The notes under the pieces are model-generated. The model searched no databases, had not been told where the DNA came from, and was given only the letters and a program-made list of their open reading frames with translations. This document shows positions 1-64,000 of a DNA stretch of 64,000 bases, one piece after another. Each line of letters begins with the position of its first letter. The stretch's first letter is position 1. Both the position numbers and the translations under genes were made by a program. Origin of the DNA: Hemiscyllium ocellatum (taxonomy: Eukaryota); assembly GCF_020745735.1 (NCBI RefSeq), contig NC_083403.1, forward strand, positions 102,262,378 to 102,326,377. Direction: 5' to 3'.

Positions 1-1084
1 TCACTTGAATCAAAAACCTTTTTAATCTCAAGTATTTTTAAAGATTAAACAATCCTAAACTTAAATTTTCTCTCTCTTACAATTTAAAAAGTTGAGTAAG
101 TAACAATACAGCTTCAATAGTTCCAACATACCTAAACAAATAGACTTGTTCTTCAGCTTTCTGAAAATTAGTTGAAAAAAATCAAAGCAATTCAGATGTC
201 CTGTCACATGGTGGGAAGAGGTACGGTCTGTCAATTGCCATGAAAGAATTATATTGATGGGAAAACCAAGACCACCAAATGCATTCAGATGGCACCATCT
301 TTCTTCTGTTAAAAGTTAAAGCTGCAGAAAAGAAAGCATTATGTTAAATTCAAATGCAAGATTTTTGAAAGCTTTTTTTTTAAAATCACAATTTTAGATT
401 AGAAACAATGACCAGATAATTATTTCTGAACCATGTGTTGAAGTTGCACAAAGGGACCCTGCAGACTCTCCAACATAATTTGGCCAGATTTTCTGAGGAG
501 CAGAAGAAGTCTTGCGCCTTCTTTTTAAAAGAACATAAAACTCTATTTCTGACAGGAAACTCTGACTACGGCTCCTGCAGAAACAAGGGGTCGTATTTTC
601 ATTCTGACAGGTCACTTATCATGCAGGCAGTCAGATGAAAGCAAACTATGACTCCTTTACAGCAGTCAGCTGCTGTATTCTGCAATTTAAAGGTCCATCA
701 TTGCAGACAGCTTCTTCTAAAAATACCCTATGAAAGGGTAAGTACATAGGTGTGAAATTAGGGTGACAAGGCAGGGTAAGGTAACAGAGAGCTACGGACC
801 ACCGTGAGTAAATGGGGAGCCAGGTCCAAGAGAGAGGGCAGAGTACCAACTGGATAGAATGTCACAGCACAAATGGGTCAGGGAAGTGGTAGTTTGGATT
901 GATTGGAGGATGGAGTTATCAAGCCTGAAGCTAAGGGGTATCAGGTCAGTATGGTGGTGGCAGCTTTGAGTACAGGAGTGTGCTGAGGATAGAGTGGAAT
1001 GTCAGATCAGGGTCTGTGTTATTGCAATCTGAGGGAGGTGTAGCGAGGAATCTGAGAGGGAAGTTGCAAATCAGGTAAATAGTC

Positions 1085-2062
1085 ATTCCGAATTCTTGAG
1101 AAGATTTGTAGCTCAGGTTGTGGAAGCAGTCATGGATTTGTTCACTGAGCTGGTATGTTTCTCTGCAAATGTTGCGTCACCTCACTAGGTGACACCATCA
1201 GTGCATTTTTAATAAGATGTTGGGGGTCTATCCAGTCTGGTATTTATATGTCTTTGTTTGTTGATACTTCCGGTTCTGTATCTGAGTGGTTTGTATATGA
1301 AGTCCAGTTCAACGTGTCTATTGAGTGAGTTCCGGTTGAAGCGCCAAGTTTCAAAGAATTCTCTGGCATATCTCTGTCTGCCTGTGCTAGGATGGTTACA
1401 TTACCTTAGTTGAATTTGTTCTCCCCATTGTCTGTGTGGTAGAAAATGACAGTGTACTGGCAGTGGCAAGTTGATATTCGTACACTCATATGGTCAATTT
1501 TCTTCCTGTTTGTCCTATGTAGTGTTTTTCACAGTCTTTGCAGGGTATCTTGTAGGTAATGTTCATCCTGCTATATGTGGATGTCAGGTCTTTAACCTCT
1601 GTGAGGAACTATTGCAAGGGGTTAACTGGTTTGTAAGCTACTAAGATTCCCAGGCATCTGAGTAGTCATAATAACAGGAGGAAAACTGACCATACAAGTG
1701 CACGAACAACAGCTTGCTGCTGCCAAACACGACCAGTACTCTCTCACTTTCAACCACACAGATAAAGGTCACAGATTCAACTGGGACAACATAACCATCC
1801 TAGCACAGGCAAAACAGAGATACACTAGAGACTTCCTTGAAGCTTGGCATTACAACCAAAGCTCAATCAATAGACACATTGAACTGGCGCCCGTATACAA
1901 GCCACTCAGATACAGAACTGGAAATATCAACAGAGACATAAATACCAGGCAAGACAGACCACCAACACCTTATCAAAGGTGTACTGACGATGTCACCTAG
2001 CAAGGCGACAAAACATTTGCAGAAAAACACACCGGCTTGGCGAACAAATCCACAACTGCAGT
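1085..2062. mobile_element. Penelope-like element fragment with inverted arms (GIY-YIG C-terminus plus terminal repeat on each strand)
   Basis: Minus strand about 1500-1565 encodes NITYKIPCKDCEKHYIGQTGRKL (GIY-YIG); plus ORF 1698-2000 is its C-terminal tail; decayed hammerheads at about 1165-1203 (-) and 1984-2017 (+). Confidence 0.8.
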
Positions 2063-2944
2063 CATCCAGGGGTTAGATTAGGCATTTAATAGTGCAATTA
2101 TTTCTAAGGAACTATTTACTGAACTGCAGTGGATCCCCTAATTAGAAAAACAAATTAATACACAGAACAAATCAAATAGAGAAAGCAATTAATTAACCTA
2201 GAATTACATACCTACTGCAAAATATTTGGATGAACTAACATTGGAATTGTGCTTGAATGAAAGAAATCAGCTGGTAAATTGTGTCAAATAAACAGACTAG
2301 AAAATTGCAGACAGTTAGTCATCATTTCCCAGCATTTTTTTTAGATTTGATAATATTGTGCTTGGATTTGGGAATTTGTAAATTACTTAAGAAGAAAGGG
2401 AGGGAGAAATCCAAAACCATGCATTTGCTAATTTAAAATTACGTGTCAGAGTATTTTATAAACCAAGTAAAAGCACAATGTGCAATGACTATTTTATAAG
2501 TAAACAAAGCAGACAATCTCTATATATCAAGATCCCAAACAACAGAATAATTAAATACCAAAATTAAAATTGCTTGTAGATTAATGTTGGCTCAGACTGT
2601 ACCCTCAACAGTGACCCAATCCCTCAGTATAGCCTGGATAGATGTTCAACTTTATTACGGAGACAAATCACTAAACATAACGGATACTGCACTTAGTGGA
2701 ACTCTGGAAATACCTTTGATCAATTTAAATCCAACACAATTTGCATTGAGGTTAATTAAAGGGACCACTCAATTTTAAATGAATAACGCATTACATGTGC
2801 TAGGCACAAAAAAACAAATATGACCTTTGCTGAAACAAAGATATATAATATATGTACTATACTCCCTAGCAAACTATAAAGTAATTGTACAGAAAAGGTT
2901 TCCCGCTGTTTATTGCTGCACACCAATGTCTCATAAGCAATGCC

Positions 2945-3125
2945 ATTACGGACAGACGGTCAGCTTTTCTTCGTGACGTTGATTAACGAACAAATATCGG
3001 TCCGAAAGCCGGGGCGAACTCCCCTGCTGTTTGTCCAACAGAGCAGTAGTATCTTGTACAAAAAAAGAGACGAGGCCTCAGTTTGATATCTCACACCTGC
3101 CAAGTACAGCCCACACCTTGGAGCT
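2945..3125 (-). mobile_element. Old Deu-domain-like SINE remnant in the NUP43 promoter
   Basis: aaatatcggtcc...ggggcgaactcccctgct...gaggcctcagtttgatatctca is the reverse complement of the core also seen at 22430-22535. Confidence 0.5.
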
Positions 3126-3347
3126 CGGACAGACCCGCTCCCCGATACCAATCGTGTATTTTATAATCACTCTAATGCGGATAATCCATGTTACTCACCA
3201 TCAAGTCTCAAAGGCTGAAGTTTCCAAATAAACAAGGAGCGGCTCAGAAACAATACACTGTGCCGGAAGGTCTGGTCGGCTCGCCCGGATGTTGTCGATG
3301 TTAACCCGGAAGTTGCCAGCCCCAGAGTCACGGCTCTGTCCGCTGTC

Positions 3348-3458
3348 ATGGAGGGTAGGTTTGTTTCGCACAAGATCAGCCGGGTTCGCTGGCTCCCGGT
3401 GTCCGGCTCCAGCCTGCAGCTCCCCGAATACTTCGCCACCGGATCCTGGGATGCTGAG
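3348..3458 (+). CDS. NUP43: NUP43 coding exon 1
   Basis: gtcATGG start; MEGRFVSHKISRVRWLPVSGSSLQLPEYFATGSWDAE; donor GAG|gtgagc. Confidence 0.95.
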
Positions 3459-6400
3459 GTGAGCAGAGAGCGGCGGCCCGGAGGCTGAGTGAAGGGCAAG
3501 TGCACAGCATGGTCATCCGGGAGAGGAGGAGATGGGAACAAAAATGGGGGGGAAAAGGGAATGGAATTGGACGGAGAGGCGGTGAGTGGAAGAGAGAGGC
3601 CCCCGAGGGAAGAGGAAAGACAGGGGTCCCTGGGCAGGAATGAATCTGAATAGAATGCATGCGGGATCCTCTTCTCACTCACTCATTCACACACAATGTT
3701 TTTTTTAAACCAAAAGAATGGATACCAAGCTAGTTTGGTAAGACGCAAGAAAGCGCGATTAAAGGCACTTTGGAAGTGGTTTTCCTGATCCTGGGATCAA
3801 TATTACAAACAATATGAATTAAGAGATGAAAGGACTGACCAATTTCAAATCCTGCACGTGACACCAAATTTGACAATGGAGAGGTAAGGGTAAATGAGAA
3901 AATACAGAAAATAAATACTACACAAACAGCAAATGAAGTACAGTTGTGGACGAGTACTTGCTGACAAGTGTGGTTATCAATATAGGAAATTCTGTGACCA
4001 TCAATCATGAGTTTTGTGGGTCCTTGCATAGCTGATGAGCCTAATTCTAGAGCTACATCTCTGACCACATATTTGCCAGGTGTTTCTAGAAGATGGAAGT
4101 GGTCCTTGACCTTCAAATCATTGCCATTGTTTTCTCAAGTTCCTTTTCTGTACCCCTGTTGCTGATCGTGTTCTTGAAGAATTGTGTTCCTTCATACAGG
4201 AGTTTCCACCAAGTCCGTGTCTTCTGAACGATGGTTTCCTATGTGTTAACATCTGTGTTGCATTTCATGATGTAGGCTTTCAGGGGATCTGGATGTAGGT
4301 TTGCTCGCTGAGCTGGAAGGTTCGTTTTCAGACGTTTCATCACCATACTAGATAACATCATCAATGAGCCTCCGGATGAAGCACTGATGGCATGGCCCAC
4401 TGGTGCCTATGCCACCAGTGTATCATCTGGAGGCTCACTGATGATGTTACCTAATATGGTGACGAAATGTCTGAAAATGAACCTTGCAGCTCAGCAAGAA
4501 AACATACATCCAGAACCTCAACCTGAGCTACAAATCTTCTCAAAACCCACTTTCAGGAGACTTTGAAACACTTCCTTTGTCCTCCTTTTATTCAAAGGCC
4601 TTCCTCTAACTGGATGAAGAGGATTTGCTTTGACAGTCAGAACTCTGACATCTTAAGCATGTGGCCAGCCCAACGGAATTGGTTTTGGATGATTGTGGCC
4701 TGTTGCTGATGCTATTAACTGTTTCAAGGACACTGACGTTAGTACACCCGTCCTCCTGGAAGATATGGAGACTCCCATCTCAGACAGTGTTGATGATATT
4801 TCTCCAGCGTCTTAAGGTGGCATCTACATATCATCCAAGTTTCGGAGCAATCTAGAAGAGGTAACAGAACTGGAATATGCATAAGGATCTTGGTATCAGC
4901 ACGGATGTCACAGACATTGAATAGTCTCATCCTTAGTTGTTCAAAAGTGGGACTTGCAGGTTGGGTGTGATGTTGCATCTCTGCATTTATGTTAGCCACA
5001 GATGAGAGTTAGCTTCATAAATAATGGAAATGTTTCACATTTGGGAGGATTTCTTCACTAACCTTAATGGAGGGATGGATGGAACTTGACTGGGGGACAG
5101 ATCAGCGAAGGATTTGAAAATTCAGGTTGAAACTAATTCTTCAGATTCTTCTTCAGAGACATTAAATAAAGTTTGAAGATTCTGTTCTGAGAGTGTGGAG
5201 ATGACATTGTCATCTGTAGACTGAGGTTCCAGAAGTGAGATCAGTTATGTTTTCTTGGATTTAAATTGTTGGGTTTAAGAAGTTTTCCATCCATCCTGTA
5301 GGCAATGTCCACATTGCTAGGAAGCTTGTTTGTGACCAGGAGAAGAATCACATTGATGAAGATGGAATAAAGGGCAGTGATGATATATCCCCGCTTGACT
5401 TCTGAGATGACTTCAAAGGATTCTGTCATATTACTGTCAGAGACTCATTACTGATATCTTATCATGGAGATGTAAGATGTTGATGAATTTCACCGGACGA
5501 TCAGCCTTGCCGGTGACATCCATAACACGTCCCGATTGACTGAATCAGAAGTCTTGGTCAAATCAAGGAGGACCATGTAAAGTGGTGTTCCTGGCATTTT
5601 TCTTGGAGTTGCTGAGAGTAAAAATCATGTCAACAGTTCCACGCTTTGGTCAGAAGCCACACTGGCTTTCAGAAAGAATTTCCTGAGGCTGGGAGAAGGC
5701 ATCTAATGAGGATTCAGGCAATGTTCTTTCCAGTGATGGAACAAGGGGAGATTCCTCGTAGTTCCAAGTCCACTTTGTCTCCTTTCTTGAGGATTATAGT
5801 GATGGCAGCATCCCTTATATTGACAGGGATCTCGTCTTTGTCCAGATTTTCAAGAAGAGTTGATGGAGGAGTAGAGCTTACATGTCATCTCCAAGTTTGA
5901 AAATCTGCACTGGAATCCTGACTATTCCTGTTTCTTCATCTTCAACTGCTTCTGGTAGCATTTGATGGACATTGGAGGGGAGAGTCAGTGGTCTGTCCAG
6001 CAGTCGTCTGCACTGTTCATCACTTTGGTAATCCTTTTTGGTCTCTGGATTGAATGATGACATAATGGGTCATGTGTTAGTGCTTTGATCATGGATGCCT
6101 CCATGAAGTCTTGAACCTATCTTTTTAGAATAACAATGTGTTTGTGATGTACATTTGGTGAGCAAGAGAATCCTGTCAGAGTTGCACTCCTTAAATCCTT
6201 TTCCAAAGGTCCTTTGAGAGTTGTGTTCTTTCCAACACAAACATTCATGTCCTCAAGGACAATAATTTTATCTTCCTCAGATGTTGGTGTCCAGCGGGGA
6301 ACAGAAACTTCTTTGGACTCATCTATGGCATTAAGGGTTGGAGCAGAGTTGGTTCTTGGCAAGTTTTAGATGGAGAGATATGAGGCAATCATTGAAGCCG

Positions 6401-9400
6401 ACAGGAATCTCCAAGCATTGGTTAATGAGTTTGTTCTTGATTTGTGAATCCAATTCCATTTGACATGGGTTGATTCTCTGGTTTCCCCCATATCCTTCTT
6501 CCATCAGTTGCCTTTGAGACTTCTGTAGAGCAGTGATGGTTGAGATTAAAGTGCCTGAGTTTACAGCAACAAGGGCAGTTCTTCAATCCAGACAATTGTT
6601 TTGTTGGTAATCCATGAGGGTTCATATATTCAAGGTTCTAAGATTGGGTTTGACTTTGGTTTTCAAACTGCAAGTAGAAGATCCCATTGTATGTGTATTT
6701 TCAGCCAGATTGGTGATTGAACAAATTATTTACAGGGCATCTTTTCTAGCCCCTTCTCTGAACATGGTGAACAAGATAGATCCCCAAAAGGGCTGCTCAA
6801 TCAGGAAGACAGCTGTTGAAAGATTCTCCTGCTCTTATTCGAAGAGCAAAACTAATGAGTCAGACTCCACTGTGTATTGCTGGTACAAAGCTAGGGTCTT
6901 TCAGATGCCACAATTGTCCTCATCACTTTTCATCAATCATACACAAATGTAAGGTGCTCTTTCACATCAAGGATAAGGAGGTCACATTTTCCTTACAAGT
7001 GTTGTGTCTAAATAAGTGCAAGGATAAGAGAATGCAAACACAATTGTTAAAAGTAGCAACAGATTAACAAGGCATTAGGAAAAAACAAATCATGGGGTTG
7101 GTTTTAGAGAGAGAACTGATGAGCAGAGAAGTTTATATGAAAGGTGTATACAACCTTGGTTAGACCACATTTGGAGCATTGTGCACAGTTCTGGTCTCTG
7201 TTATTAAAAGGATAGAGTCGCTGGTTAAGATGCAAAAAAAAAGTTTGACTGTAAAACACCAGAGTTGAGAGGTCATACCCATTTAAAAAAAGTTGAATAG
7301 GCTGGGATTCTCTTGTGACCAGGAGACAGCATATGCCGGAGAGTCAGTTGAAACTTGTGGCGCTGGAAAAGCGCAGAAGGTCAGGCAGCATCCGAGGAGC
7401 AGGAAAATTTGATGTTTCAGGCATAAGTCCTTTATTAGGAATGCAGGAGGGAAGGGGGCTCGTAGGTAAGGGAGTGGGGCTTGGGGCCAAGGTAGCTGGG
7501 AAGGCGATAGGAAGATGGAGGTGGGGAGTGATGGTGATAGCTCGGAGGGGAGGGTGGAGTGGATAGTTGGGAAGGAAGATGGACAGGTAGGACTGTTCAT
7601 GAGGCTTGGGTCTGGGATGAGGACAGATGAGGAAATTGGTAAAATCGACGTTGATGTCGTGTGTTTGGAGGATCCCAAGGCAGAAGATGAGGCATTCTTC
7701 CTCCAGGCATTGGGTGACTTGGATTTGGTGGTGGAGAAGACCCAGGACTTGCATGTCCTTGGCGGAGTGGGAGGGGAAGTTGAAGTGGTCGGCCATGGGG
7801 CAGCGGGGTTGTTTGGTGCATGAATCCCAGAGATGTTCCCTGAAACATTCCTCAAGTTGGCGCCCTGTGTCCCCACTGTAGAGGAGACCATGTCAAGAGC
7901 AACTGACACAGTAAGTGAGAGAGATGTGGATGTGCAGGAAAATCTCTGCCAGATGTGGAAGGATCCTTTTTGGGGCCTTGGATGCAGGCGAAAGGGGAGG
8001 TATGGATGCACGTTTTACATGTCTTGTGACAGCAAGGGAAGGTGCCAGGGGTAGAGGATGCGTTAGCGGGGGGCGTGGGGAGGGAAATATATCTCTGGTG
8101 GTGGGGTCTGATTTTAGGTGGTGGAGATGACAGAGGATGATGCATTGTTTCCAGAGATTAGTGGAATGGAAGGTGATGACCGAGGGAGGGGTTCTATCCT
8201 TGATACAACGCATATCATCCCCCATTTCCGCCTCCTACAATCAGACCCCATCACCAGAGATTTAATTCCCACCCCACCCCTATCGTCATTCCACAGAAAC
8301 CACTCCCTCATTAGGTCCATGCCCCTACTAACTGACCCTCTGCTCCCGGTACCTTCCCTTGCTGCCACAAGAGGTGTAAAACGTGCACCCACACCTACCC
8401 CTCACTTCTGTCCAAGGCCCCAGAGGATCCTTCCACATTCAGCAGAGATTTTCCTGCACATCCAAACATCCTATCTACTTTGTTCTGTTGTCTTGATGTG
8501 GTCTCCTCTACATTGGGATAATATCTCTGGAACACGTGCACCAAACAACTCCATCACTCTGCAGCCAACCACCTCAACTCCCCCTCCTACTCCAAGTCCT
8601 GGGCTGCCTCCACCACCAAATCCAAGCCATCTATGCCTGGAGGAATAAAGCCTCATCTTCTGCATTGGGACCCTTCAACCACAAGGCATCAATGTTGATT
8701 TCACCAATTTCCTTATCTCTCCCTCCCCTATCCCAGGCCCAACTCTCCAACCCGGCACTGCTCTTTTGAACTGTCCTACCTGTCCATCTTCCTTCCCACC
8801 TATCCCCTCCACCCTCCCCTCTGACCTATCACCATCGTCCCCCCACCCAACCTAACCTCCATCTGCATATCACCTTCCCAGCTATCTTCCCCTTCAAGCC
8901 CCCCCCCCCCCCCCCCCCCAAAACATTCCTGATGAAGGGCTTATGCCCAAAACATCAATTCTCCTGTTCCTTGGATGCTGCCTGCCCTTTTGTGCTTTTC
9001 CAGCACCACACTTTTCGACTCGACTTCTCTTCTGTGTGACCTGATAGGTTTTTACAATAATGAAAGGGTTAGACAAGATAGATGTGGAGAAAATATTTTC
9101 ACCTGTAGAGGGATTCTGAAACTAGAAGCCATTAATCCAAATGAGAGTTCAAAGGGAATACCATCCAGGTGTTGGTCTAAGTAGTCTCTTACTTTCTTTC
9201 TGTTCTGGAAATGCTATTATAGATCATTGGAGTGATTTGTTTTAAAATCTGGATATTGTACCTTGGGGAATGAATACAGAGCTTGGAGAGGATACAGAGG
9301 AGATTTACTCGACTCGTATCAAGGTTGAGAGCCTTCATTTTATGCAAAGAATCCGCAGGAACTGGGATTGTTCTTGGAGCAAAAAGGAACACACGGAGAT

Positions 9401-12400
9401 TGAGTGGAGTAGTTCAAAATTATGTAACATTCTGATAAAGTATATAAAGAGCAAGTGTTTTCAATTGTAGCATAGCTGGTAATTTGATGACACAATTTAA
9501 GATGTTTATCAAGAATCAGAAGGAGAATGAGAATTTGATTTTATGCAAGGCAGTAAGATCTGGAATGCACTACCTGACAAAGTGGTGGCATAGATTTAAT
9601 ACAGTAGTAAATTTCCAAAGGCAATTGGATAAACATTTTAATAAGGAAAAGTGTACAAGGCTATAAGGAAAGAGCAGGGAAAGTGGGACTAACTGGACAA
9701 CACTTTCAAAAAACCAGCATTGCTGTGATGGGCTGAATGGATTCTTATTCAGAGGAAAATGCCATAATTCATTATTTTGTTCTCGTACGTTCATCTCTTG
9801 CCTCTCACTTGGGGTTTACAGAATTCGTTTTTACTGTTTCTACAGTCAGTTCCACACACTTGGTCCAGACTTATTAAGGGTGGTAATTGAAACAGGTCTT
9901 TTTTCTGAAATCTCTAAAATGCAAATTTTTGCACTTCCTCCCATGCAGCAAAACAAAGTGTGCCTTTGGGAAACAACTAACGTTGAAGGCATTGAAACAG
10001 ATCAGCTGTTCTTGGAGGACCCTAAGCCCTTGTGTTCGATCAACCACCAAGGTGACGTGATGGATCTACAGGTAACGAAAGTTGTAGTAAAGCTTTATAA
10101 AGACTGCACAGCTTGCTTCACTCATATTCCTTCCCCCACCCCACCCCAACCAGATTCCAATTTAAATACTGTTGCAACAATCCACTAGTAACTGGTATTA
10201 TTTTCGAAGTCACATGGTATAACCTGTGTTGAACTTTCATTGAAGAAATTGTGTTGGTTACAAGATGAAAGCTGACACCATTGGACCAAAGTGAATCAAA
10301 ACTGGGCAGAACTTTTAGCTTTAATTTATTCATAGAATCATGAAAATCTGCAATACACAAGGAAGCTATTTATGCCTGTTCTGATTCTTCAAAGGAGAAT
10401 TGTGCTTCACCCAACATCCCTACATGTTTCCCTGTCATCTTTGTAGGTTCCTTGTCCTCTGAGCCCTGAACAACACCTTTTTGAAATTATTCATACATCA
10501 GCATCCATTGCCTTTTCAAAAAGATCCTGACAATTGAGTCAAAAACATTTCTCCACATTCCCTCTCCAGATATTTTCTCAATGATTTTTGAATTACGAAC
10601 CCTAGTTACTAGCCCACTCACTAGAGAGATTTTTCTCCTCGACTTTATCAAAGTCTCTGGTTTTAGAATAACACTAGTTTGATCACCTAACTTTCGATGA
10701 TAAAAGTAGAACAGTCTCAATCTTTCCTCACAACCAAATTCCTCGAGTTCTCTGCAACTTTCTGGAGAAGCCTCATTGCATCAACCAACACGTCCATCCA
10801 CCTTCCTACAATCTCCCTACTCCAAAAAAATTTCCAGTAATGCAGTCTTTAAACACACTGGATGGGACGGTTATCCAATCCTTCCAATCCAGAGAAATAT
10901 GTTCCAAGGACAAAATGATTTCTGGATGTTGCATAAAGTCTTGACATCTTATCTTGAATCTGACAGAGGTAAATAGCATTGATTATGAATAGCGATGTAA
11001 CTATGCAGAGTTAAGTGTTGCCATAATATCGACCAATGTTACTGTACCCACATAGGCACATAAGACCTGGAGCTGAGATAGTTTTTTTTTATATACCAAA
11101 TTCTTGGCTTTGTCTAGGCAAGAAGGTCACCTTTAAAAGTAAGGAAGAGTCATCCACGCAATGTGAATGTAACCTCTTAGTTACAGGTGGCAAGGTTAAT
11201 GGGTTTCATTTCTTGAAGAGCACTGAGGGAATGGCTGACAGCTTAGGTGACAGCCATTTGGTCTTCTATCTCCATATAGACACTTCCAAATCTGTTGAAT
11301 AGAATTTCAGATGCTATTTAAATATATAACTGACTTTCCTTTCTTAAAAATCCAGAAAACTGTTCTTTATCATCAGTTCTTCTTTTTGTTTAATCTCAAC
11401 AATAAGCTCTGTGATAAATCTGGGCCAAGCCATTGCTGAAATTAAATTGCCAAAGTGTTTTCCAGTGCAATACATGTAGAACAGCCCTTTGAATTCCCAC
11501 AAATAAAATCCATCGGGGATGTGAGAAGCCGTGAAGCAGCAAGGCCAAGTGGAGGCTAATGCTCCTTCAGATCCCACCACAAAAGCTCGTAGAATGTACA
11601 TTGAGTTGGTTAATAAATTTTATTAGTTAATAAATCTGGAACTGAAACCTAATCTCAGCGATGCTATGATGAAACTATGATCATTATCAGAAAAATCAGT
11701 AAGAAACCTGCCATCCTTACCCATCTGGCCTGCGTGCGACTCCAGACACAGCAATCTGATTGACTCTGACCTTCACTCCTGAAATGGTTGTACAAACCAT
11801 TTGGTTGTGTCTAACCAGATGGACAGCAGATATTAAAGAAAATGGATCATCTTATCTAGGGATGGGTAACAACAACTGGCCTTTTCCGCAGTACCCACAT
11901 TCCACAAAAGAATATTTTTAAAAAGTCGACTCTCTGTTTCTACTCGTAAGTATTTGAACTGAAAAACTACTCTGTTCTAATATATCATGATAATTCCATT
12001 CTCGTGTTATAAGAAAATTGCGTAATAGCGGCACCATTTAAACTAATGGGGTCAGAATCATGTTAATGGCCAATACAGGTAAGAAAAGTTCGCGTTCCAC
12101 AAATAACAGTCTAAATTCTTCAATCGTGTTAAAGTCTATTCATGTTGAAAAAATATGATTTGTAGCAGAACCAACTGTAACCATGTATAAGGAATGCCCA
12201 ATGTCTACAGAAATTTGAAACCAAGGGCCTAATGATTATGTGAATCCCATCTTAGATTATGTACTGCATACTTTTTTCTAGTTTTCTGATGTAATATTTT
12301 TCTCTCGTTCTCAACTTTCTTCCTCTAAGTCTGAAGTCAACTAGTAATAGGATTAATTATGACTTGCCTTCTTTTATAGTTTCTGGATCAGGAAAGGATT

Positions 12401-15400
12401 ATTACTGCTTCTTCTACAGGAAGTGTCATTTTATTCCGTTGTCATCTGAATGACCAGGTAAAGAAACTATACATGGAAGTTTTTACATTATTTAAAGAAT
12501 TAAGGAATTTGCAGAGGGAAAGTTTGTTCAATGTTCTCCTGTTCTACTTCATTAAGTGTCATGATATTGATCTTAATATATTTTGTAGAGTATGATCAGT
12601 TACTGAAATGAAAAAATGCCCATCCTTTACAGTTTCAAAATGGATGTAAATCATTCTTCAAAACAACACATTTTGGTTTTACCATATTTTCAAGTGGCCC
12701 TTGGTGTCATTGGCCTAATTCATGCACTAATTTTTGTATTTTCTGCACCAACCCCGCCCCCACCACTACCACCACCACCACAGAAACTTTCAATCCTTCA
12801 GGAATGGGAGCGTGCCCACTACCATTCCCACAGTAACGCTCCCTGTACCAGCCTGGTCTGTAATGGCCCTGAGATCATCTCTGTCGGGGAGGATGGTCGG
12901 ATTAACCACTTACAAGCTGACCAAAAGGAACCTGTGCGGACTATAGGTGGGTGCAAAGGAAATTTTTAAAATTTTACGCTCTTGATAAAGCTACCTTGAG
13001 ATTATATAATGCCTTTCAGGACTTCCAAATGTCCCTAAACACCTTACAGACTACAAAATACTTTTGAAGTGTTGCTGTTGTAATTTTGGAAACGTGGGGC
13101 TCTGCTTTGTGTAGGTTGGCTGCCAAACAATAAGATAATGTCTCTCCCACCTCCAGGCAGGTAGGTCTGCAAGGGTGGCTAGGATGCGATGGTGCGTGCT
13201 TCATAATGGAAGGGTGCATTTGAGGTTCTTGAGGGCTAAAACACAATGTGAGGATGGAGACCGAGGTATTTGGGTTGGGTGAGGTAGATGGTAGGACCTC
13301 AGGACAAAGACAGAGTCTGAGATGGCAGGGGAGACGTGGTGTGGGGGAGCAGGTTGGGTAGTAAGCATTTATATTTGCGTAACTATTTGCTTTGTAGTTG
13401 AGATTAATACTTTCCATAACATTTTTAGTTATCCATGCATCGAATGTTCTCCCTTTGGAATTTGTCTTTCTCTTTGGAATGAGTCTATTCTGTATATTCT
13501 GAATATCCTCTTAAATGCCTGTCCTTAGTATCTCCATTGTGCAGTCAGTTAATCCAATTTGCCAGTCTACTTTAGCCAGCGCTGTGTTCATCATCCCATA
13601 ACTTCGCTTAAAATCCTAGTCTTCCATCCATCCTTAGCTCCCTCAAATTGAATATGAAACAAATAGTATATTGGTCGCTGCGACGGAGGTATGCATCCAC
13701 TGCAAATTCATTAGTTAATCCTATATTGTTGTACAATACCAGGTCACTGATGTCTAAGGGTACCATTACTCTCAGATTATTAACTAATCCTGTTGCATTG
13801 CACAAAAGGAAAACTAATATAAACTGCTATCTGATTGGCCTTAGAACATGCTGCTCTAAAAAGCTATTTCAAAAGCTTCCTGTGAACTCCTCAACTGGGC
13901 CAATTTGATTGTTATTTAAATATCTATCCAGAAGCGCTCTTCTACAAACGAAAATGCTTTTTTTTTTAAACACCAAATCACCCAATGTATTTTTATGTAA
14001 ACTGATTTTTAAATCTATTTTTCTACCTTCAACTACTACCACAACAATTCTTGTTAGTTCTCCAGATATGAATAGTATCATTTACAGTCAGTTTGGCCAT
14101 CCACTTTGCAGTCCCTGCTTTCATCCAAATAAGGTGGTAGGATCCCTACTGGATGATGCACAGGCTGACACTTCTACCTTTTGGCCTTCTGGGTCCCCTT
14201 ATTCACAGTCGTACCCTCCTGTCCCCAACCACTGACCCTATTCTAAGTGATGCAAGTTCCTCAGGACAAAGAATCTAGGTAAATGTCATGCTCGCTTTAT
14301 GTATCACAGTGCCTCTCAAACTCTGAGCTAAAGGTGCTTGATCTTCAAACATGTTGACCGTTAGCATTTTTGCCCTGGATCACAATAGCATCCAGGAGCT
14401 CCCACATGCTGTAACCTTGACATATCACCTGAATTGCCATTCTTAATGAACCTTAATTATTTACTTCATTATTCATTCACTTTTATTGTTGCCTTCTATC
14501 AATTTTATTAATTTTACCACAATGCTACGTTAAAAGTTAAGAACAGAAAAGACTTTAAGCACTTAAGAGACTCACCCAACAGCACAGCAAAAAACAGTTC
14601 TAATCTGCTCCCATGAAGCTAGCCCTGTCCCTATATGACTGCATGAGGTCCTTATTCACTCCATAATGTTGCTGACTGACCGCAGCTTCTTGTTATGGAC
14701 CAGGCCAGACCCCCCTCAAAATATGTAAAGAAGGTAGCCTAGCTCCTAACTCTTTTTCTTTGTTTTAGAGGTAGATGTGAAGTGGATATTCCAGGTGTGA
14801 TGCAGTTGGTCAGACCACTGAGTTTAATTAAACACTACAGTTGAAACACCAGCAAAAGAAAACAAAATTTAGAATAACTTAACTACTTGAAAACTCAACC
14901 GAGTCGTTACTGTAACTTAACTAAGGAGCTGTTCCAATTCCCGAACACAAGTTCTTTCAGGCAGGAGAGATTTCAGAGAGAGAAGCCAGTCAAAAATCAT
15001 CTGCTGAAACATGGAACCTTTCTCCGGACTGCAGCAGCTTCTCACTGTTATGGCTAAACCAAACAAGAAAAAAAACTTGAACTGGAAGAACTAGCCATGC
15101 CCCTGCCATTATTAAACTACAGTCTTTCCAGACTGCACCTCTGCCCTTACAACCTCTCTTGGAAAATAACCCAAGGACAAAATACCCTTGTTAAAGTGAC
15201 AGCATCGTCACAATCCAGCTGATTAAACTGAGCCAAACATCCATAGCAGCAGACACCTACTATAGCTGTATCTGATGTGGATCACACTGGCGTTGGAATT
15301 TATCTGCTGTCTTTATTATGTGTTAATTTATTTAATTTTAATAACTCTACTACAGCCAATCAGATGTTTTTCAAAATGTGAATAGATACTTTATTTTCAC

Positions 15401-18400
15401 TATTTAAGTGTTGCTATTCACACACCAATCGCTTGCCTCTTTCCCTGTGATGCCATGCTTGATTTCTCTTTCTCTCTCTGTCTGTTGCACTCTGCCTCAG
15501 GCTTAGCTCTTGCTAGAGATTTTGTGACATCTCTGATACTGCTCTAAAACCTTTTGTATGTAAAACATACTTCAAACAATTTGCCTGTCTGACAAGTCAC
15601 TACTAGTTGTCAACCGTGACAATGACTTTTGCAAGCTTGTCTTCAATTTAGTGTATGAGGCTTTGACAATGGACTGTATAACCATGGCTTATTACCCCTT
15701 CTCCTTCCAGACAATGCTGATAGCAGTTCACTGAATGCAGTCACCTTCCTGCGAACTACAGAAGTTTTGACAGTCAACTCAATAGGACAGTTGAAAATTT
15801 GGGACTTCAGACAGCCAGGAAATAAACCTCGTCAGATATATTCTTTGTAAGTTCAACCATTGTTATTTTGTCTTCTCTTTACAAAACTGATGATGCAAGA
15901 CAGTGTACAACAAAACAGAAAATTTACATATTCAATTGCAATGCTCGACATTTCGGAACACTGAGTATCTGCTGCATTCTTCAAAATCAAATGGTAGTGA
16001 GGAGAGAGACAGAAGAACTTTTATACTTCAAATATAGGCAAATTTTGCAGATACTGAACATCTGGAACAAAAACAGAAAATGCTGGAGAAACTCAGCAGA
16101 CTTGGCAGTATTGTGGAGAGAGAAAAATAGTTAATATTTTGAGTCCAGTCTCTCTTTTTTTTAGGATAAGACCTGGTTAAGAGCCAATCAAAACATTGTT
16201 GTCAAACAATTGTGCCTTAATTCAGAACTCATTGGGTGCTTGGTGGTGTCTGCTTTTGCTCTCACTGTTCCAGGAAAATGCAATTGTGTACAAGTCAATG
16301 TATTACCTACCCCTGCTTGCAACCTTTCAAAGACATTCATCATGAAAGGAGATTGGAGGCTTACCCTTCATTCTGAAGACTGAAGACACAGTTCCTTAAG
16401 CCTTTTAGCTTCTGCAGTTAGTACTGGATAAATCACTGAAGCTTTAGCCAGTGTCAAATGTGTAACATCAACTAGAAAAGATTGAATCAGTTTTTTAAAC
16501 ATTTCTGAAAGCTATACCATTTTTACAATTATGTACCTGGATCTTAATATTTTACAACTAATATTAGTATTAATATTTTCTCCATAACTACCCTGTGAAA
16601 TCTTTTCATTATTTTAAGATCTCCAGTTAGTCTGGAACGATGGTTGCTATAGCACAAAAATTATTAAGTTTCCACTTATTCTTTGTATAATTTCTTGTTA
16701 ATTTCACTGTTTGTTGATTCCCAGGACGGGTGATCGGGTGCCACTGCACTGTGTAGACAGACATCCAAACCAGCAGCACATAGTAGCGACAGGTGGACAG
16801 GATGGAACATTTTGTATCTGGGATGTCAGACAAGGAAGTATACCCATCTCTTTACTGGATGCTCATTCTGCAGAAAGTATGTTTGCTTTGTGTTATATTT
16901 CCCACCTTCTAACATGTTGAATTTTGAGTTCTAGTTTTTGATCTCTGATGAACTTGCGCGTTTTAAAATCACTTCCATCAGTCCTGTTTTTCAGACTGTT
17001 TGGGAAGGATAGGGCAAATGATTGGGCATTGATCCAGAATTAACATGGAGGCTATATAGTAGAAATGCATTTATATTTCATTGAATTATTTTCAGAAGTG
17101 CCATTATTTAGAGTGGTAAGAATATGGAATGAGATACCACTGGAGATTTTGAGACAAATGCTATAAATGTATTTAAGGGGAAACTAGACGCCTGCATGAA
17201 GACAAAAAATAGAATATGCTCAGTGGGTGAGATGAATGATGATCAGGAGGAAACATGCAATGTGAATATCAGCATTGTCAAACGGATCCAAAATGCATAA
17301 ATCGTAAATCATTGACCCTACTTGCACATACGCCAATGGTAGAGTACAATTACCATTGGTTAAGTTATTAATGACAACTGATAGCTTTTTGGTGATTTTA
17401 TGTCAAGGAGTTTTCCTACTTCATTGTAATGTACACAACTGAGTTTTCATTTTATCTGTTATGTTTTGAATGTTACATGCGTTCAGGTATAGGGTCTTTA
17501 GTTTTGTCATATTGTTATTTTTCTAACTTCTAGCCTTATCTATTGATTTACTCTTGCATTTATACTCTGTCTCTTCCTGTTATGGTCTGTTTATTTTCCA
17601 TATCAATACCCTTCTGTCTTGCCTTGTCTGTACTCTGTTATCTCAAATTTGATTCCTTACCTCCACTATTTATGTTAATACCCTCTTTACTTTCCTGGTT
17701 ATGCAATCATGATTATCCCAGTATTGATGCCAGTGCCCCACAAACCAAGCACACACTTCCATACTGATCTATCTATCAAGTGTAGACTGGGTGACCACCT
17801 TGCGGAACATTTCTTCTGTCGCAAGAAACAACACCTCATTTTCCACATACACGTGCTTGGGCTTGCCCTTAAATGTGGTTTTTCCCATTAGTATATACTC
17901 TTAATACCTACTCCTTTCTAGGTCTGATCTATGATCATTAGTACACCCTTTACATTTTGCTTGCTCTTGGAAACCTTGCAATCTGTTCTACTTGTTCCTC
18001 CTCCCCTCACTTTTACCGCATCTAACATATTATCATTCCCTTCAGTTTCATAGAAGAGTCGTACTAGACTCGAACCATTAATTCAGTTCGTTTCCATAAT
18101 GTTGCCAGACCAGCTGACCAGCACTTTGTGTGTACTTCAACTGGAAAATTACCCACTTATGCCTTTGCTTCAAACTGGCAAACCAATCCTTTTATCTGTG
18201 GAAATGTTACCCTCTAGGCAGAAAATTCACGAAAGAGGAGGAAAACAACAACAAACTGCCATTCCTAGATGTCACAGTAGAGCAAACAGCCAATGGGGAA
18301 CTTCAAACCAGCATCTACAGGAAAACAACACATACAGACCAAATACTGAACAGAAACAATCATCCCAACATCCACAAACGAAGCTGCATCAGAACATTAT

Positions 18401-21400
18401 TTCAACGAATCACCCCACACTGCAGTACAGAGGAAAATCATCTGTACAGATGATTCAAAACAGATGTATCCAAAACAGATGGATACCCAATGAACACAGT
18501 CCGCCGATTTTCTCAGCAACAAACCCAAACAAGCAGACAAAACTCATCCAGAAACCCTAGCTACTGTCCCCTACATCAAAGACATCTCGGAAATGACTGC
18601 CAGACTACTCAGACCCCTTGGCATCACGGTAGCCCACAAACACACCATAACAGCAGCTCATGAACTTGAAAGACCCTATACAGACAACAAACAAAACTAA
18701 TGTAATTTACAAAATACCATGCAAGAACTGTAACAAACTCTACATTGGACAAACAGGCAGAAAACTAGTCACCAGGATACATGAACATCAACTAGCCATA
18801 AACAACATGACCTTCTCTCACTAATATCCTTACATATAGATAAGGAAGGACACCACTTTGACTAGGACAACACATGCATCCTAAGACAAGCCAAACAGAG
18901 ACACGCATGAGAATTTCTAGAAGCATGGCATTCCACTGGAACTCTATCAACAAACACATTGACTTGGATCCCATTTACCACCTCCCTGAGAAAAAGAACA
19001 TGAAATGACATCACCATACGAAATGATATCACCACAGGAAATGACAACACCGACCCAAAAGAAACCCATACATATTTTTAGAAAGCAGGAAACATCAGCA
19101 GTGCTTTGTCCAGAGGCTCACTGACGATGTTACCTAGTATGGTGATGAATTGTATGAAAATGAACCTTCCAGCTCCGTGAGCAAACCTATATCCAGAACC
19201 CTGACCTGAGCTACAAATCTTCTCAAAACTCACCTCTCTACCACATCAGCAATTGCTGCAAAAAGTGCTTTGCCAAACATCTTTTGAAAATTCAACTGCA
19301 GCACATCTGCAGCATCCTCTATATCCTTGGTATTATTTGGCAAATAAGCTTTCAGTGTGATTTCCCTTCGGATAGCCCATGTTCGCCTGATTAAATTCTG
19401 ATTTTCTAGGTATCCTGCTACAACCTCCTCAATAATGGATTCAAGTACCGTCCCTATAATTTCCTTTACACTCTGTCTCTGTCCTTTCTTGAGTAACAAT
19501 GTTCTATTTGCTATTTCCCAAACTAAGGGGACCCTTCCATAATCTAAATATTCCTGCAGGATTATAATCAATGCATCTACAAACTGTACTGCAACTTATT
19601 TTAAAACCCTGAAATGTAAACTGTCTGGTTTTTGTGACTTGACAACCTTTAGGTCCACTAGTTTTCCTCATACCTTTTCCTTGCTGATGGTAATTAGAGT
19701 CAGTGAGTCATGCAGCACAGAAACAGACCTTTTGGTCCAACTTAAGTTCCCAAACTAAACTAGTCCTATTTGCCTGCATTTGGCTGCAACACCTTTGTAA
19801 TCATTAATCAAATTGCAGTCCTGCTCTATTGCTATGTGTTTCCATTTACCCTTTCTCCCCTCACTTGATTTCTTTCTCTCTTTTTATATTTAGTTTGAAA
19901 CCTTTTCTCCTGCCCTGTTGATGCTACAATGGTCCCAGCATGGTTGGTCCCAAATTAAGAATTGTGTGTGCGCAAAGTTTTCTGTTGTAAACTACGTGTA
20001 TTTATGTCATTAACATAAAGCACTCCTCAAAAGCATTGTTAAAATTTTGACACCAAACCACATGAGCTATTAAGAACTGGCTACAAGGTTTGAGGAAGAA
20101 GGAGGGCAGTGATACCAGAGAGTCAGAAAGCTTTCAGGAAAGAATTGCGAGCTTAAGGTCTAGACAGATAAAGATACTGTCACATCTCACTGTGGTAATG
20201 TCCCAGAATCAGTACAAAATTTGAAGATTTTGAGAAGTGCTCAAAATTTCCCAATTTTTTTTGAGCCAAGTTGACAGAAAGCATGGACCAAGTTTTTGTA
20301 CTTAATACTATTACTAATTATTATGAGTAACTAGACTTTAGGTAAACAATTATCAACCATTGGCATAACTCTACCAGTTAAAAATCTGACCGCATAAACT
20401 CCATCTTTCACGCAAACAAGTAGGCATAGACAAGAAAAAGAAAACAGATATTATGAACAGAGAGAAAAACTGGAAAAGCAAGTCCCATGGTCTCTATTCG
20501 TAGAATCTACTGAGATGATTGCTGGAAAAGCTCAGCATGTCTGGTAGCATCTATGAAGAGAAATCAGAATTCATGTTTCTGGTCCAGTGACCCTTCCTCA
20601 GATGGTTCTTGTGCTGATCAAAAGTGTTTCTCAGTCTTTCTTTTCTAGCTGTGCTCATTAGATTGCAGGAGGCACAGGTTTGTTGGTTGGTTCACACTTA
20701 CAAACAGTCTCTGACTCATGAATTAAAAGTCACAGCTTGCAGCAACTGCTGAAGGAAGAATATTGTAGCTGGCAATGGGTTTTACTGCAGAGAGAGCTCC
20801 TGAGTTATTAAAGACCTGATGGCTTATTACTGTGTTATTGCCCCAAACTGTTCAGTTACCTGAGAGCCAATCACAGTTGTTGGCAAGCAGAAGACCTTTG
20901 CGATAGATGACTAACCATCAGTCCACAGATCAATCAGCTACTTGTTGCTGGCTGAATCTTTATTTGAACACACCCTTCGACTCCAGCCAATCTGCAAGCT
21001 ACATTTCAACTACTTCTAGAACAAGCAACTGTTAAAATAGAAATTATAGTCATTATTTGCTTTCAAAGCTTGCTATAATCCTTCAGCAATCCTTGGCTTT
21101 AAAACATTTCTCTCCAATTTCTGATCACAATTTTAAAAATAAAAAGGAACAGTCTTTAAATATCTTCATCATTGCAGTGATTGAAGCCGTAAATGCACAA
21201 GAAATGCTAGGCAAACGAGCACAGAACCTTGGCTGGAAGATGGTACAAAGTTATGGAGAGTCAAGGCCTTGGAAGGATTTGAAAGCAAGGATGTTTTAAA
21301 AACTTGGTTTTGCCATTGCTGGAGGCTAGTGTCGGGCAGAGACCATGGGAGTGATGAACAAATGGGACATGGTGTAGGTTAAGATGGGACAATGAGAATT

Positions 21401-21865
21401 TTGAATCAACTTATGGAGATTGCAAGGTAGAAGGCTGGCCATGACAAAGTTGGAATAGTCAAGTCAAAACACATCAAAGCCACAATGAGGATTTCAGCAC
21501 AAGTGATCCTCAGGTAGGGATAGTTGGGAGTAATGCCTCCAAGTGAAGTTACAATAGTGACTTCAATCTTTCAGTTATTTAGTTGCATGATATCTCTGCA
21601 TACCCTGTATGTCAAAGAAGCAGTACAATAAATCAATGGTAGTGGATGTTGATGGTATATCAGCTGTGTTTAACTATTTGCTCATGGAAGGCATTAATTG
21701 AGTTTAACTCTAAGTACCTTCTATGACACTTCTTGACTTTTGGAGCTTTTGTGACAGTGGTATTGTCCCTACCCTTCGGTCTGAAGGTCTAAATTCACAT
21801 CTTGCGCATCCTGGTGCTGTGTCATAATATGTCCAAGCAAGTTGATTAAAAACAGGGATTGTTCT

Positions 21866-21902
<37 letters not shown>

Positions 21903-24900
21903 TCCAAGTCCCTGCTCTAGAGGTCTGTCATAATATATTCTTACAGGTTGATTTTAAATATATGAAGAAATTTAGAGTCTTATGGTATAATAATGCTGCT
22001 GTCTGTACCTCAGCCAGAAAGTCCAAGGATAAGTCCTGCCTCAGAATGTGATGCCAGGAGGTGTGTTAAAGCGCACCCAAACAGTCAAGTTTCATTTTTT
22101 AAACCAATCACATCACCATTTCAGTTCATTGGTATATCCTTGCATTTGTTTACAGAGTAATACATTACAAGATTGAATAAAGATTAATAAAGAGCGTTCC
22201 AGAATACAACACTACAAAGATGTAGAGAAGTAATGTCAAGATACAACAGTTGTCACTCGTGTGCATGTAGAACCTGACTTGTTTTCAGATAACATCACAA
22301 CATAATTTTCTCGGGTTGCCTCTAATTCGTGGATTGAAGTTGTGCTCCAGAAACTTAAACACTTTTTATTTAAGCATCACGTGAGTGCATTGCTGATGTG
22401 TGCCGCATTAGACATGCTAAATTTTGGTTGAGACATTAAGCTGAGGTCCCGTTTGCCACTTAGGGTGGATGTAGAAGATCCTGAGGTACTATTTGAAAAA
22501 CAAGGAAATTCTCCCCAGTTGTCCTAACTAATATTTAATCTTTCAACCAAAATCACTTGACAAATATGGTCATTTTCACATTGACTGCTATATTTCAACA
22601 ATGTGAAAATGACCATATTTGTCAAGTGATTTTGGTTGAAAGATAATTATTAGTCAGGACAACGGGGAAGAAATTCCTTGCTTTTCAAATAGTACCTCAG
22701 GATCTTCTACAACCACCCTAAGGGACAAATGATAACACAGTGGTTCATTGTCTAAAAATTCATTTTTAGAGGTTATGAAATGTAATCTAGAAATGCCTTT
22801 TCCTCTAAGTAGTGGGTTAGTCTTCTACACAACGAGATCACCTTGTAAGTCACGTGTCTCTGAATCTTGCACGTGTGACAATATTCTTGCTTATTTCTCT
22901 GACCTGGTTTTAACTCTAAGTTAATTTATTTACCTCAAACATGTCCTCCTTAGTCCTGGCCCTGAACAATATCTTAATATCTCAAAGGCCCAATGGAGTA
23001 ACTAGCATTGAACACAATGAGCTGACTGGCCTGCTTCTATACGGTAATCTTAATGTGCGTCTTTCAGAGAAGTGATGACCATGTGATAAATGAACTGAGT
23101 AATTGATCCTTCTGTGTGCAATGTGTGGTAGTTTGTCACTGGTGCATTTCATTTGTTGCAAACTTGTCAGGTTAAAAAGAGTGCAAGCTTCTCATTGTAT
23201 GTTCTACTTAATTAACAGTGTGGGAGGTTCACTTTCACCCGTCCAACCCTGACCACGTGTTTACTTGCTCTGAGGATGGATCGCTGTGGCATTGGAATGC
23301 TTCTGTTACCACTCCTGATCTGCCTTCCTTTCTTCAACAAGGTATGAACCAAGAAATCGCTATTTCTGGCATTGTTTAGGATATTCAATCCAATATTTTA
23401 TTGCAGGTCAGTAGGTGTTAAGTGAAGTTTCTTTTTAAAGTAGATGGGGAAAATAATGGAAAGAAGTACATCGATTTGAAAGGATGACTTCATTCTTTGG
23501 GTAATGAAAACCTACTTTCAAGATATCCCAGCTCAGAGGGAAAATGAGAGCTGCCATAACAGTTCACTTTAGCACTTGGCCTCAAACATTGCTGGAACTG
23601 TTCTCTTATGCAGAGGAAACACATATCTTTGCCTTTTTTTCCCCATTTTAATATCCAGTTGTGTGTGCTCTCTCTTGTTTATCTTTCACACAAAGGTTCC
23701 CTTTTCTCTCAATTCCTGCGCCTCACCCTTTTGACGTGCACTTTTTCTTATCCAGCGTATTTATGTATTGCCTTTAACTTTTTATAAAACATCCCAGGGT
23801 GCCCCATAGGGCCGTTGTCAATCAATATCTGGAATCAAGCCTAAGGAGTTTCTAGGGTAGTTGAGCAAGATTTTAAGCAGTGTATTGAACAGGAAAGCAA
23901 AATCAAGAGTTTGAGAATGGAATTCTGGCAGCTGGAGGCAGACTATCACATTCTCCTTGCTTTGTTTAGCGCTTGCCCTGCCACCCTGCTTTCCCTTCTC
24001 TACTTCTCTTGCTGAGTTTTTCATTCATTAATATAATATGGTTGTACCAAACAGGCCAACATTTATTTCCTATCCATGATTACCCATAAGTTATTGAGTT
24101 AAGTACTAAGAAGGTGCTGCAAAGCCACCAATTTGACAGCTGACTGGCTTGCTGGGTTCCTTTAATCCAGCAGTTGATTCAGTTACATTACTGTCTGCCT
24201 TGCTATACCTATTGATATTAATAATTTTTTTAAATTTCAATGACTGATTGAAAAGGTTGCACAGTGCGATTTTGAATTTTAAAACTTTTACTGTAGAAAA
24301 TTAAAACAATGACAAAACACTTTTAGGTAGCAATGTTTGCTAACACCAACTGTGGGTAACTAGGCATGTACACTAATTCTGGAATGTGCATGTTCACAAT
24401 AACAAACATAACATGTAAATTCCACATAAGGTGGTGTTATGTCATATGCAAATGCAGCACTGCACATGAGCACGGAAACTCTTGCATTTGAAATGGCATT
24501 CAGCAGTGGGGAGAAAGGATGGAGGAGTGACTCCCTCAGTCAGGAGGGCCTATAGGTTAGATGGTAAGGGGAGGGTGGCAAAAACACCCTCATCGCCCCA
24601 CACCCAATGACCTGCTCTTCCCCCAAAACCATTTGTATGCACATGTGCAATTTAAAGCAATGCAGAGCCCTTATCGGCAACGTGAACTACAGTAAACATG
24701 TATTTTGGGACTTTAAGACAACTGATAATACCACACCAAGGCAAGTCATTTCTTTGCCCTTTGAGTAGATATTTTCTTCTCCTAGAACCAATCCAAAGCT
24801 ATTCACTACTCCAGATGGCCCATTTTGTGTTTCCTTATCAAACATGATACTTTCTCATCCAGGATTGACTTTCCTTATAAGAGGTTACATTGCAGAATTC

Positions 24901-26403
24901 GTCAAGCCAAAGACAGACACACTTTTCAACTTCATTCAAATCCTCAAATGTAAATTTCATAGGTGTTATATCCAAGTAAAAATGATAATTAGCTATCCTC
25001 TAGACATAGTTTGGAATTAAAAAAATGTTTTGAATACAACTGCTTCTGGAGATGATGGCATAGTGATGTCACTGAATGAATAATCTAGAGATCCAGACTA
25101 ATACTCTGGGGCCTGTGTTAAAACTCCACCTCAACAGTTGGTGGAATTTAAATTTGAGTAATAAATCTGGAATATGAAACTAGTGTTTAGTGATGGTGAC
25201 TATGATTGTCATTAAAAACTCATTTGGTTCACTACTGTCCTTGTAGACAAGCGAATTGACCATCCTTACCTGACGTGGTCCAGCTAACAGCAATGTGGTT
25301 GACTGCTGTCTGAAATGGCCTAGCAAGCCCCTCAACTTGAGGGCAATTAAAGATTGGCAACAAATTCTCACCTTGTCAGCGACGTTCATGTCTTATGATG
25401 GGATTAAACAATTAAACCTGACACTCATAACACCTCTCTGAGGATTCAAAGTTTATCAACAGTAAATAGAAATGTGAAATTTCACGCCTCTGTCCCAGTA
25501 AATCAACTTCTGTCCCTTTTTAAGAACAAAGACACAAGGCTTGTAATTGGGTAGAATTCAGACCAGGCCACAGAACCCTCTTCTTTCTTCCATTTTAACT
25601 GAAATAAAAGAGATAGTTCAAAATTTTTGACCATCTTGTAAACCTTGTATTGTTGCAGTCTGGAGTCAGATAATCCAAATCTGAATTCCAATTGCTTTTT
25701 AAATTTCAAAATTTTAGTCGTTGAGCTTGAATTCTCCAGCTACTGTGGTGAGATTTGAAAACATTTTTTTTCGAGAATTTACTCCAGGCATGATGGTCCA
25801 AGAGACTTCTTTCTGCATCATGGCAATTATGAGATTGATTCTGTGATCTCCTATACTACTGTACCAGTAACATACTGTATCTGATTCTGAGCAATCCAGA
25901 AGTTACATTGCTTGCTTCACTTTCTGAATTAGAAACTGCTCCTAGATTGAAAGTGTTTTTTTTTGTTGCTGGTGTGACAGTATATATAAATGTAACAATA
26001 CAGTGACTTTAAGACAAACCAAGCTCTTGGCTGCAATGGGGAGACCAAATTGTAGAGACACAGGACAATTGAATAGCAATTGTTGTTCTAAAAATTGTTC
26101 ATTGAACAGTAAATGTTCTGTAGAAAAAGTTTCAGTGTAATAATTGTTCTCATTATTTTCCTTTTCTGTATTTTCTTAGGTAGAAGAAATTTCTCAATTA
26201 GTGGCTCAGGTGCCAATGTCAACTTAAACCAATCAGTGACCTGTGCCTGGCTCACCATGGATGCTGCAAAAGGCAGAGTGGATATCAGCAACCTGCTGTC
26301 AGCTTATGTGCTTTCAGTGAATAGCTTAGATGTTGTGGGAGAACAGTTAGTATGTGGAACAGATGGAGAAGCTGTCTACATTACCCATGATCTGGTACTC
26401 TGA
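3348..26403 (+). CDS. NUP43: Nucleoporin Nup43 (WD40 repeat, Y-complex), 8 coding exons, 1110 nt = 369 aa + stop
   Basis: Exons 3348-3458, 9949-10071, 12380-12457, 12784-12946, 15711-15846, 16725-16876, 23219-23341, 26180-26403 all have AG/GT boundaries and compatible phases. The protein reads MEGRFVSHKISRVRW...FATGSWD...HQGDVMDLQFLDQERI...VGEDGRIN...TVNSIGQLKIWDFRQ...CVDRHPNQQHIVATGGQDG...WEVHFHPSNPDHVFTCSEDGSLWHW...SVNSLDV...LVCGTDGEAVY, recognisable as NUP43. Confidence 0.97.
4285..4549. mobile_element. Mini-PLE made only of two inverted terminal repeats, inserted in the RTE LINE
   Basis: Arms about 4289-4393 and 4410-4512 are reverse complements; hammerhead in each arm; 8-bp duplication CTTTCAGG at 4277-4284 and 4550-4557. 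Confidence 0.8.
4435..4474 (+). ncRNA. PLE-associated hammerhead motif (long helix II family), sense in NUP43 intron 1
   Basis: UCA-CUGAUGA-U-GUUACC-UAAUAU-GGUGAC-GAAA-UGUC/UGA. Confidence 0.7.
7321..9034. mobile_element. Penelope-like element with inverted arms (second family), inserted in a CR1-like fragment
   Basis: Minus arm about 7340-8205, plus arm about 8205-9025; decayed hammerheads at about 7405-7440 (-) and 8929-8960 (+); possible TGTGACC duplication 7314-7320 / 9035-9041. Confidence 0.8.
9949..10071 (+). CDS. NUP43: NUP43 exon 2
   Basis: acceptor ccatgcag|, QNKVCLWET...HQGDVMDLQ, donor |gtaacg; 123 nt. Confidence 0.95.
11515..11910 (+). mobile_element. Old SINE-like repeat (related copy at about 25045-25400)
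   Basis: Shared blocks aataaatctgga..aaac.ta.t.t.ag.gat and ccatccttacc..ctggcc in both copies. Confidence 0.5.
12380..12457 (+). CDS. NUP43: NUP43 exon 3
   Basis: acceptor cttttatag|, FLDQERIITASSTGSVILFRCHLNDQ, donor |gtaaag; 78 nt. Confidence 0.95.
12784..12946 (+). CDS. NUP43: NUP43 exon 4
   Basis: acceptor ccaccacag|, KLSILQEWERAHYH...VGEDGRIN...VRTI, donor G|gtgggt; 163 nt. Confidence 0.92.
14691..15212. mobile_element. Solo LTR-like element
   Basis: TGTTATG...CGTCACA termini; similar to the LTR-like block at 33931-34320 next to gag remnants; no clear TSD. Confidence 0.6.
15711..15846 (+). CDS. NUP43: NUP43 exon 5
   Basis: acceptor ctccttccag|, (D)NADSSSLNAVTFLRTTEVLTVNSIGQLKIWDFRQ, donor |gtaagt; 136 nt. 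Confidence 0.95.
16725..16876 (+). CDS. NUP43: NUP43 exon 6
   Basis: acceptor ttcccag|, TGDRVPLHCVDRHPNQQHIVATGGQDG...DAHSAE, donor |gtatgt; 152 nt. Confidence 0.95.
18222..19229 (+). mobile_element. 5'-truncated Penelope-like element (RT C-terminus, GIY-YIG, terminal repeat)
   Basis: KFTKEEENNNKLPFLDV...TSIYRKTTHTDQIL; NVIYKIPCKNCNKLYIGQTGRKL at about 18698; decayed hammerhead 19121-19155; same 3' end (ctgagctacaaatcttctcaaaac) as 4520-4546. Confidence 0.88.
19230..19690 (-). mobile_element. CR1-type LINE RT fragment
   Basis: ORF 19230-19571 (GRVPLVWEIANRTLLLKKG...ADVLQLNFQKMFGK). Confidence 0.65.
21869..21901. repeat. (TG)n microsatellite
   Basis: About 16 TG units. Confidence 0.95.
22451..22729. 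repeat. Long inverted repeat (about 130-bp arms, 15-nt spacer) from a Deu-SINE-like core
   Basis: 22538-22583 is the perfect reverse complement of 22599-22644; outer arms pair imperfectly. Confidence 0.9.
23219..23341 (+). CDS. NUP43: NUP43 exon 7
   Basis: acceptor ttaacag|, (M)WEVHFHPSNPDHVFTCSEDGSLWHW, donor G|gtatga; 123 nt. Confidence 0.95.
26180..26403 (+). CDS. NUP43: NUP43 exon 8 (last coding exon)
   Basis: acceptor ttttcttag|, ...AWLTMD...SVNSLDVVGEQLVCGTDGEAVYITHDLVL*. Confidence 0.93.
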
Positions 26404-26795
26404 TGGGCAAATCATACAACAAAACTTGACAAACTGCAAATGTAAATTCTTGTACATGTACTGTTATTTTTAAAACCAAATACTTGCCAACCTGAGTGTG
26501 GCACAAAGACAAGCGCAAATACATAGTGCTTTATTTTTTTTTAAATGTTATCATTAAAGTTGCATGGTTTATATTTGGTTGAAAGCATTGGTCTTTTACC
26601 GCAACTATCTAAAATTGGACTTACATCCACTTCTTTTAACAGCAAATTCATATCAAGGCATGATGGTTTTCTCTGATTAAGTTCTATAAAACTCATTTGC
26701 CCAAGGGCAAGCTTTTTAAGCCTCCATAATTCAAGTTGCAAGATGCGAACCCAGAAGCACAAAGCTCTTTCAGAACTAAACCAGTTGTTGATTTG

Positions 26796-26801
26796 AATAA
26801 A
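26796..26801 (+). terminator. Candidate NUP43 polyadenylation signal AATAAA (weaker ATTAAA at 26553-26558)
   Basis: First AATAAA downstream of the stop codon (about 390 nt). Confidence 0.6.
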
Positions 26802-27004
26802 TATTTCTCCCCACACTAAGCATCTGGTGGTCCCACACTGTCAATTTCCAATTAGGATTTATAGAAGTTGTTTTTCAACTTTGCCACAGATTTGGAATCT
26901 GATCTGATGAGAGTGTGTTGAAAATCTAGACCTACATTGAATCTAGCTGCAAATGTGTTGCTGGTCAAAGCACAGCAGGTTGGGCAGCATCTCAGGAATA
27001 GAGA

Positions 27005-27040
27005 ATTCGACGTTTCGAGCATAAGCCCTTCATCAGGAAT
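27005..27040 (-). ncRNA. Minimal type I hammerhead ribozyme motif, array copy 1
   Basis: Minus strand AUUC-CUGAUGA-A-GGGC-UUAU-GCUC-GAAA-CGUC/GAAU: intact core, 4-bp helices I and II, palindromic ACGU helix III. Confidence 0.85.
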
Positions 27041-27388
27041 AAGAGAGAGAGAGCCAAGCAGGCTGAGATAAAAGGTAGGGAGGAGGGACTAGGGGGAGGG
27101 GCGATGGAGGTGGGATAGGTGGAAGGAGGTAACGAGTCTGTTTGAGAACGTGGCTGAAGAGCTTCTGTGCAGAGGAGATGACCTGGGGGGTGCAGTGAGA
27201 GAGGGACTCACTGAAATCCTTGTAGAGGGAGGAAGAGAGCTTCTTCAAGGAAGGCATCCTTGTAAGAGGATTCGCAGTAGGTTAAAATCTTCGAGTAAAA
27301 AATGAGGTCTGCAGATGCTGGAGATCACAGCTGCAAATGTGTTGCTGGTCAAAGCACAGCAGGTTGGGCAGCATCTCAGGAATAGAGA

Positions 27389-27424
27389 ATTCGACGTTTC
27401 GAGCATAAGCCCTTCATCAGGAAT
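27389..27424 (-). ncRNA. Hammerhead motif, array copy 2
   Basis: Identical to copy 1. Confidence 0.85.
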
Positions 27425-27772
27425 AAGAGAGAGAGAGCCAAGCAGGCTGAGATAAAAGGTAGGGAGGAGGGACTAGGGGGAGGGGCGATGGAGGTGGGAT
27501 AGGTGGAAGGAGGTAACGAGTCTGTTTGAGAACGTGGCTGAAGAGCTTCTGTGCAGAGGAGATGACCTGGGGGGTGCAGTGAGAGAGGGACTCACTGAAA
27601 TCCTTGTAGAGGGAGGAAGAGAGCTTCTTCAAGGAAGGCATCCTTGTAAGAGGATTCGCAGTAGGTTAAAATCTTCGAGTAAAAAATGAGGTCTGCAGAT
27701 GCTGGAGATCACAGCTGCAAATGTGTTGCTGGTCAAAGCACAGCAGGTTGGGCAGCATCTCAGGAATAGAGA

Positions 27773-27808
27773 ATTCGACGTTTCGAGCATAAGCCCTTCA
27801 TCAGGAAT
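27773..27808 (-). ncRNA. Hammerhead motif, array copy 3
   Basis: Identical to copy 1. Confidence 0.85.
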
Positions 27809-28156
27809 AAGAGAGAGAGAGCCAAGCAGGCTGAGATAAAAGGTAGGGAGGAGGGACTAGGGGGAGGGGCGATGGAGGTGGGATAGGTGGAAGGAGGTAA
27901 CGAGTCTGTTTGAGAACGTGGCTGAAGAGCTTCTGTGCAGAGGAGATGACCTGGGGGGTGCAGTGAGAGAGGGACTCACTGAAATCCTTGTAGAGGGAGG
28001 AAGAGAGCTTCTTCAAGGAAGGCATCCTTGTAAGAGGATTCGCAGTAGGTTAAAATCTTCGAGTAAAAAATGAGGTCTGCAGATGCTGGAGATCACAGCT
28101 GCAAATGTGTTGCTGGTCAAAGCACAGCAGGTTGGGCAGCATCTCAGGAATAGAGA

Positions 28157-28192
28157 ATTCGACGTTTCGAGCATAAGCCCTTCATCAGGAAT
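28157..28192 (-). ncRNA. Hammerhead motif, array copy 4
   Basis: Identical to copy 1. Confidence 0.85.
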
Positions 28193-28540
28193 AAGAGAGA
28201 GAGAGCCAAGCAGGCTGAGATAAAAGGTAGGGAGGAGGGACTAGGGGGAGGGGCGATGGAGGTGGGATAGGTGGAAGGAGGTAACGAGTCTGTTTGAGAA
28301 CGTGGCTGAAGAGCTTCTGTGCAGAGGAGATGACCTGGGGGGTGCAGTGAGAGAGGGACTCACTGAAATCCTTGTAGAGGGAGGAAGAGAGCTTCTTCAA
28401 GGAAGGCATCCTTGTAAGAGGATTCGCAGTAGGTTAAAATCTTCGAGTAAAAAATGAGGTCTGCAGATGCTGGAGATCACAGCTGCAAATGTGTTGCTGG
28501 TCAAAGCACAGCAGGTTGGGCAGCATCTCAGGAATAGAGA

Positions 28541-28576
28541 ATTCGACGTTTCGAGCATAAGCCCTTCATCAGGAAT
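28541..28576 (-). ncRNA. Hammerhead motif, array copy 5
   Basis: Identical to copy 1. Confidence 0.85.
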
Positions 28577-28924
28577 AAGAGAGAGAGAGCCAAGCAGGCT
28601 GAGATAAAAGGTAGGGAGGAGGGACTAGGGGGAGGGGCGATGGAGGTGGGATAGGTGGAAGGAGGTAACGAGTCTGTTTGAGAACGTGGCTGAAGAGCTT
28701 CTGTGCAGAGGAGATGACCTGGGGGGTGCAGTGAGAGAGGGACTCACTGAAATCCTTGTAGAGGGAGGAAGAGAGCTTCTTCAAGGAAGGCATCCTTGTA
28801 AGAGGATTCGCAGTAGGTTAAAATCTTCGAGTAAAAAATGAGGTCTGCAGATGCTGGAGATCACAGCTGCAAATGTGTTGCTGGTCAAAGCACAGCAGGT
28901 TGGGCAGCATCTCAGGAATAGAGA

Positions 28925-28960
28925 ATTCGACATTTCGAGCATAAGCCCTTCATCAGGAAT
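28925..28960 (-). ncRNA. Hammerhead motif, array copy 6 (GAAAUGUC variant)
   Basis: G>A at 28932 changes ACGU to AUGU on the minus strand. Confidence 0.8.
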
Positions 28961-29308
28961 AAGAGAGAGAGAGCCAAGCAGGCTGAGATAAAAGGTAGGG
29001 AGGAGGGACTAGGGGGAGGGGCGATGGAGGTGGGATAGGTGGAAGGAGGTAACGAGTCTGTTTGAGAACGTGGCTGAAGAGCTTCTGTGCAGAGGAGATG
29101 ACCTGGGGGGTGCAGTGAGAGAGGGACTCACTGAAATCCTTGTAGAGGGAGGAAGAGAGCTTCTTCAAGGAAGGCATCCTTGTAAGAGGATTCGCAGTAG
29201 GTTAAAATCTTCGAGTAAAAAATGAGGTCTGCAGATGCTGGAGATCACAGCTGCAAATGTGTTGCTGGTCAAAGCACAGCAGGTTGGGCAGCATCTCAGG
29301 AATAGAGA

Positions 29309-29344
29309 ATTCGACGTTTCGAGCATAAGCCCTTCATCAGGAAT
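29309..29344 (-). ncRNA. Hammerhead motif, array copy 7
   Basis: Identical to copy 1. Confidence 0.85.
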
Positions 29345-31579
29345 AAGAGAGAGAGAGCCAAGCAGGCTGAGATAAAAGGTAGGGAGGAGGGACTAGGGGG
29401 AGGGGCGATGGAGGTGGGATAGTTGAATAATTCAACTGGTAGAAAATCACCCATACCAAGTCTTTAGGTTACAACATTCTCGCCTTTTGAGTCAACATCA
29501 TTGGTTTAAACCCCATTCTAGGAATTAAACACATTATTTACAACTGCTTCATTTATTATAGTGTCTTTAATATAATAAAACATTCCAAAAGCTCTTCCAT
29601 GAACAGTGCAATCTAACAAGTGTGTGACACTGAGCACAAGGAGGAGGCATCTGGACCAGTGACCAAAAAGGTATATTTTATGTCATATCTTAAGCGCATG
29701 AATGAGGTTTAAAAAGGGACCTTCCAAACTTGTGGGGAAGGATGTAGATAACTCAAGATGTAACCACTAATTGATAAGAGTCCAGAGTTGGAGGAACTCT
29801 TTTAAAAAGTTTTGAATATTGTAGTCTTGAAGGATGTCACAAAAATAGGGAGGAGTTTTAATTCAGAGGATAATAATTTTTAAATCAAGGCATTACTGAA
29901 CTGGGAGTGAGAATATGACAGTGGATGCATGTGATTTGGGTATGGGTTAGGATATAGACAAAAGAATCTTTGATAAATTCAGGGTGCAAGATGGCAAACC
30001 CATCAGGACAGCTTTGGAAAAGGCACTCAGAATTGTTCACATTGTCGGAAATGACTTTCTGGGAGCTAGCCATAGAGATGGCCATATTTGACGAAAAGTA
30101 TAGAGAGGTCTCTTGGTGTCCTGGGCTACATCAAAGACCGGTTATTTGTCAGTTGTTACTTAATGCTTATTGACTACCATGTTTGACTGTACAACAATGA
30201 CTGCTCTTCAAAAGCAAGTACTTTGCCATATTCATTTAAACTTATTTTTTGGCATAGTACTACAGCCAGTACTACACCGTGGTCATCCTCCAACCCCTTG
30301 CCCAAATGATATCTGATATGGCACATGGTAACTAATGTGTATCAACTGTGGAGATGCACATTTTGCTGGAGGGTTTGTTGCTGGGGCATTGTCATAAGTT
30401 TACTGATGAACATACAAAGGAAAGATGACCAGCTGGGTAATGGATCCTGTCATATGCCGTCATGGTATAACTGTGCATCACAATCCCTATTTCTGCCCAA
30501 CACTTCGCCAGACAATGTCCAGCAAGGAGCAGAAAATGACAAGGTTAAATAACTGTGCCATCTGTGCAGTCCCATGATATGTGTCATCAGTGACACCACC
30601 AGTTAGTTGTGATGTTTGTCTACTCCCTTACAGAAAAAGGGTGACATAAAATTTAAGTTTTAGAATGATTCAAAGCACCACAATATATTAATGGCTTTTG
30701 ACAATGGTAAAAGAAAAAATCAGAAAGAGGCGATTAATAAAACCCAAAGTGAAAGGAAAGGTACATGCAGAAAAATATAGCCGAAGGAATTATGCCATGT
30801 CACTAGGAAATCCACCATATAATTATTTCAGGAAGCATATCACTGTTCTCTACCATCAAACGTAGCCTTGTGCTGTCCTTTCACTTGCAAGGGAAAGTAT
30901 GTTTGATCAATGTCTCATACTAGACATGAAAAAAAATGTTGGTGGATTGGATGTGGAGGTTGGTAGGTTGAGTAGATGAAGATAAGAGGAAAAGTGAAAG
31001 CAGAAGTATGGAAAATTGTATGAATCTGATTAGGACCACTATTACAATGAGGAGAATACTTATTTGAGGAGAATGTTGGGTTGGAAGTTGAGGCACCTTT
31101 CCTGGAGTTGCAACAAATGTGAAGATTTTAAGAAAGTCACCAAAACTTCCAATATGCCTTTGACTAGTACCCAGGATAAAATCAAACCGCAGTAGGTTCC
31201 TACACTTACAATAGTGTTTTTTGTTGTAACAATCTCCACTTAACAAGAAAAGTAAAACAGGTTTTCTCCTTTATACAAGATCACTGTCAAACCCCTCACC
31301 ACCTAGTGAGCAGGTTTGATGGTAATGTTATTGTTGAACCTGTATGAATAAAATGCTGCATATTCAAAGGGAGACAGTCAGAGCAAGTGAAAGGAGTAGA
31401 GAAATTGAAATGGCCAATGTCACAAATTGAAAGATCTTGAGAAAGTAAGGGGGTGGCAGGAAAGGCCCAGCAAGGGCAAGTAATGGGATCTCCTGTACTG
31501 GGCAAGACCCATAACCAAAGCAATGGGCACAAGGTGAAATCAAGGGAATAGGAACTTCTGTGTCAGTGCAAGCATGAAA

Positions 31580-31882
31580 TTAGATTAGATTATTTACAGC
31601 GTGGAAACAGGCCCTTCAGCCCAACAAGTCCACACCAACCCTCCAAAGAGCAACCCACCCAGACCCATTCCAGACTACATTTACCGCTTCACCTAACACT
31701 ACAGGCAATTTAGCATAGCCAATACACCTAACCTGCACATTTTCGGACTGTGGGAACACCTGGAGGAAACCCATGTAGACAGAGGGAGAATGTGCAAATT
31801 CCACACAGACAGTTGCCTGAGGCGGGAATTGAACGCAGGTCTCTGGTGCTGTGAGGCAGCAGTGCTAACCACTATCCTGCCC
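31580..31882 (-). mobile_element. HE1-like tRNA-derived V-SINE, copy A
   Basis: B box, V-SINE core (gtgtggaatttgcacattctccc...), CR1-like 3' tail with (TCTAA)n. Confidence 0.85.
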
Positions 31883-31886
31883 ATAA

Positions 31887-32210
31887 ATTTTTTTTTTTTT
31901 TTAGATTAGACTTACAGTGTGGAAACAGGCCCTTCGGCCCAACAAGTCCACACCGACCCGCCGAAGCGCAACCCACCCATACCCCTACATTTACCCCTTA
32001 CCTAACACTACGGGCAATTTAGCTTAGCCAATTCACCTGGCCCGCACATCTTTGGACTGTGGGAGGAAACCGGAGCACCCGGAGGAAACCCACGCAGACA
32101 CGGGGAGAACGTGCAAACTCCACACAGTCAGTCGCCTGAGTCGGGAATTGAACCTGGGTCTACAGGCGCTGTGAGGCAGCAGTGCTAACCACTGTGCCAC
32201 CGTGCCGCCC
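31887..32210 (-). mobile_element. HE1-like V-SINE, copy B (young, CpG-rich, poly(A) tail)
   Basis: A box TGGCACAGTGG (32189-32199), B box GGTTCAATTCC (32144-32154), T-run 31887-31902. Confidence 0.9.
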
Positions 32211-32214
32211 ACAA

Positions 32215-33910
32215 TGCACCACAATGGTGCATGAGAATCTATACATAGTGCTCCAGGTGCAGCCTCACCAACACTGTATAGTTGCAACAAGACTTTCCTT
32301 TTTTTACACCAACACCCATGCAATAAAGGCTAATATTCTATTTGCCTTAGTGAGAACACAAGAAATGGCAATATGCTGTTCAGCCCTTCAAGCCTGCTCT
32401 GCTATTCAATAGGATTATTGCTGTTCCCACATCCTCACATCCACTTTCGTGTTTTCCCTGTAACCTTTGATTCCCACACTGCTTGAGAATTAAGTCTTAA
32501 ACATACACAATAAATCTGCTTCCACAGTTCTGTGGTGAAGATTCCAAAGACAAAGCACCTTTGGGAAGAAATTCCTCATCTCAGCCTCAATCTGCTGCCC
32601 CTTTATTCTGAGTCTCTGTCCTCAGATCCTAAACTCTCCCACGAGGGGAAACAACCTCTCAACTTTTATCATGTCGAGCCTCTTAAGAATCCTATGTTTC
32701 AATGGATCAAGTCTCATTCTTCTAAACTCCAGTAAGAGACCCAAGTTGTTTGGTCGTTGCTCACAGGATAATTCCTCCATACGAAGGATTTTCCTAGTGA
32801 ATCTTCTCTGAACTTCCTCCAATGAAATGATAAGTTTTCTTAAACCAGGTGACCAGAACTGCTTAAGCACTTCAGATGCATTCTCACCAGCACTTTGTAC
32901 AGTTTCAGTAAAACTTCCCTCATTTTATTCTCCAACTCCCTTGAAATAAGGGCCAAATTCTGTTAGCCTTCCTGGTTACCTGCTGCACCTGTGTGTTAGA
33001 TTTTTGTATTTTATGCACAAGTTCCTTTCTGTTGCAGCTTTCTTTAGTTTTTCTCCATTTAAATAATATTCTGTTCTTTTGTGCTCCCTTCCAAAATGAA
33101 AAACTTCGCTTTTTCCCACATTATACTCCATTTGCCAACTTTTTGCCCACTTACTTAAACTATCAATATCTCTCTGTATGCTGTTTGTATCCCTCTTGCA
33201 ACCTGCCTTTCCATCTATTTTTGTGTCATCTACAGTGACTTCAGTGCATTTACTTCTTTCCTCCAAGTCCTTAATATATATTGTAAACAGTTATGGTCCC
33301 AGTACTGATCTCTAGAACCCCACTGGTCACAGGTTGCCAACCTGAAAAAGAACCGCTTTTCCCGAGTCATTGTTTCCTGCCCATAAGTCAGTTCTCTGTC
33401 CACACCAATATACTATCTCCAAAACTGTGAGCTCTTATTTCATGACTTAACTTTTTGTGAGGTACTTTGTCAAATGCCTTCTGAAAGTCCAAATACAACA
33501 TATCCACAGGGGTTCCACTCTATCCACTCTAACTGAGACTTTCTCGAAAAACTCTAATACTTAGACATGATTTCCTTTTCATATAGTTATGCTTGATTAG
33601 ATTGTGATTTTCTGTTATTACTTCATTAATAATGGATTCCAACATTTTCAAAACAATAGATATTAGGCTAATTGGCCTATAGCTTTCCACTTTTTGCCTT
33701 CTTTTTTGTATAGGGATGCCACATTAGCAGTTTTCTAATCCACTGGTATTTCTCTAGAATCCAATGATTTTTGAAAATTACAAGTAATTCAATCTCTGTA
33801 AAACTACTTCTTTTAGGATGTAAGCCATCAGGGCTCAGGAACGTATCTGCCTCTAGCCCCATTAGTTTGTCTGATACTACTACTTTAACAAATGTTATAG
33901 GACTTAATCC
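32215..33910 (-). mobile_element. Decayed CR1-type LINE fragments
   Basis: ORF pieces DDTKIDG...IQRDIDSLSKWAKSWQMEYNVGKSEVFHFG and QFWSPGLRK...LEEVQRRFTR. Confidence 0.8.
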
Positions 33911-33930
33911 CTTCTCATATTCCTTGATAT

Positions 33931-35890
33931 TGTTGTTGATCAGACCAAACCCCGTCAAAGTGTATCAAGGAGATTACTTAGACACAAATTTTTAACTTCT
34001 TTTAAGGCAAGTGTGTTCCAGATGTGATTCAATTGATTCACTGCTAGACTTTAAGCAAAACACAGTTAAAATACAAACGAAAAAAAAAGAAAAATTGGCA
34101 TAACTTTAACTCCATTGAATTAGTTAACAGAATAACATGTTTAAATATTATGCAGCTGTTCCAACATTGCAGCATCTCATAAACACACCCTTGGCAAAGG
34201 CAAATTCAGCAAAATAGATTTTTCTCACATACTATCTTCAGTCCAGGAGAAAGAAACACTGGAAGAAACAGTCAAGCAGCAGATAGAGAACTAGAAGGTT
34301 TTTTTTAGCTGCAGGAGAAGCAAGAACCAAGAGTGTGGTGCTGGAAAAGCACAGCCAGTCAGGCAGCATCCGAGGAGCAGGAAAGTCGACTTTTTGGGCA
34401 AAAGCCCTTCATCAGTAAGAACTGTGTCTATCAGCTTCAAACCCCAACTTCAACTGAATGCAAAACTGAAATCAAACAAATGAAGTCTGAATTGATGAAG
34501 TTAGGCTCACACAGACTTAGGGTTTTAGCTTTACTTTCAGTGAAGTTGGGGTTTAAAGCTGATACATATAGCTCTCTCTTATGCAGCAAAAAAAACTTTG
34601 TGTCCTCTATCTGCTACTAGATTGTTTCTTTGTTAAAATCAAAACCGTGGTCAGCACTACTTTCAACTGTCAAATGCCTTCTGACACTAATCTGTCCACT
34701 GGAATTTTCTGCAGTTCAACTGGCTGATCAGTGGAGCAACTACACTGCTAAAATCCGGTATGAATTTTCAATAAAACCACTCAGTTTCGGAAATTGTAGT
34801 ACTTACCTCTTCGTTGACGGTATAGGAAACTCCCCATTAACCTTTGTTGTCACATCCTATGGGGCCATCTGTCCATGTCTAATGATATGGCTTGTGTAGT
34901 GAATTTCACATATTAACAGCTTTTCTTGCAATTGTTCTGAATCTCTTTATCTCTAAAATTCAAAGATCAACTTGGTCCCGTCTCTTAAAATTTTTAAATT
35001 TTTACACATTCCTCCTGCTACTTATGAGAAAACCTTTCCTATGCAAGTAAATTCTTTAGAGAGATCTGGCACTTTCTTATTCACCAACCCCTGACCAGCC
35101 TGTACATTATTTTGCAACTCTTTTGCTTCAACTGTGATTTCCTTAACCACTTTAACAAAACTCACTGGCTTATCCTGTTTTCCCACATCCATCTTCCCAA
35201 CCTTTTTTTGAACCACCAAAATTGTGACTTCATGTGTCCTTTTTTGCAGTGAAAACACCTAAGGTTTTTTACTTCTCTTCCTCCCCTCATGGGTTTCTTT
35301 TTTAACCCATGGTAAACTATCTTCACTACCTTCAATGAGACCTCCTTTTCCTTTACCACCTGAGGGTTTCCCTTTTCCTCAATTTCGATCCCTCACAGAT
35401 TGAAATTGAGTTTAGAAACCAAAATTTGCTTTCTGAATTAACTCATAATCATCTGCCATTTCCACTGTTAATCTTGCAGTTTTAACTCTCTGCTTTTCTG
35501 ATTACTTGAGTTCTCACTACTTCTGGAAGTGAATTTTTGAATTCCTCCAAAATAACAGTCTCTTTAACGGTCTGATCTATTTTCAATGCCCTTATCCATA
35601 TATTAAAGTTACTGTTTGATCTTTGAAAACTCAATGTACATTTGACTAGGTTCCCTCCTCAGATTTCTAAAACATTGGCTGTAGGTTTATGGTACTAGTT
35701 CATAGTCACCTCATCACACTCTCCAGATACCTCCTCTGGGAGTGACACAAAGACCTCACTCGCTTTACCTACCAATTCTGTTTTGCTGAACAATACCCAC
35801 ATGGTCAGTGGCCATTTCATTTATTTTACCACTTTCGGAAATGAAATGTAAAAGGCTTCTACATCCTGATCATCAAACTTAGGCAATATT
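33931..35890 (-). mobile_element. Gypsy-type LTR retrotransposon remnant (LTR-like block and gag with zinc knuckle)
   Basis: Minus-strand LRCFHCKKGHMKSQFW (degenerate CCHC) and PKFDDQDVEAF at about 35855-35885; LTR-like block similar to 14691-15212; short PLE terminal fragment inserted at 34331-34415. Confidence 0.7.
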
Positions 35891-36744
35891 TGGTCAGATT
35901 GAAACAGATCCTCACTAGGCCTTTGGCTATGATGTGTTTGCTTTTCACACTTTTTATCATTACCTCTCTCATTTTAAGTCGACTTTCACATTTCAGTTCC
36001 AACTTCTGGAGTTCAAAAGTTGTCTCTTTATCCCTTTATTCTCTCTCTTTATCCCTTTCTTCTGATTTCATTTATACCTTACACTATTATGTTCAATCTG
36101 ATTTAATTCTTTTGCTCTTTGTTCCTCTTAAAGGCACAGTTCCAACACAGTATTAATGGGATGTTAAAAGTATTTTCCAACATAAAGACTTATACAAAAT
36201 GTCTGTTTAAATCCTCTGGCATCTTCTTGTTCACCATAACAGTCTCCCAGATTTGATTTCTAAGGGGTCTATATTCACTTTGACCTCTCGCTTCTTTTTT
36301 TATCTATTTAAATAAGCTCTTATTGTCATTTTTTAATATTCCTCACTAGTTTGTCTTTGGAATTTATTTTCTCTGTCTTTATCATCTTTAATGCTCTTTC
36401 GCTGGGTTTTGAATTTATCCCAGTTTTTGGGGCTTTCACTGATTTTTGACTCTTTCTGTGCTTTTTCTTTCAACTTAATACTTGCCTTAACTTCCTTGGT
36501 TAGCCATGGTTACATTATCCCTCTCTTATAATCTTCCTTACTAGGATGTATTTTTGTTGAGAGTCATGAATTACCTCCTTAAATATCTTCCACTACTTAC
36601 TTACTGTCTTTCCTGCTGATCTGAATACCCAATTCATTTTTGCTAACTCTATCCTCATTTCATTGTCATTCCCTGTATTTAAAATAAATAGTTGTTTACA
36701 ACCCAAGTTGTTTCTTCTTGAATTAAATATTAAATTGTATGTTA

Positions 36745-37760
36745 TTTATGCCCCTCATGATTTTATAAACCTCAGTTCCGATGTTTCAGGGAAAATAGTC
36801 CAAGCCTATTCAATCTCTCCCTATAGCTCAAACCCTCCAACTTTGGCAACATCCTTCTAAATCTTTTCTGAGCCCTGTCAAGTTTCACAATATCCTTCAT
36901 ATAGCAGGGAGTCCAGAATTGAACACAATATTCCCAAAGTGGTCTAACTAATGTACAGCTGCAACATAACTCTCCAGCTCCCAATAGTCAATGCACTAAC
37001 CAATAAAGGCAAGCATACCAAACTCTTCCTTCACTATCTTGTTTACCTACAGCTCCACTTTCAAGGAACTATGAATGTGCATTCCAAAGTCACTTTGTTC
37101 AGCAAAACTCCCCAAGACCTTACCATTAAGTGTATAAGCCTTGCCCTGATTTGCCTTTCCAAAGTACAACACCTCACATTTATCTAAATTAAACTCCATC
37201 TGCCACTCCTTGGCCCAATGGCACCGCTGATCAAGGTCCTGTTGTACTCTGAGGGAACCTTGCTGTCCACTACACCTTCAATTTTGGTGTCATCTGCAAA
37301 CTTACTAACCATACCTCCTATGTTCACATCCAAATCATTTATATAAATGACAAAAAGCAGTGGACCCAGTAACAATCCTTGTGGCACACTACTGGTTACA
37401 GGCCTCCAGTCTGAAAAGTAACCCTCCACGCCTTTCAAGCCAGTTTTGTATTCAAATGGCTTGTTCTCCCTGTATTCCATGAGATCTAACCTTGCTAATT
37501 GGTCTACCATTAGGAACCTGGTCAAATGCCTTGCTGAAATCCATATAGATCACATCCACTGCTCTGCTTTCATCAATCCTCTGTTAGTCAATCAAGTTAA
37601 TTAGACATGATTTCCCTTGCATAAAGCCAAGTTGACTCTCCCTAATCAGTCCTTGCCTTTCCAAGTACATGTAAATCCTGTCCCTCTGAATCCTGACCAA
37701 CAACTTGCCCACCACTGATGTCAGGCTCACTGATATCTATAGTTCACTGGCTTTTCCTTT
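36745..37760 (-). mobile_element. CR1/HER1-type LINE 3' fragment
   Basis: [27 protein letters not shown]...KFADDTK; YCVQFWTP. Confidence 0.9.
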
Positions 37761-38299
37761 GTTTTAATTTATCCCCTGAATCCTCTGATGATGCAGCCTT
37801 ACCTTACTGTTGCACTGAACTCAGACTCTTGTACAATTATTCTGGAATGTCTAAAATGTAGAATATAACCGGCCATGTTCAATGCTATAGATCAGTGGTT
37901 TTCAAACAATGTGTTTCGAGAACCCTGCAGTGTGTCATGAATTTTTATACAATGAAATCCAGTTAAAACAAATTTTGTTTCACTTTAAACAAAACTCTAT
38001 CCTACCAACATTCCAACTCATAAAATGCATGAAAATTAGTGAAATTAAAAGTATGATATCAGTGTTTCGATTCTAAAGCCTAAAGCACTTTAAACACAGG
38101 AGTCAGGGCAAAATTGAGATGATGCGAAAAGTAGAATTGTTCTGTCTCAAAGGAGTGTCAGTTGCCTGATTGGCGATGCAGAGTAACATTAACGATGTGC
38201 ATTCAATTTCTTTACTGGCTGAGACTAGCAGGAATGTCCCATTTTCTGAACCTCTCCCCTCTGGCTAACTACAAGCAGTCATCTGTATCTAATGAGACA

Positions 38300-38870
38300 G
38301 CACCTTTATTATCTCTCTTGCACTATGGCGATTTCGCTTACTGCTGCGAATGTATACAGGCAACTCGCACCAAGCACCTTGATGGAGTTGGCAGCAATGA
38401 CTCCTCCTGGCCTGAGGGGGCGATATACATGTACACACAGGCCGTGCCTATGATCTCGCGGGAGGAGCTGAGCTTCGGAGAGTAGAGCGGGTACGGGCGG
38501 CCATTGTGGTGTTATGGTTTCTATGGGGTAGGTAGATTGGGGATAGGCTGCTGACCACGGCAATGAGACAAGATTTTCTGCTATTTACCTATTTCCGACT
38601 GAGGAGAGTGGGGTGCCTGTCGCCGATCCTTGATGGCGGCGCAATTGGCGATGAGTTGGCAAGAAGATCCCGAGCCTAAAATGGCCGTGGGGCCTAAAGG
38701 AGAGATCGTGGGTAGGAAGACACTTAGACCCCGGCCTCTCTTTGCAGGCGTAGCTTCCCACCGCAGGCTTGGGATTTGGGTCCGGCCTCTTGTCGCAGGC
38801 CTGGTACCTAAGAGACAGCTGGGACTGCATGGGCGGGTGTAGTGCTTGCTGGTGGTCGTCGTATTTTTGA
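38300..38870 (+). promoter_or_regulatory. CpG island, likely LATS1 promoter / non-coding first exon
   Basis: CpG-retaining, GC-rich, non-repeat block about 1.6-2 kb upstream of the first coding exon; YY1-like AAAATGGCCG (38678-38687) and reverse CGGCCATT (about 38498); candidate donor ggg|gtaggt near 38527. Confidence 0.6.
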
Positions 38871-40615
38871 ATTATCAAAAGATGATCAAATTAGTCCCAA
38901 TCCTCTGCTCATTTCTCAACACCGCAATTTCTTCCCTTTCCAGTTTTTATCCACTTCCCTTTTGAAAGCTATGATTCAGTCTACTTCCTCTAATGTTTCA
39001 GGCAGCATATATTCCAGAGCATCATTATTCGCTGTATAAACTTTTAAACTTTTTCTTCGTCTTTCTTTTGTCGGTTACTCTAAATCTTTGTCCACTGGTT
39101 GTAGTTCCTCCCAGCCAGGGGAAACAGCTTATTTATTTAACGTGAACGCTGCTAAATTGTGCACGTCCTATCCTCCTCTGCTCTAGGAAAAACAATCCAG
39201 CTATTCTCTTAAATTAACTACCTTAATGGCAGATAGACGAGTCTGAATTAATATTTAAGGTTGTGGTACTTGACCATTTTCCAAAAGATTTATAAAAAGC
39301 AATGAACTTGTATAATTTGAGCAATTGTATGAATGTTATCCTGTTTTGCTTTGTATCAGTTTAATGGTACACAGCTTGCACAACCTTTAAAAGCTGTAGA
39401 CGGTAATCCACAATTTTGTTCAATCAGTATGTGACATTCATAAAAGCCTTGTTTAAAAGACAAACACTGCAATATAGTTAAAGGTCCTAATAATCTTGTT
39501 TTTTTTTAACTTTTTAGATATACACGTGAAAAGGCAGGGGATGGAGGGAAATAGACTATGTGCAGATTGGGATTAATTTAGAATATATCGAGGCCGGCAC
39601 AGGAATGTTGAGCTGATGGGCCTCTTCCTGTGCTGCACAGTTCTGTGTCAGGACTGATCGTGTGTGAAAAGTAAATGGGCTTTCTGCTTCTGATTGGAAT
39701 TATAGAACAATGTGGAAACTTTGTATTTCATTATAATGTGAGTTCCCAACTGATAGTCACCAAGTATCCATATTGTGAATGATGGTGTATGTTAAGGTGC
39801 AAATTGGCTGTTCAAAGTGGAATAGTATCTTTGCTTTTCATGATCTGTCTCCATGATAACTGTATTTGCTGTAAAGGTATTGAAAATGTCCATATACATT
39901 TTGTTTTGTCCCAGCTAGATGAAACAGTTGAGTAGCCCAGATATGATTCCTGTTAATTTTGCATATTATTCTCTTAACATGCAACATGTGATGAATTGGC
40001 TAGTGTAGAATTGCTTCTTTACAAAGTGGTATGTTTCTGAAGCCAACAGATAAAGTTTGTCACAGATTGATCTTGGGGAGAGGCTGCAGATTTTGTTTGG
40101 CTTCCAGGTCTTTGGGTTACATAGAGTAAAGAAAAAGTGTTTCTGCTCCCAGTTGATATGAATTAACTACTGCTGTTATGTGGAAAGGTGCAGTGCCCCC
40201 GTTCCCACAAAGTGTGATATATAGCACCTGTCTGTCTTTCCTTTGAGGTATCTTAAAACATGAGATGCTTTCTTTCAGAGAGTGAAAAAAATGCTGACCA
40301 CTAGGAATCTTTATTTTTTTTTTAGAAGTGAGCTTGACTTTTGGTTTAGCATTTATTAGTCTGAAGTTCAGTTAGTTGTTTTGTAGATTCTGTTTTATGA
40401 GTGGTAAATATTTGGATAATTTTATTTATTTGACCTAATGCCTTTGCTTATTTCATTTCAGTTAGCTGGATCTTGTAAATGCACAGATGAGCAGAAAACA
40501 ACATTGCAGCTGAGGATCTTGGATATCTAACACAAAGCCAAGATATCCTGTAACTTGCTAGAATTTCAGCTTCTGTAAATGAGCCAAGATTAGTTGGTTT
40601 TTTTCCAACACCTTC

Positions 40616-40972
40616 ATGAAGAGAGGAGAGAAGCCTGATGGACATAGACAAATGAGGCCAAAAACATTCCCTGCCAGCAACTTTTCTGGGAGTAGCCGCC
40701 AGATGTTGCAGGAAATCAGAGAAAGTCTCAGGCATTTACCCAAACCATCAGGGGATGCTGGGAGCCCTGATCAAAGTGTGATGAAATTGAGCACAGAAGA
40801 TTCAAGACAACAAGGCCGGAATGCACTTAAATTTGTAACTTACCAAAAGGCTCTGCAGGAGATCCGGAACTCCTTGTTGCCGTTTTCAAATGAATACAGT
40901 TCTTCAGTCCGTGGTTCCACGGATGTAAACAAGCAGATGTTACAGGACTTAGTAAATGCAGGGTTTGATGAG
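40616..40972 (+). CDS. LATS1: LATS1 first coding exon (exon probably begins at 40462 with 5' UTR)
   Basis: acceptor tttcatttcag| at 40461; ATG 40616; ...[11 protein letters not shown]; donor GAG|gtgaga. Confidence 0.95.
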
Positions 40973-43900
40973 GTGAGATTTAATAAGTGGAACATCATAA
41001 ATTCCATCCATGTAGACTGTGTAAATTATATTGCTATATTCTTGACAGATTTTTAATTTCCAATGTAAAGGTTGCCAAAGAGAGAATTCTTGTTAGAACA
41101 GTAACAGCATTTAATACTAAGTGCCAATTGGCCAGTAAATTTGGAAATTTCTGAGATGTGCCAGTAGTCATGAATCTTAATTGCTTTTGTGTTCCTCCAC
41201 TATTGGCCGCCTTTGAGTGACATCTCATCTATAGCCTCCCTGTTATTTTTAAGAATTTACAGGATTTGTGGATTAAACCCATTAAACCCCATGCAGCAAC
41301 CAGTTTTATTCATTATGTGCAAGCAGCATCTGATTGCTTCAAGATGTTAGCAAGTTAAAGAGACATTTACCATAAGTAAATCCCATGCATCGCAGACAGC
41401 GGTAGTCCTGCAGTTGTGTCACATTGAATATAAACATCTTTCACCATCATGGATATCTGCTTTCAAGTATGGAGGACTGTTACTGGTTTCCTGATAGGCA
41501 AAGTCATGTAAAAGGCCCCTGTCATAGAGTTAGACAGCATGGAAACAGACCCTTCAGCCCAACTGTTACGTGCCGAACATAATGCCAAGATAAACTAGTC
41601 CCACCTGCCTGCTCCTGGCCCATATCCCTCCAAACGTTTCCTATTCCTGTATCAATCCAAATGTCTTTAAACATTGTAATTGTACCCACATCACTGCTTT
41701 CCAAGAAGTTCATTCCACAAGCAAAAATCCCTCTGTGTAAAAGAGTTTTCTCGTGTCTTTCTATATCTTCTCTTCTCAACTTAAAGATTTGCCCCCGTCT
41801 TGAAATTCCCCTTCCTGGGGAAGAGATAATTACCATTAACTCTATCTATACTTCTCATTGTTATATAAACTTCTATCAGGTCACCTTTCAACCTCCTATG
41901 CTCCAGTGAAAAAAGTCCCAGCCTATTCAACCTTTATAACTCAAACCTTCCATACCCGACAACATCCTGGTAAGTCTCTTCTGAACCCTCTCCAGCTTGT
42001 TAATATCCTTCCCATAACTGGGCAACTCGAACTGGACACCGTATTCCAGAAGAGGTCTCACCAGTGTCCAAGACAACCACAATATAATGTCCTGACTCCG
42101 ATACTCAAAGGAATGAGCAATGAAGGCAAGTGTGCCAAACACTTTTTTAAACCAACTTGTGTATGTGAAATGCAAACTTGAAATAATTATGTACCTGCAT
42201 CCCTCGGTCCCTCTGTTGTACAACACAACACTACCTTACCCTTTTTATACCAAAATGCAATACCTCACATTTATCTAGATTGAACTTCATCTGCCATTTT
42301 CAGCCCGTTGACCCATTTGATCAAGATCCTTTTATAATCTTAGAAAACCTCCTTCACTGTCAATTATGCCACCAATTTTGATGTAATCCGCAAATTTTAC
42401 TGATTGTGCCCTCTGTTTTCTCATCCAAATCATTTATGTAAATGACAAACAAAAGAGCACCCAGAACCAATCCCTGTGGAACACCGGTAGTTACAGGCCT
42501 CCAGTCCGAAAAGCAATCCTCCACTGTTACTCTCTGTTTCCTGCCGTTAATCCAATTATGTATCCAATTGGCAAGCTCATCCTGAGTCCCATTCTGCTGT
42601 GCTTTTCCAGTCCTGCACTTTTCAACTGACTTTCCAGCATCTTCAGTCCTTACTTTCTCTTTACTGATTTGTCTACCTTGTGGAACCTGGTCAAAGGCTT
42701 TACTAAAATGTAAATAAAGAACATCTACTGCTCTGCCATCATCAACCTTTTTGGTAACTTCCTCAAAAAACTAAATCAAGTTTGTGACACATGATTTTTC
42801 TTGCACAAAACCATGCTGACTATCCCTCATCAATTTTTGCTCTTTTAAATGTCCATAGATCCTATCTTTTATTATCACCTCCAAAAATTTACCCCACAAT
42901 GGAAGTCAGACTTAAAGAGCGGCAACCTTTCGTAAACAAAGGTACAGCATTAGCCACCCTTCAGTTATCAGGATTCATGTGACTCTAATGTCCAACGAAG
43001 CTTGATTGAAGCAGCAACATCAGACAAAATAAACATGGACATAGATCACCGAGTTTACATTCTCCTATGACCTATCTAGTTCAGATAAAAGATCCTGCTG
43101 CAACCTCCCATGACCTGCTTTCCCTACTTAGATATTGTAAAAATATTGTGTCTTAGTCCTTGATAAGTGAGGTAAAAGTTAACTCCACCTTTCTCCTTTC
43201 TTCACACAAAGTTTGTTGTGATTCTTGGGCAGGTTAATTTGAATCATGAAAAATTCTTGTCTCCTATTTGTGGAATAAGATTGTTTTCATCTGGAGTGTC
43301 ACTAGGTGCATGTTCGGGTACTGATAATGCTTCAATAATATTTCTGAAAGAAAGAGACAATGCTGATAGAACATCAGACAATTCAGCGTAGTACAGGCCC
43401 TTCGGCGCTGGATAGTGCGCTGACTTGTGAAACCAATCTGAAGCTCATCTAACCTACACTATTCTATTCTCATCCATATACCTACCCAATGACCATTTGA
43501 ATGCCCTTAAAGTTGGCGAGTCTGCTGATGAAATTTTTGTCTTGCATTCACTAGAACAGATGCAAGATTGCAATCCCTTTCAATTTTGGTAATTTAAACT
43601 GCATGAGCAAGGTTGATGTTCTTGCGGCAAATTGACTAGCTTAGGAATTGCAATGGAAAATGCATCAGGGATCTCTTAGCCCTTAACGCTTGAAAAGGAG
43701 CAAAGCCTGGACAAGTTCTTTCTGTTTACAGAGGGCAGATTGCTCCATATGGATGTACGTAGCTTCTAGCAAACAAAAGTGAATCACAATTTGGGCTTAA
43801 CTTATGATCTTAAGTTAGTTCGAATCGTAAACATGCTTTGCACAGTATTTGTTCAGCAACCCCTTAACTAAATCACATCTAATGTTGGAAATTCTGTCCT

Positions 43901-46900
43901 GAGTTTTAGCGAGCACAGGCCGGTTGAGTATAGTCATTATTCTGTCTACATATTAGGAAGTAAAGTGTACGTCATTCTGCTTCTGAAATTCATATAGTAC
44001 ATTGCTCATTTGTGCAGTAGAAAGAATACCTTTTCACTCAATAGGAGTAACCTAGTCACACTGACACTACTAAATTTGTTGATTATAACTGGAGAAGGCC
44101 ATTCAGCTCATCAAACCCACCACACCATTCTTGCTCATGACTGATCATCTCCTCAGTGCCATTTTACTGCACTATCTTCATAGTCTCTTAATGTCATTAC
44201 TCTGCGCAAACCTATCAGTTTCTGTTTTTCTAGTGATTGAGCCCCATCACCCTCTGGGGTAGAGAATCATTCAGCACCTTTTGAGTGAAGAAATTCCTCC
44301 TCATAGTCTTAAATAGCCTCCTGTTTATCCTAAGGTCATGTTACTTGCTTCTACAGTCATCATCCAGGGGAAATATTCTACCCACACTCTGTCAGAATTT
44401 CAAAAGTTTCTTTGAGGTCACTTCTCTTGAAATTCTAGGGAATACAAACCCAGTTTCCTCAATCTCTCAAAATAATCCTGCCATCCCATGGATTAATCTG
44501 GCGAATCTCCATCATATCCCTATTATGGCAAGTATATAATTAGACAGGAGGCTAAATTTCTGCATAATTGTTCCCAAGGCTCAACTGCATAGTAACCATG
44601 TGGATCAACCATCTCAAATTTTAGAAATGCCATACCCTTCCACTGTAATTTGTAGTGAACTGACCTGAAAGTGATGGCCTTAGTGAGTGTGTATGTTGCA
44701 CAGCAAGCAATTATCTAACTCAAATAGCCCTTATCCTACGGGATAATTTAGCTTCCCTGATTTGGCATCACGCTTGGATGATGAGCAAAAGGCTTGAGCC
44801 CTGTTCACCAAGTTGCCGATAATCTTGCAGCTTACCAATAAAGATGCTTGAGGTAAGCAGTTGTGAAGAACGCATTACTGGATTTCTCAACTAATATGTC
44901 AAGAAAGGTGACTTGGTTTGCTGCTCCATTTCAAAGGTGAATTTGAGCCCTTGATGGAACCTATTAAAGTGTAAAAGGAAATTCTTGTATGTACCTGTAG
45001 AGTCAATTATAGCAAATGCATGTCTATACTTAGGTGATATAAGAAGTAAGAAGTTATGGACATTTTTATATCAAAAACCATGATACTGGTGAAAACTGAC
45101 AAAAATGCTGGTGAGAGCTAGGCCAAGAAGAGATCCCATAGCAACAACATTCAGTTGTCCCTAAGTTAAAGCTGAACTCACTGTGTAAATTTAGTCAATA
45201 ACTTCAATTAATACACACTTGGAAAATGATGGGTTGTCTCGGTCACCATAATTTAGTGACGTCGTCCAGATGTCTATGGCTTCCTTGAGCTGTATGTTGG
45301 TGAATAGGTTCATAGTTTGGATTGTTCAATGGACATAGCATTACCATCAGTATGCAGGTTGTTTATAGTCTTTGTGAGGTGAAAGAATCTTTCACTGTAG
45401 TCATGGAAAAGTTATAGCAATTTGCTTAACTAACCAATTCATGTAGAGAGGAGAAAGTGAGGACTGCAGATGCTGGAGATCAGAGCTGAAAATGTGTTGC
45501 TGGAAAATTGCAGCAGGTCAGGCAGCATCCAAAGAGCAGGAGAATCGACGTTTTGGGCATGAGCTCTTCTTCAGGAATGAGGAAAGTGTGTCCAGCAGGC
45601 TAAGATTAAAGGTAGGGAGGAAAATGCAATAGGTGGAAGGAGGTCACAGTGAGGGTGATAGACCGGAGTGGGGGTGGGGGCGGAGAGATCAGGAAGAAGA
45701 TTGCAGGTTAGGAAGGCGGTGCTGAGTTCAAGGGATTTGACTGAGACAAGGTGGGGGGAGGGGAAATGAGGAAACTGGAGAAATCTAGGTTCATCCCTTG
45801 TGTGGTTGGAAGGTTCCTAGGCGGAAGATGAGGCGCTCTTCCTCCAGCTGTCGTGTTGCTATGGTCTGGCGATGGAGGAGTAAATGATGTGTGTAGAGGT
45901 GCAGGTGAATTTGTGGCGGATATGGAAGGATCCCTTGGGGCCTTGGAGGGAAGAAAGGTGGGGGAGGTGTGGGCGCAAATTTTACATTTCAATTTTGCAA
46001 GTTTTGAAATGCAAAACTTGCACCCACACCTCCCCCCTTACTTCCCTCCAAGGCCCCAAGGGATCCTTCCATATCCGCCACAAATTCACCTGCACCTCCA
46101 CATCATTTACTGCATCCGCTGCACCCGAAGTGGCCTCCTCCATATTGGGGAGACAGGCCGCCTACTTGTGGAACGTTTCAGCGAACACCTCCTGGGACAC
46201 CAGGACCAACCAACCCAACCAACTCCCCCTCCCACTCCGCCAAGGACATTCAGGTCCTTGGACTCCTCCATCGCCAGACCATAGCAACATGACAGCTGGA
46301 GGAAGAGCGCCTCATCTTCCGCCTAGTAACCCTCCAACCACAAGGGAGATTTCTCCAGTTTCCTCATTTCCCTTCCCCGCCCCCCGCCCCCCCCCCCCCC
46401 CCCCCCCCCCCAACCTTGTCTCAGTCAAATCCCTCAAACTCAGCACCACCTTCCTAACCTGCAATCTTCTTCCTGACCTCTCCGCCCACTCCGGCCTATC
46501 ACTCTCACCTTGACCTCCTTCCACCTATCGCATTTCCAATGCCCCTCCCCCAAGTCCCTCCTCCCTACCTTTTATCTTAGCCTGCTGGACACACTTTCCT
46601 CATTCCTGAAGAAGGGCTCATGCCCGAAATGCCGATTCTCCTGCTCTTTGGATGCTGCCTGACCTGTGCGCTTTTCCAGCAACACATTTTCAATTCATGT
46701 AGAGAACCAATTATGGCTCAGATAGAGTATAATAGGCCACCATGCATGTCCTTTGGGCAGTACAAACATATGAGCTATGAGGACGAATTGTGATATGCCA
46801 CAAGGCAACTCATTCTTGTTACATAAATGGATCAAACATTTTTTAACTTGCTTTGAGTGGGGTGTGTGCAGTCATACTTAGTGGTGAGTGCAATGGTTGC

Positions 46901-49900
46901 AAAACTGAAGCTATCGTTATTGACAAAATACATGACATCAATACTGTCATCTTTGTTAAGGAGGATTGTTTTAATGCCTTTTCAGGTTTGCAAGTGTGTA
47001 TGTCTGGATTAGTCCATGATGCTTTGCAAAACCACCAGACATTGATATTGAATATGAAAGACCAACATGTCATTAAGTATTCCACAGTTTGTGTGCACAA
47101 GAACGGCTAAAACATGTAGAACTAACATTAGGCATACTGTAACTGAACAGCACTTGCTGTACAATCTGAAGTGTGCTAAGAATTACATTTAAAATCTAGT
47201 TTGAGGTTATTGGGCTTACGCTGTGATTTACCTACATTTCTCAGAAGTTCCATCTATTCAAATGCAAAGGCCTGCTCTCTGCAAGCAGAAAGAACATGTC
47301 CAGGCAATGTGACTTTTGAAAAAATTAAACAAGACCTGAAAGGGGCATGAGTTCCCTGGTGCATTCTCCGTGGCAGCATCTCAACCAACCACAGCCCACT
47401 TGCCAAACAGGCAGCAACCTTTCTCATCCATTATAAAATGTTGATTCTTTTGAATTTTGTCTTTCCTGTGGCTGCTCTAATGTGTGTAAAACTAAAAGTA
47501 ACAATTTATGCTATCAAGCGACTGCTCAGCAGAAATTAGAATTCAAAATGTTAACAGCCCTTTCGAACAACTTTTAGATATTTTTCATTAACCTGCTTAA
47601 ATATGTTATGACACACCTCTGGACATGGTGGAATATGAACCCAGGTCTATCTTGCCCAAGGATAGGGACACTGCCAGTACATTACAAGTGCCCTGAAGCA
47701 ACTTTTAATTGGGTGTACTTGAAAGTTGAGAGTTTAATTACATCCTTCACTGAAGGTTGGTGGAGGTAATTCTTTTTGCCTTTTAGTCTGTTTGACATTT
47801 AACAATATATTTCAGAAAGTAATAGATGGATTTCATTAAAGCTTAGTACTTGAGTATGGCCCAACGAAGAACTGATTAGATAGTTGGCAACGATGTGGAT
47901 CTGGATCTGAGAATTTTCTTAAATCTATTAATGTTGGAAGATCGAACAAATTGACTACTTTTGAATTATATGATGAAATTTATCATTGCTGTCACAATGT
48001 GAATGGATTTTTTTCAGAGCAGGTTATTGACCTGAAAACTCCAAGTGACATGGAAGCCCTTTTTCCAAAAAAAAATTTCTTTCAGTTTGCAATTACATAG
48101 CATCAGTCAGAGAGGGAAAAGCCACAAGAGAGAACTACATAATTGTAGTAACATTTGAGTAATAACATTATGATGGATGTATTATTCTACTGCGTGTCCT
48201 GCTAACTTGTTGGACTTCTAATGTTCTCATTTATTTGACCTGTAAATCAAATTTACAATGTACTGCAGTTAAACATGAATTATATATTTTTATTTCCAAC
48301 TGGTTTGAAGAGATATAATTTTTTTTAATGGACTGGACTTAAACAGTTTGTTGACATACTGGATGATGTAGAACATCCCGAAAACACATTTAAGCAGGAA
48401 CTATGATAGTGGGTTGGTCTTTGTAATCTTTATCTTCAATGAATTTGGCTTCATTCAGTATGATACTTCCTGAATGATTTAAGGGAGATAGGATCTGTTT
48501 TGAGAAGTATATACTGAGCCCTTATATTTATAACAATGTGTTTAAGATTGAATGAAAGTATTGATTGTTGAAGCCCTGAGCACTGATTGCTGATCAATTA
48601 ATCTAGAGGATTTTTTAAAGAAATCATTGAGGTTTGTTGATATTGCCTTGATATGAAGCGCAGAAGAATGCTGCTAATCCAACAGGTCTAACCATTTTCT
48701 TAGGATTGAGAATTTAAAACAAGAGGCTTTTCAGTTCCTAAGCCTGTTCCACCATGAAATTAGATAAGGCTGATTAGTATACATGCTTTAACTCTGTTTA
48801 ACTAGATTTTATCTATATTCTTTGATATCATTATCTAACATTATCTATTTTGGTCCTGATAATTTCAGTTGACCAAGCATTTACTGTATAGCCTTCTGGG
48901 AGAAGGTGTTACACGTTTCCATCCCCATCCTGATTCCACTCTTATGTGCCTGTCTCGCTTTTTAAATTAGTGTTCCTTTGTTCCCTCAACAGAAGAAAAT
49001 AACTTCTCTGTTCTTCATACACTCTCAAATTCTTCCCATCTGTAAGATCATTTGGCCATTATAAACTAATTTTTGCTTGAATTTTATATACTCTGCTTAA
49101 TTTTCCTTTGTATTTTAGCTTTTCAAAATCTCATTTTATTTTCTGTACTAATCTTCATGAATTATAGATAGTCCGTGTCCGTATAATCTCTAGTTGCAAC
49201 TGATCCTTTTTGTGCATTCTTTGCTGAACTTTCAGTTGAGTTTATCTGAGCTAGTTCCCCTTTCTGTTAAATTAAAATAGTATTTCCAGACTTTGCTTTC
49301 TTCCACCACCTACCTTCCTTTTTGTTTCAACTTTTATTACATAAATGTGTGTTGGTCAGTAGTTTCTACATGTTTTGCATCCTTACAAGTTCTACCTGCT
49401 CCATGTCATTTTCTAGGACTGGATCTGGTATTAAGTTGCTCATTCCTACATTTAAGGCACATTATCTGAAGCAGAGTTTTGGACACATTGCAGAATTGCA
49501 TTTTCCACTTACGTGACTTTTACAGGGTGTTCTGGTATAATGTGCCGGTTGGGTTACACTGCAATCGCATGCTATAGAAAATCATGCTGCAGAAGATCAC
49601 TATAGAAAACTGCTATACCTGTGCAGTAGAAAGTTTGCGTTATTCAAACAGCGTCTTCAATTCGTTAGCTGTGTTATAGCCAATTCGCATTGATAAAACG
49701 TGTGTTATACTAGAACAGCCTTTACTTGTATCTGTTTTTGGGGTAATCAGAGTTGGAAATGGCAGTTCAAGTCTAATCAATGTTGATGTTCCGAGAACGG
49801 GATGCCCTGTGTGGATATTGGAAAATCTTGTTGTATGAAATATGTGCAATTCCACAAATGTACTTCAAAGTTCCACAGGAAAGCTTACTGTACAACAAAC

Positions 49901-52900
49901 CATTGCTGCTGCAATCCATATGCGATTAAGAGGTTGTTCCCTTGTTTCTCATCTAAACAAATGATCAGGATTCGGAAATGCATGTTGATCAAATTTTCAG
50001 CAAATCCTTGTAGAACAGTGAAGGAATTGAGAGAATCTAAACTGTTTGCATGTGAGCAGACCAATGGTAAATGGAATTCAACTTAGTTTACTGTAAGCTT
50101 TATAGGAGAAAGTGAGGACTGCAGATGCTGAAGATCAGAGTCGTGAGTGTGGTGCTGGAAAAGAACAACAGGTCAGGCAGCATCCAAGGACTAGGGGAAT
50201 CGATGTTTCAGGACATGGAGGTCCTGGGCCTCCTTCACCACCGCTCCCTCACCATTAGACGCCTGGGGGAAGAAGGCCTCATCTCCCGCCTTGGAACACT
50301 TCAACCCCAGGGCATCAATGTGGACTTCAACAGTTTGCTCATTTCCCCTTCCCCCACCTCACCCTAGTTCCAAACTTCCAGCTCAGCACTGTCGCCATGA
50401 CTCGTCCGGACTTGTCCTACCTGCCTATCTCCTTTTCTACCTATCTGCTCCACCTTCTCCTCCCTGACCAATCACCTTCATCCCCTCCCCCACTCACCCA
50501 TTGTACTCTATGCTACTTTCTCCCCACCCCCACCCTCCTCTAGCTGATCTCTTCACACTTCAGGTTCTCTGCCTTTATTCCTGATGAAGGGCTTTTGCCC
50601 GAAACGTTGATTTCGCTGCTCCTTGGATGCTGCCTGAACTGCTGTGCTCTTCCAGCACCACTAAACCAGAATATAAAAGCAACAGTTCATGCAACGTTAT
50701 GGTACAGAAGGAGGCCTTTCACCCAATCAGGTCTATGCTGATTCTCTGCAGTGGAGTCCTTTTGGTCTCATCACATTTCTCTGTTCCCATAGCTGCCATA
50801 GTTTATTTCCCTTGGGTTTCTATCGTATGTCCCTTTCAAATCATTGATCATCTATGCTTCCATCATCCTTGTAGGCAGCGTGTTCATGTTGATTATCACT
50901 CACAGCATTAGAAACCTATTCTTCTAATCAGCATGCACCTCTTGCCCAAAGTCTTAAATTGCTGATCCCTGGTCTTTGTTAATTGCTGTTCCTTTATCGA
51001 CCTTATCTAAGTTTATCTCAATCTTGGAAATCTATCAAATCTCTTTTCAATCTCCTTTGCTCTGAGGAGAACAGCCACAACTTCTCTAACCTAACATTGT
51101 TGATAAAATCCCTTGTTCCTGGAACTATTTTGATAAATCTCTGTGGCCTCTCAAGGACCCTCATATCGTTCTGAAATTTGTGGCAATTGGAGCTAGTGCT
51201 CTAGTTGTGGCCTAACTAGAGTTTTATAAAAGATTAAGCATGACTGCTCTACTTCTCAACCTTTATTTATGAAGCCCAAGATTCCACACCTAAATCCTTG
51301 AACTATGACCTGCCATCTTGAAACATTTATGTGCTGGAACCCAGGTCAGAGAGAGGAGAGATTAATGCTATGTTCTTGGCATATATCTCATGTATTCACT
51401 AGAATTTAGACAAATAGGAACAAAAAGGTGAATTGAATGCTGGACTGATATGACAACATAAACCCAAGACTATCAATGCTGACAACATATTCTGCTGTAG
51501 TTAGTGTTCAATTCTAATTACTGGACCACAAGGATAAACCTGATTTCTAAAAGTCGTGCATATCAGAAAAATGAGAGTAATCGCTACTATGAGATCTAAG
51601 TTGTAAAGTAGATTAGATCTTCAATTTGGGAAATGAGTTGCAAGAAAGTTGATAAAGCTATTGATTTCCATTGAAGATTGATATACATGGTCAAATGGCC
51701 TGTCTCGCATGCGTTGTAGCTCTTTATGTATTATTTTTGTAATAGCTCAAATTAAAATACACAAACCACATTTTTTGTAGGAAGCTGAGGAGCCCTGATA
51801 CTGTAAAGTTCATTTAAAAAAAAGTGGAAATTTGGAAATGTATTCATCACCTAGAGATGATACAAACTGAATAGTTGGATCATTGTTGGAAGGGCAAATT
51901 CCCTTTTTTAAAAAATCATTCGAGGGAATCTTGTTTATTATTGATTGTGTCTTAATATGTAAACATTTTGTGTTTCTTAAATTTCTAGAAATGCTTTCTT
52001 GGATCAATTTATAAAATCACTCGTGACATGAAACATTTACTGTTTTTGGATTAAATGTCTGCTTCAATTCACTTCATTTATTTCTAGGACATGGTAGTTC
52101 GAGCTCTCAAGCAGACCAACAGTCGCAGTATAGAGGCTGCAATTGAATACATCAGTAAGATGAGCTATCAGGATACACGGCGAGAACAGATGGTTGCTGC
52201 AGCTGCAAGACCAGTGAATGCAAGTGTGAAAACATCAGGTATATGTTGCTATAATATTATGTCACTTTTAGCTCTTTCAGTGCTAAGATATATGTCATGC
52301 CTCTGTCCTTGGTTTCTTTCTTATTGTGGTAGCAGCATCTTTTAACATATCCAATTTTTGGCAGTTTTATGGGGACACAATTTATGTTTGCATTTACGCC
52401 ACTTGATTAAATATTTTTCTTTGTGTTATTATAATGTTTACTTGATGATTCGACTGCTTTGGGTTTCAGCAGTGCCTTTGACGTTTATTATTCTGTGGTA
52501 TTGAAGCAGAGCAGTTCACTTTCATACTTGGTCCTGTGAATTTGTATAGATCAGGTTGGCATCAGCCATCTTGTGAGAAGCTCAGTTTGTCTTGTACAGT
52601 ATTTTGAAATACAGCATTAACATTAGTCAACTTGGCTTTGGTGTTTTTAATGTATTTGTACTTGACTGGACCCTTGTCTACAAGATTCAGACCAACTAGT
52701 TAGAAATAATGTTCACTTGTTTTCTCTATAAGAGTGGGACTGAATGTGCAAAATATCGAAATGTATATTGACTGATTGTGATCTAAAATGATTCAATCCA
52801 GCACTTGAACATAAACGTGTTCTACTGTTGTGAAATCTTTATTCACCTTCCCACTTTGGCGTGTGTCATATGCATTTATATTAATGAAACCCTGCTAGGT

Positions 52901-55900
52901 TTGGGTAGGTCTAAGCATATAGGAAATTGTGATGGTCAATCCTTTCTTAATGTGCAACAAATGTACATCCTGTATTGGAACAAAGTTTGTTTATCTGAAG
53001 GTGGTGGAGCCATGCTGTAGATCATTCAGATGTTGTGGAGAGGGTTTGCAGGTATAACTGTTTAACAAGATAAATTTCATATTTAGTCCAGTTTACTTCA
53101 CTTCAGCAATCTGTTTTAAGAAGATATTTATTTCAGAATATATTTTTAAATACATCTATTGGGCTGGCTGACTAATTTTTTTTTTAATCAGGACATTAAG
53201 TAGTGAAATTGGTTAGCACAATTGCATTACCTGGTTTAATTGTTTCAATTTTACCTCCTGTTTGAAGGCTTCCCCATTGCCTGTACCTCTGGTAGCTCAG
53301 TACAAAAACTGTATGCTGTTAAGTTCAAAGTCTGTTTCCTGTTGTGCGCACAGCCGCCATACTAAACTGCTGGTGATCAGTATATTGGGTGGAGTTAGGA
53401 ATGTTGATTTTGCAGAGAATGGTTTGATGATCGGTAAACAGAACGTAATGCCATGAGTGAGCCATTATGCTGTTTTGTTGATTTTGTATTTTAATTCATT
53501 CTAACAGTCCTAGTTCTGCAACCTGAGTATGTTTGGCTATCAATCATGGCTATCAGTCCTACTTTTGAAATTTCAAATAATCTGCTCTGTATTTCCAATG
53601 AATATTTCCAGCATTTGCAGTTTTAAAACTTAATTCACATCTAAAATTTAAAAATCACACAACACCAGGTTATAGTCCAACAGGTTTATTTGGAAGGAGA
53701 AAGTGAGGACTGCAGATGCAGGAGGTCAGGGTTGAGTGTGTGTTGCTGGAAAAGCACTGTAGGTCAGGCACTATCTGAGGAGCAGAAGAATCAAAATTTT
53801 GGGCATAAGCCCTTCATCAGGTTTATTTGGAAGTACAAGCTTTTAAAGCGCTACTCCTTAGGTAGCTAGTGGGGCAGGATCATCGGAGCATCCATGGAGA
53901 GAAAACAAGTTAACGTTTCGAGTTGAGATAACTTTTCATCAGAGGTGAAGAGAAATGTGGATGTGGCAGTATTTACACAATTATAGGGGGAGGGTGCATT
54001 ATTAGAGGGGTTAGACTGCTGAGGATGAAATGATCTTGATAGTTCAGATTTTGAAGTGATTGGAATGTGAGAATGGCAGATCAATAGTGCCAGACTAGGA
54101 AGAACAGACAGTCCCACTGGAGTGGGAGAGGGAGAGAAGGTGACAGAGAATGTAACAAGCAAAGGTAAAAGAAAGGGAGGCAATAGATTCACAATTTGAA
54201 GGTGTTTATCTCAATATTGAGCCCAATAGGTTGTAAACTGTCTAGTTTGAAGATGAGATGTTGCACCTCTAGTTTGCGCTGTGATTCACTGGAGCATTGC
54301 AGCATGCAGAGGATAGACAAGTGGGCGTGTGAGTAAGACACTGTTAAAATAACTGGCTATGTAAAAATTTTGGGTCATGCTTGCACGCGCACTTGGAGGT
54401 GTTCTGCAAAGTGGTCACCCATTCTGCGTTTTGTTTCTCCAATGTACAGTAGGCCACATTGGGTGCTGCAAATACAATACACAAGATTGGAGGATGTACA
54501 GGTGAAATGCTGTTTCGCTTGGAAAGATTGTTAAGGGCTTTGGATGGTGAGCAGGGAGGAGATGAAAGGGGCAGGTGTTGCACCTTCTGCAGTTCCATGG
54601 GAAGGAGGTTGGTGTTGGTGGTTGAGGAATGGATTAGGGTGTCCTGGACAAATTTGGATGTGGAATTTCGCAGTGAAGGATTTTAACGTCAGTAGTAGGG
54701 CATGGAAATTGGGTATAGTCTCGGCCAGAAATGGAGGAATGCAGAGATTTTGAGGATTGCACAATTGAAAATTGTGTAAATGGGAAAAGTGAGGCCATGG
54801 AACGATTTAAATCAAACATGAAATATTCCAGATACATAGTTTTAGATAGTGTCACTGGATTGCCTGAATTTAATATTTTCCAGTTACGAAGCTCCATGGT
54901 ACAATCTATTGAAAATTAAATATGAGAAATGTGTTACCATATCGTGAAGTTAACCGAGAGTTTAATATAGGAAGATCAATAATATGTACATTTGTAGTAC
55001 ACCACAAAATGTAATGTACTCTAACAAAACTATATCTTGTTTGTGTCGCTGATATTATTTTATACTAGTATCATTTTATTTTTCTCATCTTCCTGAACAG
55101 CACCCAGCACGGTTCAGCAAACAATTAACCGGAGGCCAAGCTGGAAGGGCTCAAAAGAATCTTTAGCTGCACAACGACATGGTCCATCGTTGATGGATGG
55201 CGTGGGATATCGAGCAGACAGCCCGGTCTCCCAGATAGAAATGGGTCGGCCATTGTCATCAAGTTCAGGAATGACTACATATACACAGAGTCATCCAGGT
55301 AATGGACAAGTGCCTTTGGGAGCAGTGAACACTCAGAGAGCGAACCCTCAACCACCACTCCCAGTGAGGAGTGTAACTCCTCCACCACCTCCACCCAGAG
55401 GACAGACTCCACCCCCACGTGGCACCACTCCTCCCCCACCCTCTTGGGAGGGGAGCCAGCAGCCAAAACGGTTCTCTGGCAATATGGAATACATGATTAC
55501 ACGAATATCTCCTGTGCCGCAAGCAGCCTGGCAGGATGGGTTCCCACCAGCCAACCTGAATGCTGCCTCTATGATGAATCCACAGCCCCAAGGCCAAAGA
55601 GGAATTAGTCCTATTCCACTCGGTAGGCAACCTATTATCATGCAAAATGCCGCTTGTAACAAATACAACTACTCAGCAGGCCGAACAGGCCACCAGAATG
55701 GATCAGCACCACCTGATGGATCTATAGGTGGACACTTTGTGCCACACACAACTGTTATGGGAGGAAGCGCGGTGAGTCGTCAGCCACCTCCATACCCTCA
55801 CACTCAGTCTAGCAGACTAAGCCCCAGTGCCCTCCAAATGCAAGCTGGTGGGGCTGCTGCTACCACTTACAATAGTAACTTGAATGGAAGCGTGTCACAG

Positions 55901-58900
55901 TCTGTCATGGTGTCAAACCGAAACAGCCAGAACATGGATCTTTATAACATCGGTGCACCTACAATTACATCTTCATGGCCACAGCCACCTCCACCTCAGC
56001 CCCAGTCTTCAGGTGGTGGGCAGGAGATGGCTAACTGGCATCCTTCTCAAAATCTGAATGCACCTGTACGGTCCAATTCCTTCAACAATCACCTTCTGTC
56101 CAGCCGGCAGCCTCATTCCAACTCTCAGCCATCTGTCACCACGGTGACTGCCATTACACCTGCCCCCATTCTACAGCCTGTGAAGAGCATCCGTGTACAG
56201 AAACCTGAGCTTCAGACAGCGCTTGCGCCTACTCACCCTCCCTGGATGCAGCAAACAGGACCTGTTCCCGAGTGTTCCACTCTCACTGAAGCTCCGAGTT
56301 ATCAGCCTCCACCTCCACCATATCCCAAGCATTTGCTTCAGCAAAACCAGTCTGCTTCACTGTATGATTCTGTAGCCAAGGTCAACAAAGATGAGCACCC
56401 AGCAAAACAGGTGGCTCAGAATGCTGAAGAGGATGAGCATGATAAGGCTACCGAGTATGGGGAACGGTTTGATGCTACAGAGAAGGAAAAAAAACTAATT
56501 ACAACATCACCTGTCCCAGTGCGAAAAAACAAAAAGGATGAGGAACGCAGAGAGTCACGAATTCAGATATACTCCTCACAAGCCTTCAAATTCTTCATGG
56601 AGCAGCATGTGGAGAATGTGCTCAAGTCTCATCAGCAGAGGTTGCATCGCAAAAAACAGCTGGAGAATGAAATGTCAAGGGTAAGCTTCTCTCTGTAAGG
56701 CACTTCATCTGCATCAAGCATTCTTCAGTTAGGCCTGACCTATTTCTTTTGTTTGCCATTGTTATAAGCAACTGTGAAGATAGAAATGATGAGACTGGTC
56801 ACATTTTCACACTTTTCCTTCTTGCTTTCTATGAAGCATGCCTCTAGTTAAAACATATTGTTGGCAGGTAAATAGTTTCAGGCCTGAAAAGCTGATTCGG
56901 GCAGACTGTTGCAACTTACCCTTGAAATTTATCATCACCTAAAGAAAATTGTCTAATTATCTTCTGTGACATGAGCCTACCAACTAGCAAAGACTAGTGG
57001 CTCCATTTTTGTGCCCTTTTCACGGTGCCAGTACTTCCTTTGTGGTTTCTATTTTCATATTTGCTTAGTTTCAAGCACCTGTAAGGTTTCTTCCCAATGG
57101 TATTTCTAATGATATTTTGTGCTTACATTCTCTATTAGTGTTGCTTAAAGAAAATTGGAATACTGTATTTGCTAACAATGACATTCTCCTAAAATCTGTC
57201 CTGGCTCCTTTTACCCATCCTATTTCAATCCCTGTTCGCAAATGTCCATTTTGTGATGCTGTTCTCTCATGGTTTAATGCTATTTGATACTATATTTCCT
57301 CTAGTAGTTGCTCCTGTATCCTTTTGATCCCCAAAATACTTTGAGTTGCATCCTTTGTCCACTCCTCAGAGATGTCTTTGCGTGTGGCATCCACCGCTTC
57401 TCTACACATCACTGTTGACACTTTCATCAACTATCTATCTCATACAAAAATGTAGATTAGTCCAGTTCAATAGCATTAAATTCAGAGTAGCCATCTGAGC
57501 TCTCACCAACTTCTTGAGCTCTGCAAGCACCATTCCAAATGTGGTTGATGGGTCTGGCAACTATTTACAGTTGTCATCATTCAATCTTGTCACTTTATCC
57601 ACATACCTATAACTATAAAAATCAACTACAACTCTAAAGCACTCCCTGCAGGGTTGTTGGAAGTGGATTTAATTATTACATTGGAAAGGGAATTGAATAT
57701 ATATTTGAGAAAAGACAAGTTTGTCGGGCTGCATAGAAAGTGTAAGGAGTGAGACAAATTTAAGATTTCTTCAAACAGCTACAGCAGACCTGATGGCCCG
57801 ATATGCCTACTTTGCTGTAAAATTCTCTTTTAACTCCATTCTGTTTTGGCAGTAATGGATGAATTTTTTTTTAGCAGATGTGTCCTGTAGCTGGGATCAT
57901 CTTGCTTATTTCTTGGAGTTGCAGTGTTGTGTGGAGGATGTATATTGGTGAATAAAAGTTGATCTTGTAGTTTGTCATTTTTCCACACTACCTGTTCCAA
58001 AGGTTGTACCTTCAGACCTTGCAGGTTGTACATGTTGGTGTTTCATTCTTCTTCATTCTTCTTTGTATGGAGCCGCAGGACATCGGGGAGATACTACACA
58101 AGTGTTTTGCATCAGTATTTACTGTGGAAAAGGACATGGAAGATATAGAATGTAGGGAAATAGATGGTGACATCTTGAAAAATGTCCATATTACAAAGGG
58201 GGAAGTGCTGGCTGTCTTGTAATGCATAAAAGTGGATAAATCCCCTGATCAGGTGTACCTTAGAACTCTGTGGGAAGCTTGGGAAGTGATTATTGGGCCT
58301 CTTACTATCGATAGTCACAGGTGAGGTGCCAGAAGACTGGAAATTGGCTAACGTGGTGCCACTGTTTAAGAAAGGTGGTAAGGACAAGCCAGGGAACTAT
58401 AGACCAGTGAGCCTGACATCGGTGATGGGCCAGTTATTGGAGGGAATCTTGAGGGACAGGATGACATACATTTGGAAAGGCAAGGACTGATTCGGGATAG
58501 TCAACATGGCTTTGTGTGTGGGAAATCATGTCTCACAAACTTGATTGAGTTTTTTGCAGAAGTAACAAAGGATCGATGAGGGCAGAGCAGTTGACATGAT
58601 TTTTATGGATTTCAGTAAGGCGTTCAACAAGGTTCCCCACGGGATACTGGTGAGCAAGATTAGATCTCATGGAATACTGGGAGAACTAGCCATTTGGATA
58701 CAGAACTGGCTGAAAGGTAGAAGACAGAGGGTAGTAATGGAGGGCTATTTTTCAGACTGAAGGTCTTGACCAGTGGAGTGCCACAAGGATCAGTGCTGCG
58801 TCACTACTTTTCATCATTTATGTAAATGATTTAGATAGAAGCATAAGAGGTTAGTCAGTTTGCAGATGACACCAAAATTGGACGTGTAGTGGACAGCGAA

Positions 58901-60735
58901 GAAAGCATTTGGGATGCTTTCCTTTATTGGTCCAAGTGTTGAGTACAGGAGTTGGGAGTACAGGACATTGGTTCGGCCACTGTTGAAATATTGCATGCAA
59001 TTCTGGTCTCCTTTCTATCAGAAAGATGTTGTAAAACTTGAAAGGGTTCTGAAAAGATTTACAAGGATGTTGCCATGCTTGGGGGATTTGAGCTATAGGG
59101 AGAGGTTGAATAGGGTAGGACTGTTTTCCCTGGAGAGTCGGAGGCTGAGGGGGGGTAACCTTATAGAGGTTTATAAAATCATGAGAGACGTGGATAGGAT
59201 AAATGGGCAAAGTCTTTTCCCTGGGTTGGGGGAGTCCAGAACTATAGGGCATAGGTTTAGAGTGAGAGGGGAAAGATATAAAAGAGATCTAAGGGGCAAC
59301 TTTTTCATGCAGAGGGTGGTATGTGTGTGGAATGAGCTGCCAGAGGAAATGCTGAGGGAAGTACAATTGCAATATTTAAAAGGCCTCTGGATGGGTATAT
59401 GAATAGAAGGGTTTGGAGCGAAATGGGCCAGGTGCTGGCAGGTGGGATTAGATTGGGTTGGGATATCTGGTTGGCATGGATGAGTTGGACCGAAGGGTCT
59501 GTTTCCGTGCTGTACATCTCTATGACTCTCTGTTACCGCCATTAGTTATGTGTGCTATCTTATGCATATTAATTGCGATCTAGGAGTGTGCTGACAATCT
59601 TGAACAGGATGACTTCTGAATAGTTTCACAGCCCACATTAGTTCCAAGCACATGGGTAGTGCATCTTCAAATAATAAAGACATGACTAAGGATTCATACT
59701 TGTTGCATCTCTAATTAGATCCTCATTTTATAGTGTGATTGAGATGCAATTTGTTCAGTTTGGGATATGTAACAGCTCATATTTAACTCTGTTAAATAGT
59801 GCATGGAGAATTAAATAATATATTGATCATTTAAATGTGTTATTCTAAATGGTATCATCCTTGATTCAATGACAACATATTAGTCTGAATGTAACTGAAA
59901 GTGATGACAAGTTTGCATAATTGGTTTCCATTTTATATAGGCATAGGAACTCATAATGAAAATATAGAATTAAATATATAAGTAAATGAATTGTTAAATA
60001 GGCGTTGAACTGTCAGTAAGCACTGGCAACTTGCTTCATCTGAAGACAACAGTTGTCTTGTACAGCATTCAGGAAATTATTTCAAGATTATTTAACAGCT
60101 GTTCTTGAAGAATTTCAGTTTGAAAATTTTAACTCTGTTTGTTTATTTGTAGGTTGGATTGTCAAAAGATGCCCAGGATCAGATGCGCAAAATGTTGTGC
60201 CAAAAAGAGTCCAATTATATCCGCCTAAAGAGGGCAAAGATGGATAAGTCTATGTTTGTGAAGATTAAGACCCTGGGAATAGGTGCATTTGGGGAAGTCT
60301 GTCTTGCTCGGAAAGTAGATACCAATGCATTATATGCTATGAAAACACTGAGGAAAAAAGATGTGTTGCTGCGAAACCAAGTTGCTCATGTCAAAGCTGA
60401 ACGGGATATCTTGGCAGAAGCTGACAATGAGTGGGTAGTTCGACTCTATTATTCATTCCAAGACCGAGACAACCTTTATTTTGTGATGGACTACATTCCA
60501 GGAGGAGACATGATGAGTCTCCTGATCAGAATGGGCATCTTTCCAGAACCTCTGGCACAATTCTACATTGCTGAACTGACCTGTGCTGTGGAAAGTGTTC
60601 ACAAAATGGGCTTCATTCATAGGGATATTAAACCAGATAATATTCTGATAGACAGAGATGGACATATAAAACTAACTGACTTTGGGCTGTGTACTGGTTT
60701 TCGATGGACCCACGATTCCAAGTATTACCAAAGTG
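40616..60735 (+). CDS. LATS1: Serine/threonine kinase LATS1 (Hippo pathway), 5' part; remaining exons lie beyond the window
   Basis: The N-terminus [23 protein letters not shown] is LATS1-type. The sequence also shows a UBA-like segment, two PPxY motifs, a MOB-binding region and the NDR/LATS kinase motifs [16 protein letters not shown] and DFG. Four exons join in frame, and the gene is adjacent to NUP43 as in other vertebrates. Confidence 0.96.
41520..42965 (-). mobile_element. CR1/HER1-type LINE 3' fragment with tail
   Basis: [13 protein letters not shown]...[12 protein letters not shown]; CR1-like 3' end at 41521-41560. Confidence 0.88.
45450..46690. mobile_element. Penelope-like element with inverted arms and 15-bp target-site duplication
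   Basis: CAATTCATGTAGAGA at 45435-45449 and 46691-46705; GIY-YIG remnant [20 protein letters not shown]; hammerhead variants at about 45545-45580 (-) and 46606-46636 (+). Confidence 0.9.
49521..49724. mobile_element. MITE (Tc1/pogo/Tigger-like)
   Basis: Imperfect TIRs TA-cagggtgttctggtataa / ttatactagaacagcctt-TA, about 200 bp. Confidence 0.6.
50105..50662. mobile_element. Short PLE insertion with inverted 5' terminal-repeat fragment
   Basis: Minus terminal repeat 50105-50210 breaks inside its hammerhead, then plus-strand 3' end with intact hammerhead core. Confidence 0.82.
50577..50612 (+). ncRNA. PLE-associated hammerhead motif, sense in a LATS1 intron
   Basis: AUUC-CUGAUGA-A-GGGC-UUUU-GCCC-GAAA-CGUU/GAUU. 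Confidence 0.7.
52088..52238 (+). CDS. LATS1: LATS1 second coding exon (UBA region)
   Basis: acceptor tttctag|, [29 protein letters not shown]..., donor G|gtatat; 151 nt. Confidence 0.95.
53650..54620 (-). mobile_element. Nested cluster of three PLE-family fragments
   Basis: A roughly 120-bp terminal fragment is flanked by CAGGTTTATTTGGAAG (53681-53696, 53818-53833). A third family carries a hammerhead at 53908-53945 and a GIY-YIG remnant at about 54410-54520. Confidence 0.75.
55101..56680 (+). CDS. LATS1: LATS1 large third coding exon (Pro/Gln-rich, PPxY motifs)
   Basis: acceptor cctgaacag|; [47 protein letters not shown]; donor AGG|gtaagc; 1580 nt. Confidence 0.95.
58062..59530 (+). mobile_element. 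CR1/HER1-type LINE 3' fragment with internal deletion
   Basis: [33 protein letters not shown]; [18 protein letters not shown]; CR1 tail ctgtacatctctatgactct. Confidence 0.92.
60153..60735 (+). CDS. LATS1: LATS1 fourth coding exon (MOB-binding region and kinase N-terminal half)
   Basis: acceptor ttgtag|; [46 protein letters not shown]; donor G|gtaagt; 583 nt. Confidence 0.97.
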
Positions 60736-61744
60736 GTAAGTAATATTTACTAACACCATTGGTATGGGAATTTTACTGTACACAACTATTATTAGTTGCT
60801 CTGTTCAACCATTAATTTATTGCGATTAGATAATTGAGACAACAGTCTCGCACTGTCACAGCCATTGGAAGTAGTTTCAGGTGGGTTTTCTGCATTCCTG
60901 TAGATGACCAATTCCTTGAGGAGTGGGTACTTTGTTGGATTGGGCCACTTGTGTCTGTAAACCCAGTTTCACATAAAGGATAATTGGAGGGGTGTTCCAA
61001 GGATGTAGTTGGAGGACTGGAAAGGGATATAGTGAAGAGAAATCCAAATGTTTCCCTGCCTCTAAATACAGTATTTTGCTAGGTCTTTCAAGTGCTTGAG
61101 TTTAACATTGTCTGTATTCATCTAACCAAGAAAGGCAAGTGTGCCAAACGCCACCTTCACTGCCCTATCTAACTGTGATGCTAATTTCACGGAACTACGT
61201 ACCTGTATCACTTAGTTTCTCTGTTTGACAATACTCTCTTGGGCCTTGCCATTAACTGTATAAGTCCTGTCCCTGTTCACCTTCCCTCACTTAAGTTGGG
61301 AATAATTGGTAAATTATTAAAGTTTGCACATTATACATCAGTATAAAAGAAGACATCCTAAATGAAAACTGTATTTTAAAGTACTTCGTAAGTATGTTTT
61401 ATTTTATGTAGACTGGTAGGTCATAGCCAAACCAGCTGCGTTTTATGGTGACAGAAAATGCAATGAAATCTCTCCCGCTCCACCTTGACACTCTCACATT
61501 AATACTGGCTCCTTCCTCCCCACAATACGTACCCATCTTCCCAACTACATCCCTACTACATACATCCTCTCTCCACTCAATCCCTGCTCACTTGTCCCTT
61601 TCATCCTACTCCCACTCAAGGCTCATCATTCCCTCAACCCTTCCTCCTTGCCTATGCTCTTCACTCCTGGATTTCTCCGTGTTTACACTCTAGAGTGGAG
61701 AAACAATGCTAACCTGGAAGGATAATAGACTAAAGCTTCAAAAC

Positions 61745-62005
61745 CCAACCCCAGACTCCCTAACCCCATTCTTATCATGGCTAATCCACCTAGCATACAC
61801 ATGTCTGGACACTACAGGGCAAATTTAGTATGGCTAATTACCTAGCCTGCACATCCTTGGACTTTGGATCGGAAACCGGAATACCCGGTAGAAATCAACA
61901 CAAGCACAAATAGAGCATGTAACCTTCACACAGACATCCAACACTGGATTTGAACATGGTTTTCTGGCACTGTGAGGCAGCAGTTGTAACCAATGTGCCA
62001 CCGTT
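61745..62005 (-). mobile_element. Older HE1-like V-SINE
   Basis: Diverged match to the copies at 31580-32210. Confidence 0.75.
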
Positions 62006-62079
62006 CAACCTGTTATATTCACAACCACTTTTTTTTTCTCTCTCTTTCCAATTTATTCAAAGTTATTAAATTTCGTCAC

Positions 62080-64000
62080 TGAGTCATAGAGTTGTACAGC
62101 AAGAATCAGACCCTTCAGTCAAACGTGTCTATGCTGACGAGATATCCTAAATTAATCTAGTCCCATTTGCCAGCATTTGGTCCATAGCTGTCTGAATCCT
62201 TCCTACTCATATACCCATCCAGATGCCTTTTTAAATGCTGTTATTGTACCAGCCTCCACTACCTCCTTTGGCAGCTTATTCTATACATGCACCACTTCCT
62301 GCGTGAACATGTGTCCCTTAGGTCCCTTTTAAATTTGCCCCTCTCACCTTAAATCTATGCCCTCTTGTTTTGGACTCCCCCACTGTGGGGAAATGACATA
62401 ATCTATTTACCCTAACCGTGCCCCTCATGATTTAAAAACTTCTATATGGTCACCCCACAGCCTCCAACGCTTCAGGGAAAACAGCCCCAGCCTCACCCTA
62501 TAGCTCAAATTCTCCATCCCTGGCAATATCCTTGTAAATCTTTTCTGAAGCCTTTCAAGTATTACAACATCTTTCCTATGGCAGGGAGACCAGAGTTGGA
62601 CACAGAATTCCAAAAGTGGCCTAACTGGTGACCTGTATAACAGCAACTTGACCTCTCAACTACTATATCCACTGCACTGACCAATGAAGGCAAGCATACC
62701 AGATGTCATCTTCACTATCCTGTCCACCTGCAACTCCACTTTCAAGGAACTGTGAACCTGCATCCTGAGGTCTATTCATTCAGCAACACTCCCCACAACC
62801 TTACCTTTAAGTGTATAGGTCCTGCCCTGATTTGCCTTGCCTTGCAGCACCTCACATTTATCTAAATTAAACTCCATCTGCCACTCCTTGGCCCATTGGC
62901 CCATCTGATCATGGTCCCATTGTACTCTGAGGTAACTTCTTCACAGTCTGCTACACCTCCAAATTTGGTGTCATCTGCAAACTTACTATCTATACTTCAT
63001 ATGTTCACACCCAAGCCATTTCAATAAATGACAAGAAGCAATGGACCCAGCACCGATGCTTGTGGCACACGGCTGATCACAGGCCTCCAGCCTGAAAAGC
63101 AACCTTCCACCACCACCTTCTGTCTTCTACCTTCAAGCCAGTTCAGTACTCTAATGGGTAATTCTAATTGTATTCCATGTGATCTAACCTTGCTAACCTT
63201 TCTAACATGAGGAACCTTGTCGAATGCCTTACTGAAGTCCTTATGTATCGCGTCCACCACTCTGCCCTCATCAATCCTCCTCATTACTTCAAAAAACTCA
63301 ATCAAGTTCGTGAGACACAATTTCCCATGCTCAAAGTCGTGTTGACTTTCCCTAATCAGTCCTTGCCTTTCCAAATGTATGTAAATCCTGTCTCATGATT
63401 CCCTCCAACAACTTGCCCACCATTGACATCAGGCTCACCAGTCTACAGTCCCCTGTTTTTTCCCTCATCAACTTTAAATAGTGTCACCATGTTAGCCAAT
63501 CTCCAGTCTTCTGGGACCTCACCTGTGGCTATTGATGATAATATCTCAGTAAGGGGCCAAGCAATCACTTCCCTACCTTCCCACATAGTTCTAGGGTACA
63601 CCTGATCAGATCCCAGAGATTTATCCACCTTTATGCGTTTTAAGATGCCCATCATCACCACCTCTGTAATATGGACATTTTTCAAGAAGTCACCGTTTAT
63701 TTCCCCATGTTCTCTATCTTTCATATCCTTCTCCACTGTAAATGCTGATGCAAATACTTGTTTAGTATCTCCCCATCTCCTGAGGTTCCATGTGATGCCC
63801 TTGCTGATCTTCAAGGGGCCCTATTTCCCTTATTTTTCTTTTGTCCTTAATGTATTTGTAGAGTCTCTTTGGATTCTCCTTATCCCTACTTGCCAAAGCT
63901 ATCTCATGTTCCCTTTTGCCCTTCTGATTTCCTCCTTAAGCATACCTGCACTGCCTTCCCTACTCAATCCCTGCTGTCTATGTGTTGCATATGCCGCTGC
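62080..64000 (-). mobile_element. CR1/HER1-type LINE (runs off the window)
   Basis: ORFs 62425-62646, 63021-63374 (DFSKAFDKVPH, VPQASVLGPLL), 63443-63814; 3' tail at about 62080. Confidence 0.92.

Follow-up and report, generated by a model that had tools for sequence, protein, structure and literature searches.

What is the tandem array carried by this 64-kb window of the genome of the shark Hemiscyllium ocellatum (the window being the whole stretch of DNA that was analysed), and how did it get there? An earlier note read it as a non-LTR retrozyme whose transcripts process themselves into circles. With a probability of about 75%, the array is rather a young, non-coding and non-autonomous derivative of Penelope-like elements (PLEs), i.e., a mini-PLE or a "non-LTR retrozyme" in the broad sense (Li et al. 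2026), inserted at this one locus by a PLE reverse transcriptase (RT)/endonuclease from an RNA longer than one unit.

Organization of the array and of its unit

TRF delineates a single tandem array, 26945-29422, with a period of 384, 6.5 copies, 99% matches and no indels; it is the sole one of the window. Comparison of one unit with the window by blastn gives six full 384-bp units sharing 99.7-100% identity and a partial unit at either end. Together with the per-unit comparison, this bears out the earlier count of about 6.45 near-identical head-to-tail units. Positions within the unit are numbered 1-384 from the 5' end of the predicted cleavage product (G, 27392) to C17 (27009).

26945-29422, minus strand: whole array, 6.45 units of 384 bp, starting on this strand at unit position 275 (29422) and ending at unit position 64 (26945) (TRF, blastn, per-unit comparison)
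27009-27392, minus strand: reference unit, the last full one (blastn, per-unit comparison)
27393-27776, 27777-28160, 28161-28544, 28545-28928 and 28929-29312, minus strand: remaining full units
29313-29422 (5') and 26945-27008 (3'), minus strand: partial units

The unit can be divided into the following segments, whose positions are given for the reference unit.

27041-27130, minus strand: C-rich stretch (unit positions 263-352) that shares homology with the final ~95 nt of the PLE 3' UTR upstream of the ribozyme (blastn, alignment)
27309-27379, minus strand: stem-loop present in each unit (positions 14-84), with an 11-bp stem pairing 14-24 with 73-84 and an AC-rich loop (RNAfold of unit segments)
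27293-27328, minus strand: "tail" segment (positions 65-100; MAFFT alignment of dispersed copies with the unit)
27131-27292, minus strand: internal 162-nt segment (positions 101-262), whose origin was not traced to a PLE by blastn and protein searches

The internal segment has no other copy in the window (blastn), nor any protein homologue in a search with the 74-aa ORF and in exact-protein look-ups. As this ORF is the longest of each unit and its protein search gave no homologue, the unit has no coding capacity and is non-autonomous. An ORF encoding the RT and GIY-YIG endonuclease of an autonomous PLE is found neither within nor adjoining the array, decayed remnants only being present elsewhere in the window. 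The structure of the unit RNA is not unusual (z = -0.52) and its GC content, 50.5%, is slightly over the <45-50% quoted for retrozymes. The metagenome, prokaryote-genome and viral collections scanned, none of which includes elasmobranch DNA, contain nothing relevant to the 384-bp unit.

A minimal hammerhead ribozyme in each unit

A pattern search found the minus-strand motif CTGATGA-A-GGGC-TTAT-GCTC-GAAA-CG-TC at seven places in the array, six of them exact; allowing two mismatches, 11 matches were obtained versus 0.12 expected from shuffles. Since all seven ribozymes derive from a single sequence by copying, they count as one observation.

27009-27040, minus strand: minimal hammerhead (pattern search, register print, comparison with the definition of PMC4209133)
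28929-28956, minus strand: variant copy, C15.2 to T, reading GAAATGTC (TGTC versus CGTC), with a broken ACGU palindrome (pattern search, per-unit comparison)

In the last copy, the 5' strand of helix I (ATTC, 27040-27037) forms 4 bp with its 3' strand (GAAT, 27008-27005). After ATTC come the core CTGATGA, one bulged A, helix II (GGGC/GCTC) with its loop TTAT, GAAA, the palindromic CG and TC, with C17 at 27009. Further copies of the motif follow at 384-nt intervals as far as 29313-29344, and cleavage is predicted at 27009|27008, 27393|27392, 27777|27776, 28161|28160, 28545|28544, 28929|28928 and 29313|29312. The conserved core (C3 U4 G5 A6 N7 G8 A9, G12 A13 A14, A15.1-U16.1, H17) is found in six copies, the seventh having C15.2 replaced by T, which breaks the ACGU palindrome required for a dimeric helix III. 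The earlier claim of a complete core in each unit, cut after 27009 and then every 384 nt, thus agrees with the motif search and coordinates.

Nevertheless, the type I hammerhead announced in every unit is not the canonical one. Only A15.1-C15.2-G16.2-U16.1 (ACGU) lies between GAA and C17, helix III and loop 3 being absent, and none of the Rfam hammerhead models matches the array at gathering score or even at E<=10. These two results rule out a canonical type I hammerhead; what stands of the claim is a type I core, helix I being open and devoid of a defined loop 1. In canonical type I hammerheads, tertiary contacts of loop 1 with loop 2 make cleavage fast at physiological Mg2+. The minimal hammerheads (min-HHRs) of PLEs are defined by an unpaired nucleotide after A9, a G10.1-C11.1 pair, palindromic positions 15.2/16.2 and little or no loop 3 (PMC4209133). 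The array ribozyme has an unpaired A between A9 and G10.1, a G10.1-C11.1 pair and a self-complementary ACGU without loop 3 (a dimer being considered here by a duplex estimate alone). The array shares the extra A after A9 with all six of the dispersed copies that were displayed in register. Judged feature for feature, the array ribozyme is a min-HHR of metazoan PLEs, a class for which see also Lunse, Weinberg and Breaker, cited in PMC6765202. With the min-HHRs of PLE pseudo-LTRs (PMC4209133), it shares type I topology, a full core, the extra unpaired nucleotide, a 4-bp helix I and location at a PLE 3' end; the presence of many dispersed, variable and often inverted copies in one genome is another likeness. 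It differs from them by its spacing, 384 nt instead of ~3 kb owing to the lack of a coding region, and by its helix II, which has 4 bp including one G-U pair versus 6-8 bp in Schistosoma and Drosophila. The family consensus has G-C at this pair, the base of helix II being GGGC/GCTC in the array and GGGC/GCCC in most dispersed copies. The fold of the isolated ribozyme is weak, helices I and II having a computed energy of -5.9 kcal/mol versus -8.7 kcal/mol for the competing MFE structure.

Relationship with the Penelope-like elements of the window

About 220 bp of the unit (positions 263-384 followed by 1-100) match at least seven dispersed copies within the window, with 75-91% identity (blastn); for example, unit positions 263-380 and 46513-46629 share 85.6% identity. 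In all, homology extends to eight or more decayed PLE 3' ends of the window. Several of these dispersed tails lie directly 3' of remnants of PLE C-terminal/GIY-YIG ORFs.

45448-46692, both strands: head-to-head pair of decayed PLE 3' fragments (Pfam, ORF translations, inverted repeats, blastn), the minus strand carrying an ORF remnant (45992-45708) plus a long-form tail with ribozyme (45621-45448), and the plus strand a GIY-YIG remnant (45853-46284) plus a short-form tail (46513-46692)
7344-9013, both strands: second head-to-head pair of decayed PLE 3' fragments, with a C-terminal ORF remnant (7344-7796, minus) and a ribozyme-bearing tail (8925-9013, plus)
50109-50661, both strands: third, inverted pair, with a long-form tail (50194-50109, minus), a PLE C-terminal remnant (50125-50367, plus) and a short-form tail (50563-50661, plus)
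34334-34421, minus strand: solitary short-form PLE tail, ribozyme decayed (G12 to A)
53700-53821, minus strand: solitary long-form PLE tail, ribozyme decayed

In the first pair, the inverted repeats are 80-95% complementary and the Pfam GIY-YIG match (E=5.7e-4) falls short of the curated cut-off. When the C-terminal ORF remnant 7344-7796 was used as a phmmer query, all the named protein relatives were from elasmobranchs (whale shark and skates), which agrees with an elasmobranch host. One relative carries RVT_1, then a weak GIY-YIG (E=0.008, short of cut-off) and a tail as in the remnant. The ribozyme-bearing ~220 bp is thus homologous to sequences located 3' of PLE ORF remnants, i.e., at the place of PLE terminal repeats, and the link to PLEs proposed earlier is borne out by this homology.

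Ends, target site and age of the array

The dispersed copies end in two classes, at unit positions ~58-64 and ~98-100, 36-40 nt apart (MAFFT alignment). In PLEs, an optional 3' tail of 30-40 bp is known to separate two internal sites of RT initiation, close to an AC-rich stem-loop (PMC11167929). The 3' end of the array, at unit position 64, falls in the short class while internal units continue through the tail; long-form PLE 3' ends and all internal units contain this 36-nt tail, which is missing after the last unit of the array. The AC-rich loop of the unit includes position ~58-64, the end point of the short-form copies and of the array, and the sequences of both stem arms are also found in long-form dispersed copies (alignment). 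By its position, the 3' end of the array is assigned to the shorter of the two PLE-typical classes.

29423-29428, minus strand: candidate target-site duplication, 5' copy ATTCAA (flank comparison)
26937-26944, minus strand: two extra bases AG (26944-26943) and 3' copy ATTCAA of the candidate duplication (26942-26937)

This candidate duplication is short (6 bp on both sides) with a 2-nt offset at the 3' end, and a word of such length, at corresponding offsets, occurs in 55 of 5000 random site pairs (~1.1%). In non-LTR retrozymes, target-site duplications, when present, exceed 4 bp. It contains the ATT motif, for which the PLE endonuclease has a preference (PMC11167929).

Comparison of the six full units reveals one difference only in ~2.3 kb, C381T in unit 29312-28929, which is a CpG transition. 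All CpGs are kept in six of the seven array ribozymes. They are lost in five of the seven dispersed cores (c8925, c34388, c45547, c46513, c53821); c7372 is decayed too, so that c50581, in the short-form tail 50563-50661, is the only one with an intact core (cleavage triplet GTT). The CpG observed/expected ratio is 0.40 for the unit versus 0.27 for the window. As the units are near-identical and have retained their CpGs, the insertion or its last expansion is very recent.

Proposed origin and alternatives

The unit would consist of the functional end of a PLE pseudo-LTR (~95 nt of 3' UTR, minimal hammerhead, AC-rich stem-loop and 36-nt tail) joined to the 162-nt segment. A minus-strand RNA longer than one unit, linear multimer or circle, would have been bound by the RT/GIY-YIG endonuclease of an autonomous PLE, which would have nicked an ATT-containing target. 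The coincidence of end points, the only basis for this step, suggests that reverse transcription may have begun internally, at unit position 64 in the AC-rich loop of the RNA. From there, copying would have proceeded back over several units as far as position 275, giving rise to the 5'-truncated partial unit and to a short duplication of the target. Hammerheads in adjacent units would act only as pairs, via the ACGU palindrome that replaces helix III, probably with the help of the PLE protein. Such cleavage would free 384-nt monomers; it is probably inefficient and may be dispensable for mobility. The data fit equally well a single multimeric insertion and a later growth of the inserted sequence, through unequal crossing-over, from ~1.5 to 6.45 units.

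The latter possibility leads to another reading, in which one partial-tandem PLE-derived insertion (pseudo-LTR, 162 nt, pseudo-LTR) grew on the spot into a local satellite, through replication slippage or unequal crossing-over, with the hammerhead as a passenger that took no part in building the array. A route from PLE ends to tandem repeats has indeed been proposed (bioRxiv 10.64898/2026.07.22.740005), the internal 162 nt has no second copy in the window and the unit is known from one locus. Nevertheless, this reading is rather unlikely. Since the array has outer ends of the PLE type, its founding insertion would still have to be of that type, and stepwise growth usually leaves more than one difference in 2.3 kb, although a recent expansion or homogenization would not. 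That one unit or a dimer was inflated to 6.45 copies during assembly is very improbable: perfect repeats are difficult to assemble, but one unit has a private substitution, the flanks of the array are clean, unique and match nothing else in the window, and the window has no N runs.

The full retrozyme model goes further than the PLE-derived insertion preferred here, since it involves efficient self-cleavage into 384-nt monomers, their ligation into circles and an array made by rolling-circle reverse transcription, a general scheme proposed for PLEs and retrozymes (PMC4209133; PMC7229834). The identical tandem units, the non-integer copy number and a complete core whose palindrome permits dimers agree with it. 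However, min-HHRs have very low activity even as dimers (PMC4209133), and efficient self-processing is doubtful because the ribozyme is a minimal PLE variant without helix III. Moreover, in the one PLE reconstituted in vitro, that of Anolis, cleavage required the PLE protein and insertion did not require cleavage; the main substrate was unprocessed RNA, and no RNA-seq reads started or ended at the cut site (PMC11167929). The strong self-pairing that many retrozyme circles are reported to have is also absent from the unit RNA. The earlier statement that a minus-strand transcript would process itself into circularizing monomers was thus overstated. In the same way, the non-integer copy number is not specific to circles, since internal RT initiation of the PLE type explains the 3' end and a linear multimeric template accounts for the end points equally well. 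The full model therefore appears unlikely; circular RNA and rolling-circle copying are possible for this array.

Relationship with known elements

Metazoan non-LTR retrozymes (PMC7229834; bioRxiv 10.64898/2026.07.22.740005) share with the array non-coding repeats of 150-450 bp, one type I hammerhead per unit, co-occurring PLEs and a ribozyme-bearing part homologous to PLE pseudo-LTRs; its copy number is in their usual range (at most seven units in 75% of families). Whether the name retrozyme applies depends on the definition. The class described by Cervera and de la Pena in 2020 rests on canonical motifs, with a short helix III and loop-loop contacts, minimal ones being assigned to PLEs and Terminons (PMC7229834), and here the name fails. 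Linear and circular RNAs were demonstrated for these retrozymes, whereas the array is known from its sequence alone. The 2026 survey (bioRxiv 10.64898/2026.07.22.740005) accepts minimal motifs; only on that condition does the array (384 bp, 6.45 copies, seven motifs) correspond to its active retrozymes, with repeats of ~150-450 bp and at least two consecutive units carrying a complete type I hammerhead.

The Poseidon PLE of Anolis carolinensis, PAc (Frangieh et al. 2024, PMC11167929), also has a hammerhead at the pseudo-LTR/ORF junction, two alternative 3' ends 30-40 nt apart round an AC-rich stem-loop, tens of nt past the cut site, and ATT in its target. Unlike the shark element, for which only DNA sequence is available, PAc is autonomous and has RT and EN. 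The distances also differ: in PAc, RT initiates 111-118 nt inside the ORF, with the cut site 26 nt past the start codon. Newt satellite 2 and the axolotl retrozymes are likewise vertebrate tandem repeats (~330-350 bp); their type I hammerhead is dimeric, since its helix III is too weak for it to act alone, and it works as a double hammerhead between adjacent units. Unlike the array, they keep a helix III of 1-2 bp with a loop as well as loop 1/loop 2 contacts, reach 10^4-10^5 copies and have proven circular RNA.

The earlier note knew of no described elasmobranch example, a statement now weakened by the 2026 preprint, in which the single chondrichthyan genome surveyed is reported to have repeats of this kind, with families of 363 bp in mean consensus length (Li, Clavereau and Pollet 2026, bioRxiv 10.64898/2026.07.22.740005). 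The array is a good example of an already described kind of element and not a new kind.

Structure of the array

A tandem array of 384-bp units, each carrying a hammerhead, had been described in an earlier note, and this description is borne out by Tandem Repeats Finder, blastn and a pattern search. The array (26945-29422, read on the minus strand) has a period of 384 with 6.5 copies, 99% matches and 0 indels, and there is no second tandem array within the 64-kb window. Comparison of one unit with the window by blastn reveals six full units at 99.7-100% identity, plus a 5' partial and a 3' partial unit. With the unit numbered 1-384 from the G that follows the predicted cut, a single difference separates the full units: C381T, carried by unit 29312-28929. 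Each unit contains, on the minus strand, CTGATGA-A-GGGC-TTAT-GCTC-GAAA-CG-TC, with ATTC before and GAAT after. In the last copy, C17 is at 27009, which places the predicted cut between 27009 and 27008 and then at each 384 nt, matching the pattern search and the coordinates proposed earlier. Allowing up to two mismatches, the hammerhead pattern search gave 11 matches versus 0.12 expected; the seven array ribozymes among them, being repeats of a single sequence, amount to one observation only. C15.2 is lost in the ribozyme copy 28929-28956.

On the opposite strand (+) lie three exons of a gene which we take, from motif recognition, to encode a LATS-like serine/threonine kinase of the NDR/LATS family; the array is upstream of the foremost of them by about 23-25 kb:

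52091-52345, +, UBA-like N-terminal exon
55190-56698, +, proline-rich exon of 502 aa containing a PPPYP motif, without Pfam match
60159-60743, +, kinase-domain exon (Pkinase, 6e-41)

The best solved relatives of the kinase-domain exon are Cbk1 and STK38, and an exact-protein look-up of the large exon found nothing on record.

Relationship with Penelope-like elements

Only positions 263-384 and 1-100 of the unit recur in the window, as a continuous block of about 220 bp across the ribozyme (blastn). The dispersed copies are the following, the first seven being blastn matches that together span 75-91% identity:

8925-9013, +, dispersed copy
34421-34334, -, dispersed copy
45621-45448, -, dispersed copy
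46513-46692, +, dispersed copy
50194-50109, -, dispersed copy
50563-50661, +, dispersed copy
53821-53700, -, dispersed copy
near 7372-7470, -, further dispersed copy

Directly 5' of several of them lie broken ORFs with the typical C-terminus of Penelope-like elements (PLEs), one of which has a weak GIY-YIG match (E=5.7e-4, under the curated cut-off). A phmmer search of 1.84 billion representative proteins with the PLE C-terminal remnant 7347-7796 (minus strand) led to 21 relatives. All ten that were looked up are from elasmobranchs (Rhincodon typus, Leucoraja erinacea or Rhinoraja longicauda). One relative, P0007, has an RVT_1 domain, then a weak GIY-YIG match (E=0.008, under the cut-off), then the same tail as the remnant, which is the PLE domain order. 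The search for a full-length elasmobranch PLE by phmmer in these 1.84 billion proteins, intended for a comparison of the PLE 5' region with unit 101-262, yielded fragments and chimeric gene models only. Because several dispersed copies adjoin PLE C-terminal ORF remnants with elasmobranch relatives, the part of the unit that bears the ribozyme is, on sequence homology, assigned to a PLE pseudo-LTR end, and the array host is very probably an elasmobranch.

Two skate gene models (P0008, a neuromedin-U receptor model, and P0015, a DUF4518 protein) terminate in a PLE C-terminal/GIY-YIG tail; they are probably chimeric predictions in which a PLE fragment was absorbed as terminal exon.

The 5'-truncated PLE 3' fragments form three head-to-head inverted pairs (7346-9020, 45514-46666 and 50149-50661), whose arms are 75-95% complementary, with a centre gap down to 11-45 nt in the best pair. 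Such pairs seem to reflect a mode of insertion that recurs in the PLE family, more than separate insertion events, and a head-to-head arrangement was also reported for minimal hammerheads (PMC4209133).

In all three long-form copies, i.e., those including the tail (unit 65-100), a reading frame is open through this tail (45530-45448, 50185-50109 and 53790-53700, all on the minus strand; compare unit 19-100). In two of the three, its first codon is an ATG located 18 nt past the cleavage site (MLPDLL...SPHFLL); in the third, this ATG is changed to ATA. This suggests that the PLE ORF begins just 3' of the ribozyme cut. In the array unit, a 1-nt insertion (TTTGACCAGC versus TTT-TCCAGC) disrupts the frame of the long-form copies, as expected for a non-coding derivative.

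The internal segment of the unit (101-262) has no second copy in the window by blastn and no detectable protein homologue. The homologue search with the 74-aa ORF of the unit gave zero candidates, and the exact-protein look-up of three unit ORFs found nothing on record. A 24-mer from this segment had 0 matches in a metagenome scan, and the scan of prokaryote genomes and viral contigs also gave 0 matches. A family-level 22-mer hit five metagenome loci (L001-L005), all treated as chance because none has a hammerhead motif and the two that were read, L002 and L004, resemble ordinary coding sequence.

Type of the hammerhead

The earlier note had described a complete hammerhead core in each unit. 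The core stands, but the ribozyme departs from the canonical type I form: ACGU alone separates GAA from C17, so that loop 3 is absent and there is no stable helix III, and Rfam gave no hammerhead model, whether with the gathering score or with E<=10 as threshold. Two other matches adjoining the array, mir-506 (29537-29617, -, E=4.6) and RgsA (29723-29833, -, E=4), are far under the gathering score and were treated as chance. Cervera and de la Pena (PMC4209133) defined the minimal hammerhead ribozymes (min-HHRs) of metazoan PLEs by their catalytic boxes, a single nucleotide left unpaired between A9 and G10.1, conservation of the G10.1-C11.1 pair, palindromic 15.2/16.2 positions with little or no loop 3, and a helix I of 4-5 bp. 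The array ribozyme has all five of these traits.

The min-HHRs were predicted to be active as dimers only, helix III being formed by the palindromes of two copies (PMC4209133), and they cleave poorly in vitro, dimers and trimers included (PMC4209133; review PMC6765202). For the array ribozyme, helices I and II in isolation are predicted at -5.9 kcal/mol versus -8.7 kcal/mol for a rival fold, and the fold of the whole unit RNA is unexceptional (z = -0.52). Across the dispersed copies, helices I and II exhibit zero compensatory pairs, with one-sided changes and decay mismatches only.

End points and target site

Alignment of the dispersed copies distinguishes two classes of 3' ends located 36-40 nt apart, a short one at about unit 58-64 (8925, 34421, 46513 and 50563) and a long one at about unit 98-100 (45621, 50194 and 53821). 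This spacing agrees with the optional 30-40 bp tail of PLE insertions. Frangieh et al. explained the tail by reverse transcription starting at either of two internal sites, at an AC-rich stem-loop not far 3' of the hammerhead (PMC11167929). In the same way, unit 14-24 is predicted to pair with 73-84 around an AC-rich loop, with the short site inside this loop. The array ends at its 3' side exactly at unit 64, i.e., in the short class, and all internal units continue through the tail and beyond. Its 5' end, at unit 275, looks like an ordinary 5' truncation.

The array is flanked by ATTCAA on its 5' (29428-29423) and 3' (26942-26937) sides, the 3' junction having an additional AG; among random site pairs, about 1.1% match this well. 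This candidate target site includes ATT, a motif for which the Anolis PLE endonuclease has a preference (PMC11167929). Neither flank has a second copy in the window.

Age of the array

Taken together, the full units differ by one substitution over their about 2.3 kb. Both core CpGs are retained in six of the seven array ribozymes, and five of the seven aligned dispersed cores have lost CpGs through CG to CA/TG changes, G12 to A among them. The only intact dispersed core (50581-50608, +), in an old copy, has a helix II closed by GCCC, and its cleavage triplet is GTT; the remaining six examined, the decayed copy near 7372 included, carry changes expected to disable them, mostly at CpG sites. The CpG observed/expected ratio is 0.40 for the unit versus 0.27 for the window. 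The near-identical units, the kept CpGs and the decayed dispersed cores all indicate that the array is much younger than the surrounding PLE debris. This youth suggests recent activity of the PLE machinery in the host lineage.

Origin and mobility

The array combines homology to PLE ends, min-HHR features and near-identical units, and its 3' end coincides with the short end class of the family. The best supported reading is that it is a non-autonomous PLE derivative. It would have been inserted by a PLE reverse transcriptase/endonuclease (RT/EN) through target-primed reverse transcription of an RNA exceeding one unit in length, begun at its internal start site. One could also propose that the 162-nt internal segment is host flank caught in a local duplication. 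Taken alone, this explanation was rejected, given that the array has outer ends of PLE type and that its internal junctions cross both reverse-transcription start sites unbroken. For the non-autonomous PLE derivative, the template may have been a linear multimer or a circle, and the array could have grown by a single multimeric insertion or by later expansion in place.

The ribozyme activity of the array is putative, and the literature on the Anolis element would counsel caution here: cleavage required the PLE protein and was dispensable for insertion, the main substrate was unprocessed RNA, and zero RNA-seq reads ended at the cut site (PMC11167929). It is conceivable, if unlikely, that the array belongs to an elasmobranch mini-PLE that is active at present, its 384-nt unit being the minimal cis-acting RNA for passenger mobilisation by a PLE RT/EN, paired min-HHRs giving circularised 384-nt RNAs in vivo. 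If true, this minimal RNA would consist of the min-HHR preceded by about 95 nt of 3' UTR, together with the AC-rich stem-loop, the tail and a further stretch of about 160 nt on the 3' side, and it would be the first natural vertebrate case tying PLE-type minimal hammerheads to circular RNA.

Comparison with retrozymes and significance

Metazoan non-LTR retrozymes were defined by canonical type I hammerheads, the minimal variants being allotted to PLEs and Terminons (Cervera and de la Pena 2020, PMC7229834). Compared with these, the array behaves in a retrozyme-like manner but is a non-textbook member owing to its minimal hammerhead. Li, Clavereau and Pollet (2026, bioRxiv 10.64898/2026.07.22.740005) counted tandem repeats bearing type I hammerheads, whether canonical or minimal, and related retrozymes to PLE pseudo-LTRs; by their criteria, the array qualifies as an "active retrozyme". 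The retrozyme interpretation in the earlier note, whose observation was sound, therefore holds in part, with PLE-type ends and a min-HHR instead of a canonical type I ribozyme. That note knew of no elasmobranch example, yet such repeats, whose consensus averages 363 bp in length, were already reported in the one chondrichthyan genome surveyed (bioRxiv 10.64898/2026.07.22.740005). The array thus has a predecessor of its class among cartilaginous fishes and is no surprise for specialists; it neither raises a new question nor overturns the current view.

For annotation, the array and at least eight dispersed look-alikes in the 64-kb window are to be read as a PLE family and not as a new ribozyme class, and the same PLE reading is advised for the numerous hammerhead-like matches of elasmobranch genomes. 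The array is a clean, very young example in which the PLE coding part is wholly replaced by 162 nt, whereas the ribozyme, the stem-loop with the reverse-transcription start and the tail are retained. It is a handy natural minimal substrate for PLE biochemistry, i.e., for what the PLE enzyme recognises, and also suits asking whether min-HHRs cleave in vivo and whether linear multimers or circles are the copied template.
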